Below, in pieces: positions 1-64,000 of a DNA stretch of 64,000 nt. The position numbers and the translations under genes were made by a program. Source of the DNA: an uncultured Clostridia bacterium (lineage in GTDB: Bacteria > Bacillota > Clostridia > Christensenellales > CAG-917); assembly GCA_934233745.1 (NCBI GenBank), contig CAKQGN010000001.1:194621-258620 (forward strand), in the 5' to 3' direction. Each line of letters opens with the position of its first letter. Within the stretch, counting starts at the first letter, position 1. The notes beneath the pieces are model-generated. The model had not been told where the DNA came from. It worked only from the letters and a program-made list of their open reading frames with translations, and searched no databases.

Positions 1-743
1 AGATCGGATACCGGAATTTCTTTTTCAACGCCGTCAACAATCACATGCACGGTTTTTGGGGCAAGGTTCATAAGTCCTTTGATTGCGGAAGTAGTTTTGC
101 CCTTGCTGTACGCTTCGAGGGTTTTGCCCAGGGTGATGAGCGCAAGAATCATTGCCGCCGATTCAAAGTAGAGGTTGTGCGCAAGGTGGGCGAGATGCTC
201 GGGTTGTACGCCTGCTTGTATCATCAGCGCAACACTGTATATGAAGGAGATTGCGCTGCCCATAGAAACAAGCGTGTCCATATTGGGCGCACGGTGGATA
301 AGACTCTTTGTTCCGCTGACAAAAAACTTGCCGTTGATAACCATGATAACAAGCGAAAGCACGAGTTCGTACACGGCAATCGCCATTGTATCGTCCGCAA
401 ACGAGAGCGGCCAGCCCCACATCACAACACCCATCGAAACGTACATGAGCGGTATGAGAAGCACAAAGGACAAAACAAGGCGAATCACCATGACGAGAAT
501 GGGATTCATCTTATCCTTTTTTTCGGATTTATCGCTTGCGAGCGCGGCTTTGTAGCCTGCTTCGGCAACCGCTTTAGATATGTCTTTTGAGGTGAGAGGC
601 GGATTGTACTCGACCACCATGGAGTTGGTGAGAAGGCTCACGCTGACGCTTTTTACACCGTCAAGCGCACCCACGACTTTCTCCACTCTTGCCGAGCATG
701 CCGAGCATGACATGCCCGATACATTGAATTTTTGTTTTTCCAT
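1..743 (-). CDS. copA: Copper-translocating P1B-type ATPase, N-terminal part (3' end lies beyond the window edge)
   Basis: Absent from the ORF track because it runs off the edge. The reverse complement from 743 reads MEKQKFNVSGMSCSACSARVEKVVGALDGVKSV (HMA domain, MxCxxC motif). It continues through TM segments to SLIHRAPNMDTLVSMGSAISF, typical of CopA. It lies directly downstream of csoR on the same strand. Confidence 0.85.
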   Translation of the reverse strand, partial: MEKQKFNVSGMSCSACSARVEKVVGALDGVKSVSVSLLTNSMVVEYNPPLTSKDISKAVAEAGYKAALASDKSEKKDKMNPILVMVIRLVLSFVLLIPLMYVSMGVVMWGWPLSFADDTMAIAVYELVLSLVIMVINGKFFVSGTKSLIHRAPNMDTLVSMGSAISFIYSVALMIQAGVQPEHLAHLAHNLYFESAAMILALITLGKTLEAYSKGKTTSAIKGLMNLAPKTVHVIVDGVEKEIPVSD

Positions 744-784
744 AATTTTTACCTATGATGTGTGTTTTTCAATTTTTCCTTTTT

Positions 785-958
785 GTCATTGCGAGGAGCA
801 ACGAGAGTTGCGACGTGGCAATCTAGCGGAGCGAAATGCGCCTAGTGGCTGGATTCCCACGCTACGCTCGGAATGACGGTAGGGGTGGGACACCCACACC
901 CGATTAGGTTACGCCTTACGGCTGGATTCCCACGCTACGCTCGGAATGACAGTAGGAC
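785..958. repeat. MITE/REP-like composite repeat block in the csoR-copA intergenic spacer
   Basis: Three boxes are present. GTCATTGCGAGGAGCAAC-GAGA-GTTGCGACGTGGCAATC (787-823) is a nested hairpin. GGCTGGATTCCCACGCTACGCTCGGAATGAC occurs twice as a 31-bp perfect direct repeat (847-877 and 920-950); its end, CTCGGAATGAC, is the inverted counterpart of GTCATTGCGAG. The box GGGACACCCACACCCG (887-902) recurs inverted at 55692-55707. Confidence 0.7.
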
Positions 959-965
959 AACGATG

Positions 966-1298
966 TTATTTCAGTTTTTTTATTAAATCAATCGCTTCGT
1001 CCATGATTTGAGTATTGCCGTCTTCGATGTTTTCGACAACGCAAGTCTTCATATGCTCGGCAAGAATCTCGTATCCCAAACTTTGCAATGCGCTCTGCAC
1101 CGCAGAAAGCTGAATCAGTACGTCACCGCAATAGCGGTTGTCCTCAAGCATACCTCTTATGCCGCCCAGTTGCCCGATTGCGCGGTTGAGCCGCGACGTG
1201 AGTGCTTTGAGCTGTTCCTCACTGCGCGGAGTGTGTTTTTGGCGGTTGCAACACGAGTGGCATGCAGAGCAATTTTGCGTATTTTCTATGTTTTCCAT
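966..1298 (-). CDS. csoR: CsoR/RcnR-family copper-sensing transcriptional repressor
   Basis: The track ORF 966..1307 uses a GTG start. The ATG at 1298 has a GAGGTG RBS 6 nt upstream. The product contains RLNRAIGQLGGIRGMLEDNRYCGDVLIQLSAVQSAL, the DUF156/CsoR signature, and the gene sits upstream of copA. Confidence 0.85.
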   Translation of the reverse strand: MENIENTQNCSACHSCCNRQKHTPRSEEQLKALTSRLNRAIGQLGGIRGMLEDNRYCGDVLIQLSAVQSALQSLGYEILAEHMKTCVVENIEDGNTQIMDEAIDLIKKLK

Positions 1299-1320
1299 AT
1301 CTTTCACCTCGTATACATCA

Positions 1321-1339
1321 TATACCCAGTGGGGGTATA
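1321..1339. promoter_or_regulatory. CsoR-operator-like palindrome TATACCC-AGTG-GGGGTATA
   Basis: A GC-tract inverted repeat flanked by TATA arms lies 23 nt upstream of the csoR ATG. It matches the general form of known CsoR operators (ATACCC..GGGTAT). Confidence 0.55.
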
Positions 1340-1430
1340 TTTAGAGTAAACCCATTGGCGAAAAACTGTCAAGGAAAACTTTGCAAAAATGCGAAAATGA
1401 ATCAATTTTGCAGATTGTCCAATAAAACGA

Positions 1431-1459
1431 TTGATTTGAATGTATATATATTATAAAAT
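1431..1459 (+). promoter_or_regulatory. Candidate sigma-A promoter of the giant gene (TTGATT-17-TAAAAT)
   Basis: The -35 TTGATT is at 1431-1436 and the -10 TAAAAT at 1454-1459, about 45 nt upstream of the ATG at 1504. Confidence 0.3.
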
Positions 1460-1503
1460 ATATAAAATCAATGCGACGTGGGCGCATACACGGAGAGAAA
1501 AAC

Positions 1504-4500
1504 ATGAGAAATTCAAGGACAAAAACACAAACGAAATTGAGAAATTACATAAAGCTGACCGCAGGCGCATTGTTGCTTGCTATTACGTTTGTCCTTGTCT
1601 TTGCCGGCACGCTCTCCGGTGCTTTCGGCATTGAAAACGAACTGCAACAAAACGGTATTATTGAAAATAACGTGGCAAGCGCGACAGGGACAACAAAAAC
1701 AGTTACGTATAATGCTTCCGACACGACTTTTACTGCGACACCAAACAAGAAATGGAAAAATGATCTTACAAAACAATCTATTGTAACATCATACCCATCA
1801 AAACACCAACAAAAATGGAAGAAGTTGTTTGAAGATTTTGTTGGCGATACTACATATGATGGTTGCCATGGATATTATGATAGAGATACTTATACGGAGA
1901 ATGCCACAGTTGCGTTGAACAAAACCGAGATAACGCAATTTCTTTCCAGCGGAATTGGAGAGTCGGATGACCTTTATTATACAGTGTCTGCCACCGCAAC
2001 CATTAAAATGGGCGCATGGCAGGACGGATCGGCAACTATTACGCAAAAAGTATCGGCGTGGGTCAGTGACAATGCAACACATAATAGCAACACTCAAGGA
2101 GAGTTGTTTAGTCATCAGCAATCAAAAAAAGAAGAAGCTTGGAAACACATCTTGTCGCTTGAGAGCAATATTTTCAAAACAAAGCCCACGACAAGCACTT
2201 TGTATTTTGGAGTGCATTACGAGCATAAAAATAATGCTAGCGGCACCGCGTTTGGAGCTAACACATATGATTTTATGTTGGTTGAGTCGTTTGAGATTAC
2301 AATCACAAAGTATAGCGGATATTCCGGTGGAGATGGTACTCCGGCTTCTCCATACATCTTGGCAAAAAGAGCAGATTTTGATGATCTTTCTGTAAACGTT
2401 GCATCGGGGTCAACTTATTCTGGCAAGTATTTTATCGTACAACCCGACACGACGATCGAAGGACAAAATGCAACTACAATAGCAATGGGGGACACGTATT
2501 TTACCCCGATTGGAAACTCTACGACAAAGTTTGCAGGCACGTTGCTTGGCAATGGTTGCACGATAAACGGTTTGGTTACAAGCGGTCAACACTCAGGGTT
2601 GTTTGGCTACGTAAACAATGCGCGTATCGATAGTTTGACTGTCAATGTGTCAAATGATTCAGACAGCACTTCGGTAGGCGGTCTTGTCGGGGTTGTGAAC
2701 GGCACAACAACTATAACCAATTGCAACGTTACGGGATCTGTAAAAGGAACACACCAAATAGGTGGTTTTGTCGGTTTTGCGCAAGATTGTGTGCTGACCA
2801 TTTCAAACGGTACCAATTCAGCAACAATAACCACGACAAGTCAATCTTCCAACGACAAAGGAAGGACAAGCGGCGGCGGAATCGTCGGATACGTAAACGC
2901 CAATGCTACAGTCACAATAAACGACGTGACCAACACGGGGGAAGTGAAAACAACGTCAGGCAACGCCAATTCGGGACTTGGTGGTATCGTAGGTTTTGCA
3001 AACGGCGGAACAAACATAAACAATTGTCACAATACTGCCTCAATCACGGGCCGTGCCGGTCTTGGCGGTATTGTCGGATATACGGCAAACGGTTCTATCG
3101 TGGGCTGCCGTAACGACGGAAACATCACTTCGAGCAAACCATATAATTTGGGCGCAGGAGAGGCATCATACAGCGGCGGTATTGCAGGTTATTGCTATGC
3201 AGACGTGGCAAAGTGCTACAATTCGGGCACAGTCAAGACAACATCAGATTGGGGAAATTCCAATATTGTTGGCGGTATTGCGGCTTATTTGGGTTCGGGC
3301 AGGAATGTCAAATATTGCTATAACGGCGGTTGGATTGAGGGTTCGGATTATGTTGGCGGTATTGTCGGAAGAAGGGATGGTACGGTTTCATATAGCTATC
3401 AAGCAGGCAAGATAAAGGGACTGTATAATAAAACTTCAACCATAGGACATATCACGGGCAATGATACATCATCGAAGATAAGCACTTGTTGGACATTGCC
3501 GGGTGCAAGCAATTTAACAACTGTCACAAACACATTCAATCATAACGGATATACGGTCAGTTCCGAAGCCAACGTCGCAATGAAACCTGCATTTGGCAAT
3601 GCAGTGCTTGAAAGTTGGGAAGAGATCACCGATACGGGCGCAACAAGCGATACGTTTAGCGAAATCACGGGAATTGATCAATTTGTTTTTTATCCAAACA
3701 ACAATGAACATAAAATTGAAAACAACCAATACTTGTTTGTGTATGCCACGGATGCAAACGCCGTTGCGTTGGTGCCCAATCATATCGATTCCGGTGTGTC
3801 GGTTATCACCGACACAACCACAGCGAGTGTTGCAAAAACGGTGCCGTTTGTATCTAGATTTTATTTTAATGCGAGTAGTGACAAAAATCTTGTTGCCAGC
3901 ATCAGCCCTATCGATGCTCCGCTGACGAGTACGCAGACTGTATATAACGGCAGTGGACAAAAGGTCACGACTGATGTTGTTGGTGCAGATGTCCAAGAGA
4001 AGAGTTACTATTTCACGAGCGGCAATGACAATGCATTGGCAAAGAACAAAGTTATTGACGCAGGTGAGTATGATATTGTCACCGAAGTGACGATGAAAGT
4101 CGGAGAAAATACATATGTTGTCGTAGGCAGACAAGTGCATGAAACAAAGTGGACGATTAAAACACGCCCAATCAGTTTTTGGAATAAAATCTATTATTAT
4201 GGCGAGACGCCGACAAGTGCCCCTGTCCCTCAGTCGATGAGCGGTGATAAGGGCTTATTGAACGGGCACACATTTATTTGCACTCACGCAGATGAACTTA
4301 CGTATGATTTTATGTACGGCGCAATACCCAATGCGCAAAAAGAAGTCACAATCAATATGACCGGCGAAATACGTGATGCAGCCGGCAATGATGTTACTTA
4401 CAATTACGATTTTCAAAATGGGACATTTACCATTTCAATGCGAGAGGGCAACTTTGGCGTGAAAGGCACCACGGATATTGTCAACAATCCTTGGGGAAGT

Positions 4501-7500
4501 CAGGGCAACCCGTTTGTTATAAAAACCGCTCAACATCTTGTCAACCTCTCAAAAATCGTCAACGGCGAGACTCCCACCAATGCGGATACCTCGCAGATTG
4601 TAAACAGTATTTTTGACAACACTACATACACACATGTTGTGAGCAACAATACAATTAGGTATCAAAATTGCTATTTTGTCATTGTCAATGACCTTGATAT
4701 GAATGGCAGCGGTTTTGCTCCAATAGGCAAGGATGCGACCTATTTCTTTGAAGGCAACATCAGCGGCGTTAAGTCGATTGAAGATACATTGCAACAAAAT
4801 AGGTTTATCAGCAACTTGACGGTTAATCTCGCCTCAACGGACAACGTGGGCTTGTTTGGGTATGTCCTCAAAAAAGGCACAGAAAAGCCTTATATCAAAC
4901 ACATCGTTTTGAATAATAGTTGCTCGTTTGTCGGCAAGAGCAACGTTGGTTCGATTGTAGGTTGGGCTCAAGACGCAGTCATCCAAAACTGCATCAACAA
5001 CGCAACCGTGGAGGGGAAAGGCGAAAACGCAGGTGGAATTGTCGGCAAAAACTTCGGCACCGAAACTTCAAATTGCGAAAACCACGGCACAGTCAAGGGT
5101 GTGAAAAACGTCGGCGGAATTGCAGGTACGCTAGACTGGGGGGTTATTTCAAATGTGCAAAACTCCGCTACGGTCGAGGCTTCGGGAGAAAACTGCGGCG
5201 GTATTGTAGGATATATGATATCTTATTCCACTCTCAAGAATGTGACCAACAATGCACAAGTAAATGGCGGTAACAAAACAGGCGGCGCGCTTGGATATTA
5301 TGAAAAAAAAGCTACGTATAGCGTACAACCTATCTATGGCTTGACAAACAATAACTCTGTTGAAGGTTTATCAAACGTTGGAGGTATCATCGGTTGCGTT
5401 GCGGGAGATTTGGTGTTTGACGGAAACAATGAATCTCAAAAATGCACTATGAGCGGTGGGTCTGTCAAGGGTACATTCAACGTTGGCGGTCTTGTCGGTG
5501 GTGTTGAAGACGGCTCGACTGTGACATTGACAAATTTCACCAACAATGCCAAAGTCATAGGCGGATATGTTGTGGGCGGACTTGTCGGTCTTTTGAGAGG
5601 TTCGATAAAAAACAGTGTAAACAATGCCGATATAACAAGTGAATACAATAAAGCAGGTACGCCTAGCGGTTTGTCAATTGGTGCATATGTCGGCGGTTTG
5701 GTCGGTGTGGCATATGGGGCTATTTCACACTGTTATAATAGCGGAAATATATCGGCAAGTGGCGATAATAGCGATTTTCTCGGCGGCATTGTCGGATATA
5801 CAAATGCAAACGTTGCGTACTGTACAAGTCTTGAAAATTCGATTATTTCAGGCTCCAATCAAGTCGGCGGTATCGTTGGCAAAGCGAGCGGCAACAATGT
5901 AAAAATCGAGTATTGCTATTTCGGCGGAAAGATAAACGGACTTTGGAATGATAATAGAGCCAAACTGGATTTCATTTGCGGTGAGATAATCGATGGCTTA
6001 GTCAGCAACAGTTGGAAGTTGCCAAATGCGCAAAACGGAGACACGGGTAATAGGACATACACAAATGCAGGTAATGCTTTGACTATTGCGACCGGAATGA
6101 CGTTCAAGCCATATTTTGTACAAGAGGGGAGTGAACACGATACTGAATGGGAGCAAATTGTTTCCAAGAATATAGTCGGATTCAGCGTGTCGGGCAATGT
6201 GCCGACAAATAGTTATTTTAACTCCGACAACGGTAACGATACTGCATATGTGAAACCCGATAAAACCAACGGATTTGCCGCAAACAGCACAAGCGGCAAC
6301 GTTACGGCATGGTATGGCGCGGATTTTGGCAGTGACGTGCGTTGTAGTATCGTTGAGATTCAAGTCGACACAACTCCCGACGAATATAACGGCGAGAAAC
6401 AAGGTTTGACAAGAGAAGACGTGTATATGCCGTCAGCCAACAATGGTGTATATGAGGTGCAGTTTGCATACAAAGGCAACAAATATGGCGACGTCATTCC
6501 GGAAGACGTTGACATGTATAATACAACCGTCACTGTGAAAATTGATGAAAAAGTTGTCGGTGTGCGTACAGGTGTACAATATGAAATCACCAAAAAGAAA
6601 GTTACAATCACAAATATTTGGACTTGGAAATATGTGAACGGAAGCAATGCCGACTTCTATAAATTTGAATATAATAAAGACATACAGGGAATGTTGTCTA
6701 TTACTGTTGACGGCGTGCTTGAAAATTCGCATTACACATTAACTCAAACGGAAAATAAAGCCGCGGTCGGTAAATATTCAAGCAGTGTCGTGATATCAGA
6801 TAGAGACTACGAAGTTGAAATCGTATCAAAGTATTGCACAATTCAAAATAACAATGCAAACCTTGAAACGGACAATGCAAAATACGGCATTAAAACAACT
6901 CAAACCAACGCAAACACGTCAAACAGTCAAACCACTTATACATATAATTGGGAGATTGTGCCGTTTGATTTGGCGGCGGATTTTAATAAAAACAACGTGT
7001 GGTTTGGCGGAACAAAGAATTTGATTGTCGGCAATCAAGGCATTGCAAATGTCGAGGGTGATACCACTAAGAGTTTCTATCCTTTGCAGGTAGGTAAGAA
7101 GGGTACGGGCGTGCAACAAGTGCTTGTGTATGCGCAACACAACTACGCAGCAAGCAGTTTTGTGGTGTACGTCAAGTATAACAACGGCAATGTTTTCCCG
7201 CTCACGCGAGACACGGAATACACCGTGGGGACGCTTGAAAACAACGTATTCGGCACATTTAATGTGAACGTGGTGAGCCAAGCCAAACCTGTTGAAGACA
7301 CCAACGTGACGGCAAGAGGCACGGGCAATTTCAGCGGAGATATCACCAAATATTACACCGCGATGTTCAGCGATTTCGGCGGAAACGTGACGGGGGCAAA
7401 TTGGGGCAGTGCAGGCAACCCCTATGTCATAAGCAAGCCCGAACATTTGTTGCGACTCAGCCAAATCGTCAACGGCGGCACGGCTTGGAACTCGATTATA

Positions 7501-10500
7501 ACAACAAATAACGCTTTGTGTATTTCACCTCAAGGCACGGCAGTTGCCACGGATAGAGCGTACAGTGGCGCGTATTTCCTTGTCACCGCAGACATCGATA
7601 TGACGGGCAATATCAGCACGGACGGCGTTTACAACTTCTTGCCGATCGGACACAGAAACGAACAAAGCCAAACCGATATGCCTTTCTCCGGCACATTTGA
7701 CGGTAATGGCAAAAAAATAAAGTTTGTCTACAATGTAAATCGAAACAATTTTTACAATAACAACAAGGCGCATTCGGATTATGTCGGGCTTTTCGGCTAT
7801 ATTGCAGGCTACAAGGTTGATGCCGAACAAAAGTATGCAACAATCAAAAACCTAAGCATTGAAAGCATGGATGGAAACGAGGTGGATGACAACGGCGGAA
7901 TCATCGGCAAGGATTATGTCGGAGGTATCGCCGGATACGCAGTTGATTCAAAACTGTACAACGTGAGTATGATGTATGGCAGCTGGGTGCGTGGCGAGAA
8001 CTATGTTGGCGGCATAGTCGGCTATGGCGAAAACACATGGTTGGAAGTAGGAAACGAACACGACAATGCGATAACATATGCGAACGTCGGCGGTATACAA
8101 TACGTCGGAGGCATCGTCGGGAAGTGGATTGTCAGTTCCGAGGAGCAAATCGGCGGCGGTAAGGACAAACAAGAATACATAACCACAACACTCGGCACAG
8201 ACGTCAACGGTACACAGTATGTAGGCGGTCTTGTAGGTTGGCTGGACACATCGACATGTACTGACTCGGTTGTTTTTGCACCGATAGTCAAAGGCAGCGA
8301 TCAAAACAAGAACGTTGTCAAAGGCACAGAATATGTCGGTGCGTTGTTCGGCGTGGTTGTCGGCAACGGATACCACCAAAGCGCAACACAGGGCAAGTAC
8401 ACGGCTATCGTCATAAGCGACCAAAAAGTAAACAATATAACGCTTCAAACAAACACAAGCGCAAAAGTTGTCGGTGGACTTGTCGGATATGCCGAGAGCG
8501 TTGGTATTTTGTTTGAAACGGATTGGAATACAAGTTCCACGACATTCACGCTTGACGATTCGACGTCGTTCTTCGGCGGTGTTGTCGGCGTGCTCGGCAA
8601 AAACTCAACGATAGAAGCTATAATAGTAACCAAAGAAGGTGACGGATCCTATCTCACAGGCTCGGAGCATACAATCTTAAACAACACTGCGCTTGGCGCA
8701 AGCGGAAAACCCATAGGCAGTTTTGTGGGCGGAATCGTGGGCTATGTGTCCTCGCAAGCAGGCACATATTGGGAAGCGAACACAACAATCTTCGGCAACG
8801 GAATATCGCTTGTCAACAGTGGTCAAATTCATGCAACCGGTTATGCCGGCGGTATTTTCGGCGCGCTCGGAGATCTTAGCACAAGCGTTGCGCAGACTTT
8901 TGAAAACGACACGAATTCCATTCTTTACAATGTTCTCACAAAAGGCGTAAGAAGCGGCAATGCCAACACCACGCTCGGCATCGCTCCGACAGTTGACAGC
9001 GCATATTTCATCGGAGCAAAAGGCAAACTTGTCAACAGCGCAAGCCTTTCGGTGACAGACGGCTATGTTGGCGGTATTGCAGGTTACAGCGGCGCAAAAG
9101 TCCGCTTTGTATTGCGCAATACGCCTCAAACGGGAGCAATCGCCACCGCAAATCTCAATGTGTACAGCGGCGGCAACGATATCTATATCAACGGAAGCTA
9201 TGCAGGCGGAATTGCAGGCTATCTCTCGTTTGGTCTTGACCACGAATTGCAATACGTCGTGGTGCAAGCCAAGTTTGCAAGCCAAGACGCAACGCGCGTT
9301 GGCGGTCTTGTGGGATATATGGGCAGCGGCAAGGTGGAAAGATGCGTTGTCACAAGCCCCGACGGCACAATCTCGGCAAACACAGACAACTATCAAGGCA
9401 CGGAATATGTGGGCGGTCTTGTGGGCGAAACCCAAAGCGCAATCATACGCAACAGCGTGTCAACAGGCTTCAATCTTGAACAAACCTCCAACACCAAGGG
9501 CGGTTTGCTCGGCTACGGCGCAAACCCGACGATTGATTCGAGCTGGACGTTCTATATCGCAAAATCCGGTGCAACATACAGCACCGTCAGCAAAAACACC
9601 TATGGCAAATATATCCTTGTGGACACAGACATTGTAACCACCGACATTGTAACCACCGACAAAAGTTCTTATCCGACATTTGCCAAACTTTGCGAATTTA
9701 CAGGCATTGCTAAAAACGGAACGGCGGGTATGCTTGAATTTGCAATCAACGTGCCGACGCAAAGACAACTCGCTTTCTACAACGCAAGTGGCAGCGATGT
9801 CGAAACGTCCAACAAAGACAGTTTCAAAGGCTTTGAAAACCGCAACAATGTGTTGACAATCAAATTGGACATGGCAAGTGGCACAAGCATGCAAATATGC
9901 GTTGTGGATATCGAATTTGTCAACGTTCCGCAACATGGCACGGACAATGACGAAGCCGCACATGCAGTTGTTGAATCTACATACAAAAAACCCTCAAACA
10001 GCACAAGATATCATGTTGATGTGACGCAAGCAAACTTCGATATTGCAAATACGAAACAAGTCACGCATATCAAAGCGAACATTTACTTTGACTATGACGG
10101 TGATGGGCACTATATTAGTATCGGTGATGGCAATGTCGAACCGAACAACCGTATTGGTGGTGAATATGATTCAGAAGAGATCATTCCCGGCAGCAGTGCG
10201 GAAAATCCGCTCACTATCAGCAGTCAAGAGGAGTGGAACGACTTTGCGTGGAGCATTTATACGGGTGCAAACGATTATGCAGGGCAATACGTGAAGTTGC
10301 TGGCAAGTAAAATTGTTATAAACACCGGTGAAAACAAAAACGGCAAGCATAAAGGCACAAAGTTCAACTACGACTACGACTTCACGTCTGTCAGCACACC
10401 AAACAAAAGCCAAGAAGATACCAAAAACGCAAATTCCAACATGGGCTACAACTTGGCTGGCAACATCTCGCAAGGCAGTTCGGAAGTTGAAAAAGTGACG

Positions 10501-13500
10501 GTTGATGGTGTACAAGGCGCAACAACACCGTCATTCAAAGGGCACTTTGACGGAAACGGAAATACGATTGAGATTACATATACGAGCGGCGGATATCACC
10601 GTATCAGCGTGTTCCCGAATGCCGCAGGCGCAACGTTCAAGCACCTCACTATAAAAGGCACAATTCAAGCGGCAAGTCAAGCTGACGGAAAAGGGAATGA
10701 AGAGAATGATAAAAAAGATATTGTTTCCAAAACAGCCGCTTATGACATTGCAGGATTTGTGGGCAAACCGTTTGGAACACTCAAATTTTACAACTGCAAA
10801 AACGAAGCAGACATCATCGGTTTGAGAAATGTTGGCGGCATCGTTGGCTACAATGCAGGCGGACAATCGATAACGCTTGAAGCATGTGTCAACACAGGCG
10901 ACATTACATCTTTACAAGGGTCATACACTTTGGGTGGAAAAAACTCGGACACATATAACTACGATGATGGTTTGGATGGGACAGGAGTTGGTGAGACAAA
11001 CGTTGGATATACATTTGGCACTGGCGGTATTATAGGTTCTTACATTGGTAATATTCAAATTGAAAGTTGTCGTAATTCAGGCAAAATAATAGGCGGCCAT
11101 AATGTGGGTGGTATTATCGGTTTGCACAATGGCAAACAAGAAAGTTTTGCAACACTTACCATAAACAACTGTGCAAACACCGGCGATATACTCGCAAATT
11201 CAGGATACTGGGGTGAAGATCAAGGGGGAGCAAAAGATAATCCTTCTAGAGGCGTAAGGCAAAGCATATTCGGTTACGCAGGCGGACTTGTCGGAAAGAC
11301 GAGCAGATACTCTTCCCTCAAAATGTTTGCATCGTACAATATGGGTACTGTAATTACATATTCGAATATTGTCGGTGGGCTTGTTGGCGCAGTTGGAGCT
11401 TTGTCGAAAACAAGCAAAAACACAGGTACGGATACTTTGTTGACAGGTTCAAAATCTGTGATTGCATACTGTTATAACAACGGTACCGTTCATTCAGGCG
11501 GTACGTATCCAAAACAAGTTAAAGAAAGACTTTCTGGTCGTGAGAACTATGGCGGAACAATTTCCGGCGGTATCGCAGGTATTGTCGGCAATATCAAGAT
11601 TTCAAATTGCTACAATACGGGAGATATAATTGCTTGGGGCGTTGTAGGCTATAGTGGTTCTTGGCAACTGCGTTCAGGTGGCATAGTTGGTCAATCTGAG
11701 CCAACAGGCGACACATATGTTGTTGAGTTTGAGACTTTGTACAATGCCGGTTCGATTATGGCAAAAGCAAAAAACACTCACGTAGGTGTAGAGTGGATTG
11801 GTATTGCTTATTATATGAATGAAAAATTGAGATACGGTGGTGCCATTTCCGGTTATTGTGATCATTCGGAAATAACAAGCCGAATCACTTCATACAATGT
11901 GTACTCAATCAAATATCCTGTAGGAACGAAGATACTAAAAAAAGACATTAACTCCGCTAATAAGTATAAGGAAAGCGATTATGCAGAAACTGACTTTCAC
12001 GAACAAAGACGAGGAGATTATCTTGCAGACGGCGGCGTGGCAGGTATTGGGGCATCGCAAGAAGGTCTTACAGTTTCGGGTACGACGTTTGACTCGTATG
12101 AACAGCTTACAGCGCGTTTGAATGCACGTGATGATGTTGTGCCAAGAGCAACAGAGTATACTGGCAACAATAAAATTAATATAATACAATCCATTGAAAC
12201 ATTGACTGAGGGTATCGATTATACTCAACCTAAAATTGACGGCAAAATGTATGATGGTTGGATATATGTTTATGGTTGCTTGCCACAGCTTGCCATGTTT
12301 GCATTGGACACTCAAAACGGCTTGAGTATGCACTCGGTTGGTTATAGAAAAGATCAATACGGAGAATACAATGCAACAGGTGAGAGTGCAGGTTCTGATC
12401 AATATCCATACATCATTAAAGACGGCATCGATCTTATGGGTATGCAAGCACTTGTCGATAACGGATTTGATTTTAACGGAAAAATTATAGAGTTTGCGAA
12501 CAGCACCAACAATCTATCAGGGGTATGTTCTGAAACAATTGTTTTCCCAACAACATCTAGCACGTCAACCAACCTCAAAGACAGTAATGCGTATAAGGCA
12601 AAAGACAGCAAAGGAAACTACCATGAGGGCAAAAGTTACCACTTGTTTGCAAAAGGTGCATTATGCAATCAAGGTTGGTCTGATGACAAAGGCAACGTCA
12701 ACTCTGTTGCCCAAGAATATGGGACTTGGATAGAAAACAACTATAGGAATCTTGGCGAAAGTAAAAATACCACATTAAATTTGCAAAACTTCATTGCTAT
12801 CGGTAGAAAAGGCAATTCGTTCAAAGGAACAATCAACGGTCAACAGGGTACAGCGGAAGCTAGTTTTGCAACAATCATCGATTCGTTGCGTGTGACAATC
12901 AAAGGGTATAAAAACACTCACGCAGGACTTTTCTCAACTATAGAAAATGCCATTGTGCAATATGTTGGAGTCGGTGGTAATAGCCAAGTTTTTTCCCATG
13001 AAAAAGTTGGCACAACAGTAGTTGCCACGGCAGGTGGCATTGTCGGTATGGTATACGGCAACTCTGTTGTTGAAAACTGTATCGTGAAAGGTTCAACGGT
13101 AGTTGGTGCATATGGGTCTAATGCGTATGCAGGTGGAATTGCAGGCATGGCTGATCCCAAGCAAGGCAATACGTACAATGCAGGTATCACCACCACTATC
13201 CGCAATTGCTCCATTTCTTCAAGCGGCAGAATCGAATCCGCAAAGAGCAACATCGGCGGTGTTCTCGGTTATGTCGGTGGTGACGCAGGAGCAAACGAAA
13301 AAGGCAATAGCGTGCGTATCGAGGGGTGCGAGGTGCAAAAGGCGGCAATTCAAGCCGCAAGCAGCGCGACAGAAAGCAGTCATATCGGCGGTGTGCTGGG
13401 ATACGGCTCGGACTATGTGGCGGCATTCATCACCGGATGCTCGGTCGGCAACGGCGCAGATACTGTCACCATAAAGGGCGAGCATAGCCTTGGTGGCATC

Positions 13501-16500
13501 GCAGGCGGTATGTCCAATGCAAAAGGCGGTTATATCGACTCCTGCACGGTCGGAGCAAACACCACAATCGAACGAATAAATCAAGGCGGTGGCACAGTTT
13601 CTGAAAACCCCAAGCACGGCACTGCAATCGGCGGTCTTGTCGGTTTCACCGAGGACTCAACAGACACTACAAGCCCGCTCACCACGACGTTTAGCGGAAC
13701 ATCGGCTTTCAACGGCACGATAACCGTTTCGGTTGAGGCATCCTATCAATCATCAACATTGGACGCGAAGATAAGCTGTATCGGAGGTATCGTGGGCGAT
13801 ATGGGTTCGGGCGCAAACTTCGCGTCGGGATCGAATGTCACCGTGGACGGAACAATCAATATCACGCTTGCGGCTGCAAACGTCGGCGGCGTTGCGGGCC
13901 GTACAAACACTGCAACGTTTATCGGCAATTTTGTTGTCAAACCGAATATGCAAACCGATAAAGCCGAAAACGTCGGCGGTTTCATCGGCAAGAACGTTGG
14001 CACGGTGTACATACTTGCCGACACCACTGAGCGCATCGTGAACGACAAGCTCAACGGCACGGATATCACCATTGGCGGAACGATTCGAGGCACGAGCGAG
14101 GTGGGCGGCTTCATCGGCGTCAACAACTCGGGCAGCTCGCTCAATATCGGCTCAAACGTCGCAAACGCAAAGCCGTATAGATCGGGTACGCTGTCCATTA
14201 CAATTGAAAACGGGACGATCACCGGTGGCGATAATGTCGGCGGTATCGTCGGCAAAAACGAGGGTGCGGACGGCGGCGCAAGCTATGCGAGCATAGATAT
14301 CGTCAAAGGTACTATAACTCAACGAGGCACGATCCAAGGCGCAAACTATGTGGGAGGCATCATCGGACTCAACGACGGCTTGCTCACTACGGGCGGTGGC
14401 GAGGCGGATACGTCTATCGGCGGAACTACGCTTGATGAAAATCAAATCGGGCTTATCAAAAACCTCTCGATCACCAACAACGGCAACGTCACGGGTTCGG
14501 GCAACTATGTCGGCGGCGTGGTCGGCAAGCTCGATTCGCCTGCCGAAGATTCGGGCAAGGGTGCAATCGCAGGTACGTTTACAAACAGCGGCACGGTTGT
14601 GGGCAACAACTTTGTGGGCGGCTCGCTCGGTTTTGTCGGCAAAAACGTCACAATCACTGCAAAGAATAATGTTGCAACATTGTTTGTCAATGACGGCGAA
14701 GTCAATGCGACAGGCTACTTTGTGGGCGGTTCTATCGGCGCACTTGTCGGAAAGATTCTAGGCGAAAACTCGTCCGTTGCGGTCAAGTTTGAAAACAAAA
14801 AGAAAGTCAATGCGACAGGCTTTGTGGGCGGATCTATCGGCGTGCTGGCAGGTCCCGTTTCCTATGCGCAATTTGTCAATAGCTCGGACGGCCTCGAAAT
14901 CGCGGCGGTTAACTCGGTCGGCGGCTCGGTGGGTTACATCGGTGTGCCCTCGTTGCTTAGCTATGAGTTGATCGGCTTCACTGCGCATCAGATCGACATA
15001 AATAACACTCACTTCGAGGCTTCGGGAACTCTCAAGGCAAATCCGAGCCAAGACGCTATCAATGCGGCAAAGGAAGATAAAGAGGATAACGGTTGGGGCG
15101 GCGTCGGCGGCGCAATCGGAGTCATGGGCGCGGCTATCAATTCGTGGACAGACAACACATACTACGCCAACGGCAACGTCAGTGCAAACGTCATAGAAAA
15201 CGGTATAGAAACAGGCATATACAACGTCGGCGGCATCGTCGGACTTATCAATGCAGGCAACATCACGATAAGCAACATGCTCGCCTATCGCACAACAGTA
15301 ACCGGCGGTAAAAACGTCGGCGGCATCGTCGGTGCGACCACGGGCGCAAAAACCGTCATCAATTCCGCATACGCAATAGAAGGCACGTTCAGCGGCACTG
15401 AAAACGTGGGCGGCATCATCGGTCTTGCCAAAGACGATACCGACGCAAGCACTTCGTACTGGGTTAAAGGCTACGCAAACAGCGATATAGCCACGTATGA
15501 CGTAAAAGATTTGTCCAAACTCGGCTTCACAACCGGCAAAGCAACAACCGGCTGGTTCTTCCTGTATGCAAACGATGCAACCGGCGCAAACGGACTGGGA
15601 ACAATCAACACTTCACACTCCACAAATTCCGATTTGCAATACTGGAAACGCATTGCCGACGCATACACCGCAAGCGAGCGACAAACGAAAATAAAAGACG
15701 AAACCGGCGTAGAATATACATTAGCAACGATTCCGCTTAAATCGGATATCGTCAAGGACAAAGATATCAATGGCACAGATACCAAATCTCCGCAAAAATC
15801 CACGCTCTACGCAACCGCCACGGCGGCAGAAGTGACAGAAAAAGGCTATTATATGTATACAGCGACGTCGAATAACGATGTTAAGCCGTCTGTCATATAC
15901 GATAACGGAGTGTATTATATTAGCGTAAAAACAAACGTTATCAATGCGGAGGACGAAAAAGTCCAGGCGCAAAATGTTGCAGTGTTCTACCGTTCGGTTT
16001 CTTCAAGTAAAGAAGCATTGATCTACAATGGTTATTTGCGTAATGCCATTATTGGTTTGGACGGAGTTTACTTGTATGAAAACCCAATCGGCGACAATGA
16101 AACTCCGACAATTAATGGCTATAAAGGACAATACATATTTACCGCTACAACAACTATCAAAAACGCAGACGGTTCGACAAGCGAAGTGAACGAGGCTCAA
16201 TCGGATCCGAACACCTATTCTTCCGTCATTAAGATTTACTATGTCGACGACAACGGCACGGCACGTCTTGTCGGCGGCAATACCGAATTGGCATGGAAGA
16301 TCACCGAGAGAGAATTGGCGGTTGCATTTGAACATACTACGAATAGAACGTATGGAACAGGAACCGAAGACAACACGACCGATATGACGGTTACAATAGA
16401 CAACATTGCACCAAAAAGAGGTGTTACTGTCCCGATTAGAATAGTTGTTTCGTATGGGGCACAAGAGGATAGTCGTGTTATATTCACATGGGATGGTACA

Positions 16501-19500
16501 AAATTTAATGGCGCTGACGAAAATATAAAACTTACGTCGCTTCCAATGACGCAAAGCGGAACTTTGAGCGATAAGGATAAAGAATCGACAAGTGAAACCA
16601 TTGAAGATGAGGCCACATATCAACTTGTCGTAAAATTGTTTTTCAAACAAGCCAAATCGTATACGATTACCGTTTTGGATAGCTCACAAAAAGCTCGCTA
16701 CACATTCAAGAAAAACGGAGGAAGCGCGAGTGCTGAAGTCAGCGATGAATTTACTGTGCTTCCTGCCGAGTTGAGGCTGGTGAGTTCTTACGCTACATCC
16801 AGCGCATATGACGGAACGTACAAAGGCAAAGAATGGTTGGTAACAGGATTCAAGTATAATGATGGTGTTCTTCAATTTGCAGAGTTTTTACCTTCGTTTA
16901 ATATAAAATATAAAAACGGAGATGTGACAACAAAAGCAATGACTGCCGATAATATGACAACAGGAGTGGACTTTAACGGGCCAAGGGTTTCAGTTGCAGG
17001 ACCATCCAACGGAAATCTGACCATTTCACTTGTCAATGCCATCAACAAAGGTGAGTACTATCTTACTTTTGGGAAAATCGCAGCGGGCAACTATACGCTT
17101 AAAATCGAAGATTATTCATTTAGCATCGTAGAAATACAAATTGAAATTTCATGCGATGATAATGGAAAAAGCAAAATATATGACGGAAACGCCAAGGATG
17201 TAAAATTCACATTCAAAGCGAGCGCACCCGCCGGTGTTACGTTTGACGGTATAAGTGAGTATAAAACCTTTATCAGCAAGTTCTTTAAGATTAACAATCA
17301 AACTATTGAAACAAACAGTTTGAAACTTGTTGATAACAAAACAATCACATTGACATTGCAAACGGAGAAAGATGCAGCAACATATAAATTTGTTTTCGGA
17401 AAGGGTGAGAAATACGACGACCACATTAAAAACTGTGCTCTTAAACCAGCAACACTTCCGACATATACATACACTATAACCAAACGTTCGATCACATTGA
17501 GCACAACGCCGACGAGCACCAAAACTTACATTTACAACACCGAGCATCAAGGGTTGAGTCAAGTCAAATTGAATGGTGAGAGTGGCGATGTGGGCATTGT
17601 CTCAGGCGACACCGTCATGGTTAAGGTGAGCGTTCCGGGTGGGGATCCCTCGTCGAAGACTCTGTCGTTTGACAATCAAACGCTTGAGGTAACGGCAGGC
17701 ATTTCGACTATCGACGCAAACCAATATGTCGCATCTTTCGATTTGGATGACGCATCGAGCAAAAAGAACTACACGTTGAGTGCAACAAACGTGTCTTGGA
17801 AGATAGACAAATACAAAATAATGATTGGTGAGTTTGAGATTGGGGCTGAAAAAACATACAACGCACAAGCAGAAGTGCCAAAAATCAATGTCACCAACAG
17901 CGAAGTATCGGTTAGCGGAAACACGTTTACATATGGTACAGATACCTTTACTCTTGAGTATGCTGTTTCTTACAATAACCAAACCTATGCGAGCAACAAT
18001 CTTGTCAATGCAGGCACCTACAAGATTAAAATAGGCACCTCAAATGGAAAGATACATGCCAAGCATAGCGACGGGAATGATGCGTCAAACAACTATGAGT
18101 TTGGAAATAGCTCAACAGAACATCAATACGTGATCAATCCTTGCGAGATAAAAATCGGTTGGGAAAAGAAAACATTTGTGTATAATGCAAGTAATTGGAA
18201 ACTAAATGTTGCAAGTATCGAAATCAACAACAAGACCAAGACGGTTACAAACAATAGAGTTCAAACCGGTTTGGGCAACGATACTTTGACGTTCAGTCGT
18301 GGTGGCGGCGGAACAGACGTGGGAAGTTATACAACAAATGTAACGTCGCATAGTGTCAGTGTCAGTGTAGAACCAAACCACGGCGTAAGGCCTATTGCAG
18401 GCAACTATAAGATTGTATCTGGTGCCACAAGCGACAAGTTTTCCATCACGCCGTCCAAACTGAAGATTTTCTATGCAGGCGGTACGACAAGCAAAGTTTA
18501 TGATGCGGGATTTGGTATATCAGGCAAGCCGTTCGTGTTTAATACTCAATCCCAAAATGGCGGCGCACACGGCACTTCGGAGTTGTTTGATATTAGCTAT
18601 GTGTACAAAGACAAAAATGTCGGCAACGACAAGGAAGTTGTGTTTACCTATGTGTTGAAGAACGGAAATGCGAACTACGAATACGTTGGTACGGGAACGG
18701 AAAGTCAAAACAAAGGACAAATCACGCCGGCACATATCAAGGTTGCGCTCGACAAGTTGCGTAGTGGAAAAGCGACAAGGACGTTTACCAACGAACCTTA
18801 TTATGGTGGAAAAGACGGCGCAAGCGGCGGCAAAAACGACGGCAAAAGCACAGTGTATCGTTCGGGTGAAGGTTTCCGCATAAGCGGCGTGTTCGGCAAC
18901 GACGACATCAAAGTTGTTGCAAAATACGCCGAGGCAGGCGACGATAGAGTGATGTTTGACAAATATGTCAACGACATTGTGAAAAATACAGACGAAACGT
19001 TTGCCAAGGCGGCGGCAGGCACGCATTTGAAGATGCTTGTGTTTGAAATGACGGGTGGTGACGCAACAAACTACACGTTCAACGTATACGATACATCTGA
19101 CAAAGCATACAGCAAAAACAATGGCGATAGCCAAACGCCGGTGAATGTTTATGACAAGGATGATGAGAAAAACAACAAAGATAAACTGTCCCAAATCAAA
19201 ATCGAAATCACCGTCAAAACGTACAAAGTTGAGTATAAAAACGCCGCTCAAAGTTATGCCAATGCAGACAATACTTACAACACAAATTGGGAAAGAGTTG
19301 GAGTATCCAACAACCCGCCAGGAGTTACAGTAACCGTTTCCAACGGCTGGATGTATGCCGACGGACAAGACCATGGTGATGATGAACAAGCCGAAAAGAA
19401 AGTCTACAAAGCGTACACAACCATTAGAGGCTCGCAAAACAGTGTCTTGTTGGGTGCAAAGATAAGCGGTATCGATGGAATGGAACTCAACTATAAGATG

Positions 19501-21093
19501 GTCAATCAGCCCATTCTTACCATCGGATACTTTGTCGTAGACAACAACGACGTGTTTGAAATCGGTTCGGCATCGAGTTTAATGATTGCATCCTACTATT
19601 GGTGGGTTGCGCAAAACGGTCAAAACCCCGACTTCAACCTGCCGCTCGTTGCAACTTCAACATGGCATAAGATTGTCAGCAACGATGATTATATGACAAA
19701 ACCGTTTGAGAAACCGAGCGATGCACCCAACGATGTTGATATGACGGGTTGGGATTGGGATATGTATTTTGCTTGGTTTGAACAACAATATAATGTCAAG
19801 ATTTTCCTCAATGAAACAGGAATTTCAAACGAGGACGGCACGTGGGGCTATTATACAACCGGCGAAGAATCGCAACAAACACAATATAAAAAGTATAGAA
19901 TGGTGCGTGATTTCAGCGGCAAATTGTCAGAGTCCGATATTGCCATACTTGAGGCGTTCTTCCCGAAAGAAAAAGGGTGGGGCGTTGGAAAAACGTATCT
20001 TGACAACTTCCTCAATACTTCAGTCGGAAGTGTGTTGACGGCAGTCGGAAGTGTGTTTAGATGGTATAATGGTAGTGTAGGACAGTTTGAGTTTGACGGC
20101 AACGGATATGTCATAGAGTATCTCAACATTATGGGCTACGACAAAGAGAATGTCGGCTTGTTTGACATCATCGGCGCAAACGGAAGTGTCAAAAATCTGC
20201 ATTTGAGAAATATCACAATCAATGCAAATCAAGGCAACGTCGGCGGTATTGCCGGAAGTATTGCCGCGGCTGAGGGTGAGGGCGATGCAACAAATGTCAC
20301 CAACGTGTCCTTCCACGGCAAGATTACCGCAACGGGCGGCACGGTCGGCGGCTTGTTCGGCACAAGCGCAAGAGCAATCAACGGCGCAATCGTCCTTGGC
20401 GAGATAAGCGCAAGCGGCGCAAACGTCGGTGGCGTTGTCGGCACTGCAAAAGCAGACTTAACCAAAGTTGTGTCAATGATGCAAATCACCGCAAGCGGCG
20501 GCACGGTTGGAGCGTTTACAAGCACTCAAAACCCAACAATCTCAGATTCTTTCCATATGCATAATGCAGTGTGGAAGAGCGGCACGGGCTTCGTAAACGT
20601 TGAAGGCAAAAACGTCGGCTACAATGATTTGATGAGCGGTTCAAACTCGCTTTATGCAAACGCCGCCTCCGATTCAGGCACATACGACGTTATCAACGAA
20701 ACGTTTGCCGACAGCGGTCAAAACGTCAATCCGCGCCAAAGCAAACGCTTGAGAGATATGGTTTCCGTGTATCTATTGATGTATTCTTTGAAAGTCAATG
20801 GCGACAAGTACACCATAAGCGCGTCAAGTTGGCTTGTCGGTTCGGCGGATGGCACAGACGCGAAACCGATTGCGATTGCCAACAAACAAAACGTATCGCT
20901 TTTGCGCGAGCTACGCTTTGCGGCGTTTGTGCTAAAAGCCAACGTGAGCATTGACATTGCAAGCACGTTTGGCGGCTCGTTCTATGGCAGCGTGACAAGT
21001 GAGAACGGCAAAGACTATAAGATAACTTGCAACAAGCAGATGTTCGAGGTATACGCAACCACACCTCCGGCGTGGCTTGAAGTAAAACCTTAA
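1504..21093 (+). CDS. Giant (about 6,529 aa) N-terminally anchored surface protein with GLUG-motif beta-helix repeats alternating with MBG/Ig-like repeats
   Basis: One uninterrupted ORF (track 1471..21093). The ATG at 1504 has a GGAGAG RBS. The N-terminus has a basic stretch plus one hydrophobic helix (LTAGALLLAITFVLVFAGTLSGAFG). Dozens of G-G-[ILV]-[VA]-G units occur about every 20-30 aa (VGGIVG, VGGLVG, AGGIAG), matching the GLUG motif and a parallel beta-helix. Six modules each open with a G-x-x-x-P-[YF]-x-I type segment at about nt 2326, 4486, 7396, 10186, 12388 and 19552. Between them, especially 15450-19540, are 90-110-aa repeats with junctions of the form (A/G)NY..I.P..I.I...K.Y(D/N)(G/A), which are MBG-like. 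No LPXTG, SLH or other C-terminal anchor is visible. Confidence 0.9.
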   Translation: MRNSRTKTQTKLRNYIKLTAGALLLAITFVLVFAGTLSGAFGIENELQQNGIIENNVASATGTTKTVTYNASDTTFTATPNKKWKNDLTKQSIVTSYPSKHQQKWKKLFEDFVGDTTYDGCHGYYDRDTYTENATVALNKTEITQFLSSGIGESDDLYYTVSATATIKMGAWQDGSATITQKVSAWVSDNATHNSNTQGELFSHQQSKKEEAWKHILSLESNIFKTKPTTSTLYFGVHYEHKNNASGTAFGANTYDFMLVESFEITITKYSGYSGGDGTPASPYILAKRADFDDLSVNVASGSTYSGKYFIVQPDTTIEGQNATTIAMGDTYFTPIGNSTTKFAGTLLGNGCTINGLVTSGQHSGLFGYVNNARIDSLTVNVSNDSDSTSVGGLVGVVNGTTTITNCNVTGSVKGTHQIGGFVGFAQDCVLTISNGTNSATITTTSQSSNDKGRTSGGGIVGYVNANATVTINDVTNTGEVKTTSGNANSGLGGIVGFANGGTNINNCHNTASITGRAGLGGIVGYTANGSIVGCRNDGNITSSKPYNLGAGEASYSGGIAGYCYADVAKCYNSGTVKTTSDWGNSNIVGGIAAYLGSGRNVKYCYNGGWIEGSDYVGGIVGRRDGTVSYSYQAGKIKGLYNKTSTIGHITGNDTSSKISTCWTLPGASNLTTVTNTFNHNGYTVSSEANVAMKPAFGNAVLESWEEITDTGATSDTFSEITGIDQFVFYPNNNEHKIENNQYLFVYATDANAVALVPNHIDSGVSVITDTTTASVAKTVPFVSRFYFNASSDKNLVASISPIDAPLTSTQTVYNGSGQKVTTDVVGADVQEKSYYFTSGNDNALAKNKVIDAGEYDIVTEVTMKVGENTYVVVGRQVHETKWTIKTRPISFWNKIYYYGETPTSAPVPQSMSGDKGLLNGHTFICTHADELTYDFMYGAIPNAQKEVTINMTGEIRDAAGNDVTYNYDFQNGTFTISMREGNFGVKGTTDIVNNPWGSQGNPFVIKTAQHLVNLSKIVNGETPTNADTSQIVNSIFDNTTYTHVVSNNTIRYQNCYFVIVNDLDMNGSGFAPIGKDATYFFEGNISGVKSIEDTLQQNRFISNLTVNLASTDNVGLFGYVLKKGTEKPYIKHIVLNNSCSFVGKSNVGSIVGWAQDAVIQNCINNATVEGKGENAGGIVGKNFGTETSNCENHGTVKGVKNVGGIAGTLDWGVISNVQNSATVEASGENCGGIVGYMISYSTLKNVTNNAQVNGGNKTGGALGYYEKKATYSVQPIYGLTNNNSVEGLSNVGGIIGCVAGDLVFDGNNESQKCTMSGGSVKGTFNVGGLVGGVEDGSTVTLTNFTNNAKVIGGYVVGGLVGLLRGSIKNSVNNADITSEYNKAGTPSGLSIGAYVGGLVGVAYGAISHCYNSGNISASGDNSDFLGGIVGYTNANVAYCTSLENSIISGSNQVGGIVGKASGNNVKIEYCYFGGKINGLWNDNRAKLDFICGEIIDGLVSNSWKLPNAQNGDTGNRTYTNAGNALTIATGMTFKPYFVQEGSEHDTEWEQIVSKNIVGFSVSGNVPTNSYFNSDNGNDTAYVKPDKTNGFAANSTSGNVTAWYGADFGSDVRCSIVEIQVDTTPDEYNGEKQGLTREDVYMPSANNGVYEVQFAYKGNKYGDVIPEDVDMYNTTVTVKIDEKVVGVRTGVQYEITKKKVTITNIWTWKYVNGSNADFYKFEYNKDIQGMLSITVDGVLENSHYTLTQTENKAAVGKYSSSVVISDRDYEVEIVSKYCTIQNNNANLETDNAKYGIKTTQTNANTSNSQTTYTYNWEIVPFDLAADFNKNNVWFGGTKNLIVGNQGIANVEGDTTKSFYPLQVGKKGTGVQQVLVYAQHNYAASSFVVYVKYNNGNVFPLTRDTEYTVGTLENNVFGTFNVNVVSQAKPVEDTNVTARGTGNFSGDITKYYTAMFSDFGGNVTGANWGSAGNPYVISKPEHLLRLSQIVNGGTAWNSIITTNNALCISPQGTAVATDRAYSGAYFLVTADIDMTGNISTDGVYNFLPIGHRNEQSQTDMPFSGTFDGNGKKIKFVYNVNRNNFYNNNKAHSDYVGLFGYIAGYKVDAEQKYATIKNLSIESMDGNEVDDNGGIIGKDYVGGIAGYAVDSKLYNVSMMYGSWVRGENYVGGIVGYGENTWLEVGNEHDNAITYANVGGIQYVGGIVGKWIVSSEEQIGGGKDKQEYITTTLGTDVNGTQYVGGLVGWLDTSTCTDSVVFAPIVKGSDQNKNVVKGTEYVGALFGVVVGNGYHQSATQGKYTAIVISDQKVNNITLQTNTSAKVVGGLVGYAESVGILFETDWNTSSTTFTLDDSTSFFGGVVGVLGKNSTIEAIIVTKEGDGSYLTGSEHTILNNTALGASGKPIGSFVGGIVGYVSSQAGTYWEANTTIFGNGISLVNSGQIHATGYAGGIFGALGDLSTSVAQTFENDTNSILYNVLTKGVRSGNANTTLGIAPTVDSAYFIGAKGKLVNSASLSVTDGYVGGIAGYSGAKVRFVLRNTPQTGAIATANLNVYSGGNDIYINGSYAGGIAGYLSFGLDHELQYVVVQAKFASQDATRVGGLVGYMGSGKVERCVVTSPDGTISANTDNYQGTEYVGGLVGETQSAIIRNSVSTGFNLEQTSNTKGGLLGYGANPTIDSSWTFYIAKSGATYSTVSKNTYGKYILVDTDIVTTDIVTTDKSSYPTFAKLCEFTGIAKNGTAGMLEFAINVPTQRQLAFYNASGSDVETSNKDSFKGFENRNNVLTIKLDMASGTSMQICVVDIEFVNVPQHGTDNDEAAHAVVESTYKKPSNSTRYHVDVTQANFDIANTKQVTHIKANIYFDYDGDGHYISIGDGNVEPNNRIGGEYDSEEIIPGSSAENPLTISSQEEWNDFAWSIYTGANDYAGQYVKLLASKIVINTGENKNGKHKGTKFNYDYDFTSVSTPNKSQEDTKNANSNMGYNLAGNISQGSSEVEKVTVDGVQGATTPSFKGHFDGNGNTIEITYTSGGYHRISVFPNAAGATFKHLTIKGTIQAASQADGKGNEENDKKDIVSKTAAYDIAGFVGKPFGTLKFYNCKNEADIIGLRNVGGIVGYNAGGQSITLEACVNTGDITSLQGSYTLGGKNSDTYNYDDGLDGTGVGETNVGYTFGTGGIIGSYIGNIQIESCRNSGKIIGGHNVGGIIGLHNGKQESFATLTINNCANTGDILANSGYWGEDQGGAKDNPSRGVRQSIFGYAGGLVGKTSRYSSLKMFASYNMGTVITYSNIVGGLVGAVGALSKTSKNTGTDTLLTGSKSVIAYCYNNGTVHSGGTYPKQVKERLSGRENYGGTISGGIAGIVGNIKISNCYNTGDIIAWGVVGYSGSWQLRSGGIVGQSEPTGDTYVVEFETLYNAGSIMAKAKNTHVGVEWIGIAYYMNEKLRYGGAISGYCDHSEITSRITSYNVYSIKYPVGTKILKKDINSANKYKESDYAETDFHEQRRGDYLADGGVAGIGASQEGLTVSGTTFDSYEQLTARLNARDDVVPRATEYTGNNKINIIQSIETLTEGIDYTQPKIDGKMYDGWIYVYGCLPQLAMFALDTQNGLSMHSVGYRKDQYGEYNATGESAGSDQYPYIIKDGIDLMGMQALVDNGFDFNGKIIEFANSTNNLSGVCSETIVFPTTSSTSTNLKDSNAYKAKDSKGNYHEGKSYHLFAKGALCNQGWSDDKGNVNSVAQEYGTWIENNYRNLGESKNTTLNLQNFIAIGRKGNSFKGTINGQQGTAEASFATIIDSLRVTIKGYKNTHAGLFSTIENAIVQYVGVGGNSQVFSHEKVGTTVVATAGGIVGMVYGNSVVENCIVKGSTVVGAYGSNAYAGGIAGMADPKQGNTYNAGITTTIRNCSISSSGRIESAKSNIGGVLGYVGGDAGANEKGNSVRIEGCEVQKAAIQAASSATESSHIGGVLGYGSDYVAAFITGCSVGNGADTVTIKGEHSLGGIAGGMSNAKGGYIDSCTVGANTTIERINQGGGTVSENPKHGTAIGGLVGFTEDSTDTTSPLTTTFSGTSAFNGTITVSVEASYQSSTLDAKISCIGGIVGDMGSGANFASGSNVTVDGTINITLAAANVGGVAGRTNTATFIGNFVVKPNMQTDKAENVGGFIGKNVGTVYILADTTERIVNDKLNGTDITIGGTIRGTSEVGGFIGVNNSGSSLNIGSNVANAKPYRSGTLSITIENGTITGGDNVGGIVGKNEGADGGASYASIDIVKGTITQRGTIQGANYVGGIIGLNDGLLTTGGGEADTSIGGTTLDENQIGLIKNLSITNNGNVTGSGNYVGGVVGKLDSPAEDSGKGAIAGTFTNSGTVVGNNFVGGSLGFVGKNVTITAKNNVATLFVNDGEVNATGYFVGGSIGALVGKILGENSSVAVKFENKKKVNATGFVGGSIGVLAGPVSYAQFVNSSDGLEIAAVNSVGGSVGYIGVPSLLSYELIGFTAHQIDINNTHFEASGTLKANPSQDAINAAKEDKEDNGWGGVGGAIGVMGAAINSWTDNTYYANGNVSANVIENGIETGIYNVGGIVGLINAGNITISNMLAYRTTVTGGKNVGGIVGATTGAKTVINSAYAIEGTFSGTENVGGIIGLAKDDTDASTSYWVKGYANSDIATYDVKDLSKLGFTTGKATTGWFFLYANDATGANGLGTINTSHSTNSDLQYWKRIADAYTASERQTKIKDETGVEYTLATIPLKSDIVKDKDINGTDTKSPQKSTLYATATAAEVTEKGYYMYTATSNNDVKPSVIYDNGVYYISVKTNVINAEDEKVQAQNVAVFYRSVSSSKEALIYNGYLRNAIIGLDGVYLYENPIGDNETPTINGYKGQYIFTATTTIKNADGSTSEVNEAQSDPNTYSSVIKIYYVDDNGTARLVGGNTELAWKITERELAVAFEHTTNRTYGTGTEDNTTDMTVTIDNIAPKRGVTVPIRIVVSYGAQEDSRVIFTWDGTKFNGADENIKLTSLPMTQSGTLSDKDKESTSETIEDEATYQLVVKLFFKQAKSYTITVLDSSQKARYTFKKNGGSASAEVSDEFTVLPAELRLVSSYATSSAYDGTYKGKEWLVTGFKYNDGVLQFAEFLPSFNIKYKNGDVTTKAMTADNMTTGVDFNGPRVSVAGPSNGNLTISLVNAINKGEYYLTFGKIAAGNYTLKIEDYSFSIVEIQIEISCDDNGKSKIYDGNAKDVKFTFKASAPAGVTFDGISEYKTFISKFFKINNQTIETNSLKLVDNKTITLTLQTEKDAATYKFVFGKGEKYDDHIKNCALKPATLPTYTYTITKRSITLSTTPTSTKTYIYNTEHQGLSQVKLNGESGDVGIVSGDTVMVKVSVPGGDPSSKTLSFDNQTLEVTAGISTIDANQYVASFDLDDASSKKNYTLSATNVSWKIDKYKIMIGEFEIGAEKTYNAQAEVPKINVTNSEVSVSGNTFTYGTDTFTLEYAVSYNNQTYASNNLVNAGTYKIKIGTSNGKIHAKHSDGNDASNNYEFGNSSTEHQYVINPCEIKIGWEKKTFVYNASNWKLNVASIEINNKTKTVTNNRVQTGLGNDTLTFSRGGGGTDVGSYTTNVTSHSVSVSVEPNHGVRPIAGNYKIVSGATSDKFSITPSKLKIFYAGGTTSKVYDAGFGISGKPFVFNTQSQNGGAHGTSELFDISYVYKDKNVGNDKEVVFTYVLKNGNANYEYVGTGTESQNKGQITPAHIKVALDKLRSGKATRTFTNEPYYGGKDGASGGKNDGKSTVYRSGEGFRISGVFGNDDIKVVAKYAEAGDDRVMFDKYVNDIVKNTDETFAKAAAGTHLKMLVFEMTGGDATNYTFNVYDTSDKAYSKNNGDSQTPVNVYDKDDEKNNKDKLSQIKIEITVKTYKVEYKNAAQSYANADNTYNTNWERVGVSNNPPGVTVTVSNGWMYADGQDHGDDEQAEKKVYKAYTTIRGSQNSVLLGAKISGIDGMELNYKMVNQPILTIGYFVVDNNDVFEIGSASSLMIASYYWWVAQNGQNPDFNLPLVATSTWHKIVSNDDYMTKPFEKPSDAPNDVDMTGWDWDMYFAWFEQQYNVKIFLNETGISNEDGTWGYYTTGEESQQTQYKKYRMVRDFSGKLSESDIAILEAFFPKEKGWGVGKTYLDNFLNTSVGSVLTAVGSVFRWYNGSVGQFEFDGNGYVIEYLNIMGYDKENVGLFDIIGANGSVKNLHLRNITINANQGNVGGIAGSIAAAEGEGDATNVTNVSFHGKITATGGTVGGLFGTSARAINGAIVLGEISASGANVGGVVGTAKADLTKVVSMMQITASGGTVGAFTSTQNPTISDSFHMHNAVWKSGTGFVNVEGKNVGYNDLMSGSNSLYANAASDSGTYDVINETFADSGQNVNPRQSKRLRDMVSVYLLMYSLKVNGDKYTISASSWLVGSADGTDAKPIAIANKQNVSLLRELRFAAFVLKANVSIDIASTFGGSFYGSVTSENGKDYKITCNKQMFEVYATTPPAWLEVKP
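9628..9660 (+). repeat. In-frame 15-bp perfect tandem duplication (GACATTGTAACCACC x2.2) inside the giant gene
   Basis: gacattgtaaccacc gacattgtaaccacc gac encodes DIVTT-DIVTT-D. Confidence 0.95.
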
Positions 21094-21098
21094 TATTC

Positions 21099-21122
21099 GG
21101 CGCAGACGGCATGCCGTCTGCG
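21099..21122. terminator. Perfect 24-bp palindrome GCGCAGACGGCA/TGCCGTCTGCGC just after the giant-gene stop; possible attenuator or terminator
   Basis: The 12-bp arms are fully complementary, 6 nt after the stop codon. No clean U-tract follows (AAAATGCGTTTTC), so termination efficiency is uncertain. Confidence 0.3.
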
Positions 21123-21370
21123 CAAAATGCGTTTTCAAGCGAAATCGACATTCTAACCGTGCAAAATGCGCCTTTTGTCGTTTTTGATACAAAAATAAGG
21201 CATATTGCGCGTTGTGTCGGTGAAATCGATATTCTAACCGCACTGATTGCGGGTTTTGTGTCTGCCGCAAGAAAATACGAGCGTAAACCCCAATAAAAAC
21301 GCTTTATAAATTGTAATTTATATATAGTATATACAAAGTGCAACGCATATGCACAAGGAAGCAAGAGCAA

Positions 21371-22414
21371 ATGAGTCAGCCAAGCAAAACCAAAACTTTC
21401 AAAATCATCATGTCAATCATGATTCCGCTTTTGATTGTCGTGACCACCGTTGTTATGGTGGGCGCGTCTTTTGCGTGGTTCTCAAACGCCGACAAGGTCA
21501 CTATCACCGAAATCACGATGTCCACTGCCGAGTCTTACAAAATAAAATTTGAATTGCAAACAAACAGTCAACTTTGGGACAATATGGAGTATGTCGGGCA
21601 AACCGCATTTTGCGATATAGATCCCAACGCCGGCAAACTTATGACCAAAGCTATAGCAGGCGAAAACACCGTTGACATCAGCAATCGTCCCTATTATTTT
21701 ATCAATACCGTTGCGCTTGACACGACAGGCAAAACGTTTGATATGAATATGGCGTTCGACACCGCAAAGATTGTCACCTACAAATATGAACTTGTTGACA
21801 ATGCGCAAGGAGAAAAAACGTGGCAAAAGGCGGTTGACGAAGACGGTAAGCCTATTGTTTTGAAACAAAAAACTTATTCTGCAACCGAGGCGGAAGACAT
21901 CAAATATGCGTTTACGTGGTTTTTCAAGGAGCACGTAAACGAGCAGGGCATTGCAAGCACCAACCACACAGTCGGCGACGACAAGATTGACAGATTGAAA
22001 CAACTCAATCCAACCAAAGATGATGTATGGTACACTCCGTACGGAAAACTTGAGTTTGCCGAAACAAACGAAACCGTCAAAAACGTTTACGTTTCAAAAG
22101 TCAATGGAAAAGATATCCCTAATGATTACAGTATAAAAGATCGTGAAAAAAGTGATATCACCTACTTTAATACAAACAAATTGTACGATTTCTGCATAGT
22201 TTTTGCGCCCGAAAAGCTGTTTTGGATGCAATACTTCAAAGCCGATGTGGACAAGTATACAGCGGAAAATGTTTACAGTTCAGACGAATTAAAAAAGATT
22301 TTCGGCAATCTAACCAATCAGATGTTCTATTCGAGCAGGGACTATTCCGGCTCGACGTTTGAGTTTTCAGCCGTCATCAACGTCACGGGTATGAGAGAGG
22401 AGGGACAAGGCTAA
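21371..22414 (+). CDS. Exported or anchored protein with a SipW/TasA-type signal motif (hypothetical, possibly TasA/camelysin-like)
   Basis: Track ORF 21338..22414 uses a GTG start. The ATG at 21371 is preceded by AAGGAAG. The N-terminus is K-rich, then IIMSIMIPLLIVVTTVVMVGASFAWFSNADKV. This resembles the SipW-cognate signal class (G-T-x-A-[YFW]-F-[ST]-D; compare TasA GGGTWAAFND). Confidence 0.6.
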   Translation: MSQPSKTKTFKIIMSIMIPLLIVVTTVVMVGASFAWFSNADKVTITEITMSTAESYKIKFELQTNSQLWDNMEYVGQTAFCDIDPNAGKLMTKAIAGENTVDISNRPYYFINTVALDTTGKTFDMNMAFDTAKIVTYKYELVDNAQGEKTWQKAVDEDGKPIVLKQKTYSATEAEDIKYAFTWFFKEHVNEQGIASTNHTVGDDKIDRLKQLNPTKDDVWYTPYGKLEFAETNETVKNVYVSKVNGKDIPNDYSIKDREKSDITYFNTNKLYDFCIVFAPEKLFWMQYFKADVDKYTAENVYSSDELKKIFGNLTNQMFYSSRDYSGSTFEFSAVINVTGMREEGQG

Positions 22415-23301
22415 TGAACAAAACCAAGCGCACCCTCATCGTATCGTCCGTTGTTATGGCACTCATTTTGGTTGTCACCGCAGTCAGTGTGACGGCGGCG
22501 TGGTTCAGCAACTTTGCAGGCAGCAACCAAGGCGGATTCACCATCGATTCGGCACTCTTGCAAGAGAGCGTCAACATCACGATTGACAGCAGTGCGTCGG
22601 ACTATGGCAGTGCGTTGTGGCCTGCCGTCGCAACTCCCGGCTATCTCGAAAAAGGCGCGCTCGCGCCGTATGGAACGGATTTGAAAGAAAAAAAGAACGA
22701 AACTTATGCCGTGACAGGTGTTCAAAAAGCGGCAAAATGCGCGGTGATATATTTCCCCATTCGCTTTGAAGGCTCGCCCGATTTGAATGAACAAAACGTT
22801 GCAATCGACGGAAGAAGGTCGTTGTATTTGGATGTGAAACACGCCTATCTCGGCACAAAACCAGATGACGGCAATGGAAGCAACACCCAAAACGGCGCAA
22901 TAACTGAAGATGCGACCAAAGACTATTTGTCCTGGTTCAACGTTGAAATGAAACTTGTTAAAGTCACAAAAACCGTCAACGGAGAAACGGTTACGACCAC
23001 CGTTGAAGATTTGCCGTCAACTCAAACACCGCAAGGTGAGGCAGGCGATGTGTACTACAATCAGCCAAACACCGCAAATGATAAATATCCGGGGTACAAG
23101 CTCTATATGCTCCTCAAACCGGGCGTTGAATACTATGTGCAAGCCACAATCTATTTCAACAAACTCGACGAGGAATGCGATGAAAAGTTGCTTTATCTTG
23201 ACGCATTTCAAGAGGCTCAAAAGGCAATATCGTTCAAGTTTGAACTTCACAGCACGTTGCCTGCAGGCACAAGCATAAGAAACAATAATATGACGCCATG
23301 A
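22414..23301 (+). CDS. Exported or anchored protein with a SipW/TasA-type signal motif (hypothetical)
   Basis: The start overlaps the previous stop (TAATG), with a GGAGGG RBS. The N-terminus is MNKTKRTLIVSSVVMALILVVTAVSVTAAWFSNFAG. It also contains ALWPAVATPGY, resembling the PGD-type strand motif of TasA-like proteins. Confidence 0.6.
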   Translation: MNKTKRTLIVSSVVMALILVVTAVSVTAAWFSNFAGSNQGGFTIDSALLQESVNITIDSSASDYGSALWPAVATPGYLEKGALAPYGTDLKEKKNETYAVTGVQKAAKCAVIYFPIRFEGSPDLNEQNVAIDGRRSLYLDVKHAYLGTKPDDGNGSNTQNGAITEDATKDYLSWFNVEMKLVKVTKTVNGETVTTTVEDLPSTQTPQGEAGDVYYNQPNTANDKYPGYKLYMLLKPGVEYYVQATIYFNKLDEECDEKLLYLDAFQEAQKAISFKFELHSTLPAGTSIRNNNMTP

Positions 23302-23924
23302 TTACAAGCCGTAAAAACAAAATCGCGATTGTTGTCGCAATCATAGTGCTTTTTGTCATCGCCGTTTCGACGATGGGAGTTTCCTATGCGGTTTGGACGT
23401 CGCCCGACGGCACAATCGGCGGTGGACAGTCAACCGCGTCACCATCCGTCACCCCCGACAATTCATATGTGTGGGCAAAATATTTCAAGGGCAACGTAAT
23501 AACCGTTGACAAACAGGAATATGCGGAGCTTACAACTTTCTACACGGACGATGCAGGCTTAAACCTCTCCGACGTTTTCATTCCCGACAAAATCACGATT
23601 GAAGGCAAGGATTATCAAGTCTATCGCATCACCAACGGCATATTTGCGGACGCAACGCTCAAAAATTTGCCTGTTATGGTGCATATACCATCAAGCGTGC
23701 GAGAAATTGACGACGCGGCATTTGCAGGACTTGAAAATCTCGAAACCGTGTATTTTGCAAACGAAAACGTCTGCACTCTCGGCGAGTTTGCCTTTGCAGG
23801 CTGCTCGAACCTTAAAAACATTTACAACGTTAAAGGCGGCACTGTAACAGCAAAAGACACCTCTTTCATCGGCACACCAATAAAGCTCAATGACGATGGC
23901 ACAATCCCGTTTTCAACGAATTAA
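23298..23924 (+). CDS. Small N-terminally anchored BspA-type leucine-rich-repeat protein
   Basis: The start overlaps the previous stop (ATGA). The N-terminus IAIVVAIIVLFVIAVSTMGVSYAVWTSPDG has the same TM plus A-x-W motif as the two upstream genes. The C-terminal half, IPSSVREIDDAAFAGLENLETVYFANENVCTLGEFAFAGCSNLKNIYNV, fits the LRR_5 (BspA) pattern. Confidence 0.65.
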   Translation: MITSRKNKIAIVVAIIVLFVIAVSTMGVSYAVWTSPDGTIGGGQSTASPSVTPDNSYVWAKYFKGNVITVDKQEYAELTTFYTDDAGLNLSDVFIPDKITIEGKDYQVYRITNGIFADATLKNLPVMVHIPSSVREIDDAAFAGLENLETVYFANENVCTLGEFAFAGCSNLKNIYNVKGGTVTAKDTSFIGTPIKLNDDGTIPFSTN

Positions 23925-23945
23925 AGATACCGATTCAATTTTGTT

Positions 23946-23976
23946 GAACATATCGCAACGATATGTTCTTTTTTTG
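23946..23976 (+). terminator. Rho-independent terminator of the three-gene operon
   Basis: Stem-loop GAACATATCG-CAA-CGATATGTTC followed by TTTTTTT. Confidence 0.75.
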
Positions 23977-24154
23977 TTTAGAACAAGAAAATATCGCCAA
24001 CACAAAAAAATCCGCGAATGAAACTTTATTTATCCGTGTTGGCTTATGACGGCGAGCAAAGGCGATGAGAGCACGAAGTATTCTCAATCGCCGTGCGATG
24101 ACGACGAGCGCTCCGCGCGGTTGAAAGCCGCGCTTTTATATCTTTGTTGCACAA

Positions 24155-24191
24155 GATATAAAAAATCCGTGAACGAATTTCGTTCACGGAT
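24155..24191 (-). terminator. Rho-independent terminator downstream of the tRNA pair
   Basis: An 11-bp stem, ATCCGTGAACG-AAATT-CGTTCACGGAT, is followed on the minus strand by TTTTTTATATC. Confidence 0.75.
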
Positions 24192-24192
24192 T

Positions 24193-24268
24193 TGGAGCTG
24201 ATGACCAGACTTGAACTGGTGACCTCATCCTTACCAAGGATGTGCTCTACCACCTGAGCCACATCAGC
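24193..24268 (-). tRNA. tRNA-Thr (anticodon GGT)
   Basis: The reverse complement GCTGATGTGGCTCAGGTGGTAGAGCACATCCTTGGTAAGGATGAGGTCACCAGTTCAAGTCTGGTCATCAGCTCCA folds as a cloverleaf. The acceptor is GCTGATG/CATCAGC, the anticodon loop is TTGGTAA, the T-loop is TTCAAGT, and CCA is encoded. Confidence 0.92.
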
Positions 24269-24275
24269 ATATTGT

Positions 24276-24364
24276 TGGCGGAAGCGGAGGGATTCGAACC
24301 CCCGTGGGCTTGCACCCAAACGGTTTTCAAGACCGCCTCGTTATGACCGCTTCGATACGCTTCC
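24276..24364 (-). tRNA. tRNA-Ser (anticodon TGA), class II with a long variable arm
   Basis: The reverse complement is GGAAGCGTATCGAAGCGGTCATAACGAGGCGGTCTTGAAAACCGTTTGGGTGCAAGCCCACGGGGGTTCGAATCCCTCCGCTTCCGCCA. The acceptor is GGAAGCG/CGCTTCC, the anticodon loop is CTTGAAA, the variable arm is 17 nt, and the T-loop is TTCGAAT. Confidence 0.92.
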
Positions 24365-24457
24365 ATAATGCTTAAAGCAAATCATTTCTTTTTTGTGAAA
24401 ACCGTTTCTTGTCCAAACGGTTTGACGCTTCGCTATCAAGCAAGACACGCTCACGCT

Positions 24458-24493
24458 CGCCTCGTTATGACCGCTTCGATATAATTCCATAAT
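24458..24493 (-). pseudogene. Truncated copy of the tRNA-Ser 5' region (promoter-proximal bases plus acceptor/D-arm only)
   Basis: The 36 nt at 24458-24493 equal 24334-24369 except for 3 adjacent bases (CGC versus TAA). Homology stops at the anticodon stem, so no cloverleaf can form. A hairpin, AAACCGTTTGGACAAGAAACGGTTT (minus strand), follows. Confidence 0.7.
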
Positions 24494-24797
24494 AAAAAGA
24501 ATTATTGGTTTTCATATCAAGCTCATTTAGTATAGCAAGAGTTTGCGATTGTGTCAAACATTGCTGTCAATTTTGCAAAAAAACATTGAATTTATTTTAT
24601 GCAAAGGCTCTCAGACGATTTTGCGGATATCTAATCGATAATTCTAAAATGCAGAGCGGAGCATATATGCATACGAGAACACTCGTATTGGTATATGTGC
24701 AAACAGACATATGTACAAATAATTGCGGCGCAGGTATTTACTATGCGACAAATGTGTGATATAATACTTAATTATAATCATTACGATAAGGTGAAAA

Positions 24798-25916
24798 ATG
24801 AGAATCAAATCCAATCGTTTTTTCAAAAGCGACGTAAACGGCGTCGAGGTTTTGCTTGCGGAATCACCGGAAGTAAAAGAGCAAATCAAAAAGCACAAGA
24901 AAACAGTCAAAAACGCAATCGTATGGTCGATTGTGGGTACATTGTTATTTGTGTTTGTGCTTAATGTCGTGATTTTGCCGCTCACGGGCGGATGCGCAAG
25001 AGTCGCGCGTGTGACGAATTATGCGGGGGATAACAAGTACATCGCTTTCCATACCGAAAGCGGTTTGTATTTGTCCGCTCACCGCGCAGGCGGCGTGCTT
25101 GAACCCGAGGAAACTATGGCGGCGTTCAAGCAATGTATGGAAGAAGCGGAGCGCGAAAACTACAAAGTCGATATTCTTGAATTTGACCTGCATCTTACAA
25201 AGGACGACGAGCTTGTGCTTATGCATGACCACGAGATCGACCGCACCTCAAACGGCTCGGGCAAAATTTGCGACAAGACGCTTGCGGAGCTTAAAACCTA
25301 CAATTTCGGTCACAACTTCAAGACTGTGGAGGGCGAGTATAAATACCGCGATAAGTCGGACGCCGAGCTTGAAGACGTGCGCATTTCCACGCTCGGAGAG
25401 GTGCTTGAATATGTCGAAAAGGTCGCTCGCCCCGACAAGTCTATGAAGTACGTCATCGAAATCAAGGACGGTGGCGAGCCGGGCAAGCGCGCAATGAACA
25501 AGCTCTACCGCATGATGGACGAGTACGACATCATCGACAGAACGGTGTTTGGCACGTTCCAGGGCGAAATCAGCAAGTACGTTGACGAGTGCAACGCCAA
25601 CGGCGCGTTTGAAAAAGAAATCGTCCGCTCGGCAGGCATCACCGAAGTGCTTGATTTTTACTATGCCTTCCTTTACGGCAACACAAAGGCAAAATTCAAC
25701 TTCAAGGTGTTGCAAATCCCTATGGGATTCAACGGTTTTTTCGATTTGTCCACCAAGGAGTTCATCGACTTTGCGCATAGCCTCGGTATTGCGGTTCAAT
25801 ACTGGACGATCAACGATCCCGACGATGTTGCAAAGCTACAAGCCAACGGAGCGGATTGTATCATGACGGACAATCCGAAAATGGCATACGAAGTTCTGCA
25901 CAGAAACGAGAAATAA
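24798..25916 (+). CDS. Membrane-anchored glycerophosphodiester phosphodiesterase (GDPD family)
   Basis: The RBS is AAGGTG and there is an N-terminal TM helix. SAHRAGGVLEPEETMAAF and ILEFDLHLTKDDELVLMHDHEIDRTSNG are GDPD catalytic-site motifs. Confidence 0.8.
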   Translation: MRIKSNRFFKSDVNGVEVLLAESPEVKEQIKKHKKTVKNAIVWSIVGTLLFVFVLNVVILPLTGGCARVARVTNYAGDNKYIAFHTESGLYLSAHRAGGVLEPEETMAAFKQCMEEAERENYKVDILEFDLHLTKDDELVLMHDHEIDRTSNGSGKICDKTLAELKTYNFGHNFKTVEGEYKYRDKSDAELEDVRISTLGEVLEYVEKVARPDKSMKYVIEIKDGGEPGKRAMNKLYRMMDEYDIIDRTVFGTFQGEISKYVDECNANGAFEKEIVRSAGITEVLDFYYAFLYGNTKAKFNFKVLQIPMGFNGFFDLSTKEFIDFAHSLGIAVQYWTINDPDDVAKLQANGADCIMTDNPKMAYEVLHRNEK

Positions 25917-26035
25917 GTTTGCGTAATAAATCGCAAGAACCACTCGAAAGGGTGGACTTATGTTTAGCGATAACGAGCGAAGTTTGCTCCGAAACGCTGT
26001 CTTTTACGATAAGTGATAGTTTATAAGGGTGAGAT

Positions 26036-26875
26036 ATGAATAATACAATAAATAGCGAGTTGGCGATTGTATATAGAGAATGGCTCGAAGCGTCAAAACG
26101 CCCGAACGGAATCTTTTGCGATAAAAGCGGCATCGAGAAGTATTCAAATCCGTATTTTTTCGGTGTTCCGAACGAATGGAACATTGAGAAAGACGGTGTA
26201 AGAATACTGGTTGTCGGACAAGAGGGCGCAAGCGGACATTGGAACGCAATCGATATGAATAGTGATAAATATATTGCTTTCGACGATGTGGAAAAGCTGC
26301 AGGAAGCGTCCATCGCGACTGTTGAGAAACGTGTTGGCGGCAAAGACGCAAGCATCGATATTTGCGGCGAAAAGCATCTTATAAAAGACAATCATCGTGC
26401 GTTTTGGCAGTTTTTCAATCGCATAGCAACAAATGACAAAGCGGTGGAAGCATGTCCTTGCGCATGGACAAATATCGACCTTGTTTGTTACAACCAAAAA
26501 GCCGCAAACCGCAAGTATAAACTTAACGAAACCGATAGAAAAATTTTGCACGCCGATACAATTCCCGCAATTTTCAAAAGGCTGGCGGACATAGCAAAAC
26601 CCACGCATATAGTGTTTGCTTCTTGGCGCGACATTTCGTTCGATCACGAGTTCGAGTCGAAACCGTCTGGTTTTTTTAACGATTCTTTTAAGAGAAACGG
26701 TGTAAATTCCGTTTTGCTCACTCATTTGTCGAATATACCGTGTCTTGTTTTGTATCATCCGCAGTATTTGAAAATAAAGAAATCTTTTGATGACGTAATC
26801 AAAACCATATGCGACTACATATATGACGAAAAGAAAGATGAAAATCTAATAGAAACGAGTTTCAAGCTCGGCTGA
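26036..26875 (+). CDS. Hypothetical protein, possibly uracil-DNA-glycosylase-superfamily fold with an atypical motif A
   Basis: Four segments follow the order of UDG-family landmarks. ILVVGQEGASG corresponds to VGEAPG, CAWTNIDLV to YITNVVK, KPTHIVFASW to P.vIv.LG, and LVLYHPQYL to HPS/HPA motif B. This rests on motif recall only. Confidence 0.35.
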   Translation: MNNTINSELAIVYREWLEASKRPNGIFCDKSGIEKYSNPYFFGVPNEWNIEKDGVRILVVGQEGASGHWNAIDMNSDKYIAFDDVEKLQEASIATVEKRVGGKDASIDICGEKHLIKDNHRAFWQFFNRIATNDKAVEACPCAWTNIDLVCYNQKAANRKYKLNETDRKILHADTIPAIFKRLADIAKPTHIVFASWRDISFDHEFESKPSGFFNDSFKRNGVNSVLLTHLSNIPCLVLYHPQYLKIKKSFDDVIKTICDYIYDEKKDENLIETSFKLG

Positions 26876-26894
26876 ACGTATAAAAAACAATTTT

Positions 26895-26927
26895 GCGATG
26901 TACCACAAACGGTGCATCGCTTTTTTT
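26895..26927 (+). terminator. Rho-independent terminator after 26036..26875
   Basis: Stem-loop GCGATGTACC-ACAAAC-GGTGCATCGC followed by TTTTTTT. Confidence 0.7.
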
Positions 26928-26963
26928 ATATTATAAGCGAAAAAACACAGGAGGTGAGCTTTT

Positions 26964-27476
26964 ATGGGAAAAAGCAGCAGTAATAGTATGAAGGAATTGT
27001 GTATCGAGATATCTGAGAATTCGGTTGGCTTGGAAGTCGAATACGACAGCCTAAAAAAAGCATATGACGAGGAACTCCCGATTGTATATGAAAGAGGGTT
27101 GGCGGAAGAATTTTTGCTTGCTCAAAAGGTGGCGGATGTTATAAGGAATATTTGTCCGTTTCTCGAGTTTATCGGTCTTGCAGCAAGCAGTATGGTCGCA
27201 TATTTGCTCTATATAACCGACATAAATCCCGACAAGTACAAATTGAATTTCAAAGACGTTATAGATGCGCCCTGCAACGGGTATATGTGGGGATATCATT
27301 TTAGCAAAGAAAATTTGTATGAAGTTTTCAAAGAGTTGAAAAAACATTTTCAACATGTCGAGTTGAGTGCAAACGACGATTGTTTGACGGTGAACGGTCT
27401 TAAAATATTTGTTGAAACGTCTTTTGAAAGAATCCGCACCATCGGTTTGTGTACGGAACATTGTTTACCGTTTTAA
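26964..27476 (+). CDS. Small protein resembling a catalytically dead fragment of the DNA polymerase III alpha (DnaE) palm domain
   Basis: The RBS is AGGAGGTG. The segment AEEFLLAQKVADVIRNICPFLEFIGLAASSMVAYLLYITDINPDKYKLNFKDVIDAPCNGYMWGYHFSKENLYEVFKELKKHF aligns by eye with the DnaE segment GYFLIV....[46 protein letters not shown]....R..VI.YV...YG. The catalytic PD[IF]D[TV]DF aspartates are replaced by GYMWGYHF. Confidence 0.5.
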   Translation: MGKSSSNSMKELCIEISENSVGLEVEYDSLKKAYDEELPIVYERGLAEEFLLAQKVADVIRNICPFLEFIGLAASSMVAYLLYITDINPDKYKLNFKDVIDAPCNGYMWGYHFSKENLYEVFKELKKHFQHVELSANDDCLTVNGLKIFVETSFERIRTIGLCTEHCLPF

Positions 27477-27491
27477 AGGAGAGTAAATGAT

Positions 27492-28856
27492 ATGGATGCA
27501 TTTGATAAAATTGCAGGTTACGAGAAACAAAAGAAAAATTTGCGCTATATAAGCGATATGTGGAAAAACCCCGAAGAATACAAGCGTCTCGGCGTCAGAA
27601 TTCCCAAAGGAGTGATGTTGGACGGCGACCCGGGAAACGGAAAAACGCTTATGGCTCAATGCCTCATCGAAGCAACCGAATGTGCGTATGAAAAATGCAC
27701 GAAAGACAGGGCGCAGGATGAATTCATCGTCCATTTGAAAGAGGTGTTTAAGAGGGCGGAAGATTATGTGAAAAGCAACAACAAACCGTTTATAATCTTT
27801 TTGGACGATATGGATAAATTTGCCGAAACGTCAAAAGATACTGACAATCCCGAAGAATATGCGATCCTTCAAACGTTTATAGATTCAATCAAGGATTTTG
27901 ACGTGTTTTTTGTCGCTACCGTAAACAGTTGCGCTGCTTTTCCAAAGTCGCTTATCAGAAGCGGAAGAATTGACAAAACATTTGTTATTCTCAAACCGTC
28001 AATATCGGATTCCGAAAAAGTCGCGGATTACTATTTGCAAAATCAAAACGTCAATATAAAAGGCGTGTCGGGTCGCTATATCACACAAATGACGGAAGGC
28101 GTTTCATGTGCAGAACTCGAATCGATTATCAATGAGGCAGGTATGTATGCCGCTTTCGAACGAAGCGATTGCATAACGAAGAAACACATCGATTGGGCGA
28201 TTATGTGCATCAAATTCAAGATAAATGTTGCGGGAAAATTGGAACGAACGTATGATAAAAACAATCCGAATTGCCGCGAGTTTGCGTATCACGAAGCAGG
28301 GCACGCAGCGGTTGCGCTGTTGAGCGAAAACTTTATTCCGACAATTCTGTTCACCGATGATTTAAAGAAAAACTGTTCGTTTTGCTATTCGCATAATAAA
28401 AACAAGGGGTCTCAATACAACAATTCAATCGAAAGAGTGTTTATCGATTTCGGCGGGAAAGCGGGGGCGAGTATAGGGTTTGGTCCGCTGACATTGGGGT
28501 GCAATCTGGATTTGCGTGAGGCGTGGAAAAATTTGTATTGGAATGTTTCGAAAGACTGCGTCGAAGACTTGCATATGTTCAATCCGATCGACAATCGAGA
28601 TTCCTTGCAAGGTGAATTGTTTAAAGACAGATTGGACACAACGACCGAAAAAATGAGCAACGCTTACAATTTCGTCGTGGAGTTGTTGAATCTAAACAGA
28701 GCCTTGTTAGACGCGCTTGCCGACCGTCTTATGGAAAAGTATTTTATAACCGTCGACGAGATTTCCGAAATCTTTGAGGAATATAAAAGCAATCATAAAG
28801 TCGTTACGATTCGCGATTTGATGGCAACTCGTTCGCAAACGCTTGCCTCGGCATAA
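27492..28856 (+). CDS. Soluble (no TM) FtsH-like AAA+ ATPase fused to an M41-type zinc metalloprotease domain
   Basis: The RBS is AAAGGAGAG. Walker A is GDPGNGKT. Walker B is IIFLDDMD, with DD in place of DE. The second region of homology is ATVNSCAAFPKSLIRSGRIDK. The zinc site is AYHEAGHAAV (HEXXH), with GCNLDLREA corresponding to FtsH GASNDI. No N-terminal TM helices are present, unlike canonical FtsH. Confidence 0.75.
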   Translation: MDAFDKIAGYEKQKKNLRYISDMWKNPEEYKRLGVRIPKGVMLDGDPGNGKTLMAQCLIEATECAYEKCTKDRAQDEFIVHLKEVFKRAEDYVKSNNKPFIIFLDDMDKFAETSKDTDNPEEYAILQTFIDSIKDFDVFFVATVNSCAAFPKSLIRSGRIDKTFVILKPSISDSEKVADYYLQNQNVNIKGVSGRYITQMTEGVSCAELESIINEAGMYAAFERSDCITKKHIDWAIMCIKFKINVAGKLERTYDKNNPNCREFAYHEAGHAAVALLSENFIPTILFTDDLKKNCSFCYSHNKNKGSQYNNSIERVFIDFGGKAGASIGFGPLTLGCNLDLREAWKNLYWNVSKDCVEDLHMFNPIDNRDSLQGELFKDRLDTTTEKMSNAYNFVVELLNLNRALLDALADRLMEKYFITVDEISEIFEEYKSNHKVVTIRDLMATRSQTLASA

Positions 28857-28884
28857 ATTCAGAGAAAAATTGCAGAAAAAGAGG

Positions 28885-28920
28885 ATAAAGCAGGCGTTTT
28901 GCCTGCTTTATCTGTTTGTT
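28885..28920. terminator. Bidirectional terminator between convergent genes
   Basis: An 11-bp stem, ATAAAGCAGGC-GTTTT-GCCTGCTTTAT, is flanked by an A-rich left side and a T-rich right side. Confidence 0.65.
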
Positions 28921-28942
28921 GTGCGCTGTTAAATCAAATTGA

Positions 28943-31390
28943 TTATTTCTTCTTTGCTTTTTCCTTGCCGAAGCCTTTGAGGAATCTGCGGAAACCGCCT
29001 TTTCTGCCGTTGAGCATGTCCACGAGTCCGTCGAGCGAACGCTTGGAGATTATGCCCATCGACCATGCGGCAATCGTACGGTAGGGCATATCCTTGACGG
29101 AGTTGGTGAGCATTTCGGGGTTCTCGGACGAGAGCGCGACAAGGTTGACGGCTCCGACGCAGAGGTTGTACATAAACTTTCCGAACGGCGACACACGGCA
29201 TTGACCGATAGTGTTGCATGCCTGCAATTCGCCCTTGGCAAAGGGTTTGTTTTCAATCATCTTTGCGCCGTATAGTGCCTCGAATTGCTCGACGGGGATT
29301 TCGGTTGCGTTTGCGATGTCATAGTAGCACGGAGCGACCGCTTTGTAGTCGGGGATTTGTGCGTCGGGATTTTTTGACGTCACATGTACGACGTCTTCGA
29401 GTTTGATGTCGCGAGAAGATGCGCCAACCAAAATCTTGAAGTCACCGCTTTCGACATGCCAATCTTTGATTGCAACGTTGTAGTAGGCAAAGGCTCTTGA
29501 ATCGAGATTGATTTCGACATCCTTTTCTTCGCCGGGTTGTAAGAAAACTTTTTTGAAACCTTTGAGTTCTTTAATCGGACGATAGAGTGTCGATTCGACG
29601 TCGTTGACATAGAGTTGGGCGATTTCCGCACCTGCCACTTTGCCGACGTTTTTCACAGTGAACGTAACGGTGAACGGCTCGTCCTCATTGATTGCGTTTG
29701 CGCTCAGACGGAGGTTGGAATATTCAAATTGCGTATACGAAAGTCCGTAGCCGAAAGGATATTTGACTCTCTTGTTTGCGCTGTCGTAATAGCGATATCC
29801 GACGTAAACGCCCTCGCGGTATTCCACCGTTCTCGGTCCCATACGGAAGTATTTCGAGCCGAGGTAGTCGTCCTCGTGGACGGGGAATGTTTCGGCAAGT
29901 TTGCCCGACGGATTGACCTTGCCGTAGAGAAGATTGTACGCCGCTTCTCCGCCTGCCTGACCGCCTAGATAGAGGTTGAGTATGCCTTTTACGTCCTTGT
30001 CCCAGTCGCCGATTTCGACGGGTGAGCCGCACGAAAGAACAACGACGACGTTTTTGTTGACTTTCAAAATTTCGTTGATTAGGGTGACGTGCGAGGACGG
30101 CATCTTGATGTGGTGGCGGTCATAGCCCTCGGATTCGAATGCGTCTGTAAGTCCGACAAACAGAAGCACGACGTCTTTGTCTTTTGCCGCTTTGACCGCT
30201 TTTTTGATGAGGTTCTTTTTGTAGCCTTCGCCTTTGAGAACATAGCCGTCCGCATAATCATACGACTGTCCGACTTTATCCAGCGCATCGGTAAACGATG
30301 TAAGCTTTGTGGGAAGAATGTGGCTCGAACCACCGCCTTGATAGCGGATTTGTTTTGCGAGTCTGCCGACGACGGCGATACTTTGTTTTTTATTCAAAGG
30401 CAAAATGCCGTCGTTTTTGAGGAGTACGGCTCCGCTTTCGGCAGCTTTGCGTGCGATTGCGTTGTGCTTTTCGACGTCGAAAGTCACGCCTTCGACTTCG
30501 CGCACGGTGTTTTCGTATGCAAACTTGATAAGGCGGAATATAACCTTGTCGATATCTTCTTCCGTGAGAGTGCCTGCTTTGAGTGCTTTGTATACGGTGT
30601 CGCCGTTGAGTCCGCATCCTTTGCTTCCGGGCATTTCGAGATCAAGCCCTGCTTTGACGCCTTCTGCGCGATCGTTGACTGCGCCCCAGTCGCTCACGAC
30701 GATACCTTTGAATCCCCATTCGTCGCGCAGTATGTCGGTGAGGAAACGTTTGTGGTCGCTCAGATACGTTCCGTTCAAGCGGTTGTATGAACACATAACC
30801 GTTGTCGGTTGCTCCTCTTTGACGATATGCTCGAAAGCAGGCATATAGATTTCACGCAAAGTGCGCTCGTCCACAATGGAATCGATAGTCATGCGGATGT
30901 ACTCTTGGTTGTTGGCGAGGTAGTGTTTCAATGACGTGCCGACATTCATCTCTTGTACGCCGTGTACCCATGCGCCGCCCATGCGTCCCGCAAGGAACGG
31001 ATCTTCCGAAAAGTATTCGAAGTTTCTTCCGCAAAGAGGACCTCTTTTGATGTTGACGCCGGGGCCAAGTACGGTGGAAACTCCCAGAGATTGCGCTTCG
31101 ACGGCAATCGCTTTTCCCACTTCTTCAACAAGTTCCTCATCCCAGCTCGACGCTGTGGTGACTGCGCCGGGGAAGCAAGTTGCAGGCTCGGGTGTTTGCA
31201 TGATATTGACGCCACCGCCGATTTTTTCACGGCGAAGTCCGCTCGGACCGTCGCTCATGCGAACGGCGGGGATGTCTATATCGTCGCGCTTAATCGGTTG
31301 GGTAAGCCAGTTTGTAGAGCCTGAAAGCATTGTGACCTTCTCGTCGAGAGTCAGTTTTTTCAAAATCTCCAAATAATCCTTATCGTTCAT
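28943..31390 (-). CDS. Glycoside hydrolase family 3 beta-glucosidase
   Basis: The track ORF extends to 31516, but the ATG at 31390 has a GGAGGAAAAT RBS. The product reads MNDKDYLEILKKLTLDEKV..., with SDGPSGLR, KHYLANNQE and VVSDWGA, which are GH3 signatures. Confidence 0.88.
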   Translation of the reverse strand: MNDKDYLEILKKLTLDEKVTMLSGSTNWLTQPIKRDDIDIPAVRMSDGPSGLRREKIGGGVNIMQTPEPATCFPGAVTTASSWDEELVEEVGKAIAVEAQSLGVSTVLGPGVNIKRGPLCGRNFEYFSEDPFLAGRMGGAWVHGVQEMNVGTSLKHYLANNQEYIRMTIDSIVDERTLREIYMPAFEHIVKEEQPTTVMCSYNRLNGTYLSDHKRFLTDILRDEWGFKGIVVSDWGAVNDRAEGVKAGLDLEMPGSKGCGLNGDTVYKALKAGTLTEEDIDKVIFRLIKFAYENTVREVEGVTFDVEKHNAIARKAAESGAVLLKNDGILPLNKKQSIAVVGRLAKQIRYQGGGSSHILPTKLTSFTDALDKVGQSYDYADGYVLKGEGYKKNLIKKAVKAAKDKDVVLLFVGLTDAFESEGYDRHHIKMPSSHVTLINEILKVNKNVVVVLSCGSPVEIGDWDKDVKGILNLYLGGQAGGEAAYNLLYGKVNPSGKLAETFPVHEDDYLGSKYFRMGPRTVEYREGVYVGYRYYDSANKRVKYPFGYGLSYTQFEYSNLRLSANAINEDEPFTVTFTVKNVGKVAGAEIAQLYVNDVESTLYRPIKELKGFKKVFLQPGEEKDVEINLDSRAFAYYNVAIKDWHVESGDFKILVGASSRDIKLEDVVHVTSKNPDAQIPDYKAVAPCYYDIANATEIPVEQFEALYGAKMIENKPFAKGELQACNTIGQCRVSPFGKFMYNLCVGAVNLVALSSENPEMLTNSVKDMPYRTIAAWSMGIISKRSLDGLVDMLNGRKGGFRRFLKGFGKEKAKKK

Positions 31391-31549
31391 ATTTTCCTCC
31401 AAATGGTGTTTATTTGTATGTTTTGTGACGATAAACCGTCTGTTTTTGCAATTTTGACAGTCGGTACATGCCGTATATTTTTGTTGCGGCGTTGATTGCA
31501 TAAGCACTTCAACCAATCGCTTCTATCCATTATATCATTTGATTGTTGT

Positions 31550-32251
31550 TCAATCAACAGAGAATCGGTTGTTTTGTTCATCGAGTCTTTGTTTATCTCT
31601 GATTGAAAGAGGCAAATCATCGTTTACATAAGTGTTCCACACATCCATTTTGTCGTTCTCATCGAGGTAGCGCAGCACTTTTGCAGGCGAGCCGACGGCA
31701 ATACAGTTGGAAGGAAGGTCGCGCGTAACCACGCTGCCTGCGCCGACGATTGTGTTTTCACCGATGGTCACGCCGCCGCATATGGTGACGTTCGATGCAA
31801 TCCAGCACCCCTTTTTTATGGTGACGGGCTTTGCGTATTCGAGGTCGTGAAAACCGTCGGGATATTGCACGCATACTCGCTCGCTTGCCAAAAACGGGTG
31901 GCACGGCGTTGCAATCGTGACGTGTGCGCCAAGCCAAACGTCGTCTTCGAGAGTGATGGGCGCGATGTCCAAAAGCGTGCAACCGTAGTTGAAAAACACG
32001 CCGTTGCCAACGTGAATATTCACGCCGTATTCGCAATAAAAAGGCGTAAAAGCCCACACGGATTTGCCTTTTGACGAGGGGATGAGCTTGTTGAAAAGTC
32101 GTTTTTGTCGAGGTTGATTGAGAATGGAACACTTGTTGAGTTTTTGCGTGAGCCACAAGCCTCTTGCGTGTTGCCAAAAAATATCCTTACTCGTGGAATT
32201 GTAAAGTTTGCCGTCAACCATTCGTTGCCAATCGTTTTTTCTTTTTTGCAT
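31550..32251 (-). CDS. maa: Maltose/galactoside O-acetyltransferase (left-handed beta-helix, hexapeptide repeat)
   Basis: The product begins MQKRKNDWQRMVDGKLYN (Mac N-terminal domain). It then has hexapeptide repeats: IHVGNGVFFNYGCTLLD, VWLGAHVTIAT, IKKGCWIASNVTICGGVTIGENTIVGAGSVV. The track start at 32314 is probably too early. Confidence 0.8.
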   Translation of the reverse strand: MQKRKNDWQRMVDGKLYNSTSKDIFWQHARGLWLTQKLNKCSILNQPRQKRLFNKLIPSSKGKSVWAFTPFYCEYGVNIHVGNGVFFNYGCTLLDIAPITLEDDVWLGAHVTIATPCHPFLASERVCVQYPDGFHDLEYAKPVTIKKGCWIASNVTICGGVTIGENTIVGAGSVVTRDLPSNCIAVGSPAKVLRYLDENDKMDVWNTYVNDDLPLSIRDKQRLDEQNNRFSVD

Positions 32252-32426
32252 AGTCAAAAACCTAAAAGGCAGATATTGCGCCTTGCGCGTGAGAGGGGTT
32301 TTGGATGCAAACATCCACTTTGTTACGCTATCATTTTATTTGATACGCAAAGAGATTTATATCAAAAATCACGACGAAATATCAAAAAACCGTTGTAAAA
32401 TACAAAAAGTATGATATTATTTTTGT

Positions 32427-33182
32427 ATGGATAAGAATGAAAAGCAACTCAATGTACATTTTTTGCCAAAGGGAATCAGCAATCCTCGGTTTCAACAACG
32501 AGAAAGCGGCGTTGCGCATACGCCGTACAGCCGAGAAGTTGCGTTCTACACTTGCATAAAAAACGGTGATTTGCAGGGACTTGAAAGCAATATGGCAAGT
32601 TTTATGAGCGACGCGCTTGTGGTCGGACGTATGAGCGACGACAATTTGCGACAAGTCAAGTATTTGGCGGTGAGTTGCATCACTCTTGCCACACGTTACG
32701 CCGTCGAGGGCGGACTTATGGAAAGCGAGGCTTACAATCTTTCGGACTCGTACATTCAATGCGTCGATAAAATGGATTCGGCAAACGACATTATGCGATT
32801 CCTCGTCGAAAAGGCAACCGAACTCACATTGCTTGTCGAAAGTCACCGTCAAAGACTGGAATACCCTCCGTACATAAGAAAGGCAATCAGGTATATCAGC
32901 GCGCATTTGCACGATAGGTTGAAATGCGATGACGTTGCAAACGAGTGCGGAGTGAGTGCGGATTATCTGTCGCAAAAATTCAAAAAGTATGTTGGGGAAA
33001 GTTTGCACGGATATATCCTGTCGCAAAAGCTCGAAGAATCGAAGGCGTTGCTTTTTCAGGGGACGGAATACGGCGAAATCGGTTATTATTTCGGTTTCTG
33101 CTCGCAAACGCACTACATCCGGTGCTTTAAGAAAAAGTACGGTATGACGCCGAAAGAATATGTGAACGCATGCTTGACGTGA
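32427..33182 (+). CDS. AraC-family transcriptional regulator
   Basis: The C-terminus has a double HTH: YISAHLHDRLKCDDVANECGVSADYLSQKFKKYVGESLHGY and IGYYFGFCSQTHYIRCFKKKYGMTPKEY. The gene is divergent from the maa-GH3 operon. Confidence 0.85.
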   Translation: MDKNEKQLNVHFLPKGISNPRFQQRESGVAHTPYSREVAFYTCIKNGDLQGLESNMASFMSDALVVGRMSDDNLRQVKYLAVSCITLATRYAVEGGLMESEAYNLSDSYIQCVDKMDSANDIMRFLVEKATELTLLVESHRQRLEYPPYIRKAIRYISAHLHDRLKCDDVANECGVSADYLSQKFKKYVGESLHGYILSQKLEESKALLFQGTEYGEIGYYFGFCSQTHYIRCFKKKYGMTPKEYVNACLT

Positions 33183-33269
33183 CGTTTGAAAACGGCGATT
33201 GTGCGTTGTGTGCAATGCATCTCAATATCCGATGATACGATGCTTTTCACAATAGAAAAAATCGAGATA

Positions 33270-33299
33270 TTGACATTGAAAAGGAAAATTTAATATAAT
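33270..33299 (+). promoter_or_regulatory. Near-consensus sigma-A promoter (TTGACA-18-TATAAT) upstream of the ECF sigma gene
   Basis: TTGACA is at 33270-33275 and TATAAT at 33294-33299, about 45 nt upstream of the ATG at 33343. Confidence 0.5.
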
Positions 33300-33342
33300 C
33301 GTAACCGAAAACGTTTGATAACGTTTATAAAGTGAGGAACAA

Positions 33343-33822
33343 ATGAAAAGCACGGCATGGGAAAACTTGTTTAAGAGATATTACAACGAGGCTCTTTTGT
33401 ACGTGTATTCGTTTTGTCACAATCGCACGCTTGCCGAAGACATAGTGCAGGAAGCGTATGTAAGAGCCATTCGCTCGATTGACGAGGAAAAAGACGGATT
33501 TAAGTTCTGGTTGCTGAAAGTTTGCAGAAACTGTTACTTTGACACGTTGCGCAAAAACAAAAAGCTCGAAGCAATCGAAAACGACATGCCCTCAAGCGAT
33601 TCGCTTGTCGATGACGTTATACAAAAAGAAGAATACCGAGCGTTGTACAAGGCCGTTTCTCTTTTGAAAGACAGCTATCAGGAGGTTGTCAGACTCTATT
33701 ATTTCGATTCGATGTCCGTCAAGGAGATTGCGTCGATAATCGGAGAGTCTGCCGACAATGTAAAAATTCAATTGTACAGAGCAAGGCTCAAACTCAAAGA
33801 ACTTTTGGAGGAAAGCATATGA
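33343..33822 (+). CDS. ECF-type RNA polymerase sigma-70 family factor
   Basis: Region 2 is AEDIVQEAYVRAI. The region 4 HTH is MSVKEIASIIGESADNVKIQLYRARLKLKELL. The size is 159 aa. Confidence 0.85.
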   Translation: MKSTAWENLFKRYYNEALLYVYSFCHNRTLAEDIVQEAYVRAIRSIDEEKDGFKFWLLKVCRNCYFDTLRKNKKLEAIENDMPSSDSLVDDVIQKEEYRALYKAVSLLKDSYQEVVRLYYFDSMSVKEIASIIGESADNVKIQLYRARLKLKELLEESI

Positions 33823-34382
33823 ATTTCGATGATGCGTTCAAGCACTATCGGGACGGTGTCGCAACCGATGAAGAAAAACAATTTGTCAAGGATCAGCTTG
33901 CCAAGGCAAACGAATTTTTGCAAAACGAAACATTCAGGGACGAATCTCCCGTCAAAGAAGCGGATGCGAAAGAAGTAAAGCAAGCAAAAAAGAAATTAAA
34001 ATGGCAGTATATCGTCTTGCCGATATGCTTTTTTGTGTGCGTGCTGGCAATCATTGCGGCAATATTGGGCGGAGTGTTCGGCTCTGCAGCGTCATACGCA
34101 AAGCAATCCGCAATGTATTCAAGATCGACATGCGTCGATATCGCCAAAACAAAAGCGTTTGAATTTGTCAGTGATTCGGCAAACTTCTCCTATGTGAACG
34201 TGCAAAGCAAGGACGATTTTGTCGTAGACGATGTCGATGCCGATTTCAATTACAACGGCAAGAATTTGAAAAACAGTTATTACACGTATATCGTGGAACT
34301 CGAAGTCGAAAGCTGCGATTTTGAAATCAAAATCGAGGTGGATACGCGAAACGGCCAAAGCAAAGTCATCAAAGTCAAATAA
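33819..34382 (+). CDS. Putative anti-sigma factor or membrane protein coupled to the ECF sigma
   Basis: An ATGA overlap with the sigma gene indicates translational coupling. The protein has a single TM helix (YIVLPICFFVCVLAIIAAILGGVFG) and an extracytoplasmic C-terminal domain. No zf-HC2 motif was seen. Confidence 0.4.
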   Translation: MNFDDAFKHYRDGVATDEEKQFVKDQLAKANEFLQNETFRDESPVKEADAKEVKQAKKKLKWQYIVLPICFFVCVLAIIAAILGGVFGSAASYAKQSAMYSRSTCVDIAKTKAFEFVSDSANFSYVNVQSKDDFVVDDVDADFNYNGKNLKNSYYTYIVELEVESCDFEIKIEVDTRNGQSKVIKVK

Positions 34383-34521
34383 AGCTGAAACAAAAATTCG
34401 TAATCTATAATGCAATGTACGGGCGCGCCTAAAAGGCGTGCCTTTGTTTTTTCAAAGCCAGTTGCCAAAACGTACAAAATATTCCACTAATTTTTATATC
34501 CTGCTTGCATACAATAGTTGT

Positions 34522-35235
34522 ATGTGGTCAAACGTGATAAGCATAGGCAAAGAGTATTCAAAGGAAATAGATTATATACTTGCGCAACTACAATGTACAA
34601 AAGATGTTTCGTATGCGACGGAAGAAAGCGAGCAAAGGATGTGGATTTATCTTGCGTCGTCTTGCGAGAACGCTCAACAAATAGAAAACGAAATGTATCG
34701 TATATTATCGGTAGTATTTTTGTCGTTTTTGAAATTGAGATTCTTTCTTGAGAGGTTGCCGATACATTGTATGTCATATGCAAAATGCGTCCTGATAAGT
34801 TCTATGTTGCACTTTGACGAGGCTTTTGAAGAAAACCTGATTGCAAAAACGTTGTCCGATTCGATGGATTATAATGTGGACGGGCTTTTCAATTTTCGCT
34901 TGCGTATGCTCAAAGAGTCTTGGGAGGAAATAGCAGACGTTGCCGCGAGATTGCTTGAGGGAAGCGACGGCGACAAGGACGTTTTCGACATAGCAACGTT
35001 TATAGCAGGCAGTGAGGGCGGAAAAAGCCGTATTGCAACCGACGGACAAACCATAGACAACATAACGCAACGTCGCAGAGTGGAAATCGTAAGATTGTAC
35101 GATGATAGCGAATACAATCTGATTGATGCCATAGTAAAGGAAAAGCCTTTTGAAATATATGTCACAAACAAGAATCTTTCGGATGCTATGAGAGGAATAT
35201 TGAAAAAAATCGCAAAAGTAATAGAAAAGATATAA
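34522..35235 (+). CDS. Hypothetical protein, possibly a YtxC-like sporulation protein
   Basis: The track ORF starts at 34438, inside the upstream terminator, so the ATG at 34522 (MWSNVISIGKEY) is preferred. The segment NVDGLFNFRLRMLKESWEEIADVA is reminiscent of the YtxC family. This assignment is weak. Confidence 0.3.
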   Translation: MWSNVISIGKEYSKEIDYILAQLQCTKDVSYATEESEQRMWIYLASSCENAQQIENEMYRILSVVFLSFLKLRFFLERLPIHCMSYAKCVLISSMLHFDEAFEENLIAKTLSDSMDYNVDGLFNFRLRMLKESWEEIADVAARLLEGSDGDKDVFDIATFIAGSEGGKSRIATDGQTIDNITQRRRVEIVRLYDDSEYNLIDAIVKEKPFEIYVTNKNLSDAMRGILKKIAKVIEKI

Positions 35236-35367
35236 AACACGATAAGTGTGACAAAAATCGCAAAAATACGATATAAACGGAAATAATAGCCCAAAATTCG
35301 CTTTATTTTTTATATAAAAAACACAATACGTGTTGTATATTAAAAAATAAAAACACGATATGTGTTC
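35234..35367. repeat. Three copies of an A-run plus ACAC-N5-GTGT palindrome in the convergent intergenic region
   Basis: The copies are AAAACACGATAAGTGTG (35234-35250), AAAAACACAATACGTGTTG (35317-35335) and AAAAACACGATATGTGTTC (35349-35367). Confidence 0.8.
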
Positions 35368-35410
35368 AATATTAAATATATTATGCTTGTATTCGGACAA
35401 GCAATACCAA

Positions 35411-35442
35411 TAAAACAAAAAAGGCAGGCCGCAGCCTGCCTT
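35411..35442 (-). terminator. Rho-independent terminator of the serC-serA operon
   Basis: Stem-loop AAGGCAGGC-CGCA-GCCTGCCTT followed on the minus strand by TTTTTTGTTTTATT. Confidence 0.75.
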
Positions 35443-35457
35443 AGACTTTGTTTGTCG

Positions 35458-36546
35458 TCAATATACTTTTCTTGCTTTTATTATGTCGTCGCCTTCGAAC
35501 GACAGAGTGTCGTCGTCGCTGTCAATGACGGTATATCTCAGACCGTTTCTCGTTGCGCTTACGCCGCCGAATCTGTTTGTGCCGATATCTGTTGAAATCA
35601 CCGTATAGCGATGGGTTGCGCTTTTAGGTGCTTTTACGTTTGGAAGATTGACCGAATTTGTTATATTGCCGTTTTCGATATAATCTTTGAGTTGTTGCGC
35701 CGCCATAACCGCACAATTGTCTTCGGCTTCTTCCGTTGACGCTCCGAGGTGAGGAATTGCAACTATGCCGTCCACGCCTATGCAGTCTTCGTTTGGAAAG
35801 TCAACGACGTATTTGCGTATTTTTTTGATTGTAAGAGCCTCTTTTATTGCGTTCACGTCGCAAAGTTCTCCTCGCGCTGCGTTGATGACGATAACTCCGT
35901 CCTTCATTGTCTGTATGCTTTCGGCATTGACAAGCCCTTTGGTGTCGGGAGTCATAGGCATATGCAAAGTGACAAAATCGGCGTCCGCCCAGCTTGCTTT
36001 CATATCGTCATAAACGGTTACAAACGGGATTTCTTTCTTTGCGTTTTCAGAAATAAACGGATCGTATCCGACAATATTCATGCCGAGTGCATGTGCGGAT
36101 ACGGCAACTTTGCGACCTATCGCACCGAGTCCCAAAACACAAAGTGTTTTGCCTGAGATTTCTGTGCCTGCAAATTGTGCTTTCCCTTTTTCGACTTGCT
36201 TTGCCACATCGTCGCCACTTAGGTTGCTTGCCCAGTTTATAGCTTCGCTGATATTGCGTGCGCCGATAATCAATGCGGCAATGACAAGTTCTTTTACGGC
36301 GTTTGCGTTTGCACCCGGTGTGTTGAATACGCAAATTCCTTGCTTTGCATATTCCGCATGAGGAATGTTGTTTACGCCCGCGCCCGCTCTTGCCACGGCA
36401 AGAAGGGAAGACGGCACAGCGTATTCTTCCATTTTGAAGGAACGAACAAGAATTCCGATCGGATTTTCGCTCGAATCAGTGACGTTGTATCCTTCAAGCA
36501 CCGGATTTGCAAGTTTTGATATAGAGTTGAGTTTTAATATATCCAT
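35458..36546 (-). CDS. serA: D-3-phosphoglycerate dehydrogenase (D-isomer 2-hydroxyacid dehydrogenase family)
   Basis: The ATG at 36546 has an AAGGAG RBS. The NAD-binding site is GKTLCVLGLGAIGRKVA. The gene lies immediately downstream of serC. Confidence 0.8.
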   Translation of the reverse strand: MDILKLNSISKLANPVLEGYNVTDSSENPIGILVRSFKMEEYAVPSSLLAVARAGAGVNNIPHAEYAKQGICVFNTPGANANAVKELVIAALIIGARNISEAINWASNLSGDDVAKQVEKGKAQFAGTEISGKTLCVLGLGAIGRKVAVSAHALGMNIVGYDPFISENAKKEIPFVTVYDDMKASWADADFVTLHMPMTPDTKGLVNAESIQTMKDGVIVINAARGELCDVNAIKEALTIKKIRKYVVDFPNEDCIGVDGIVAIPHLGASTEEAEDNCAVMAAQQLKDYIENGNITNSVNLPNVKAPKSATHRYTVISTDIGTNRFGGVSATRNGLRYTVIDSDDDTLSFEGDDIIKARKVY

Positions 36547-36645
36547 ACTGTCTCCTTGCAAAACGTTCTGACTCGGCAGAAGTTTTGCATTGTGTACGAA
36601 CAGAGTTCGTAAGGCAAAAAGAAGCGCAAAATGCGCCTCATTTCG

Positions 36646-37722
36646 TTATTTGTTTTCAAGCTCGAACTTCTTCATAAAGTCGATGAGTGCTTTTACGCCT
36701 TCAACGGGCATTGCGTTGTAAATCGACGCTCTCATGCCGCCGACGAGTTTGTGTCCTTTAAGACTCACAAGTCCTGCCTGTTCCGCTTCTTTGACAAACT
36801 TTGCGTTGAGTTCGTCGCTCGGGGATACAAACGGCACATTCATAATAGAACGGCTTTCTTTTTCAACGAAATTGTTGTAAAAATCGCTCTCATCGATAAA
36901 ATCGTAAAGCATTTTTGCCTTTTCGCGATTGATTTGTTCCATGACGGGAACGCCGCCGAGTTTTTTGAGGTGACGAAGGTTGAGCATCATCATATAAATC
37001 GACCAGCACGGAGGTGTGTTATAGAGGCTGTTCGCGTCGATTTGCGTGCGATATTTGAGCATAGTCGGGCAAATCGGCAATTCGCCTCCGAGCATATCCT
37101 CTTTGACGATAACAAGCGTCACGCCTGCGGGAGCGAGGTTTTTTTGCGCGCCTGCGTAAATGAGAGAATATTTGCTCGGGTCTATCACTTCGCTCATTAT
37201 GCACGAGGATAAGTCCGAAACCAAAGGCACGTTGCCCGTATCGGGCAGAGTGTTGTATTTCAAGCCGAAAATAGTGTTGTTTTCGGTGATATGCACATAG
37301 CTTGCGTCTTGTCTGAAATCTTCGCGAGCGGTTTTGGGAATATAAGTGAACTTTTTATCTTCGCTTGAAGCGACAAGGCGAATATCTCCGTATTTTTGCG
37401 CTTCTTTGTATGCTTTTTTTGCAAAGTTACCCGTCACTATATAGTCCGCTTTGCCCGTTTTCAACAGGTTGAGGGGTATAGCCTCGAATTGTGTGGACGC
37501 ACCGCCTTGCACCATGATGACGTGATAGTCGTCGGGAAGATTCATAAGCTCGCGCACAAGATCAAGTGCTTCGCTGTTGATTGCGTCATACCATTTTGAG
37601 CGATGGCTCATTTCCATCACGCTCATGCCCGAACCGTTGTAATCGGCAATATTTTTGCTTGCTTCTTCGATAACTTCGAGAGGGAGCATACTGGGGCCTG
37701 CCGAGAAATTGTAAACTCTCAT
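36646..37722 (-). CDS. serC: Phosphoserine aminotransferase
   Basis: The N-terminus MRVYNFSAGPSMLPLEVIEEA is the canonical SerC N-terminus. The RBS is AAGGAG. Confidence 0.9.
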   Translation of the reverse strand: MRVYNFSAGPSMLPLEVIEEASKNIADYNGSGMSVMEMSHRSKWYDAINSEALDLVRELMNLPDDYHVIMVQGGASTQFEAIPLNLLKTGKADYIVTGNFAKKAYKEAQKYGDIRLVASSEDKKFTYIPKTAREDFRQDASYVHITENNTIFGLKYNTLPDTGNVPLVSDLSSCIMSEVIDPSKYSLIYAGAQKNLAPAGVTLVIVKEDMLGGELPICPTMLKYRTQIDANSLYNTPPCWSIYMMMLNLRHLKKLGGVPVMEQINREKAKMLYDFIDESDFYNNFVEKESRSIMNVPFVSPSDELNAKFVKEAEQAGLVSLKGHKLVGGMRASIYNAMPVEGVKALIDFMKKFELENK

Positions 37723-37859
37723 AAAATTCTCCTTTTAAGATGACATAATCGCATTCGTTTTTGCGATTTGTACATTATAATCGTAAATGATAAAAAGCTT
37801 GTTGTAAAGATTTTTTTTCGTGCAAACGTATAGTTTTTGACGCTTTTTGGCGAAAGCCT

Positions 37860-37888
37860 TGCAAAAATCTCCGTTTTGATGTAATATA
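37860..37888 (+). promoter_or_regulatory. Candidate sigma-A promoter for rnj (TTGCAA-17-TAATAT)
   Basis: TTGCAA is at 37860-37865 and TAATAT at 37883-37888, preceded by TG, about 120 nt upstream of the ATG. Confidence 0.35.
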
Positions 37889-38009
37889 ATAAACTGCGTA
37901 GCTATTGACTAATAATAAATAATTATATGTACATACTTGCGCGCGGACGTTGTTCGCAAAACAAAACAAATATATTCTAATATAAATAGACAGAAATCGG
38001 AGAAAACAC

Positions 38010-39665
38010 ATGGCAAAAAACGCAAAAAATGCTAAAACAGTAAAAGTTACCTTCCTCGGCGGTGTCGGCGAGGTGGGCAAAAATATGACCGCAATCGAGT
38101 GCGGCGACGATATGATAGTCGTCGACTGCGGCGTGTCCTTTGCAACAAGCGAAGAAGCGCCCGGCATCGACGCAATCATCCCCGACATCACTTATATCAA
38201 AGAAAACATATCCAAATTGCGCGGAATCGTGCTGACACACGGTCACGAAGACCACATCGGCGCAATTCCGTACTATGCCGACGATCTTAAAAACACGCCC
38301 ATTTACGGCACTGCGCTCACAATCGGACTATTGAAGAGAAAACTCGACAAAAACGGCAAAAAATGCAATCTTATTACCGTATCGGCAGGCGACAGCGTTA
38401 CGCTTGGCGGGTTCAAAGTCGAATTTATCAAAGTTTGTCACTCTATGGCAGGTGCATGCGCTCTTGCGATAACGACGCAGGTCGGCACCGTGTTCGTGAC
38501 GGGCGATTTCAAAATCGACAACACGCCAATCGACGGCAAGAAAACCGACATAGGACGTATTGCCGAAATCGGTGCAAAGGGCGTTTTGCTTATGTTGGGC
38601 GAGTCCACAAACGTTGAGCGAAAGGGCAGTTCCACATCCGAAAAGGTGGTCGGTCAGACTCTTGAAAATATCTTTGCGTCAAACCTCGACAAGAGAATCG
38701 TTATCGCATGCTTTGCATCTTCCAATTACAGAGTGCAACAAGTGCTTACTCTTGCTCACAAGTATCACAGAAAAGTCGTGCTTGCGGGCAGAAGCATGAA
38801 GGGTATGGCGGACGTTGCGTCGGCTTGCGGCGAATTGCAAGTGCCAAAGGGCGTCATAGTGGACAGCGTGGGCAAACTCTTGCCGAGCGAAACCGTCATT
38901 TTGGCAACGGGCTCGCAAGGAGAGCCTCTGTCTGCGCTCAACAAACTTTCCAAAGGAGAATTCAACAAAATCAACATCGGACCGCAAGATCTTGTCGTGC
39001 TTTCGTCATCTCCCATTCCCGGCAACGAAAAATCGGTATACGACGTCATCAACGACTTGTTCAGAAAGGGTGCAAACGTAATTTACGACGCGATGAACGA
39101 CATCCACGTTTCGGGACACGCATACGAGGAAGAACTCAAACTTATGCTCACCCTCGTGCAACCCGAGTATTTTATGCCGGTACACGGTGAATATCGTCAT
39201 CAGCATAAGCATGCGGAGATCGCAAAAACGCTCGGCGTTCCCTCAAAAAATATCGTTATTCCGAATATCGGCGAGTGCTATGGCGTAAACCACAAGGGCA
39301 TAAGACAACACTCAAACGTCACCGCAGGCAATGCGTATGTGGACGGCGTTGTGCTTGAAAACGGCAAAATGCTCGTCAACGACAGAAAATCGCTTGCCGA
39401 ATACGGTATGCTCGTGGTGCTATGCGCAGTTGATACGGATCAAGGCAAGGTGGTTGGCGACGTCGACATCGTTGCAAGAGGGTTCAATCTCACCGACGAT
39501 GTAGTAAATTCCATAAAGACTACCGCAATCGACACGATAAACGGTGCCGACTTTGACAAGGCGGACGTCAATGAGGTTGCAAGAATGGTCAAAAAAGCAG
39601 TCAGAAAGCTCTTCTACAAAGACAGACAATTCCCAATTATTATTCCGGTGATTGTCGAGGACTGA
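38010..39665 (+). CDS. rnj: Ribonuclease J
   Basis: VTFLGGVGEVGKNMTAIECGDDMIVVDCG and LTHGHEDHIGAIPY form the metallo-beta-lactamase HxHxDH motif. The 551-aa size is typical of RNase J. Confidence 0.9.
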   Translation: MAKNAKNAKTVKVTFLGGVGEVGKNMTAIECGDDMIVVDCGVSFATSEEAPGIDAIIPDITYIKENISKLRGIVLTHGHEDHIGAIPYYADDLKNTPIYGTALTIGLLKRKLDKNGKKCNLITVSAGDSVTLGGFKVEFIKVCHSMAGACALAITTQVGTVFVTGDFKIDNTPIDGKKTDIGRIAEIGAKGVLLMLGESTNVERKGSSTSEKVVGQTLENIFASNLDKRIVIACFASSNYRVQQVLTLAHKYHRKVVLAGRSMKGMADVASACGELQVPKGVIVDSVGKLLPSETVILATGSQGEPLSALNKLSKGEFNKINIGPQDLVVLSSSPIPGNEKSVYDVINDLFRKGANVIYDAMNDIHVSGHAYEEELKLMLTLVQPEYFMPVHGEYRHQHKHAEIAKTLGVPSKNIVIPNIGECYGVNHKGIRQHSNVTAGNAYVDGVVLENGKMLVNDRKSLAEYGMLVVLCAVDTDQGKVVGDVDIVARGFNLTDDVVNSIKTTAIDTINGADFDKADVNEVARMVKKAVRKLFYKDRQFPIIIPVIVED

Positions 39666-39736
39666 TATTTTAGACGCAATACTCGCATTTTCAAAGAGAT
39701 GCGGACAACAATATTTGTAGAAAAAGAAGGCGCAAA

Positions 39737-40825
39737 ATGTATAGAAAACGCATTATTTTGATACTCACTTCACGCGACGAAAACGACGGAATCTCGCAAA
39801 AAATTGCAGAGGCTATCCGCAAAATCGGCACGCATAACGTGGTTGTGATGAGCGACGACAAGTACGGCTCGGCAGCCAAACTTTCCGCGCTCGACAAACT
39901 TATGGACAGCGGAAGCGAATATCAGTATTTGCTTGAAAAGAAAGACAAAGGCGTGCTGCGCGACATATTTAAGCTCAAAAGTTTTTCAAAACGCGTCAAT
40001 CGCATAAACAACATGATAAAGCGTTTTCATCCCGAGTATATTTTGTGCGTTACACCGTATGCTCATCATTGCGCCGTCGAGGCAAAACGCAGAGCTAAAT
40101 TTCGCACGCAGATAATATACATGCTCCAAACGTTCACTCTTCCAAAAAGAGTGCATGATGACGCAACCAATGTGTTTATCGTCGAAAATGCGGATGTAAA
40201 AGCCGATTTGGTGCGACAAGGCATAAAATCAAAGGATGTTATGGTGATGGGCTTGCCCTTTGAAATCACACCGAAAACGCGTCAGGAAATTGTGCTGAAA
40301 AAGCAGGAACTCGGACTTCCGAAAGTCAAGACGGTTTATGTAAACATTCAAGAAAAAAAACAACTCGAAAGCGTGTTTTCGCTCCTTCTCGACCAAGGCG
40401 AGATAGCAAATCTGGCAGTTTACGTCAACGACGCGCATATGCTTGAAACGCTCTCGTCACTGTCAGTAAAAGCACCCGAAACAAAGGTTATATTTTTGCA
40501 ATCGCCCGAGCAAGCCGACGACTGTTTGCCCGTTTGCGACGTAGCAATTACGCTTTACGATCCGGCAACGCTTTATAAGTGTTTCAAACTCGGTGTGCCG
40601 TCCGTTGTCGTAAAGGAAGGAGAACACGAGCAATCGGACATATCCTATCTTGCTCAGAACGAGCTTTGCCTTGTTGCAAAAACCGATTTGGAAATCGTGG
40701 GATTGCTGTATAGAGTTTTGCAAACGGACGCAGGGGAGCGAATTGCCGCAAACGGCAAAAAGTGGGTGGAGTTCAGCTCGCTTGAAAATATCGCAAACTT
40801 CCTCACGGCGTATATCGCGGTGTGA
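39737..40825 (+). CDS. Putative GT28/MGDG-synthase-like (UgtP-like) glycosyltransferase
   Basis: The layout resembles diacylglycerol glycosyltransferases, for example IILILTS...GISQKIAEAI, HPEYILCVTPYA and VENADVKADLVRQGI. This rests on motif recall only. Confidence 0.4.
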   Translation: MYRKRIILILTSRDENDGISQKIAEAIRKIGTHNVVVMSDDKYGSAAKLSALDKLMDSGSEYQYLLEKKDKGVLRDIFKLKSFSKRVNRINNMIKRFHPEYILCVTPYAHHCAVEAKRRAKFRTQIIYMLQTFTLPKRVHDDATNVFIVENADVKADLVRQGIKSKDVMVMGLPFEITPKTRQEIVLKKQELGLPKVKTVYVNIQEKKQLESVFSLLLDQGEIANLAVYVNDAHMLETLSSLSVKAPETKVIFLQSPEQADDCLPVCDVAITLYDPATLYKCFKLGVPSVVVKEGEHEQSDISYLAQNELCLVAKTDLEIVGLLYRVLQTDAGERIAANGKKWVEFSSLENIANFLTAYIAV

Positions 40826-40859
40826 GCGTGCGCATAAGGGAGGTGCGTCTTTTGCGCAA

Positions 40860-41085
40860 GTGATATTGCACTTCGTGCGGTGATATCACTGCGTGATGGT
40901 ATCGTGCTTTGCACGGTGATATCGCACTTTGTGCGATGATATCAAAACACTGTTTGGATTGCGGAATATTGCACTTGCGTGCGTGATATTGTCGTCGCTG
41001 ACGACAGTGATATTGCAACTTTGTTGCAGTTGTGGAAAACTAAATAATATCGCCTGCGGCGGTGATATTTGCTCAAACGGAGCCT
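40860..41085 (+). repeat. Array of about 10 short variable hairpins separated by a conserved (G)TGATAT(C) linker
   Basis: The units read GTGATAT plus a hairpin: GCAC-TTC-GTGC, ATCAC-TGC-GTGAT, GTGC-TTT-GCAC, GCAC-TTT-GTGC, GCAC-TTGC-GTGC, TGTCGTC-GCT-GACGACA, TGCAAC-TTT-GTTGCA, CGCC-TGC-GGCG and GCTC-AAACG-GAGC. The period is about 22-24 nt. Confidence 0.8.
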
Positions 41086-41110
41086 AGGTTATGGCAACCT
41101 CCCAAACGGT

Positions 41111-41211
41111 GTCATTGCGAGGAGCAACAACGTTGCGACGTGGCAATCCCCTAAATAGAAACGAAAACACAGTGGCAATTGCCATTCACCACGCTTGTTC
41201 TCGCAATGATA
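41111..41211. mobile_element. MITE-like element of about 100 bp bounded by inverted TCATTGCGAG repeats
   Basis: The left end, GTCATTGCGAGGAGCAACAACGTTGCGACGTGGCAATC, is nearly identical to 785-823. The right end, CTTGTTCTCGCAATGA, is the reverse complement of TCATTGCGAGAACAAG. There is an internal palindrome, TGGCAATTGCCA. It has no coding capacity. Confidence 0.5.
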
Positions 41212-41251
41212 AAGATAAGACAGTGACAACGATAACAAAACAGGTTGAGAT

Positions 41252-42526
41252 ATGCCAAAGATTGTAAAATTGAACGAAATTGCAAAAAGACAAGGGTTTA
41301 AGCTCGGTGACGATGTTATACGTATCGGCGGATACAAAATGGTTGACGAGTTGGACTATCTCTACTACGACAACGAAAAGAAGTTTTCGGTGGATATTGT
41401 GCGTGACGGAAAAGAACACACCGTAAAAGTCCACAAAAAAGAAGGGCAGTCGCTCGGATTGGAATTTGCAATCGACATGAAGCCCGTGGTTTGCAAAAAC
41501 AAGTGCATTTTCTGCTTTGTCGATCAACTTCCCAAGAATATGCGCCCCAGTCTTTACGTCAAAGACGACGATTATCGATACAGCTTTATGTGCGGGTCGT
41601 ATGTCACCATGACAAATGTCACCGAAGAAGAAATCGAAAGAGTAATCAGGCTCAAACTCAGTCCGCTGTACATCTCCGTGCATGCGTGGGACGACGATAT
41701 AAGAACGTATATCCTCAAAAACCCGAATACGAGAAAACTGCCCGAGCAAATGCGCAGACTCGGCGCAAACGGCATAAAAATGCACACTCAACTTGTTGTC
41801 GTTCCGGATGTCAACGACGGCAAAGTGCTTGAAGACAGCATAAGGGGGTTGCATACCGTCGAAGGAGTCGAAACGGTTGCGGTTGTTCCTGTCGGCATGA
41901 CGGGACACAGGGAACAACTTGCCAAACTCAAAGCCGTTGACGAACAGAACGCAAGAGATACCATAAAACTCGTCGAGAGTTTGAACGAGGAGTTTGGCGG
42001 AAACTTCTGCTGGTGTAGTGACGAATACTATGTCAAGGCAAACGCAGACGTGCCGCCCTGCTCATATTACGGTGCTTTCGACCAAATCGAAAACGGCGTG
42101 GGACTCATTGCCGACTGGAAAGACAATTTTCAATACAGCCTGCAAGAAGCTGGAAAGGCGAATCTCGGCAAGAGAATTGACATGATAACGGGCGTGTCGT
42201 TTGCGCCTATGCTCAAAAAGTATTCCGAAATGCTTGCCGACAATCTCGGTTTGCATGTCGAAGTGCATGCGATAATCAACAACTTTTTCGGCACGAGCGT
42301 TACGGTTGCGGGGCTTGTGACGGCAGGGGACATGATTGAGCAGTTGCAAGGCGTAAAGACGGACGCTTTTGTGATTCCCGACAATATGTTGCGTGAGTTT
42401 ACCGACACCTTCCTTGACAACAAAACCGTCAAAGAAGTCGAAGATGCGCTGGGCGCGCCGTTTATCGTAGTGTCGCACTCAGGAAGCGATACCGCACAAA
42501 AAATAATCGAGTTTTTCCAAAAGTGA
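41252..42526 (+). CDS. PDZ/radical-SAM-like DUF512 protein
   Basis: The protein has an N-terminal PDZ-like segment, the CX3CX2C motif VVCKNKCIFCFVDQL, and KDDDYRYSFMCGSYVTMTN. Its position just upstream of der is typical of Clostridia. Confidence 0.8.
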   Translation: MPKIVKLNEIAKRQGFKLGDDVIRIGGYKMVDELDYLYYDNEKKFSVDIVRDGKEHTVKVHKKEGQSLGLEFAIDMKPVVCKNKCIFCFVDQLPKNMRPSLYVKDDDYRYSFMCGSYVTMTNVTEEEIERVIRLKLSPLYISVHAWDDDIRTYILKNPNTRKLPEQMRRLGANGIKMHTQLVVVPDVNDGKVLEDSIRGLHTVEGVETVAVVPVGMTGHREQLAKLKAVDEQNARDTIKLVESLNEEFGGNFCWCSDEYYVKANADVPPCSYYGAFDQIENGVGLIADWKDNFQYSLQEAGKANLGKRIDMITGVSFAPMLKKYSEMLADNLGLHVEVHAIINNFFGTSVTVAGLVTAGDMIEQLQGVKTDAFVIPDNMLREFTDTFLDNKTVKEVEDALGAPFIVVSHSGSDTAQKIIEFFQK

Positions 42527-42601
42527 AAATATGTGCAATATGACGCAAACAGGTGTTTATATTGCAAAAAACAATAGATAAAAATCGGAAACGGTGAAAA
42601 T

Positions 42602-43918
42602 ATGAAACCATTGGTGGCAATTGTAGGAAGACCGAATGTCGGAAAATCGACATTGTTCAATCGGCTCGCGGGACAAAGAATATCCATTGTCGAAAATACG
42701 CCGGGCGTTACTCGTGACAGAGTTTATGCCGATTGCGAGTGGTGCGGAAGGGCGTTTACGCTCATAGATACCGGCGGTCTGGAACTGAAAAGCGACGACG
42801 TGATGTGGAATCACATTCGCACTCAAGTGGAAATCGCAGTTGATACTGCGGACGCTATCCTTTACGTCGTAGACGGCAAAACGGGACTTACCACCGACGA
42901 CAACCTCGTGTGTTCGTTTTTGAGAAAGTCCAAATTGCCCGTCATACTTGCGGTCAACAAAATCGACAACAACGATATGAGCAATGTTTACGACTTTTAC
43001 GCACTGGGATTCGGCGAGCCTCATGCAGTGAGCGCAGAACAGGGCAAAGGGCTTGGAGATTTGCTCGACGCGATACTCGAAGATATCCCCGAATATTCCT
43101 TGGACGAAGATCCCGATCGAATCAAAATCGCAATCGTCGGAAAACCGAACGCAGGCAAAAGCTCGATTACAAACAGACTCCTCGGTTATGACCGCTGTAT
43201 CGTGAGCGACATCGCAGGCACGACAAGGGACGCAATCGACACCGAACTCGATGTCGGCGATGACAAATACCTCATCATCGACACCGCAGGTATGCGCAAA
43301 AAGAAGGTGGTGAGCGAGGACTTGGAAAGATACTCGGTCATGCGCAGTCTGCTTGCCGTAAGGCGCGCGGACGTTGTGCTTGTTGTGTGCGACGCAACGG
43401 AAGGACTCACCGAACAGGACGTCAAAATCGCAGGGTTCGTACACGAGGAGGGCAAACCGTCCATCATCGTTATGAACAAGTGGGATCTGGTTGACAAAAA
43501 TACTCACACGATTTACGAGTTTGAAAAAAAGCTCAAAGAAGATTTGAAATTTATGGATTACTTCAAATCCGTGTATATATCGGCGTTGAGCGGCAAAAGA
43601 CTTGACAATTTGCTTCCGCTTTGCAAGGAAGTTGTGGCAAATTCGAAAAAGCGTATTCCCACGGGACTTCTCAACGAGGTGGTCGGGGACGCTATCCGAA
43701 TAAGCGAGCCGCCGTCTTATCTCGGGAAAAAGCTCAAAATTTTCTATGTGACGCAAGTGTCCGTCGCACCGCCGACTTTTGTGCTTAAAGTCAACGATCC
43801 GACGATTATGCATTTCAGTTATAAGAGATATCTCGAAAACGCGCTCCGAAAGAGTTTCGATTTTTCGGGTACGCCGATTCGCTTGCTGATAAGAGGAAAT
43901 AACGAAAGCGATCAATAA
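42602..43918 (+). CDS. der: Ribosome-associated GTPase Der (EngA), double GTPase domain
   Basis: The two G1 motifs are MKPLVAIVGRPNVGKSTLFNRL and KIAIVGKPNAGKSSITNRL. A KH-like C-terminus is present. Confidence 0.92.
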   Translation: MKPLVAIVGRPNVGKSTLFNRLAGQRISIVENTPGVTRDRVYADCEWCGRAFTLIDTGGLELKSDDVMWNHIRTQVEIAVDTADAILYVVDGKTGLTTDDNLVCSFLRKSKLPVILAVNKIDNNDMSNVYDFYALGFGEPHAVSAEQGKGLGDLLDAILEDIPEYSLDEDPDRIKIAIVGKPNAGKSSITNRLLGYDRCIVSDIAGTTRDAIDTELDVGDDKYLIIDTAGMRKKKVVSEDLERYSVMRSLLAVRRADVVLVVCDATEGLTEQDVKIAGFVHEEGKPSIIVMNKWDLVDKNTHTIYEFEKKLKEDLKFMDYFKSVYISALSGKRLDNLLPLCKEVVANSKKRIPTGLLNEVVGDAIRISEPPSYLGKKLKIFYVTQVSVAPPTFVLKVNDPTIMHFSYKRYLENALRKSFDFSGTPIRLLIRGNNESDQ

Positions 43919-44086
43919 ATTTTTCGCATTTGAAAATAACAAAGATAATTTATCGCATCAATCGCAGACAAACGAATTGTCAAATCGAAAATTCGGTGGT
44001 ATAGTCTTTGCGTTGAAAAACGCCGCATAGTATGGACGATATATGGCATATGCGGCATATAGTATACAAATATGGAAGGTGGTCTT

Positions 44087-45355
44087 ATGGACTATAAAGC
44101 ATTGTCGAAAAACGAACTTGAAGAATTGCTCAAACAAGAACAAAAAGCCTACAAAAAGCTTCAAAAAGCGGATAGGCATGTCGATATGACGAGAGGAAAA
44201 CCCTCCAAGGAACAACTGGACATATCTATGCCCATGCTCGAAAATGCAGCAAAGTGCGACTTTATGATGAGCGGAGTCGACGCAAGAAATTACGGCGAAC
44301 CTGCCGGCGTCAAACAAGCAAGGGAGCTTTTTGCGGATCTTTTGGGGGTAAAGGCGGACGAGGTTATCGCCATTGACGGATCTTCGCTCGACATCATGTA
44401 CAATGTGGTGCAGTTTGCAATGCAGTTCGGCGTGTTGGGCTCGACGCCGTGGAACAAACTCGACAAAGTAAAATTCATCTGTCCCGCTCCCGGATACGAC
44501 AGACATTTTTCCATTTGCGAGAATTTCGGCATCGATATGATCACCGTGCCCATGCTCCCGGACGGTCCCGATATGGATCTTGTGGAAAGACTCGTTCGCG
44601 ACGACGAGAGTATCAAGGGCATATGGTGCGTGCCGAAGTATTCAAATCCCACGGGTATCGTGTTTTCCGACAAAGTTGTGGAGCGTATGGCAAATCTCAA
44701 ACCCAAAGCGAAAGATTTTCGTGTGTTCTGGGACAACGCCTATTGCATACATTCGCTTTACGACACCGACGATAAACTTAAAAACATCTTTGACGTTGCA
44801 AGAAAAGCAGGAACGAGCGATATGATTTATTGCTTTGCCTCGACTGCCAAAATTACGTTTGCAGGCAGTGGAGTAGCGGTGTTCGCGTCCTCGCAAAACA
44901 ACGTGCAAGATATGCTCAAACGCCTCTTTTTTAAGAGAATAAACCCCAACAAAGTCAATCAGGTTATCCATGTGGAATACTTGAAAAACGTTGACAATAT
45001 CAAAAAAATAATGTCGCAACACGCAGCGATTTTGCGTCCGAAATTCGATCTTTTCAAGGATAGAATGGAAGAGGCTTTCGGCGATGACGAAAACGTGAAT
45101 TGGTCAAAACCGAGAGGCGGTTATTTCATCTCGCTCGATGTCGCAGGATGTGCAAAACGTATTGTCGAACTTGCCTCCGACGCAGGCGTCAAGTTTACGG
45201 CGGCAGGCTCGACGTTCCCTTACAGAATCGACGACAACGATTCGAATATCCGCATTGCCCCGAGCGTTCCGACGCTTGAAGAAATGAATTTTGCAATAGA
45301 CGTGCTTGTGTGTTCGATAAAGATTGCTCTTATCGAAAAATACCTGACTCGATAA
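44087..45355 (+). CDS. PLP-dependent aminotransferase (aspartate aminotransferase-like family)
   Basis: A GGAAGGTGG RBS precedes the ATG at 44087. MTRGKPSKEQLDISMPML and YSNPTG are characteristic of this class I/II-fold aminotransferase family. Confidence 0.75.
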   Translation: MDYKALSKNELEELLKQEQKAYKKLQKADRHVDMTRGKPSKEQLDISMPMLENAAKCDFMMSGVDARNYGEPAGVKQARELFADLLGVKADEVIAIDGSSLDIMYNVVQFAMQFGVLGSTPWNKLDKVKFICPAPGYDRHFSICENFGIDMITVPMLPDGPDMDLVERLVRDDESIKGIWCVPKYSNPTGIVFSDKVVERMANLKPKAKDFRVFWDNAYCIHSLYDTDDKLKNIFDVARKAGTSDMIYCFASTAKITFAGSGVAVFASSQNNVQDMLKRLFFKRINPNKVNQVIHVEYLKNVDNIKKIMSQHAAILRPKFDLFKDRMEEAFGDDENVNWSKPRGGYFISLDVAGCAKRIVELASDAGVKFTAAGSTFPYRIDDNDSNIRIAPSVPTLEEMNFAIDVLVCSIKIALIEKYLTR

Positions 45356-45374
45356 AAGAAAAAAGACAACGGTT

Positions 45375-45405
45375 GAGCGGCGATTCGACGCCGCTCTTTT
45401 TTTTT
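45375..45405 (+). terminator. Rho-independent terminator
   Basis: Stem-loop GAGCGGCG-ATTCGA-CGCCGCTC followed by TTTTTTTTT. Confidence 0.8.
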
Positions 45406-45506
45406 GAAAATTATCGTACAAATGCACGATTCGGTATTGAAAACGTCATGCTTTTAATATATAATTGATACATATCAAATTGGCGCGTTTGCGCAAAGGG
45501 AAAATT

Positions 45507-47195
45507 ATGACGGATTTGGTAAATAAAAAAGAGAAAAAGGTCGGTGCGTTGACCGCGAATATGTGGATATACGCATTGGGACTTATGGGCATCAACCTGG
45601 GCATCGGTCTTATCAACAGCTATCAGGCGGAATTCTTCAACAAAATTCTGCAAGCGGATCTGATGGCGGTTGCAGGAATTATTCTTGCGGCAAAATTCAT
45701 AAGCATCGTTGCGGACTTTGTTATAGGAAATCTCATAGACAGAGCCAATTTCAAGGCGGGCAAAATGCGCCCGTGGATATTGTTTTCGGCGTTTCCGCTT
45801 GCGGTGCTGACGATGATTTCGTTTGTATTTATTCCTTTTTCGTCGAATGCGGGCAGATATATCTACATCATATTCATCGTTGTACTTTGGAATATTTCAA
45901 TGACAATGGCGGACATTCCGTCGCAGGGTATGCTCTCGCTCATTTCAAAAAGCAGTGAAGAGGTCAACAATGCGGCAGGACTGGGCAACACTCTCAAATC
46001 CGTTGCGCTCGCCGCGCCCGGCATATTTGTAAGTTTTGTATGTATTCTCACCGGCTCCGACGGCGCAGTCGGGCAATTGCAATATCTTATCACGGCAGCC
46101 ATTATGGCGGGATTGGGACTTATATTCCAACTTCTTATGTACTTCAAGTGCAAAGAAGTCGTCAAATCCAACACGTCCGCGGGCATGAGTTTCAAAGAGA
46201 TGTTCAGAGAACTGAAAAACAACAAGATGTTGCTCATAGTTTTCGGAACGTATATTCTCGGATTCGGCAGAAACATCGGGCTCGGCATCGCGGTGCAGGC
46301 AACGTGTATTCTCATACGTGACGGCATCGACCTCAGCTTTATCGGAATGGGCACGCTTTACGGCGACGCTTGCAGCTGGGCAATAGGCATTACGTCGGCG
46401 ATTTCGTCAATGGTTACAATCGTACTCAATCCGATAATCAACAAAAAATTGGGCGAAAAGAAGTATTTTATCGTGGCAGGGTTTTACGGCTTTTTGGTCA
46501 CGCTCATCGCAACGCTCATCTACACGCTCAGCCCCGGCGGCGGCTTCGGAAGAGGCATCTGGGCGATTTGGATTTATCAATTCTTCCTCGGCTTTGCATA
46601 CGGCCCGAACGGTTATTTGCCAATGGTTATGACGGCGGATATCGTGGACTATCAGGAATGGAAAACGGGCAAACGTACCGAGGGTACGCAGTTTGCAATC
46701 CTATCTATGTCCAACAAACTTTCAAACGCGCTTTCCGTATCTCTCGGCATTTTGTTTATAGGCGCAATCGGATACGATGCGGCAAAATATGCGGAAGTTT
46801 CGCACATCGGCGTGCAGGGCAGTCAAGAAAATCTCGCCGCCATTGCAAGCTATGTCACCGACGGTATGCAAAACAAAGCGTGGATAATCTACTTCCTGCT
46901 TCCGGGACTTTGCATGCTTGCAAGCTCGCTTCTGATGTTCTTCTACAAGATTGACAAAAAGACGAAAGAGCAAATGAGAGAGGAACTTGCGATTCGCAGA
47001 GCCGAAAACGAAGCGGCGCAAATCGTGGAGGAAGAGGAATGCACCGACAATTGTGCGGAGTGTGAAAAAGAGTGCGATTTGTCAAAAGACGACGCGCAAT
47101 CCGCCGAGCCGTTTGACGAAGCCCTTGCCGAGCATTTTGAAGAAGAATTGAACGAAGTGCCTGATTCGCAAGACGATAAGGATATGGAAGAATAA
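45507..47195 (+). CDS. Glycoside-pentoside-hexuronide (GPH/MelB-like) cation symporter with an acidic Cys-rich C-terminal tail
   Basis: A 12-TM MFS-like profile and the motifs DRANFKAGKMRPW and DYQEWKTGKRTEG are typical of the GPH family. The ATG at 45507 follows AAGGGAAA. The gene is adjacent to a GH27 alpha-galactosidase. Confidence 0.8.
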   Translation: MTDLVNKKEKKVGALTANMWIYALGLMGINLGIGLINSYQAEFFNKILQADLMAVAGIILAAKFISIVADFVIGNLIDRANFKAGKMRPWILFSAFPLAVLTMISFVFIPFSSNAGRYIYIIFIVVLWNISMTMADIPSQGMLSLISKSSEEVNNAAGLGNTLKSVALAAPGIFVSFVCILTGSDGAVGQLQYLITAAIMAGLGLIFQLLMYFKCKEVVKSNTSAGMSFKEMFRELKNNKMLLIVFGTYILGFGRNIGLGIAVQATCILIRDGIDLSFIGMGTLYGDACSWAIGITSAISSMVTIVLNPIINKKLGEKKYFIVAGFYGFLVTLIATLIYTLSPGGGFGRGIWAIWIYQFFLGFAYGPNGYLPMVMTADIVDYQEWKTGKRTEGTQFAILSMSNKLSNALSVSLGILFIGAIGYDAAKYAEVSHIGVQGSQENLAAIASYVTDGMQNKAWIIYFLLPGLCMLASSLLMFFYKIDKKTKEQMREELAIRRAENEAAQIVEEEECTDNCAECEKECDLSKDDAQSAEPFDEALAEHFEEELNEVPDSQDDKDMEE

Positions 47196-47231
47196 CCTGC
47201 AAGCAACAACGTTTCAAATTCAAAGCACAAG

Positions 47232-47259
47232 AAAAAGCCTCGCAATCCGCGAGGCTTTT
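47232..47259. terminator. Bidirectional terminator between the symporter and GH27 genes
   Basis: AAAAA-GCCTCGC-AATCC-GCGAGGC-TTTT. Confidence 0.7.
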
Positions 47260-47328
47260 GAATATGTTTTTTAACTGCTATTTGCAAAAACAATGGGTTA
47301 AAAGCGCAATATCAAAACGATAAAATGC

Positions 47329-48954
47329 TTATTTGACGATATACACCTTGCTTTGACATTTTTCAAGAGATATTGCGAGAACTCCGTCGGTGGTGAGGTT
47401 TTCGCCGCTCCATTGCTCTTTTGCACGGTACTCGTTTTGTTTTGTCATCGCGACATATTCATCGTCGACAAGCGTGTTCAAATCGAATTTTACTCTTGTC
47501 CCGTGCGATGCTTTGTTGAAGAAACACACCGCAACCGAACCGTCCGCAAGAGGTTTTGCAAGCACGTCCACAACGCCTTTTCTGACGCGTTTGGCTTGTT
47601 TTGCGAGAGCGTCCTGGTTGATTGCTATCATGTTTCTGTTGGTTACGATACTCTTGACCTGCTCGTTCATATTGCGCAAGTCGTTGCCGAGAATGAGGGG
47701 AGCGTTCATCATGCACCAAAGCGAGAAGTGCGACACGTTTTGATTGTAGGTGAGCTTGCCGTTGCCGACTTCCAGCATATCGGGATCGTTGTAGTGTCCT
47801 TTGCTTGCGTATTTATAGAGCTTGACGGTGTGTTCGTATATGAGCTTTATCCAAACCCACCACGGGCGAATGTCGGGAGTAGTGCGCCACAGATTGCCTG
47901 CTTTTGCGCCCCAGTTGTAGGGTTTGCCCCAACCCCATTCGCAAATTGAAAACACTATGGGTTTTTCCTTTTGTTTGCGCTCTTTTGCAACTCTTGCAGC
48001 GGCGTCTTTGAGTGCTTTGCCCATGCGGCGATATTGATACAATTCGCTGTCGGCATTGCTCGTGACGGGATTGAAGAGTTCGATTTTGTTTTTCCCTGCG
48101 GTGAGATTTACGATGACCTGGAATCTTGCGGTGAGGTTGTAGTGCTTTTGAGGAGGGAAGAGAAGTTCGTATTCTTCGTCGTCGTTGACTTTTGCTATGA
48201 GATATTTTTCGTACGCGCCCTTCTTTTTTATATTGACGGTGAGTACGTATCTGCCGTCCTCGTCGACTTCGATGTTGTTGTATGTGATGCGACCTTGGTT
48301 TGCGTCAAGCCCCGAAACATAGCTTCCGCTCGGAAGTTTTGTGTCCGTCATAAATCTCGCAAGCCCCGAAAGCACCGCATTATGCACGGAATATTCCATC
48401 GGGTGCGAATCGAATTGCGATATGCTTATAGAATATACCAAAGGCGCGTATTTCGAGATGGGAATGTGATGGCAATAATCGTATTTGAAATATTCCACGC
48501 CCCATTTCGCAAGGGTGTAGGCGTCAAACCGTTCTCTGCCGAGGCTTGCGGGCAAATCCTCGCAGGTGAGAGTGCCGTTCGAGGTGTACGCACCGAGCTT
48601 CAAGCCCATTGCGTTGACTTGTTTGACAAGGTTTTCGATACCGCCGGGGAAAGTTTCGTAATCGCCCACAAGCTCGCCGTTTTCGTCGCGCAGAGAGGAT
48701 TGCCAGCAGTCGTCGAGATTGATATATTTGTATCCTGCCTCGATAAGTCCGTTGTCCCTCATCGCTTTTGCGGTGTCGAGAATGAGCTTTTCGTTTATGC
48801 GATTTCTGAATGTGTTCCAGCTTGACCAGCCCATCGGGGGAGTGAGCGCAACGCCGTTTTCGTAATCGGGCAATTGCGGATTTACGCTTGTGGGCTTTTT
48901 CTTTTTGAAAAGGCTTTTGATAAAACAGAACGGACACATGTTGTTACGTTTCAT
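47329..48954 (-). CDS. Glycoside hydrolase family 27 alpha-galactosidase
   Basis: PPMGWSSWNTF and YKYINLDDCW are GH27 catalytic-domain signatures. The RBS is AGGTGAACA. Confidence 0.88.
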   Translation of the reverse strand: MKRNNMCPFCFIKSLFKKKKPTSVNPQLPDYENGVALTPPMGWSSWNTFRNRINEKLILDTAKAMRDNGLIEAGYKYINLDDCWQSSLRDENGELVGDYETFPGGIENLVKQVNAMGLKLGAYTSNGTLTCEDLPASLGRERFDAYTLAKWGVEYFKYDYCHHIPISKYAPLVYSISISQFDSHPMEYSVHNAVLSGLARFMTDTKLPSGSYVSGLDANQGRITYNNIEVDEDGRYVLTVNIKKKGAYEKYLIAKVNDDEEYELLFPPQKHYNLTARFQVIVNLTAGKNKIELFNPVTSNADSELYQYRRMGKALKDAAARVAKERKQKEKPIVFSICEWGWGKPYNWGAKAGNLWRTTPDIRPWWVWIKLIYEHTVKLYKYASKGHYNDPDMLEVGNGKLTYNQNVSHFSLWCMMNAPLILGNDLRNMNEQVKSIVTNRNMIAINQDALAKQAKRVRKGVVDVLAKPLADGSVAVCFFNKASHGTRVKFDLNTLVDDEYVAMTKQNEYRAKEQWSGENLTTDGVLAISLEKCQSKVYIVK

Positions 48955-48973
48955 TGTTCACCTGAATTAAATA

Positions 48974-51811
48974 TTATTTGAGTTTCGGCGCTTTTACGCG
49001 CATTTTTGCGTCGAGGCGTTCGAATTTTTGTTCGATTGCCTCGCCGTGTTCGAGTTTGATTTGATTCATTATGGCAACAAAGCCGACATATGCAATCGTA
49101 AGGATTGCGCCTATTGCAAGCATGGCTTTGCCCATCTCCCACGTGATGTGGTTGTCGAGGCGGAAGAACGTGCGGACAATTTGCACAATGTCGATGTTCC
49201 GACCGTTTACAATCACGTTTATCGACAGGAAGTACGAGCCGACAAAGAGAAATACCATGGCGATGTATGTGAACAAATTGAGTACGACAAGCCACTTGGA
49301 TTTGCCGAATTTGCGTCTTTTTTTCTTCTCTTTTTGAGGTTTGGAGTTGTCGGAATCCACCACCTGCATTACAACGCCGTTTGTGAGCGAGTATCTTTTT
49401 TCTTTTTCGTCAACGTAACCGTCGTACAAGCTGGAATCGATTTTTTGCGCCCTTGCCTCTTCTTTCGCTTTTTCAGCCATATAGTCGCTTATGCCGAAAA
49501 ACGCCGACCAACTCGATAGTTTTGTGGGAAGGGAAACTTTGAACAAAAGCAAGAATCCGACAAACGTGATTATCCATATGAACACCGTCTGCGACTGAGC
49601 GTCGGTGATGTCGGTGAGGAAAAACCTGTTGCATATGATGACTGCAATTGCGCCCATAAGCACGGTTATACCGCCGGGCAGGGCGTTTGACAGCACTTTG
49701 GGCAAGAACCTTCCCGTAACTCTGTCCGCATTCGGTTCGAGTGCAAGCACGACGGAGGGGATGCCTATCGTCACCATACCCATAATCGTGAGATTCTGCG
49801 GAGTGAAGGGGAGAGGATCGACCACAATCATAAACAAAAGTGCCAAAAGCGTGTTGTAAATTGTTTTCATGATGTACAACGCCGCCGAGCGTTCGAGATT
49901 GTTTATCGAACGTCTGCCTTCGGCAACCACTTTTGGCATAGAAGAGAAGTTGCTGTCCAAAAGCACCAGTGAGCTTACGTTTTTCGCCGCGTCCGAGCCC
50001 GAAGCCATTGCAACCGAGCAATCCGCTTCTTTCAGCGCAAGCACGTCGTTGACGCCGTCGCCCGTCATGGCAACGGTGTGTCCCGCTTTTTTGAGTGCTT
50101 TTACGAGCATGAGTTTCTGGTCGGGCAACACGCGTCCGAAAATGGTGTATTTTGTTGCTGCCTCAAAAACTTCTTCTTCGGTTTTCAAAGTGGACATATC
50201 AACGATATTGTCGCAATTTTCAAGCCCTGCGCGCATAGCCACCGCACGCACGGTTTGGGGGTTGTCGCCGGATATGATTTTGACCGTGACGCCTTCTTGT
50301 TTGAAGAAGCGCAGGGTGTCGGGAGCTTCCTTTCTGATCTTATCGGTTATAAAGATATAACTTTCAAGAGAGAGGGTTTTGGGAAGAGTGCCGTCGCCGA
50401 ACATATTTTTCGATGACGCCACAACCATAACTCTAAAACCTTTTTGAGCCATTTCCGAAACGGTGTTTTCCATGGCTTTCGTGCGCTTTTTGAATACGAA
50501 TTCGGGTGCGCCGATGACATATGAAACGCCGTCTATTCTTGCGCCGCTCCACTTACGTTGAGAGGAGAAGGGAACGACTTGTTCGATTGTTCCCGAATTT
50601 TGCAATTCGCCGACATAGGTGCGCAAGGCGTTTATCGTGGCATTGTCGTCCTCAAGCGCGCTTGTCACGTTTTTGATGATTTGATTTATATCGTCGACGT
50701 TTTTTCCTTTTGCAGGCATCACTTCATTGACTTCCATCGTGCCTTCGGTGATAGTGCCTGTTTTGTCGAGGCAAAGCACATCGACGCGTGCGAGAGTTTC
50801 CACGCAATAGAGATCCTGCGCCAGCGTTTTGTGTCGGGAGAGTCGCATAACGCTCACGCAAAACACCGTTGATGACAGAGCGACAAGTCCCGACGGAATC
50901 ATGCCGATGACGGTCGCAACCGTGCCGAGTACCGTTTCGGAGAGGTGCGAACTTATTTTATATCCCAGCAGGGTGGTGATGGTTTTTTGTGCTTCTTCGG
51001 GATTGTTCTGCACAAAGTATTTGACGCAGAACAGCATAATTCCGAGCGGTACGATTATGCTCGCCATGACTTTGACGATAAACATAAGCGAACGCCAGAT
51101 TTCGCTGTTCGGTTTTTTGAAATACTTTGCCCCCGAGCTGATTTTTGTTGCGAAGTTGTCCGCTCCGACATGTTCGACTTGCGCTTTTGCAGTGCCGGAC
51201 ACGACAAAACTGCCCGACATTATTTCATCTCCGGGATTTTTGAGGATTGCGTCGGGCTCGCCCGTGATAAGGCTTTCGTTGACTTCTATCGAGCCTTCCG
51301 CAACGATTGCGTCCGCACAGATCTGACTTCCGCTCGAAAGTATTGTCAAATCGTCCAGAACGATGTCTTTGATTGCGATTTCCTGTTCTTGCCCGTCACG
51401 CAAAACGATGGCTTTGGGCGCGGAAATCAAGGAGAGTTTGTCGATTGTGCGCTTTGCGCGAAGTTCTTGAATAATACCGACAAGCGCATTGAAAATTATC
51501 AAAAGCATGAAGCCGAAGTTGCCAAGAACAGACAAAATGTTTTCGTGCGAATCTATGAAAAAGAAGATTAAAACCGCAAGCACAATAAACACGAAATTGA
51601 AAAACGTGACGATGTTTTCACGCAATATTTGCCCGACGGTCTTTGTTTTTACGTTTGTGTCGCCGTTGACTTTGCCTTCGGCAATCCTTTTTTTCACGTC
51701 CTCCTGTCCGAGTCCTTTTTCAAGGTCGGTGACAAAACGTTCGCTGACGTTTTGTTCTTGCTCCGACATTATTTCGGACGGCATATAGATGTGATCGTGA
51801 TTTTCGGACAT
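48974..51811 (-). CDS. Cation-transporting P-type ATPase (P2-like) with an extra C-terminal membrane extension
   Basis: DKTGTITEG is the phosphorylation site, and MTGDGVNDVLALKEADCSVAMASGSDAAKNVSSLVLLD is the hinge. The ATG at 51811 follows AAGGGAG; the track start at 51829 is probably too early. Confidence 0.88.
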   Translation of the reverse strand: MSENHDHIYMPSEIMSEQEQNVSERFVTDLEKGLGQEDVKKRIAEGKVNGDTNVKTKTVGQILRENIVTFFNFVFIVLAVLIFFFIDSHENILSVLGNFGFMLLIIFNALVGIIQELRAKRTIDKLSLISAPKAIVLRDGQEQEIAIKDIVLDDLTILSSGSQICADAIVAEGSIEVNESLITGEPDAILKNPGDEIMSGSFVVSGTAKAQVEHVGADNFATKISSGAKYFKKPNSEIWRSLMFIVKVMASIIVPLGIMLFCVKYFVQNNPEEAQKTITTLLGYKISSHLSETVLGTVATVIGMIPSGLVALSSTVFCVSVMRLSRHKTLAQDLYCVETLARVDVLCLDKTGTITEGTMEVNEVMPAKGKNVDDINQIIKNVTSALEDDNATINALRTYVGELQNSGTIEQVVPFSSQRKWSGARIDGVSYVIGAPEFVFKKRTKAMENTVSEMAQKGFRVMVVASSKNMFGDGTLPKTLSLESYIFITDKIRKEAPDTLRFFKQEGVTVKIISGDNPQTVRAVAMRAGLENCDNIVDMSTLKTEEEVFEAATKYTIFGRVLPDQKLMLVKALKKAGHTVAMTGDGVNDVLALKEADCSVAMASGSDAAKNVSSLVLLDSNFSSMPKVVAEGRRSINNLERSAALYIMKTIYNTLLALLFMIVVDPLPFTPQNLTIMGMVTIGIPSVVLALEPNADRVTGRFLPKVLSNALPGGITVLMGAIAVIICNRFFLTDITDAQSQTVFIWIITFVGFLLLFKVSLPTKLSSWSAFFGISDYMAEKAKEEARAQKIDSSLYDGYVDEKEKRYSLTNGVVMQVVDSDNSKPQKEKKKRRKFGKSKWLVVLNLFTYIAMVFLFVGSYFLSINVIVNGRNIDIVQIVRTFFRLDNHITWEMGKAMLAIGAILTIAYVGFVAIMNQIKLEHGEAIEQKFERLDAKMRVKAPKLK

Positions 51812-51960
51812 AATCTCCCTTATGCGCATGCGCGCTTTTCATAGTATATATAGATGATTATAGCATAAATTGTTCATTATACAAGAAAAAGTTGACTCAA
51901 AAATGAGTTTTATACATGTTTTTTTGCATAATTGCAACTTTTCCAAAGTATATTTTGCAT

Positions 51961-52626
51961 ATGAAAAGAAAAATATGTTTGATTTTTGTTGCAATATTGT
52001 GCGTTGTTTCCGCTCTTGTCGCTCTTTGCGCATGCAATAAGAAAGACAATGCCGAAAGCAAAGACAACGTGTCAAGGCTCACCGAAGCGTATTATGCCGG
52101 AGAGAGCGATTTGTTTGCCGTCACAATCGAAAAGGGCAGACGTGAAAAGAGCTTTATAGCCGACGGGATTGCAAAGGATGTTTGCGATTTCACAGAGCTT
52201 ACAATCACGCCGCTGAAAAGCAACGAGTATCAGAGCATTGCATACGTCGTCTGCGCCGACAACAAAACCGTATCGGGTGAAATTCAGAGCGGAAAAAGTG
52301 GCGAATTTACGGCATCTATCGCACTCGATTTTGTTCCGACAACGATAAGGGTGACCGCAGGCGAGGCAGAATCGGACATCGAACTATGCTCGATTCTCGA
52401 CGGAAAACTGTCGTCTTCCGACATCATAAATATTGCCAAAGACGCATTCAAAGATAAAATCGACAAAGAGTATTCGGAGGGCAAAGCCGAGCGCGAAATA
52501 TACGTGAAACTCATCACTGCCGACCGCGAATCGTATTATTATTACGTGTCGTTCATCGGTGACGGAGTGGACTACTGGGCGATGCTGATTGACCCGAGTA
52601 CAGGCAATATAATCAGCAAAAAATAA
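51961..52626 (+). CDS. Hypothetical lipoprotein
   Basis: MKRKICLIFVAILCVVSALVALCACNKKDN is a signal peptide with an L-C-A-C lipobox. The track ORF starts upstream, at 51916. Confidence 0.65.
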   Translation: MKRKICLIFVAILCVVSALVALCACNKKDNAESKDNVSRLTEAYYAGESDLFAVTIEKGRREKSFIADGIAKDVCDFTELTITPLKSNEYQSIAYVVCADNKTVSGEIQSGKSGEFTASIALDFVPTTIRVTAGEAESDIELCSILDGKLSSSDIINIAKDAFKDKIDKEYSEGKAEREIYVKLITADRESYYYYVSFIGDGVDYWAMLIDPSTGNIISKK

Positions 52627-52857
52627 GCGTTATAGTGAAAACAAAATATAAAAATCCCTTTTGACTCTCGCAACAAAAAGACGGTTTTCCCGATGAGCGT
52701 CAAAAGGGGATACTTCTCAATAATCCGTAAATTAAAATTTCCGTGACGAATATGGAGTGTTTACATCATATTTTGTAATATGACAATTGCTTTCAAACAA
52801 ACCGCCGAAACCCCGAACGGCGATTTGTTTGTTGATTTGTATGTGAGGAATCGGGGT

Positions 52858-53271
52858 TTACTTTTTGATTGCCTGCGACATAGCGGTTGCCATTTGCGTC
52901 GCTTGCTCCTGAAGACGATCTTGCTCGTACAATTCCATTTGTGCGAAAATCGCTTTTTTGAATTCCTCAGGCTTTTTAATGCCGTAAAATACGACGGGAG
53001 AAGAACCGGCAGTTTCGATTTTCAATCCGCCGTAGCCGAATATCTTTCCGAATAAGCCACTGGCAACGGTCACGTTTTGAATTTTGTTCAAAGGACTTGT
53101 GATCGTGTGGGTGCGAATCAGACCTTTTTTACCGACAATTCTTTTGTTGGTTATAGCCAATTCTGAGGTCAAAAAACTGATAAAGTGCGGAAAAACCGCA
53201 AGGAACGACTTTTTAGCTTTGCGGATGACTTTTTCGTTTTTCGTTAAATTTTGTTCTGCATAGTTACCCAT
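52858..53271 (-). CDS. Bacterial PH-domain (bPH_2/YdbS-YdbT-like) membrane protein
   Basis: The motif pattern SELAITNKRIVGKKGLIRTHTITSPLNKIQNVTVASGLFGKIFGYGGLKIETAG fits the family. Confidence 0.65.
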   Translation of the reverse strand: MGNYAEQNLTKNEKVIRKAKKSFLAVFPHFISFLTSELAITNKRIVGKKGLIRTHTITSPLNKIQNVTVASGLFGKIFGYGGLKIETAGSSPVVFYGIKKPEEFKKAIFAQMELYEQDRLQEQATQMATAMSQAIKK

Positions 53272-53306
53272 TTTATTACCTCCGTAATGGTTGATAAACT
53301 TATTGT

Positions 53307-53351
53307 AATGTAAGAATTCTTAAATGTCAAGAATAAATGTAAGAATTCTTA
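53307..53351. promoter_or_regulatory. Two identical 16-bp sites, AATGTAAGAATTCTTA, each containing the perfect palindrome TAAGAATTCTTA; a likely operator pair
   Basis: The copies are at 53307-53322 and 53336-53351, 29 bp centre to centre. They lie between the divergent PH-domain gene and the XRE regulator gene. Confidence 0.6.
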
Positions 53352-53365
53352 TATGCTAAAAATCT

Positions 53366-53584
53366 ATGAAAGATAACACAATCGGCGAATCGATAAAGCT
53401 CAATCGTATAGAGCAAAAATATACTCAAAAGCAACTTGCGCAAATGATAGGCGTTACGCATGCTGCTATAAGCTATTGGGAAAACGGAATAAATATACCC
53501 AACGTCAAAGATTGCTGGCTGCTTGCCGATGCATTGGAAATTTCAATCGACGAGTTGGTGGGGCGGGACGGCAACGCCGAATGA
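53366..53584 (+). CDS. XRE-family helix-turn-helix transcriptional regulator (72 aa)
   Basis: The HTH_3 pattern is IKLNRIEQKYTQKQLAQMIGVTHAAISYWENG. Confidence 0.85.
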   Translation: MKDNTIGESIKLNRIEQKYTQKQLAQMIGVTHAAISYWENGINIPNVKDCWLLADALEISIDELVGRDGNAE

Positions 53585-53789
53585 GCGAGTAGGTTTGTTG
53601 TGTGGATTGATATAAAATAGCCCTTTGATTGTCAAAACGATTGCAGTCAAGAATCACGCAAGTCGTTTTGGTTGTTGCGCATAAAAGGGTTATTCACCTT
53701 GTGGTATACTAATTGTACTAGAAATTTGTATAAACTGTTTTAATTTTTTACAGGTGTTGCACTTGAAAGTATAATTCACCGCCTGACAT

Positions 53790-53821
53790 AAAAAAGCACC
53801 GTCGCGTGACGGTGTTTTTTA
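53790..53821. terminator. Bidirectional rho-independent terminator (serves hup on the minus strand)
   Basis: AAAAAAG-CACCGTC-GCGT-GACGGTG-TTTTTT. Confidence 0.75.
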
Positions 53822-53843
53822 TGTTGTTTTCGTATCAAAGCAA

Positions 53844-54116
53844 TTAGTTGAACAAATCCTTGAACGCTTTGCCGAATTTGACGACGGGAGCTTTGCTTGC
53901 CGCGATCGTGATCGGTTGCTTTGTAAGGGGATTGAAGCCTTGTCTTTCTGCTTTTTCTTTGATTTCGTAAGAAGCAAAGTTTGCGATTGCGACTTTGTCG
54001 CCTGCTTTGAGTGCTTCTGCGATGACTGCTGCGTATGCGTCAACCGCTGCTGTTGCGTCTTTGATGGAAAGGTCGGCTTTTGCTGCCACTGCTTTGATAA
54101 ATTCTGCTTTATTCAT
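53844..54116 (-). CDS. hup: HU-family nucleoid-associated DNA-binding protein
   Basis: The product is 90 aa, with MNKAEFIKAVAAKADLSIKDATAAVDAY...GFNPLTKQPITIAASKAPVVKFGKAFKD. The RBS is AAGGAGG. Confidence 0.92.
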   Translation of the reverse strand: MNKAEFIKAVAAKADLSIKDATAAVDAYAAVIAEALKAGDKVAIANFASYEIKEKAERQGFNPLTKQPITIAASKAPVVKFGKAFKDLFN

Positions 54117-54278
54117 TTTTGTTCCTCCTTGGGGATTGTATTGCCATTATAGACGAAAAAAACGGCTATTGCAATACTTTTTTTAATATTTGCGCTTCGC
54201 AAGCGATTTTATATCTGTCACCTTTTGCCGTCAAACTTATAGTTTGAAAGCAAAGAAACTTTGCAAGGTCGTTTTCGA

Positions 54279-55622
54279 TTATTGCGGAATTTGCGGCGAA
54301 GGTTGTTCGCTGTCCGATTGGGGAGGGACGTCCGCAGGTGCGGATGTGTTTGTCGAATCCGTCGTTTCATTGACCAAAGGCGGATTGATAGGCGTATCGT
54401 CCGATTTGCTCTTTTTGTATGTAAGTTTCAAAAGCAAGGGCGTAAGCAAGGACGACACGATTATAAGAATAAGCACAAACGGCATAATCGAAGCGTCCAC
54501 AAGCCCGCTGTCCACGCCTTTTTGAGTGCAGACAAGCACGACTTCGGCTCTTGCCATCATTCCGATACCCACACGCAAACTGTCCATAAACGAGTATTTG
54601 CAAATGAGAGAGCCTATTCCGCAACCGAGTACTTTGCCTATAAGCCCCACGGCGATAAACGCAAATCCGAATCCGACGATAGCGGGGGAGATTGCTCCGA
54701 AATCCGCTTTTATACCGATGCTTGCAAAAAACACCGGAGCAAAAATCATATAGTTGCTTATCTCGACTTTGCTGTCGATATAGTCCGATTCCGAGAGTGT
54801 GGAAAGCATGATTCCGGCAACGTATGCGCCGGTGATGTCCGCAACGCCGAACCATTCTTCTGCGGCGTAAGCAAAGAAAAATGCCATCGCAAAACCGATG
54901 ATAGGAATACGTCTGTGATGCTCGGGGTGACGTTTGAGATAATGTTTGAGGATAATGTGCGCAACAAACCCCACTGCGATTGCCGCGGCAAAAAAGCCTA
55001 TCATCTTGCCGATGGAGATGCCGATGCCGTCAAGTCCGTTGCCTTTGTCGAGGGATATGAACAAAGAGAGAAGGATGACGCCGATGATGTCGTCGAGGAT
55101 TGCCGCCGCAACGATAGAAGTGCCGACTTTCGTGTTGAGCTTGCCGAGTTCTTTGAGTGCGGCAACGGTTATGCTGACGCTTGTAGCCGCCAAAATCGCA
55201 CCGTAAAACAGGTTGGTGATGATTTGGTGTTGTTCAACGTGAAAACCGCCGTTGAATGCCGACGCAACCAAAAACCCGAGTCCCAACGGGAAAATCACGC
55301 CCAATATAGTGATCAAAATCGATGGCAAACCGCTTGTTTTGAATTGTTTGAGGTCGGTTTCGAGTCCTGCCGAGAACATGATGAGAATGACGCCGATTTT
55401 CGCAAGAAAGGACAAGCCCTCCATCGTCGATTCGGTGAATACGTTCTGATTCGGGATATACTTTATAAATCCGAGAAGTATGCCCGCAATCAGCATACCG
55501 ACAACCTGTGGCAACCCCAGTTTTTTGCCCATAAGCGAAAACAGCTTCGTGCAAAGAAGAATGAGTGCAAGCGGCAATAGAATTTCAAAGTATGCAATTG
55601 CAGATATTGATTGAGTGAACAT
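54279..55622 (-). CDS. Cation:proton antiporter (CPA2 / Na+/H+ exchanger family)
   Basis: The protein is polytopic, with LGLPQVVGMLIAGILLG, GLETDL and a C-terminal hydrophilic tail. Confidence 0.8.
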   Translation of the reverse strand: MFTQSISAIAYFEILLPLALILLCTKLFSLMGKKLGLPQVVGMLIAGILLGFIKYIPNQNVFTESTMEGLSFLAKIGVILIMFSAGLETDLKQFKTSGLPSILITILGVIFPLGLGFLVASAFNGGFHVEQHQIITNLFYGAILAATSVSITVAALKELGKLNTKVGTSIVAAAILDDIIGVILLSLFISLDKGNGLDGIGISIGKMIGFFAAAIAVGFVAHIILKHYLKRHPEHHRRIPIIGFAMAFFFAYAAEEWFGVADITGAYVAGIMLSTLSESDYIDSKVEISNYMIFAPVFFASIGIKADFGAISPAIVGFGFAFIAVGLIGKVLGCGIGSLICKYSFMDSLRVGIGMMARAEVVLVCTQKGVDSGLVDASIMPFVLILIIVSSLLTPLLLKLTYKKSKSDDTPINPPLVNETTDSTNTSAPADVPPQSDSEQPSPQIPQ

Positions 55623-55691
55623 AGTTTCCTCTATATTTTGAAAAAATTTTATTTATTTTTAGTGGCAGTGCGCCCTGAATAAGTGTCTGTT

Positions 55692-55807
55692 CGGGTGTGG
55701 GTGTCCCGCCCGCAACTGCAACGAAGTTGCAATATCACTTGCGCAAAGCGCAAATATCACTGTTGCCAAAGGCAACAATATCACGCACGCTTTGCGTGCA
55801 TATCACT
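55692..55807 (-). repeat. Second GTGATAT-linker hairpin array (inverted orientation) plus a GGGACACCCACACCCG box
   Basis: The minus strand reads GTGATAT-GCACGC-AAA-GCGTGC, GTGATAT-TGTTGCC-TTT-GGCAACA, GTGATAT-TTGCGC-TTT-GCGCAA and GTGATAT-TGCAAC-TTC-GTTGCA-GTTGCGGGC-GGGACACCCACACCCG. The last unit nearly matches 41007-41035. Confidence 0.8.
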
Positions 55808-56041
55808 TACATTGTCGTTGCCGCAACGCCGTTCGAGCAACTTTGTTATACTCTCTTAAACAGAGGATAGTCAAGCGAAAAAGAGGAAATAAAAGTTAAA
55901 GAAAGATTAAAAATTGTGGCAAAACGTCGTCAAAACCACAAAATATAGTTTTTATTTGACAACGGTTTGAGTTATTGATAAAATAAACTGGTAATTGTGT
56001 GCGTATATTCTAAAAATAAATCACGCGCGCAAGGAGAGAAT

Positions 56042-56476
56042 TTGGACTTTTTGTCATTTCTGACACAAGCTGCGGATTATCTTGTAGGCTTTGCAAAAAC
56101 GTTTGCAGGGCTTGTTGCCGCGCTTACCATATTTATGATTGCAAAATGCTTACCAAAGCGTATTCGAAGATACTTTTCAGCATGCGCGACTTTGGTGATA
56201 ACTTTTGCATTGTTCAGAAGTTCGGTTCAACAGTTTACGCTTTTCACGTTCAAAACGGCGATTGTCAATGTCACTCTTGCGAGCCTGACCGTTTTGACGT
56301 TTTTGTTTTTCATTTACGTTGCAACTTATATCGCAGACACAGCTTCTGTCCGTTTGCTTAACACTCGGCGGAATGTCAAATGCGACTCTCGCATCGTAAA
56401 AGGGTTTGCGCTGCACAATGACGACATAGTCGCATCGTCGTCGTTTTTGCGCATTTCACCGATTTGCTTACAATGA
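56042..56476 (+). CDS. Hypothetical small membrane protein
   Basis: A TTG start follows an AAGGAGAG RBS; the track used GTG at 55997. Three to four hydrophobic helices are present. No family was recognised. Confidence 0.35.
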   Translation: MDFLSFLTQAADYLVGFAKTFAGLVAALTIFMIAKCLPKRIRRYFSACATLVITFALFRSSVQQFTLFTFKTAIVNVTLASLTVLTFLFFIYVATYIADTASVRLLNTRRNVKCDSRIVKGFALHNDDIVASSSFLRISPICLQ

Positions 56477-56581
56477 TTTTATTTTGACGGCATGCTTTTG
56501 CTGTTGCAGATGCGTGCGTGCGCGCGTGTAAATGCGCAATAGAGGGCAAAATGCCCCAATAACTATTTCAGGAGAAAAAAT

Positions 56582-57412
56582 ATGCTTAAAGTTGAACATT
56601 TGAAAAAAACTTATCCAAAGAGCGACAGAGTCGCAGTTGACGATATATCTTTTGAATTGCGCCCGGGCGAGATTTTCGGATTTCTCGGACAAAACGGCGC
56701 GGGTAAATCCACTACGATAAAGTGCCTTACGGGCATTCTTCCGTTTGACAGCGGCACTATCACCATTTGCGGTCACGACATTGTCAAAGAGCCTATCAAA
56801 GCGAAAATGGAAATGGGATATGTCCCCGACAACCACTCCGTTTACGAGCGTCTTACGGGCAGGGAATACGTCAACTATGTTGCCGACCTTTACAAAGTGC
56901 CTGCTTTGGTTCGCACCGAAAGAATCGACCGCTATGCAAAGCTGTTCAAGCTCGAAAACGCCATCGACAGACAAATCAAGTCGTACTCACACGGTATGAA
57001 ACAAAAAATATGTATCATTGCCGCGCTCATTCACGATCCCAAACTTTGGGTGCTTGACGAGCCTATGATGGGACTCGATCCGCAGTCTACCGCGGAAATC
57101 ATTTCGTATATGCGCGAGCATTGCGCAAAGGGCAACACCGTTTTCTTTTCGAGCCACAACCTCGACCTTGTCAAGAAACTTTGCCACAGAGCCGCAATCG
57201 TCAACGACGGACATCTCATCGACATCATCGACCTTGCCGGCAACGACGCCAACAAAGCCAATCTCGAAGAAACTTTCTTCCGTGTCACAGGCACGTACGA
57301 ACAAAGATTGTTTGAGGACTATATCGCGCAAGAGAGCGCGGATATGCGCCCGGATATGCCCGTCAAAAGCGATGTAAACGACATCGAAATCGACGAGGAG
57401 GATGCAAAATGA
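56582..57412 (+). CDS. ABC transporter ATP-binding protein
   Basis: Walker A is GQNGAGKST, the signature is YSHGMKQK, and Walker B is LWVLDEPMMGLD. The RBS is AGGAGAA. Confidence 0.9.
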   Translation: MLKVEHLKKTYPKSDRVAVDDISFELRPGEIFGFLGQNGAGKSTTIKCLTGILPFDSGTITICGHDIVKEPIKAKMEMGYVPDNHSVYERLTGREYVNYVADLYKVPALVRTERIDRYAKLFKLENAIDRQIKSYSHGMKQKICIIAALIHDPKLWVLDEPMMGLDPQSTAEIISYMREHCAKGNTVFFSSHNLDLVKKLCHRAAIVNDGHLIDIIDLAGNDANKANLEETFFRVTGTYEQRLFEDYIAQESADMRPDMPVKSDVNDIEIDEEDAK

Positions 57413-59118
57413 GCAATAAAAGCGATTTTTCCATGCAAAGCGTGAGGACGCTTTTCAAGCTCGACCTCAAATCGAGATACGGCATATCACCCGATGCGGG
57501 CAAGCTCAAAAAGTTTGCGCAATTCGGCAACATATTGTTTTTTGTCCTCGTTTACGCCGTGCTTGTGGTTGGTATTTATTATCTGAGCAATGTGTTTGTG
57601 TCGCGTTCGGGCTTGAGAATAGAGTTTCTGGTCATTATCGCAACATTTACGATTACACTTGCGACAATCGTATCGACAAGCACCGTCATAAAGAACTTAT
57701 ATCAGAACGGCGACAACGAAATGCTGTTGCGCTTTCCCGTCAGCGGAAAAGAGATTCTGGTTGCAAAGTCCGTATATTGCTACTTGCACAATCTTGTGAC
57801 ATGCCTGCTTACGATGTTGCCGTTCTACATTTCGTTCGGCGTCGTGACGCACGCAAGCGTAGGCGATTACTTTGCGTACATCGGCATAGTGCTGTTGAGT
57901 ACGTTCTTGCCGTTCTTTATCGCAAATATCATCGCAGTGCCTGTCATGAAAGTGATGAACCTTGTCAAAAACCAATTCCTTTTGGTGCTTATATTCACCA
58001 TAATCGTGGTTTGCGCAGTGTTCGTTTTCTATCTTGTATCGCTCAGCAACGTTCTTAAATATCTGAAAGACTCCAATCAAACGATTTTTTCTGCGGATAT
58101 GATTGCAAGATACAAGCATTTTGCTCAAAACGCATATCCTTTCAACTGGTATGCCGAAATCATCAACGGCAGAAAGTACGCAGGGCTTTCGGGCGGACAA
58201 TATGCGCTCCGTTTCGTGTATATGTTCCTCATCAACGCAGTGTTCGGCGTATGCGCCTATTTCGTTACGACAAAGGAATATTACAAGACAATCCTTTACG
58301 GTATCGAAACGCAAAAGGCGTCTTTCAAAAAGAAAATCAAGGACGTGCGTCGTCCCGTGTGGTATGCGCTTTTCAGACGTGAGTTTTATCTCATACTGAG
58401 AAGTTTCAACTATTCGTTCCAATACTTTGCAATGGCATGCGCCGCTCCCGTCATGGTGTTTTTCTGCAACAGACTTGCCGCGTCCATGGGTACGGAAAGC
58501 GTCGGCGCAAGCATTATGCCCGGTCTTACGCTTATGGTAATCGTGATTTTTGTCACGATTATAGTATCGTTTGCGTCCACCTGCATTTCGAGGGAAGGCA
58601 ATTGCTTCTACCACACAAAGATAATTCCCGTAAGTTACACAAATCAGATTCTCGTCAAGTTTTTGCTTTACTCTATGACGGGTACGCTGTCGGTTGCGCT
58701 CTCTTGCGCGGTATCGGGCGGTTATTACACGAGCAAGGCGGGCGGACATCTTCTCACTCCGCTTGACGTGGGCGCAATATTCGGCATTGCGGAAATGCTT
58801 GTTTTGAGCCTCACTTGCCTCAGTATGATTGCGGACATCAAATCTCCGACTTTCAACGTGTCGGGGGACGGCGAGCTTGTTGCGGCAAACAAAAACGTCG
58901 CTCTTGCACTTGTCGTCGGCATCGTCGCGGCAATCGCTTACGGTTTGTTCACTATGCTTTTCAGTTTCTTCCCGTTCTCAATCGGAAGTTTGGTTATCGG
59001 AGGAAACATGAGAGCAATATACCTCATTTTGAGCGTAATCACGCTGTTGTTGCTGGCAGGCTCTTTGGCAGGGCTGTTTGTCAACCTCAACAAGCGTTAT
59101 CAAAAGATCGTTCCTTGA
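57409..59118 (+). CDS. Polytopic ABC-exporter-type permease (about 12 TM)
   Basis: An ATGA overlap with the ATPase gene indicates coupling. The 569-aa product is highly hydrophobic throughout. Confidence 0.7.
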   Translation: MSNKSDFSMQSVRTLFKLDLKSRYGISPDAGKLKKFAQFGNILFFVLVYAVLVVGIYYLSNVFVSRSGLRIEFLVIIATFTITLATIVSTSTVIKNLYQNGDNEMLLRFPVSGKEILVAKSVYCYLHNLVTCLLTMLPFYISFGVVTHASVGDYFAYIGIVLLSTFLPFFIANIIAVPVMKVMNLVKNQFLLVLIFTIIVVCAVFVFYLVSLSNVLKYLKDSNQTIFSADMIARYKHFAQNAYPFNWYAEIINGRKYAGLSGGQYALRFVYMFLINAVFGVCAYFVTTKEYYKTILYGIETQKASFKKKIKDVRRPVWYALFRREFYLILRSFNYSFQYFAMACAAPVMVFFCNRLAASMGTESVGASIMPGLTLMVIVIFVTIIVSFASTCISREGNCFYHTKIIPVSYTNQILVKFLLYSMTGTLSVALSCAVSGGYYTSKAGGHLLTPLDVGAIFGIAEMLVLSLTCLSMIADIKSPTFNVSGDGELVAANKNVALALVVGIVAAIAYGLFTMLFSFFPFSIGSLVIGGNMRAIYLILSVITLLLLAGSLAGLFVNLNKRYQKIVP

Positions 59119-59138
59119 TCTGAAAGGAAATTCGCATT

Positions 59139-62057
59139 ATGAAAAAAGTGATGATAGGTATATTGATTCTTATACCGATTATTATTCTTCTCGTCGTTGC
59201 GATGGTTTCCACAATCGTTTCGGCACAAGCGCATATTGCGGTTGAAAATATAGAATTAAAGTATAAGAATTCGCAAGATACCATATATGAGTTGCCCCTT
59301 TCTCTTGAAAGCGTGGCAAACAAAGTTGTAAATATCAAAGACTATCTCGACGTTGCCGTTTTTCCCGAAAAGGCAAACAACTATACTATCGAGTGGAAAA
59401 TATCGGGAAACGTCACATACACCGACGAGGAATACTACAAAAAGTATAAAAACTATCTCGACAATCCCGAATCGAGCGAAAAGGTCGCCCCTGCGGCGGC
59501 GTTTGTCGACGACAAAGGAAACGACGTTTCCTCAAACACATCGGGAAGAATGGTTATAGGCTCGTACTGCACTTTTACAATGCAAGTCGTTGCCGAAAAC
59601 GTCAGTAAAACATTGAACGTTAAAGTCGTAGGCTATGACGTCAACAGAGTGGATTTGCGCGCGCAAAACGGCAGCAACAAGATAGAAGTCGGCTCGGCAG
59701 TGCGTTTGCTCCCGTCCTATACACCGATTGACAGCATTGTCAACGAAACCGTGTGGACAACCTCCGACGCATCTGTTGCGCGTGTCGACCAAAACGGCAT
59801 AGTTACGGCGATCGGACAGGGCAAAGCGACCATAACTCTCGGCGCAAGCGTGTTTTCCACGGGCGAAAAAGTTTACGGTTCTTTCGATGTCGAAGTGACG
59901 GCAACAGGCGCAAGCGTGCGTTACGGCAACAAAATCGTGACAAGCAAATCTTCGCTTACGCTGACAGAACTCGGTATCGACGAGAGCGCAACGGCAATAG
60001 ACGGATGTGAAATCGACAAAGGGATTGTCACGGTGACCAAGGATGTCGCAACGCTGAACGTCGGCGGCAAAAACTTTGTCATAAAACGATGTGCGGCGGA
60101 CGAAATCGTAATTCAGAACAAGGATTTTTACGAACATAAGGACGACGGCTATGTGCTTGCAGTCGGAGAGCATACACTCAAACTTGCGGCAATGTGGGCG
60201 GATATGACCAACGAAACCGTTTTGTCCGGCGTTGTTTGGACGTCCGACAATCAAAACGTTGCCACAGTCACCGAAAACGGTGAAGTCAAAGGCTTGTCAA
60301 GCGGTCTTGTCACAATCACCGCCACCGCAAACGGAAAGAGTGCGAGCGTGACGATAAACGTACAAAACAAACTTGCGTCCGTGCAATTGCGCACGTCCGA
60401 CGCGTCGTTGGCGGTAGGTCTTGCAAGAGAAACCGTTTTCGCAAGCCAGAAATTTGCAAATCCGACAAATGTTAAAAACGACGACGGCAAGGTTGCCAAC
60501 AGCACCCGCATTGTCGTTGAAGGCGAAAAGGTCGGAGCAACGAAAGAAGAGCTTGAGCTGTTCTATTCGGCATACGATTTCGAAGTAGTCAAGGGCGGAG
60601 AATATGCGTATTTTGACGATACGATCCGCAATATGCTCGTCTTCAAAGACGGTGGAAAAGCACTTGAAGGCAAGGGCAGGCAACAAATCGTTGTCAGAGT
60701 CAGCGCAAAGTATCCCAAGTACGAGGGGATGACCAAATTCACCACACAGGAAGTCACGCTAAACGCCATATTCGGCGTTGCGGTATCTTCGGTTGCGGAG
60801 CTTGAAGCGGCGGCAAAATATCAACGAGCATACGCGGAAGCGTCTGAAAATGTCCTCGAAGCGCAAAAAAGGTACGAAATCACAAACGATTACGACAACA
60901 AAACGTATCGTGTTCAATCCAACCCGTATTCAAAGACGACGTATGCGATTTGCTTTGAAAACAACGTCGCTTATACGATTGCCGAACAAGGCGAAAACCT
61001 TGTGGGGCCTGAGGACAGAGTCAATTTCTACGGAGACGTGTACGGCAACAATCATATGCTGTCAACCGAGACAAATCAGCTTTCGACAAACACAAAACTT
61101 ATGCGTATTTCCTGGTCGAACGTGACTATGTCCAACCTCATTCTCCGCGCAAACAGCGCAGCGCAGGGCACCGAAATCGATTCGGCGGAGGATACGAAAG
61201 GCTTTACGGGTATTCTCGGACTTGTCGGCAGCCACGTAAACTGGGACATATATCGTCTTGAAAACGTCAAAATCGAATATTGCATATTCGAAAATGCAAA
61301 AGAAGCGATCAATGTCAACAATTCGAATGTCGATTTCGACGGTTGCATTGTCAGAAACCTTTGCTACTGCGGTATTGCAACGCAAGCCCGCATAAACGAA
61401 TCGGACGGAGTTTTATATCCGTATTATTCGCATATAGGCATGAACAATTTTGTGTTCTCCAACACGCTTGCGTCAATAATGGTCGTCAACTATGAGCATT
61501 ATACGACGACGGGCAAAGCCACGGATTATCGTTTTGCGGCAACGGCAGAAGAGAACGAAAAATGGTTTATGGACAACTTCTATGCAAAAGGAATCAATTT
61601 CCGTTTCAGACAAACCGGATTCATCGACGCATACAACTGGCAACCCGTGTCCAACGCTTCGCTTATTAGCGTCGGAAACGTGAACGGCGTAAATATCGAC
61701 GAACTTATCGCAAAATTCAGCGACATGATCATCAGGGGCAATTCAGCATTCGAAAAGCGCAGATTGATCGACTCCGAGGACGTTTGCTGGATTCACGTTG
61801 CGATAGTCAGCGCAGGCATCACGAGCGGACTTACCGTCGAAAAGACATACGAGGACGTAGCAATGGAAGATTCTCGTCTGTCTTATTTCAGCACAAAAGA
61901 AATGCCGATTGAAAACTCGGGACTCGCAGGGCTCGGAGAAAGTTTCCTGAAGAAAGCCTCGGCGGGTATCTGGGGGTATGATAATCAACAAAACATTCAA
62001 CCTTCGACGACTTATCAGGTCAACGATGCGTTTATTGAAAGATTGCACTCAAGATAA
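59139..62057 (+). CDS. N-terminally anchored surface protein with Big_2 (bacterial Ig-like group 2) domains and a C-terminal beta-helix-like region
   Basis: The N-terminal TM is MKKVMIGILILIPIIILLVVAMVSTIVS. Big_2-like segments include VRLLPSYTPIDSIVNETVWTTSDASVARVDQNGIVTAIGQGKATITL and VVWTSDNQNVATVTENGEVKGLSSGLVTITAT. The C-terminus has beta-helix-like repeats (NVTMSNLILRAN, IEYCIFENAKEAINVNNSNVDFDGCIVRN). Confidence 0.8.
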   Translation: MKKVMIGILILIPIIILLVVAMVSTIVSAQAHIAVENIELKYKNSQDTIYELPLSLESVANKVVNIKDYLDVAVFPEKANNYTIEWKISGNVTYTDEEYYKKYKNYLDNPESSEKVAPAAAFVDDKGNDVSSNTSGRMVIGSYCTFTMQVVAENVSKTLNVKVVGYDVNRVDLRAQNGSNKIEVGSAVRLLPSYTPIDSIVNETVWTTSDASVARVDQNGIVTAIGQGKATITLGASVFSTGEKVYGSFDVEVTATGASVRYGNKIVTSKSSLTLTELGIDESATAIDGCEIDKGIVTVTKDVATLNVGGKNFVIKRCAADEIVIQNKDFYEHKDDGYVLAVGEHTLKLAAMWADMTNETVLSGVVWTSDNQNVATVTENGEVKGLSSGLVTITATANGKSASVTINVQNKLASVQLRTSDASLAVGLARETVFASQKFANPTNVKNDDGKVANSTRIVVEGEKVGATKEELELFYSAYDFEVVKGGEYAYFDDTIRNMLVFKDGGKALEGKGRQQIVVRVSAKYPKYEGMTKFTTQEVTLNAIFGVAVSSVAELEAAAKYQRAYAEASENVLEAQKRYEITNDYDNKTYRVQSNPYSKTTYAICFENNVAYTIAEQGENLVGPEDRVNFYGDVYGNNHMLSTETNQLSTNTKLMRISWSNVTMSNLILRANSAAQGTEIDSAEDTKGFTGILGLVGSHVNWDIYRLENVKIEYCIFENAKEAINVNNSNVDFDGCIVRNLCYCGIATQARINESDGVLYPYYSHIGMNNFVFSNTLASIMVVNYEHYTTTGKATDYRFAATAEENEKWFMDNFYAKGINFRFRQTGFIDAYNWQPVSNASLISVGNVNGVNIDELIAKFSDMIIRGNSAFEKRRLIDSEDVCWIHVAIVSAGITSGLTVEKTYEDVAMEDSRLSYFSTKEMPIENSGLAGLGESFLKKASAGIWGYDNQQNIQPSTTYQVNDAFIERLHSR

Positions 62058-62066
62058 GGAAAGCTT

Positions 62067-64000
62067 ATGAAAAAAGTAATGATCGGAATCCTAATTCTCA
62101 TACCGATAATCGTTTTGGTTGTCGTTGCGCTTGTGTCCGTCATCGTGTCGGTCAACGCTCACATTGCCGTTGAAGACTTGCAATTGAGATACAAAGGGAC
62201 GGACAAAACCGTTTACGATCTTCAAATTCCTTTAGACGAGGTTGCAAACGTCAATATATACAACTATGTCGATGCGATAGTGTATCCCCAAAAAGCAACC
62301 AACAAGACGGTTGAATGGCAGATAGTGGGCGATGTTTCCTACACCGACGAAAACTATGAAACACTGAGAAACAAGTACCTTTCCGACCTTTCTGCTCTCA
62401 AAGCGGAATTGGAAGGGGAGCTTGCAAGAGGCTCGTTTTCAACGGCGGCAAGGCAAAATGCTTATAATATCGCAAAGGGAAAGTATTACAAAGATTCGTC
62501 GCTTATCATCTCCGCAATGGCGGATATATTGCTTGAAAAAGTGTATCCGGCGGCGGCTTTTGTGGACGGCAACGGAAAAGAAGTCGAGTCCAACACAACA
62601 GGCAAGATGATTGTAAGCTCATATTGCAAATTTACCATTCGCGCACAAGCCGAAACCGTGTCAAAGACAATCACCGTGTCCGTCGTGGGCTATGACGTCG
62701 AAAGAGTTACGCTCAACGTTTCGGAGGAAGAGAGTACAACTCTCGGCGTGGGTGAATCCATGCGTATTTTCGAGTCGTATACACCCATTGACAGCATTGT
62801 CAACAAGACCATTTGGTCAAGCTCGGACGAAAGCGTCGTTTCTGTCGACCGAAACGGCGTTGTAACCGCGCTCAAAGAAGGCAGAGCGACGATAACGCTT
62901 AAAGCGAGCGTCTATTCGTCCGAAAAGGAGGACGCGCTCAGATTCGTCGAAGGCTCTATTGAGCTGAATGTCGAACAAAAGGGCGCAAGTTCGAAATTCG
63001 GAGAAAAACTTGTCACAAACAAGTCGAGTTTTTCGCTTGCCGAAATCGGCGTTGTCAAAGACGAAATAACAAGCGTTGAAGGTGCAACCGTCAATGCGGA
63101 CGGAACTGTGTCGATGATTGCGGATACGGCGGTAATCACAATGCAAGACGGCAAAAAACTCACCGTCACGAGTTGCTCCGACAGAGACATTGCTTTTAGA
63201 AATATACGTTTTTACGAAAACGAAAGCGGATATGTTCTTGCCGTCGGCGAAAACGTGCTTGATTTAGATTTGGTTTGGGCAGATATGCTCAAAGAAGGCA
63301 ATCCGCAAGGTGTGGTTTGGGCTTCTTCCGATTCGAAAATCGCGACCGTCGACGAAAACGGCGAAGTCAAGGGCGTTTCAAGCGGTCTTGTCACAATCAC
63401 CGCTACATTGGGCGCAAAATCCGTCAGCGTGACAATCAACGTACAAAACAAACTTTCACAAATCCAGCTGCGCACGTCCGACGCGTCGCTTGCCATAGGT
63501 ATTGCGCGCGAAACCGTGTTTGCAAGTCAAAAGTACGTTGACGTGAGCGTAAACAACGACAAGGTTGCAAATTCCACGCTCATTGCCGTTCAAGGTCAGC
63601 CGGAGGGAGCAACCGCGGCGCAACTTGCGGCATTTTATTCGGCATACAACTTTGAAATCGTTGAGGGCAAAGAATTCGCTTCGCTTGACACGGTTGTAAG
63701 AAACAAAGTCGTGTTTACAAACGCAACGGAAGGCATGGGCAAGCAAAAAGTTGTTGTCAAGGTCAGCGCAAAGTATCCCAAGTACGAAGGAATGACCAGA
63801 TTTACCACCGAAACCGTCGCTTTGAACGTGGTTTACGGCGTTGCGGTGAAGGATATACGAGAGCTTCAACAGGCGTCGAAAGATCAGGAAGCGTATGCGA
63901 AAAAAGAAGACAATATCGTCAATCCCGACGGAATAGAAGTGTGGCGATTGCAAAACGGCAACGACACATATATCGTGCGAAATGCCAAATATTCAAAGCA
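62067..64000 (+). CDS. Tandem paralogue of 59139..62057 (Big_2 surface protein), truncated by the window edge
   Basis: Absent from the ORF track because it is open-ended. The ATG at 62067 follows AAGGAAAG. The product begins MKKVMIGILILIPIIVLVVVALVSVIVSVNAHIAVEDLQLRYK. Later segments include VVWASSDSKIATVDENGEVKGVSSGLVTITAT and VSAKYPKYEGMTRFTTE, matching the upstream gene. Confidence 0.85.
   Translation, partial: MKKVMIGILILIPIIVLVVVALVSVIVSVNAHIAVEDLQLRYKGTDKTVYDLQIPLDEVANVNIYNYVDAIVYPQKATNKTVEWQIVGDVSYTDENYETLRNKYLSDLSALKAELEGELARGSFSTAARQNAYNIAKGKYYKDSSLIISAMADILLEKVYPAAAFVDGNGKEVESNTTGKMIVSSYCKFTIRAQAETVSKTITVSVVGYDVERVTLNVSEEESTTLGVGESMRIFESYTPIDSIVNKTIWSSSDESVVSVDRNGVVTALKEGRATITLKASVYSSEKEDALRFVEGSIELNVEQKGASSKFGEKLVTNKSSFSLAEIGVVKDEITSVEGATVNADGTVSMIADTAVITMQDGKKLTVTSCSDRDIAFRNIRFYENESGYVLAVGENVLDLDLVWADMLKEGNPQGVVWASSDSKIATVDENGEVKGVSSGLVTITATLGAKSVSVTINVQNKLSQIQLRTSDASLAIGIARETVFASQKYVDVSVNNDKVANSTLIAVQGQPEGATAAQLAAFYSAYNFEIVEGKEFASLDTVVRNKVVFTNATEGMGKQKVVVKVSAKYPKYEGMTRFTTETVALNVVYGVAVKDIRELQQASKDQEAYAKKEDNIVNPDGIEVWRLQNGNDTYIVRNAKYSK

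Follow-up and report, generated by a model that had tools for sequence, protein, structure and literature searches.

Arrays of variable palindromes joined by GTGATAT linkers in a gut Clostridia genome belong to the Gut-1 motif and resemble dispersed repeats

REP/BIME units, 20-40 nt long, combine a palindrome with a short conserved motif beside it; they lie outside genes, often 3' of them or within operons, occur as single units, inverted pairs or strain-variable tandem arrays, are passively transcribed into hairpin barriers, and are found together with RAYT transposases in Enterobacteria, Pseudomonas and Stenotrophomonas (SMAG). The attC site likewise keeps its structure while its sequence varies; it works as folded single-stranded DNA, is strand-selective and flanks gene cassettes, and it is a single imperfect hairpin of 57-141 nt with R and L boxes and extrahelical bases that depends on IntI. 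TIGR arrays, some of them from gut metagenomes and one subtype of them a stem-loop array, adjoin a Nop-domain Tas gene; their 36-nt units alternate two repeats of 8-12 nt with a pair of 9-nt spacers that are not complementary, or else place the spacers in hairpin loops (Faure et al. 2025; PMC12045711). Finally, Gut-1 RNA (Rfam RF01706) was described from human-gut metagenomes as a motif of unknown function (Weinberg et al. 2010, Genome Biol 11:R31; PMC2864571). Gut-1 comprises at least three short hairpins spaced by GUGAAAU or GUGAUAU, the latter already present in the published alignment, which also shows tandem and convergent copies and upstream terminators; it was rated 'RNA: Y' from covariation and called an sRNA, with no host organism known then (PMC2864571). 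Its Rfam family type is 'Gene; sRNA'.

In the window, by which we mean the whole 64,000-nucleotide stretch analysed, a hairpin array occupies 40860-41085 of the plus strand (array 1). The original prediction had described self-complementary stems set on a constant linker; all the stems that it named were found, in about ten units. The linker of about 7 nt does recur, but only six of the ten copies are exact GTGATAT and four are degenerate, and the period, given as 22-24 nt, is actually 16-27 nt, mostly 20-24. A pre-array hairpin, TGCG-TCTTTTG-CGCA (40844-40858), stands 19 nt past the stop codon (40823-40825) of the upstream gene. Units 1-7 (40860-41006) each have a linker and then a palindrome whose arms pair over 3-7 bp around a loop of 3-4 nt, imperfect in unit 5: GTGATAT TGCAC-TTC-GTGCG (unit 1, 40860), GTGATAT CAC-TGC-GTG (unit 2, 40880), ATGGTAT CGTGC-TTT-GCACG (unit 3, 40896), GTGATAT CGCAC-TTT-GTGCG (unit 4, 40916), ATGATAT with the imperfect hairpin (unit 5, 40936), GGAATAT TGCAC-TTGC-GTGC (unit 6, 40963) and GTGATAT TGTCGTC-GCT-GACGACA (unit 7, 40983). 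Unit 8, GTGATAT TGCAAC-TTT-GTTGCA, forms the conserved array end together with a terminal degenerate linker, GTTGTGG (41007-41035). This terminal linker precedes two trailing units (41045-41085) that lie 3' of the array end, TAATAT CGCC-TGC-GGCG (unit 9, 41045) and GTGATAT (T)GCTC-AAACG-GAGC (unit 10, 41062), and it closes Gut-1-type arrays at other loci too, with the consensus GT-K-N-N-R-G in 49 arrays. Three genes co-oriented with array 1 surround it on the plus strand: upstream an MGDG_synth-like glycosyltransferase gene (39737-40825; Pfam), and downstream a DUF512/radical-SAM-like gene (41252-42526) followed by the der/EngA GTPase gene (42602-43918; both Pfam and NCBIfam).

A second locus, to which the original prediction alluded, exists at 55710-55806 on the minus strand (array 2), where four GTGATAT units with the stems GCACGC, TGTTGCC, TTGCGC and TGCAAC end in GTTGCGG. 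Its minimum-free-energy fold is a clean row of hairpins, its final unit is nearly identical to unit 8 of array 1, and a Na+/H+ exchanger gene (start 55622, minus strand) lies 88 nt downstream. A consensus scan reported no promoter on the array strand 5' of either window array; a weak candidate sigma-70-like promoter picked out by eye upstream of array 2, TTGACT-N18-TATAAC (55845-55874, minus strand), went unreported because the scan demands T at the last -10 position.

Both the GTGATAT count and the hairpin density lay above shuffled expectation. The window contains 25 matches to GTGATAT, whereas shuffles gave 6.55 +/- 2.7 and none of 100 reached 25; 11 of the 25 fall inside the two arrays, seven at 40860-41068 (one of these being a reverse-strand match on the GTGATATCAC palindrome) and four at 55732-55806. 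Folding z-scores for 40858-41085 were -3.06 (RNA, plus strand), -4.11 (RNA, minus strand) and -4.27 (DNA, minus strand). Over 121 sources, end-anchored stems of at least 4 bp were present in 257 of 362 spacers between exact linkers compared with 14 of 362 after shuffling, and 301 of the 362 spacers were unique. Nor is the pattern confined to the two window loci, since a pattern scan found the same architecture, 117 hairpin arrays in all, in 89 of 120 genome loci that do not overlap the window, nearly all of them from gut or rumen Clostridia MAGs.

The original prediction did not recognise a described repeat class in the array, yet comparison with Rfam identified it as Gut-1. Model RF01706 matched array 2 with 54.1 bits (55727-55808, minus strand; gathering score 50), units 1-3 of array 1 (40858-40927) with 45.7 bits (E 8e-8), below the 50-bit threshold, and 40943-41018 of array 1 with 16.7 bits. 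As array 1 stays below the gathering score, its Gut-1 membership rests on the architecture and on the terminal unit that it has in common with array 2. All ten further array loci that were tested also match RF01706, and the arrays have the consecutive hairpins, GUGAAAU-type linkers and covariation-backed stems that define Gut-1. We conclude that the window arrays are a new member of an orphan motif catalogued since 2010 (PMC2864571). The Rfam model has three hairpins, whereas array 1 has eight plus two units, and, unlike in the original description of Gut-1, the arrays here come from many Clostridia MAGs and show strain-variable insertion and DNA-like stem statistics. Searching the literature for the linker strings and for 'Gut-1 RNA' returned nothing useful beyond the 2010 paper.

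Other described array systems fit less well. The layout had been called inverse-CRISPR-like, and the variable self-complementary stems and the constant linker stand, as does a general likeness in the regular alternation of constant and variable parts; the analogy itself fails, because CRISPR has constant 23-55 nt repeats, often palindromic, non-palindromic 26-72 nt spacers and adjacent cas genes, none of which apply to units of 16-27 nt with 4-8 bp palindromes and no cas-like genes. TIGR arrays are similar in their short period and little overall sequence conservation; the present arrays, however, repeat a single constant 7-mer, have variable arms that pair with each other around loops of 3-4 nt, and lack a Nop gene. 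Comparing the ORFs of the window with Pfam found no RAYT, Tas/Nop-domain or cas-like gene. Unit size, the complementarity of the variable arms and the lack of associated genes led us to reject a CRISPR-like or TIGR-like guide array. A type III toxin-antitoxin (ToxI-like) RNA, which would have a ToxN/AbiQ-family toxin gene immediately preceded by near-identical tandem repeats of ~34-36 nt, was rejected as well, given that the units here vary, measure 16-27 nt and are followed by DUF512/der and the Na+/H+ exchanger gene.

Comparison of the glycosyltransferase-DUF512 junction among relatives revealed a rapid turnover of the array. In a strain with 98.1-98.7% nucleotide identity (L125), 131 nt of array 1 (window 40874-41004) are missing, and the deletion junction lies within GTGATATTGCA, a sequence directly repeated between unit 1 and unit 8, leaving unit 8 as the sole survivor of units 1-8. 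This strain also has the two trailing units, with GTGATTT in place of GTGATAT, and a pre-array hairpin, TGCGC-ATAGG-GCGCA, in which the stem is kept and the loop replaced. Sister-species loci (L126-L132, L148, L149) have a different array of 5-6 units that occupies the entire spacer; there is no array at L146, which belongs to the same species group, nor at L135 and L143 in the next, more distant group, and in relatives at 58-84% amino-acid identity there is essentially no spacer, the two flanking genes almost abutting. Blocks of units come and go by recombination, or by slippage, between copies of the linker and the first stem bases. Moreover, array 2 can be aligned with the array that sister-species loci such as L130 have 5' of DUF512: its unit 1 recurs there unchanged, and TGCAAC/GTTGCA is swapped for TGCACC/GGTGCA; paralogous arrays thus occupy unrelated loci. 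The ancestral state is a spacer of ~10-30 nt between the stop codon of the glycosyltransferase-like gene and the DUF512 start, and array 1 is a strain-variable insertion within the operon, not a conserved regulatory leader. Unit number and content differ between strains even at 98-99% identity, and the implied leader role for DUF512-der was not supported: array 1 begins 34 nt past the stop codon of the co-oriented upstream gene, and close relatives lack it, have it shortened or have something else in its place, which led us to reject an operon-specific leader or riboswitch. At the window locus we found no support for regulation of DUF512-der by array 1. In 463 kb of DUF512-centred loci, mostly from distant Clostridia, arrays were found only at the sister-species DUF512 site, a density that is a lower bound because the relaxed finder missed array 1, whose outermost pairs are T.G.

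Each unit consists of a near-perfect palindrome of 4-8 bp with a C-G-closed tip of 3-4 nt, plus the spacer GTGAWAT. Watson-Crick pairing reaches about 95% in the stems, and in 13 homologous elements 24 of 28 stem pairs had changed on both sides, with pairing at 86% compared with 33-48% in slid controls. Stem pairs numbered 1176 Watson-Crick, 8 G.U-type and 18 A.C-type. The stems change through double substitutions, which are compensatory, and G.U intermediates are nearly absent. The double changes bear out the original prediction in its demand for either selection on single-strand structure or a generative, copying mechanism. Triloops make up 58% of the loops, and the closing pair is C-G in 108 of 113 triloops. 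On the GTGAWAT strand, T-N-C was seen 68 times against 3 for G-N-A, and T-N-N-C 38 times against none for G-N-N-A, an asymmetry of p ~1e-11 to 1e-17, by which a C-TNC-G tip on this strand is C-GNA-G on the other. Since the loop tips are strand-specific, the hairpins must matter, or arise, in the single-stranded state.

Elsewhere, arrays also form composite elements, convergent pairs of ~170-250 bp that carry a terminator and are dispersed between genomes, frequently right behind tRNA genes or adjacent to PF05635 genes. These composites are the only similarity of loci between genomes (79-93% identity over 130-200 bp with unrelated flanks), and their copies are 95-98% identical within single contigs. 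They have an ordered architecture with an internal 11-bp long-range inverted repeat, or closing helix, seen in four covarying sequences; the pairing of forward GTGAWAT with reverse ATWTCAC linkers into a four-way-junction ladder was rejected, as the W position does not co-vary in L096 and L288. MITEs have terminal inverted repeats and a target-site duplication; the window arrays are without the composite form, and no target-site duplication was seen, including at the copy ends in L083. Among solo arrays, 32 follow a gene of their own orientation and 17 a gene on the opposite strand; on the 3' side, 22 face a convergent gene and 12 are followed by a co-oriented one. Many arrays start directly after a terminator T-run, and 12 of 117 do so at most 150 nt past a tRNA gene; surroundings of this kind are typical of REP-like repeats. 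A phage or plasmid element was rejected, only 4 of 120 viral pattern hits being true hairpin arrays, and blastn against plasmid and phage collections gave no match. Some arrays (L006, L089, L101, L115) are positionally conserved across species upstream of a common flank; such positions, together with the ordered composite architecture, would fit a functional RNA and run against the dispersed-repeat reading.

Taking these data together, we consider it about an even call that the array is a REP/BIME-like dispersed, fast-evolving palindromic repeat of the Gut-1 family of gut Clostridia, and not a gene-specific regulator. As in REP/BIME, a palindrome is combined with a short motif in an extragenic, strain-variable setting, and the arrays are inserted in intergenic gaps, here inside an operon between the glycosyltransferase-like gene and DUF512-der. 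Unlike REP stems, which are conserved within a genome, the stems here differ from unit to unit; the flank is GTGAWAT instead of the GTAG at the foot of REP hairpins, and, in place of a RAYT partner, no recurrent transposase, RAYT/Y1-HUH, integrase, polymerase or other enzyme gene was found within 2.5 kb of the arrays at the 89 loci. Because stem sequence is not conserved between copies, the sequence-specific transposase model is not directly transferable, and because no enzyme gene recurs beside the arrays, we infer the mobilising mechanism in its entirety. The missing target-site duplication also weighs against a dispersed repeat, as do the 463 kb of DUF512-centred loci with arrays at the sister-species site only. 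Spread and renewal would take place at the DNA level, possibly driven by a trans-acting enzyme that recognises hairpin and linker on single-stranded DNA and/or by intrastrand template switching that would keep the arms identical. Transcribed within the operon mRNA, the array could form a generic hairpin barrier to 3'-5' exonucleases, as REP elements do, and it may partially terminate transcription or insulate DUF512-der from the upstream gene, with no sensing of a signal.

Although the window finding alone is modest, Gut-1, an orphan since 2010 labelled sRNA and known only from unassigned human-gut reads, is hereby placed in MAGs of Oscillospiraceae, Acutalibacteraceae, Ruminococcaceae, Christensenellaceae and some Akkermansiaceae, and it behaves as a dispersed, fast-turnover palindromic repeat with a strand-specific hairpin-tip signature, which shifts the focus from sRNA target hunting to a genome census and to single-stranded DNA. 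The arrays break short-read assemblies, contigs ending at both window arrays, and in common gut bacteria they make operons differ in length from strain to strain, so that they should be useful strain markers and are possibly modulators of polar expression.

The reading followed by Rfam and Weinberg et al., a structured ncRNA in which the GUGAWAU strand is an sRNA or UTR whose single-stranded GAW/GUGAWAU motifs are displayed many times by the hairpins and might, in the manner of CsrB/RsmZ or ToxI, titrate an RNA-binding protein or be processed into hairpin units, seems to us rather unlikely. It agrees with the Rfam matches, the 'RNA: Y' rating and the strong covariation, and the linker ends can prolong the stems with A-U and U.G pairing, which is possible only in RNA of the array strand. 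Furthermore, both window arrays are co-oriented with downstream genes, the sister-species array must be co-transcribed because it fills the intercistronic spacer, the 11-bp closing helix covaries, and UNAC-type tetraloops account for 19 of the 38 T-N-N-C loops. However, the G.U excess on the GUGAWAU strand that would speak for RNA did not appear in the counts: G.U makes up ~0.5% of variable-stem pairs and is not commoner than A.C, also among internal mismatches (7 G.U-type against 15 A.C-type), and triloops dominate. The arrays point either way relative to neighbouring genes, and convergent pairs occupy both strands; the arrays usually start after a terminator, not a promoter, none being reported by the scan of the window arrays; and their presence and unit content vary between strains of 98-99% identity.

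We think it improbable that the arrays are single-stranded-DNA sites in which the minihairpin and ATWTCAC/GTGAWAT are nicked or recombined by an enzyme of the HUH-endonuclease or attC-integrase type, or in which units arise from fold-back (hairpin-primed) synthesis; the arrays would then be what an undescribed mobile or cassette system works on or leaves behind. The perfect Watson-Crick arms with double transversion changes are as expected for such sites, and the tips on the ATWTCAC strand, C-GNA-G or C-GNNA-G, resemble d(GCGNAGC), an exceptionally stable DNA minihairpin. As attC sites flank cassettes, near-identical composite copies flank accessory genes here (LRR_5; RhuM and dCTP deaminase; phosphatase and methyltransferase); yet minihairpin rows on a constant linker take the place of the single attC hairpin, the attC R-box consensus is absent, and no gene for an HUH enzyme, an integrase or a polymerase accompanies the arrays. 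A PF05635 four-helix-bundle gene, a family for which the literature gave only passing mentions, starts within ~100 nt of an array pair in 8 of 89 loci, and 12 of 117 arrays start no more than 150 nt past a tRNA gene. Matches from Clostridia, Akkermansiaceae and one Bacteroidaceae MAG would suit a spreading element, but MAG binning could explain the cross-phylum matches, and convergent pairs put both orientations on each strand. In its boldest form, which we put forward as a speculation with little chance of being right, the Gut-1 arrays are not sRNA genes but substrates or footprints of an undescribed single-stranded-DNA system that recognises or generates C-GNA-G-tipped minihairpins by ATWTCAC, spreads composites (terminator, array A, array B) to tRNA 3' flanks and operon junctions across gut phyla, and has ties with PF05635 genes (Avd-like four-helix bundle) and with an exchange of small cassettes of accessory genes.

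An array of double-stranded DNA binding sites, with GTGAWAT about every two helical turns as an iteron, centromere-like element, operator or roadblock, is highly improbable: the constant 7-bp element, the A directly 5' of it in 97 of 118 arrays, a 20-24 bp spacing that would place sites on one helix face and convergent A and B arrays that look like opposed site clusters would suit it, but duplex binding explains neither the palindromic spacers nor the strand-asymmetric loop tips, the spacing within one array ranges over 16-27 bp, and the arrays lie in ordinary chromosomal DNA with no partition or replication genes near those of the window. As to the linker sequences themselves, the linker matches only in part the omega-protein heptad WATCACW, the Fur hexamer and the phiX174/pC194 nick site TGATAT, and the terminal GTTNNGG only in part the integron core GTTRRRY; these likenesses were set aside.

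Reading of the sequence between 40500 and 41500 confirmed that 40860-41085 holds an array of about 10 head-to-tail units on the plus strand (array 1), located between a glycosyltransferase-like gene and DUF512-der. Each linker is followed by a palindrome, with the stems TGCAC/GTGCG, CAC/GTG, CGTGC/GCACG, CGCAC/GTGCG, TGCAC/GTGC, TGTCGTC/GACGACA, TGCAAC/GTTGCA, CGCC/GGCG and GCTC/GAGC, the palindrome of unit 5 being imperfect. The regularity ascribed to the array in the original prediction, a conserved linker with a period of 22-24 nt, held in part: the linker is exactly GTGATAT in 6 units and carries one or two mismatches in 4 (ATGGTAT, ATGATAT, GGAATAT, TAATAT), and unit length ranges from 16 to 27 nt, mostly 20-24. 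A shuffle control placed both linker recurrence and folding of array 1 well above chance, since GTGATAT occurs 25 times in the window versus 6.55 +/- 2.7 in shuffles, none of which reached 25, and the array folds with z = -3.06 as plus-strand RNA, -4.11 as minus-strand RNA and -4.27 as minus-strand DNA relative to dinucleotide shuffles. Array 2, at 55710-55806 on the minus strand, has four units and precedes a Na+/H+ exchanger gene by 88 nt.

When the window was scanned with Rfam, array 2 was identified as RF01706, "Gut-1 RNA", at 54.1 bits against a gathering score of 50, so the proposal of an undescribed repeat class had to be given up. At relaxed thresholds, units 1-3 of array 1 matched Gut-1 at 45.7 bits (E 8e-8), with a weaker match at 40943-41018; array 1 is assigned to the motif by its shared architecture, as read from the sequence. 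The window arrays thus belong to an already known orphan motif, which Weinberg et al. published in 2010 as a likely non-coding RNA whose function was not known, with 43 representatives from human-gut metagenomic reads only and from no sequenced organism (PMC2864571). The published alignment already contains GUGAUAU linkers, upstream terminators, forward then reverse arrays, and tandem copies about 240 nt apart (PMC2864571). In the Rfam model the AU ending one linker pairs with the GU opening the next, and for the GUGAUAU variant MFE folding extends this pairing to U.G, A-U, U.G.

To follow array 1 through evolution, we used a metagenome search with the DUF512 protein, which retrieved orthologous junctions at graded distances. 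One locus (L125, 98.1-98.7% nucleotide identity) lacks window positions 40874-41004; its alignment breaks inside the direct repeat GTGATATTGCA, common to units 1 and 8, only unit 8 and the tail are kept, and its 30-nt pre-array hairpin differs from that of the window in the loop. In the sister-species loci L126-L132, L148 and L149 (about 86.5% nucleotide identity) the junction is occupied by a different array of 5-6 units, which extends from 2 nt past the stop codon to 25 nt short of the DUF512 ATG. One locus of this group (L146), like two of the next, more distant group (L135 and L143, 89% amino-acid identity), shows no more than a terminator-like hairpin. In other lineages the junction contains unrelated inserts, and in relatives at 58-84% protein identity about 10-30 nt separate the glycosyltransferase-like gene from DUF512. 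Array 1 is therefore no conserved leader but a recent, variable insertion inside the operon. In alignments, array 2 is a better match than array 1 for the sister-species array, with an identical unit 1 and with TGCAAC/GTTGCA replaced by TGCACC/GGTGCA, indicating that arrays at unrelated loci are paralogous. Short-read (Logan) contigs with window-identical proteins end 83-115 nt before DUF512 (L122-L124) and 96 nt before the exchanger gene (L325), that is, at both window arrays, which therefore break assemblies.

Scanning one genome per species for GTGAWAT-N13-19-GTGAWAT-N13-19-GTGAWAT matched at least 120 loci. Among the matches listed, 89 of 120 loci contain at least 117 true hairpin arrays, the remainder being unrelated tandem repeats, and end-anchored stems of at least 4 bp are present in 257 of 362 inter-linker spacers as against 14 of 362 after shuffling. 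Nearly all carriers listed are gut or rumen Clostridia MAGs (Oscillospiraceae, Acutalibacteraceae, Ruminococcaceae, Christensenellaceae and "Eubacteriales"), with the proviso that MAG taxonomy may err. Clean GTGAAAT hairpin arrays also occur in Akkermansia/Akkermansiaceae MAGs (L004, L009) and a Bacteroidaceae MAG (L002), reflecting either horizontal spread or mis-binned contigs. The same scan of viral contigs gave true arrays in only 4 of the 120 loci listed, and blastn of array 1 against plasmid and phage collections gave no match. Similar hairpin arrays have CATCAT linkers (ATGATG on the other strand) on the reverse strand of one locus (L007, ~4150-4700) and ATATCAT linkers upstream of DUF512 in another (L136), so that the family is broader than GTGAWAT.

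A frequent form is a composite of ~170-250 bp consisting, in order, of a bidirectional terminator, array A, the reverse complement of the array A start, and array B. Array A opens with AACGAAAT-X or GTTATAT-X, has 3-4 units and closes with a degenerate GT-K-N-N-R-G linker; both window arrays likewise close with a terminal linker, GTTG(T/C)GG, and neither has the composite form. The array A start can pair with its own reverse complement over 11 bp, and the four different X sequences are all complementary. Array B comprises 3-4 units on the opposite strand, one of which, unlike every other unit, is an imperfect palindrome conserved across species, either as ATCTCACTTCGTTCGAT (L025, L040, L083, L098) or as CGTTCGCTTCGCTCACG (L074, L211, L288), a conservation suggesting that this position may have a sequence-specific role. 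When loci from different genomes are compared, similarity is confined to the composite (79-93% identity over 130-200 bp). Each of three contigs carries two copies in direct orientation, 95-98% identical: L083 (4259-4469 and 4974-5184), L044 (171-417 and 2910-3156) and L103 (2277-2442 and 4995-5160). The segments between paired copies are small and hold accessory genes, namely a BspA-type LRR gene (LRR_5); RhuM and dCTP deaminase; and a phosphatase, a pyrophosphatase-like gene and a methyltransferase. This arrangement resembles that of a cassette, and both L083 copies begin directly after CCA.

Clustering of all ORFs, called mechanically, within 2.5 kb of the arrays in the 89 listed loci found no recurrent enzyme. 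Only two neighbour families recur among these matches, an ABC/MacB-like protein in ten loci and a PF05635 gene (23S rRNA-IVS/Avd-type four-helix bundle, ~115 aa) in eight of the 89 (L008, at 4814-5170 on the minus strand, L018, L021, L038, L052, L053, L074 and L096). The latter always begins no more than ~100 nt from array B's outer end, and in most of the eight a promoter-like, TATAAT-like sequence of its own abuts the array. Twelve of the 117 listed arrays begin within 150 nt (mostly 32-65 nt) of a co-oriented upstream tRNA gene; two adjacent tRNA genes in the window (24196-24364, minus strand; Rfam 68.3 and 53.5 bits) are, unlike many tRNA loci elsewhere, not followed by a Gut-1 array. Solo arrays have a co-oriented gene upstream in 32 cases and an opposite one in 17; downstream, the gene is convergent in 22 cases and co-oriented in 12.

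The best-supported reading, which we hold with moderate confidence, is that the arrays are dispersed palindromic repeats resembling REP/BIME. They insert into intergenic gaps, vary between strains and are paralogous between loci, and blocks of units are lost or gained by recombination between repeated linker-plus-stem starts. Conserved stems and the GTAG motif, both features of REP, are missing from Gut-1 arrays, and no RAYT gene (the REP-associated transposase) was found in the window or within 2.5 kb of the arrays in the 89 listed loci; we therefore claim that the arrays work like REP/BIME, not that they are REP/BIME. They might spread through a trans-acting activity recognising hairpin and linker, and/or through intrastrand template switching that would keep the arms identical, and the hairpin row, once part of the operon transcript, would act generically, blocking exonucleases and partly terminating transcription between the glycosyltransferase-like gene and DUF512-der. 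The window arrays lack the defining features of TIGR arrays (PMC12045711), and likewise those of CRISPR, of ToxI-type repeats and of attC sites. All genes of the window are of ordinary chromosomal kind, and neither a transposase nor a HUH, Nop or PF05635 gene is among them. As a claim on this locus, the novel inverse-CRISPR leader of the original prediction is not sustained.

Stem and loop statistics bear on the alternatives. The variable stems are ~95% Watson-Crick (1176 Watson-Crick, 8 G.U-type and 18 A.C-type pairs), and under stricter rules internal mismatches are 7 G.U-type versus 15 A.C-type (p = 0.13), so that nothing indicates that wobble pairs are tolerated on the GUGAWAU strand. That the arrays are a genuine sRNA or a protein sponge, the reading under which Gut-1 is filed in Rfam and which its modelled linker pairing might suggest, appears unlikely to us. 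In 13 homologous composites, changes on both sides were seen in 24 of 28 pairs (85 cells versus only ~7 one-sided G.U cells), and the paired share of cells is 86%, compared with 62% after shuffling and 33-48% when the partners are slid; the arms evolve by compensation. The loop tips are strand-specific: on the GTGAWAT strand 108 of 113 triloops, the loop type that makes up 58% of the total, and 49 of 63 tetraloops are closed by 5'C-3'G, tips are T-N-C rather than G-N-A in triloops (68 versus 3, p = 5e-17) and T-N-N-C rather than G-N-N-A in tetraloops (38 versus 0, p = 7e-12), 19 of the 38 T-N-N-C tetraloops are UNAC-type, and 5' arms are 61% pyrimidine. The complementary strand accordingly presents C-GNA-G and C-GNNA-G tips, with no preference for GNRA over GNYA (18 versus 20). 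As DNA, d(GCGNAGC) forms minihairpins of exceptional stability. The statistics agree with single-stranded DNA no less well than with RNA. A more doubtful explanation still is that the arrays are nicking, recombination or generative sites on single-stranded DNA. Arrays bound by protein as duplex are very improbable, since the hairpins, judging from these sequence patterns, matter or arise in the single strand and strand-specifically. At the level of the family, the rapid turnover, the dispersed composites, the nearly perfect Watson-Crick arms, the asymmetry of the tips and the links to tRNA genes and PF05635 genes together offer a testable reinterpretation of the 2010 orphan motif.

Several further features of the window were observed. 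A single 6540-aa ORF at 1471-21093 (plus strand), with GLUG motifs (PF07581) in the first 3000 residues and no Pfam match in the remainder, probably encodes a giant protein of surface or adhesin-like type; several GTGATAT matches that stand alone inside it appear to be due to chance. At 26964-27476 (plus strand) a 170-aa ORF with only a partial DNA_pol3_alpha NTPase-domain match is followed at 27492-28856 (plus strand) by a 454-aa AAA and Peptidase_M41 (FtsH-like) ORF, seemingly short for FtsH, and the two may be fragments or a divergent pair. Finally, an intergenic 29-nt tandem duplication at 53307-53363 (AATGTAAGAATTCTTAAATGCCAAAAATA, 2 copies, 85% identical) adjoins a bPH_2 gene (52858-53271, minus strand); small genes of HTH_3 and HU-like type, called in locus L324, are close by.
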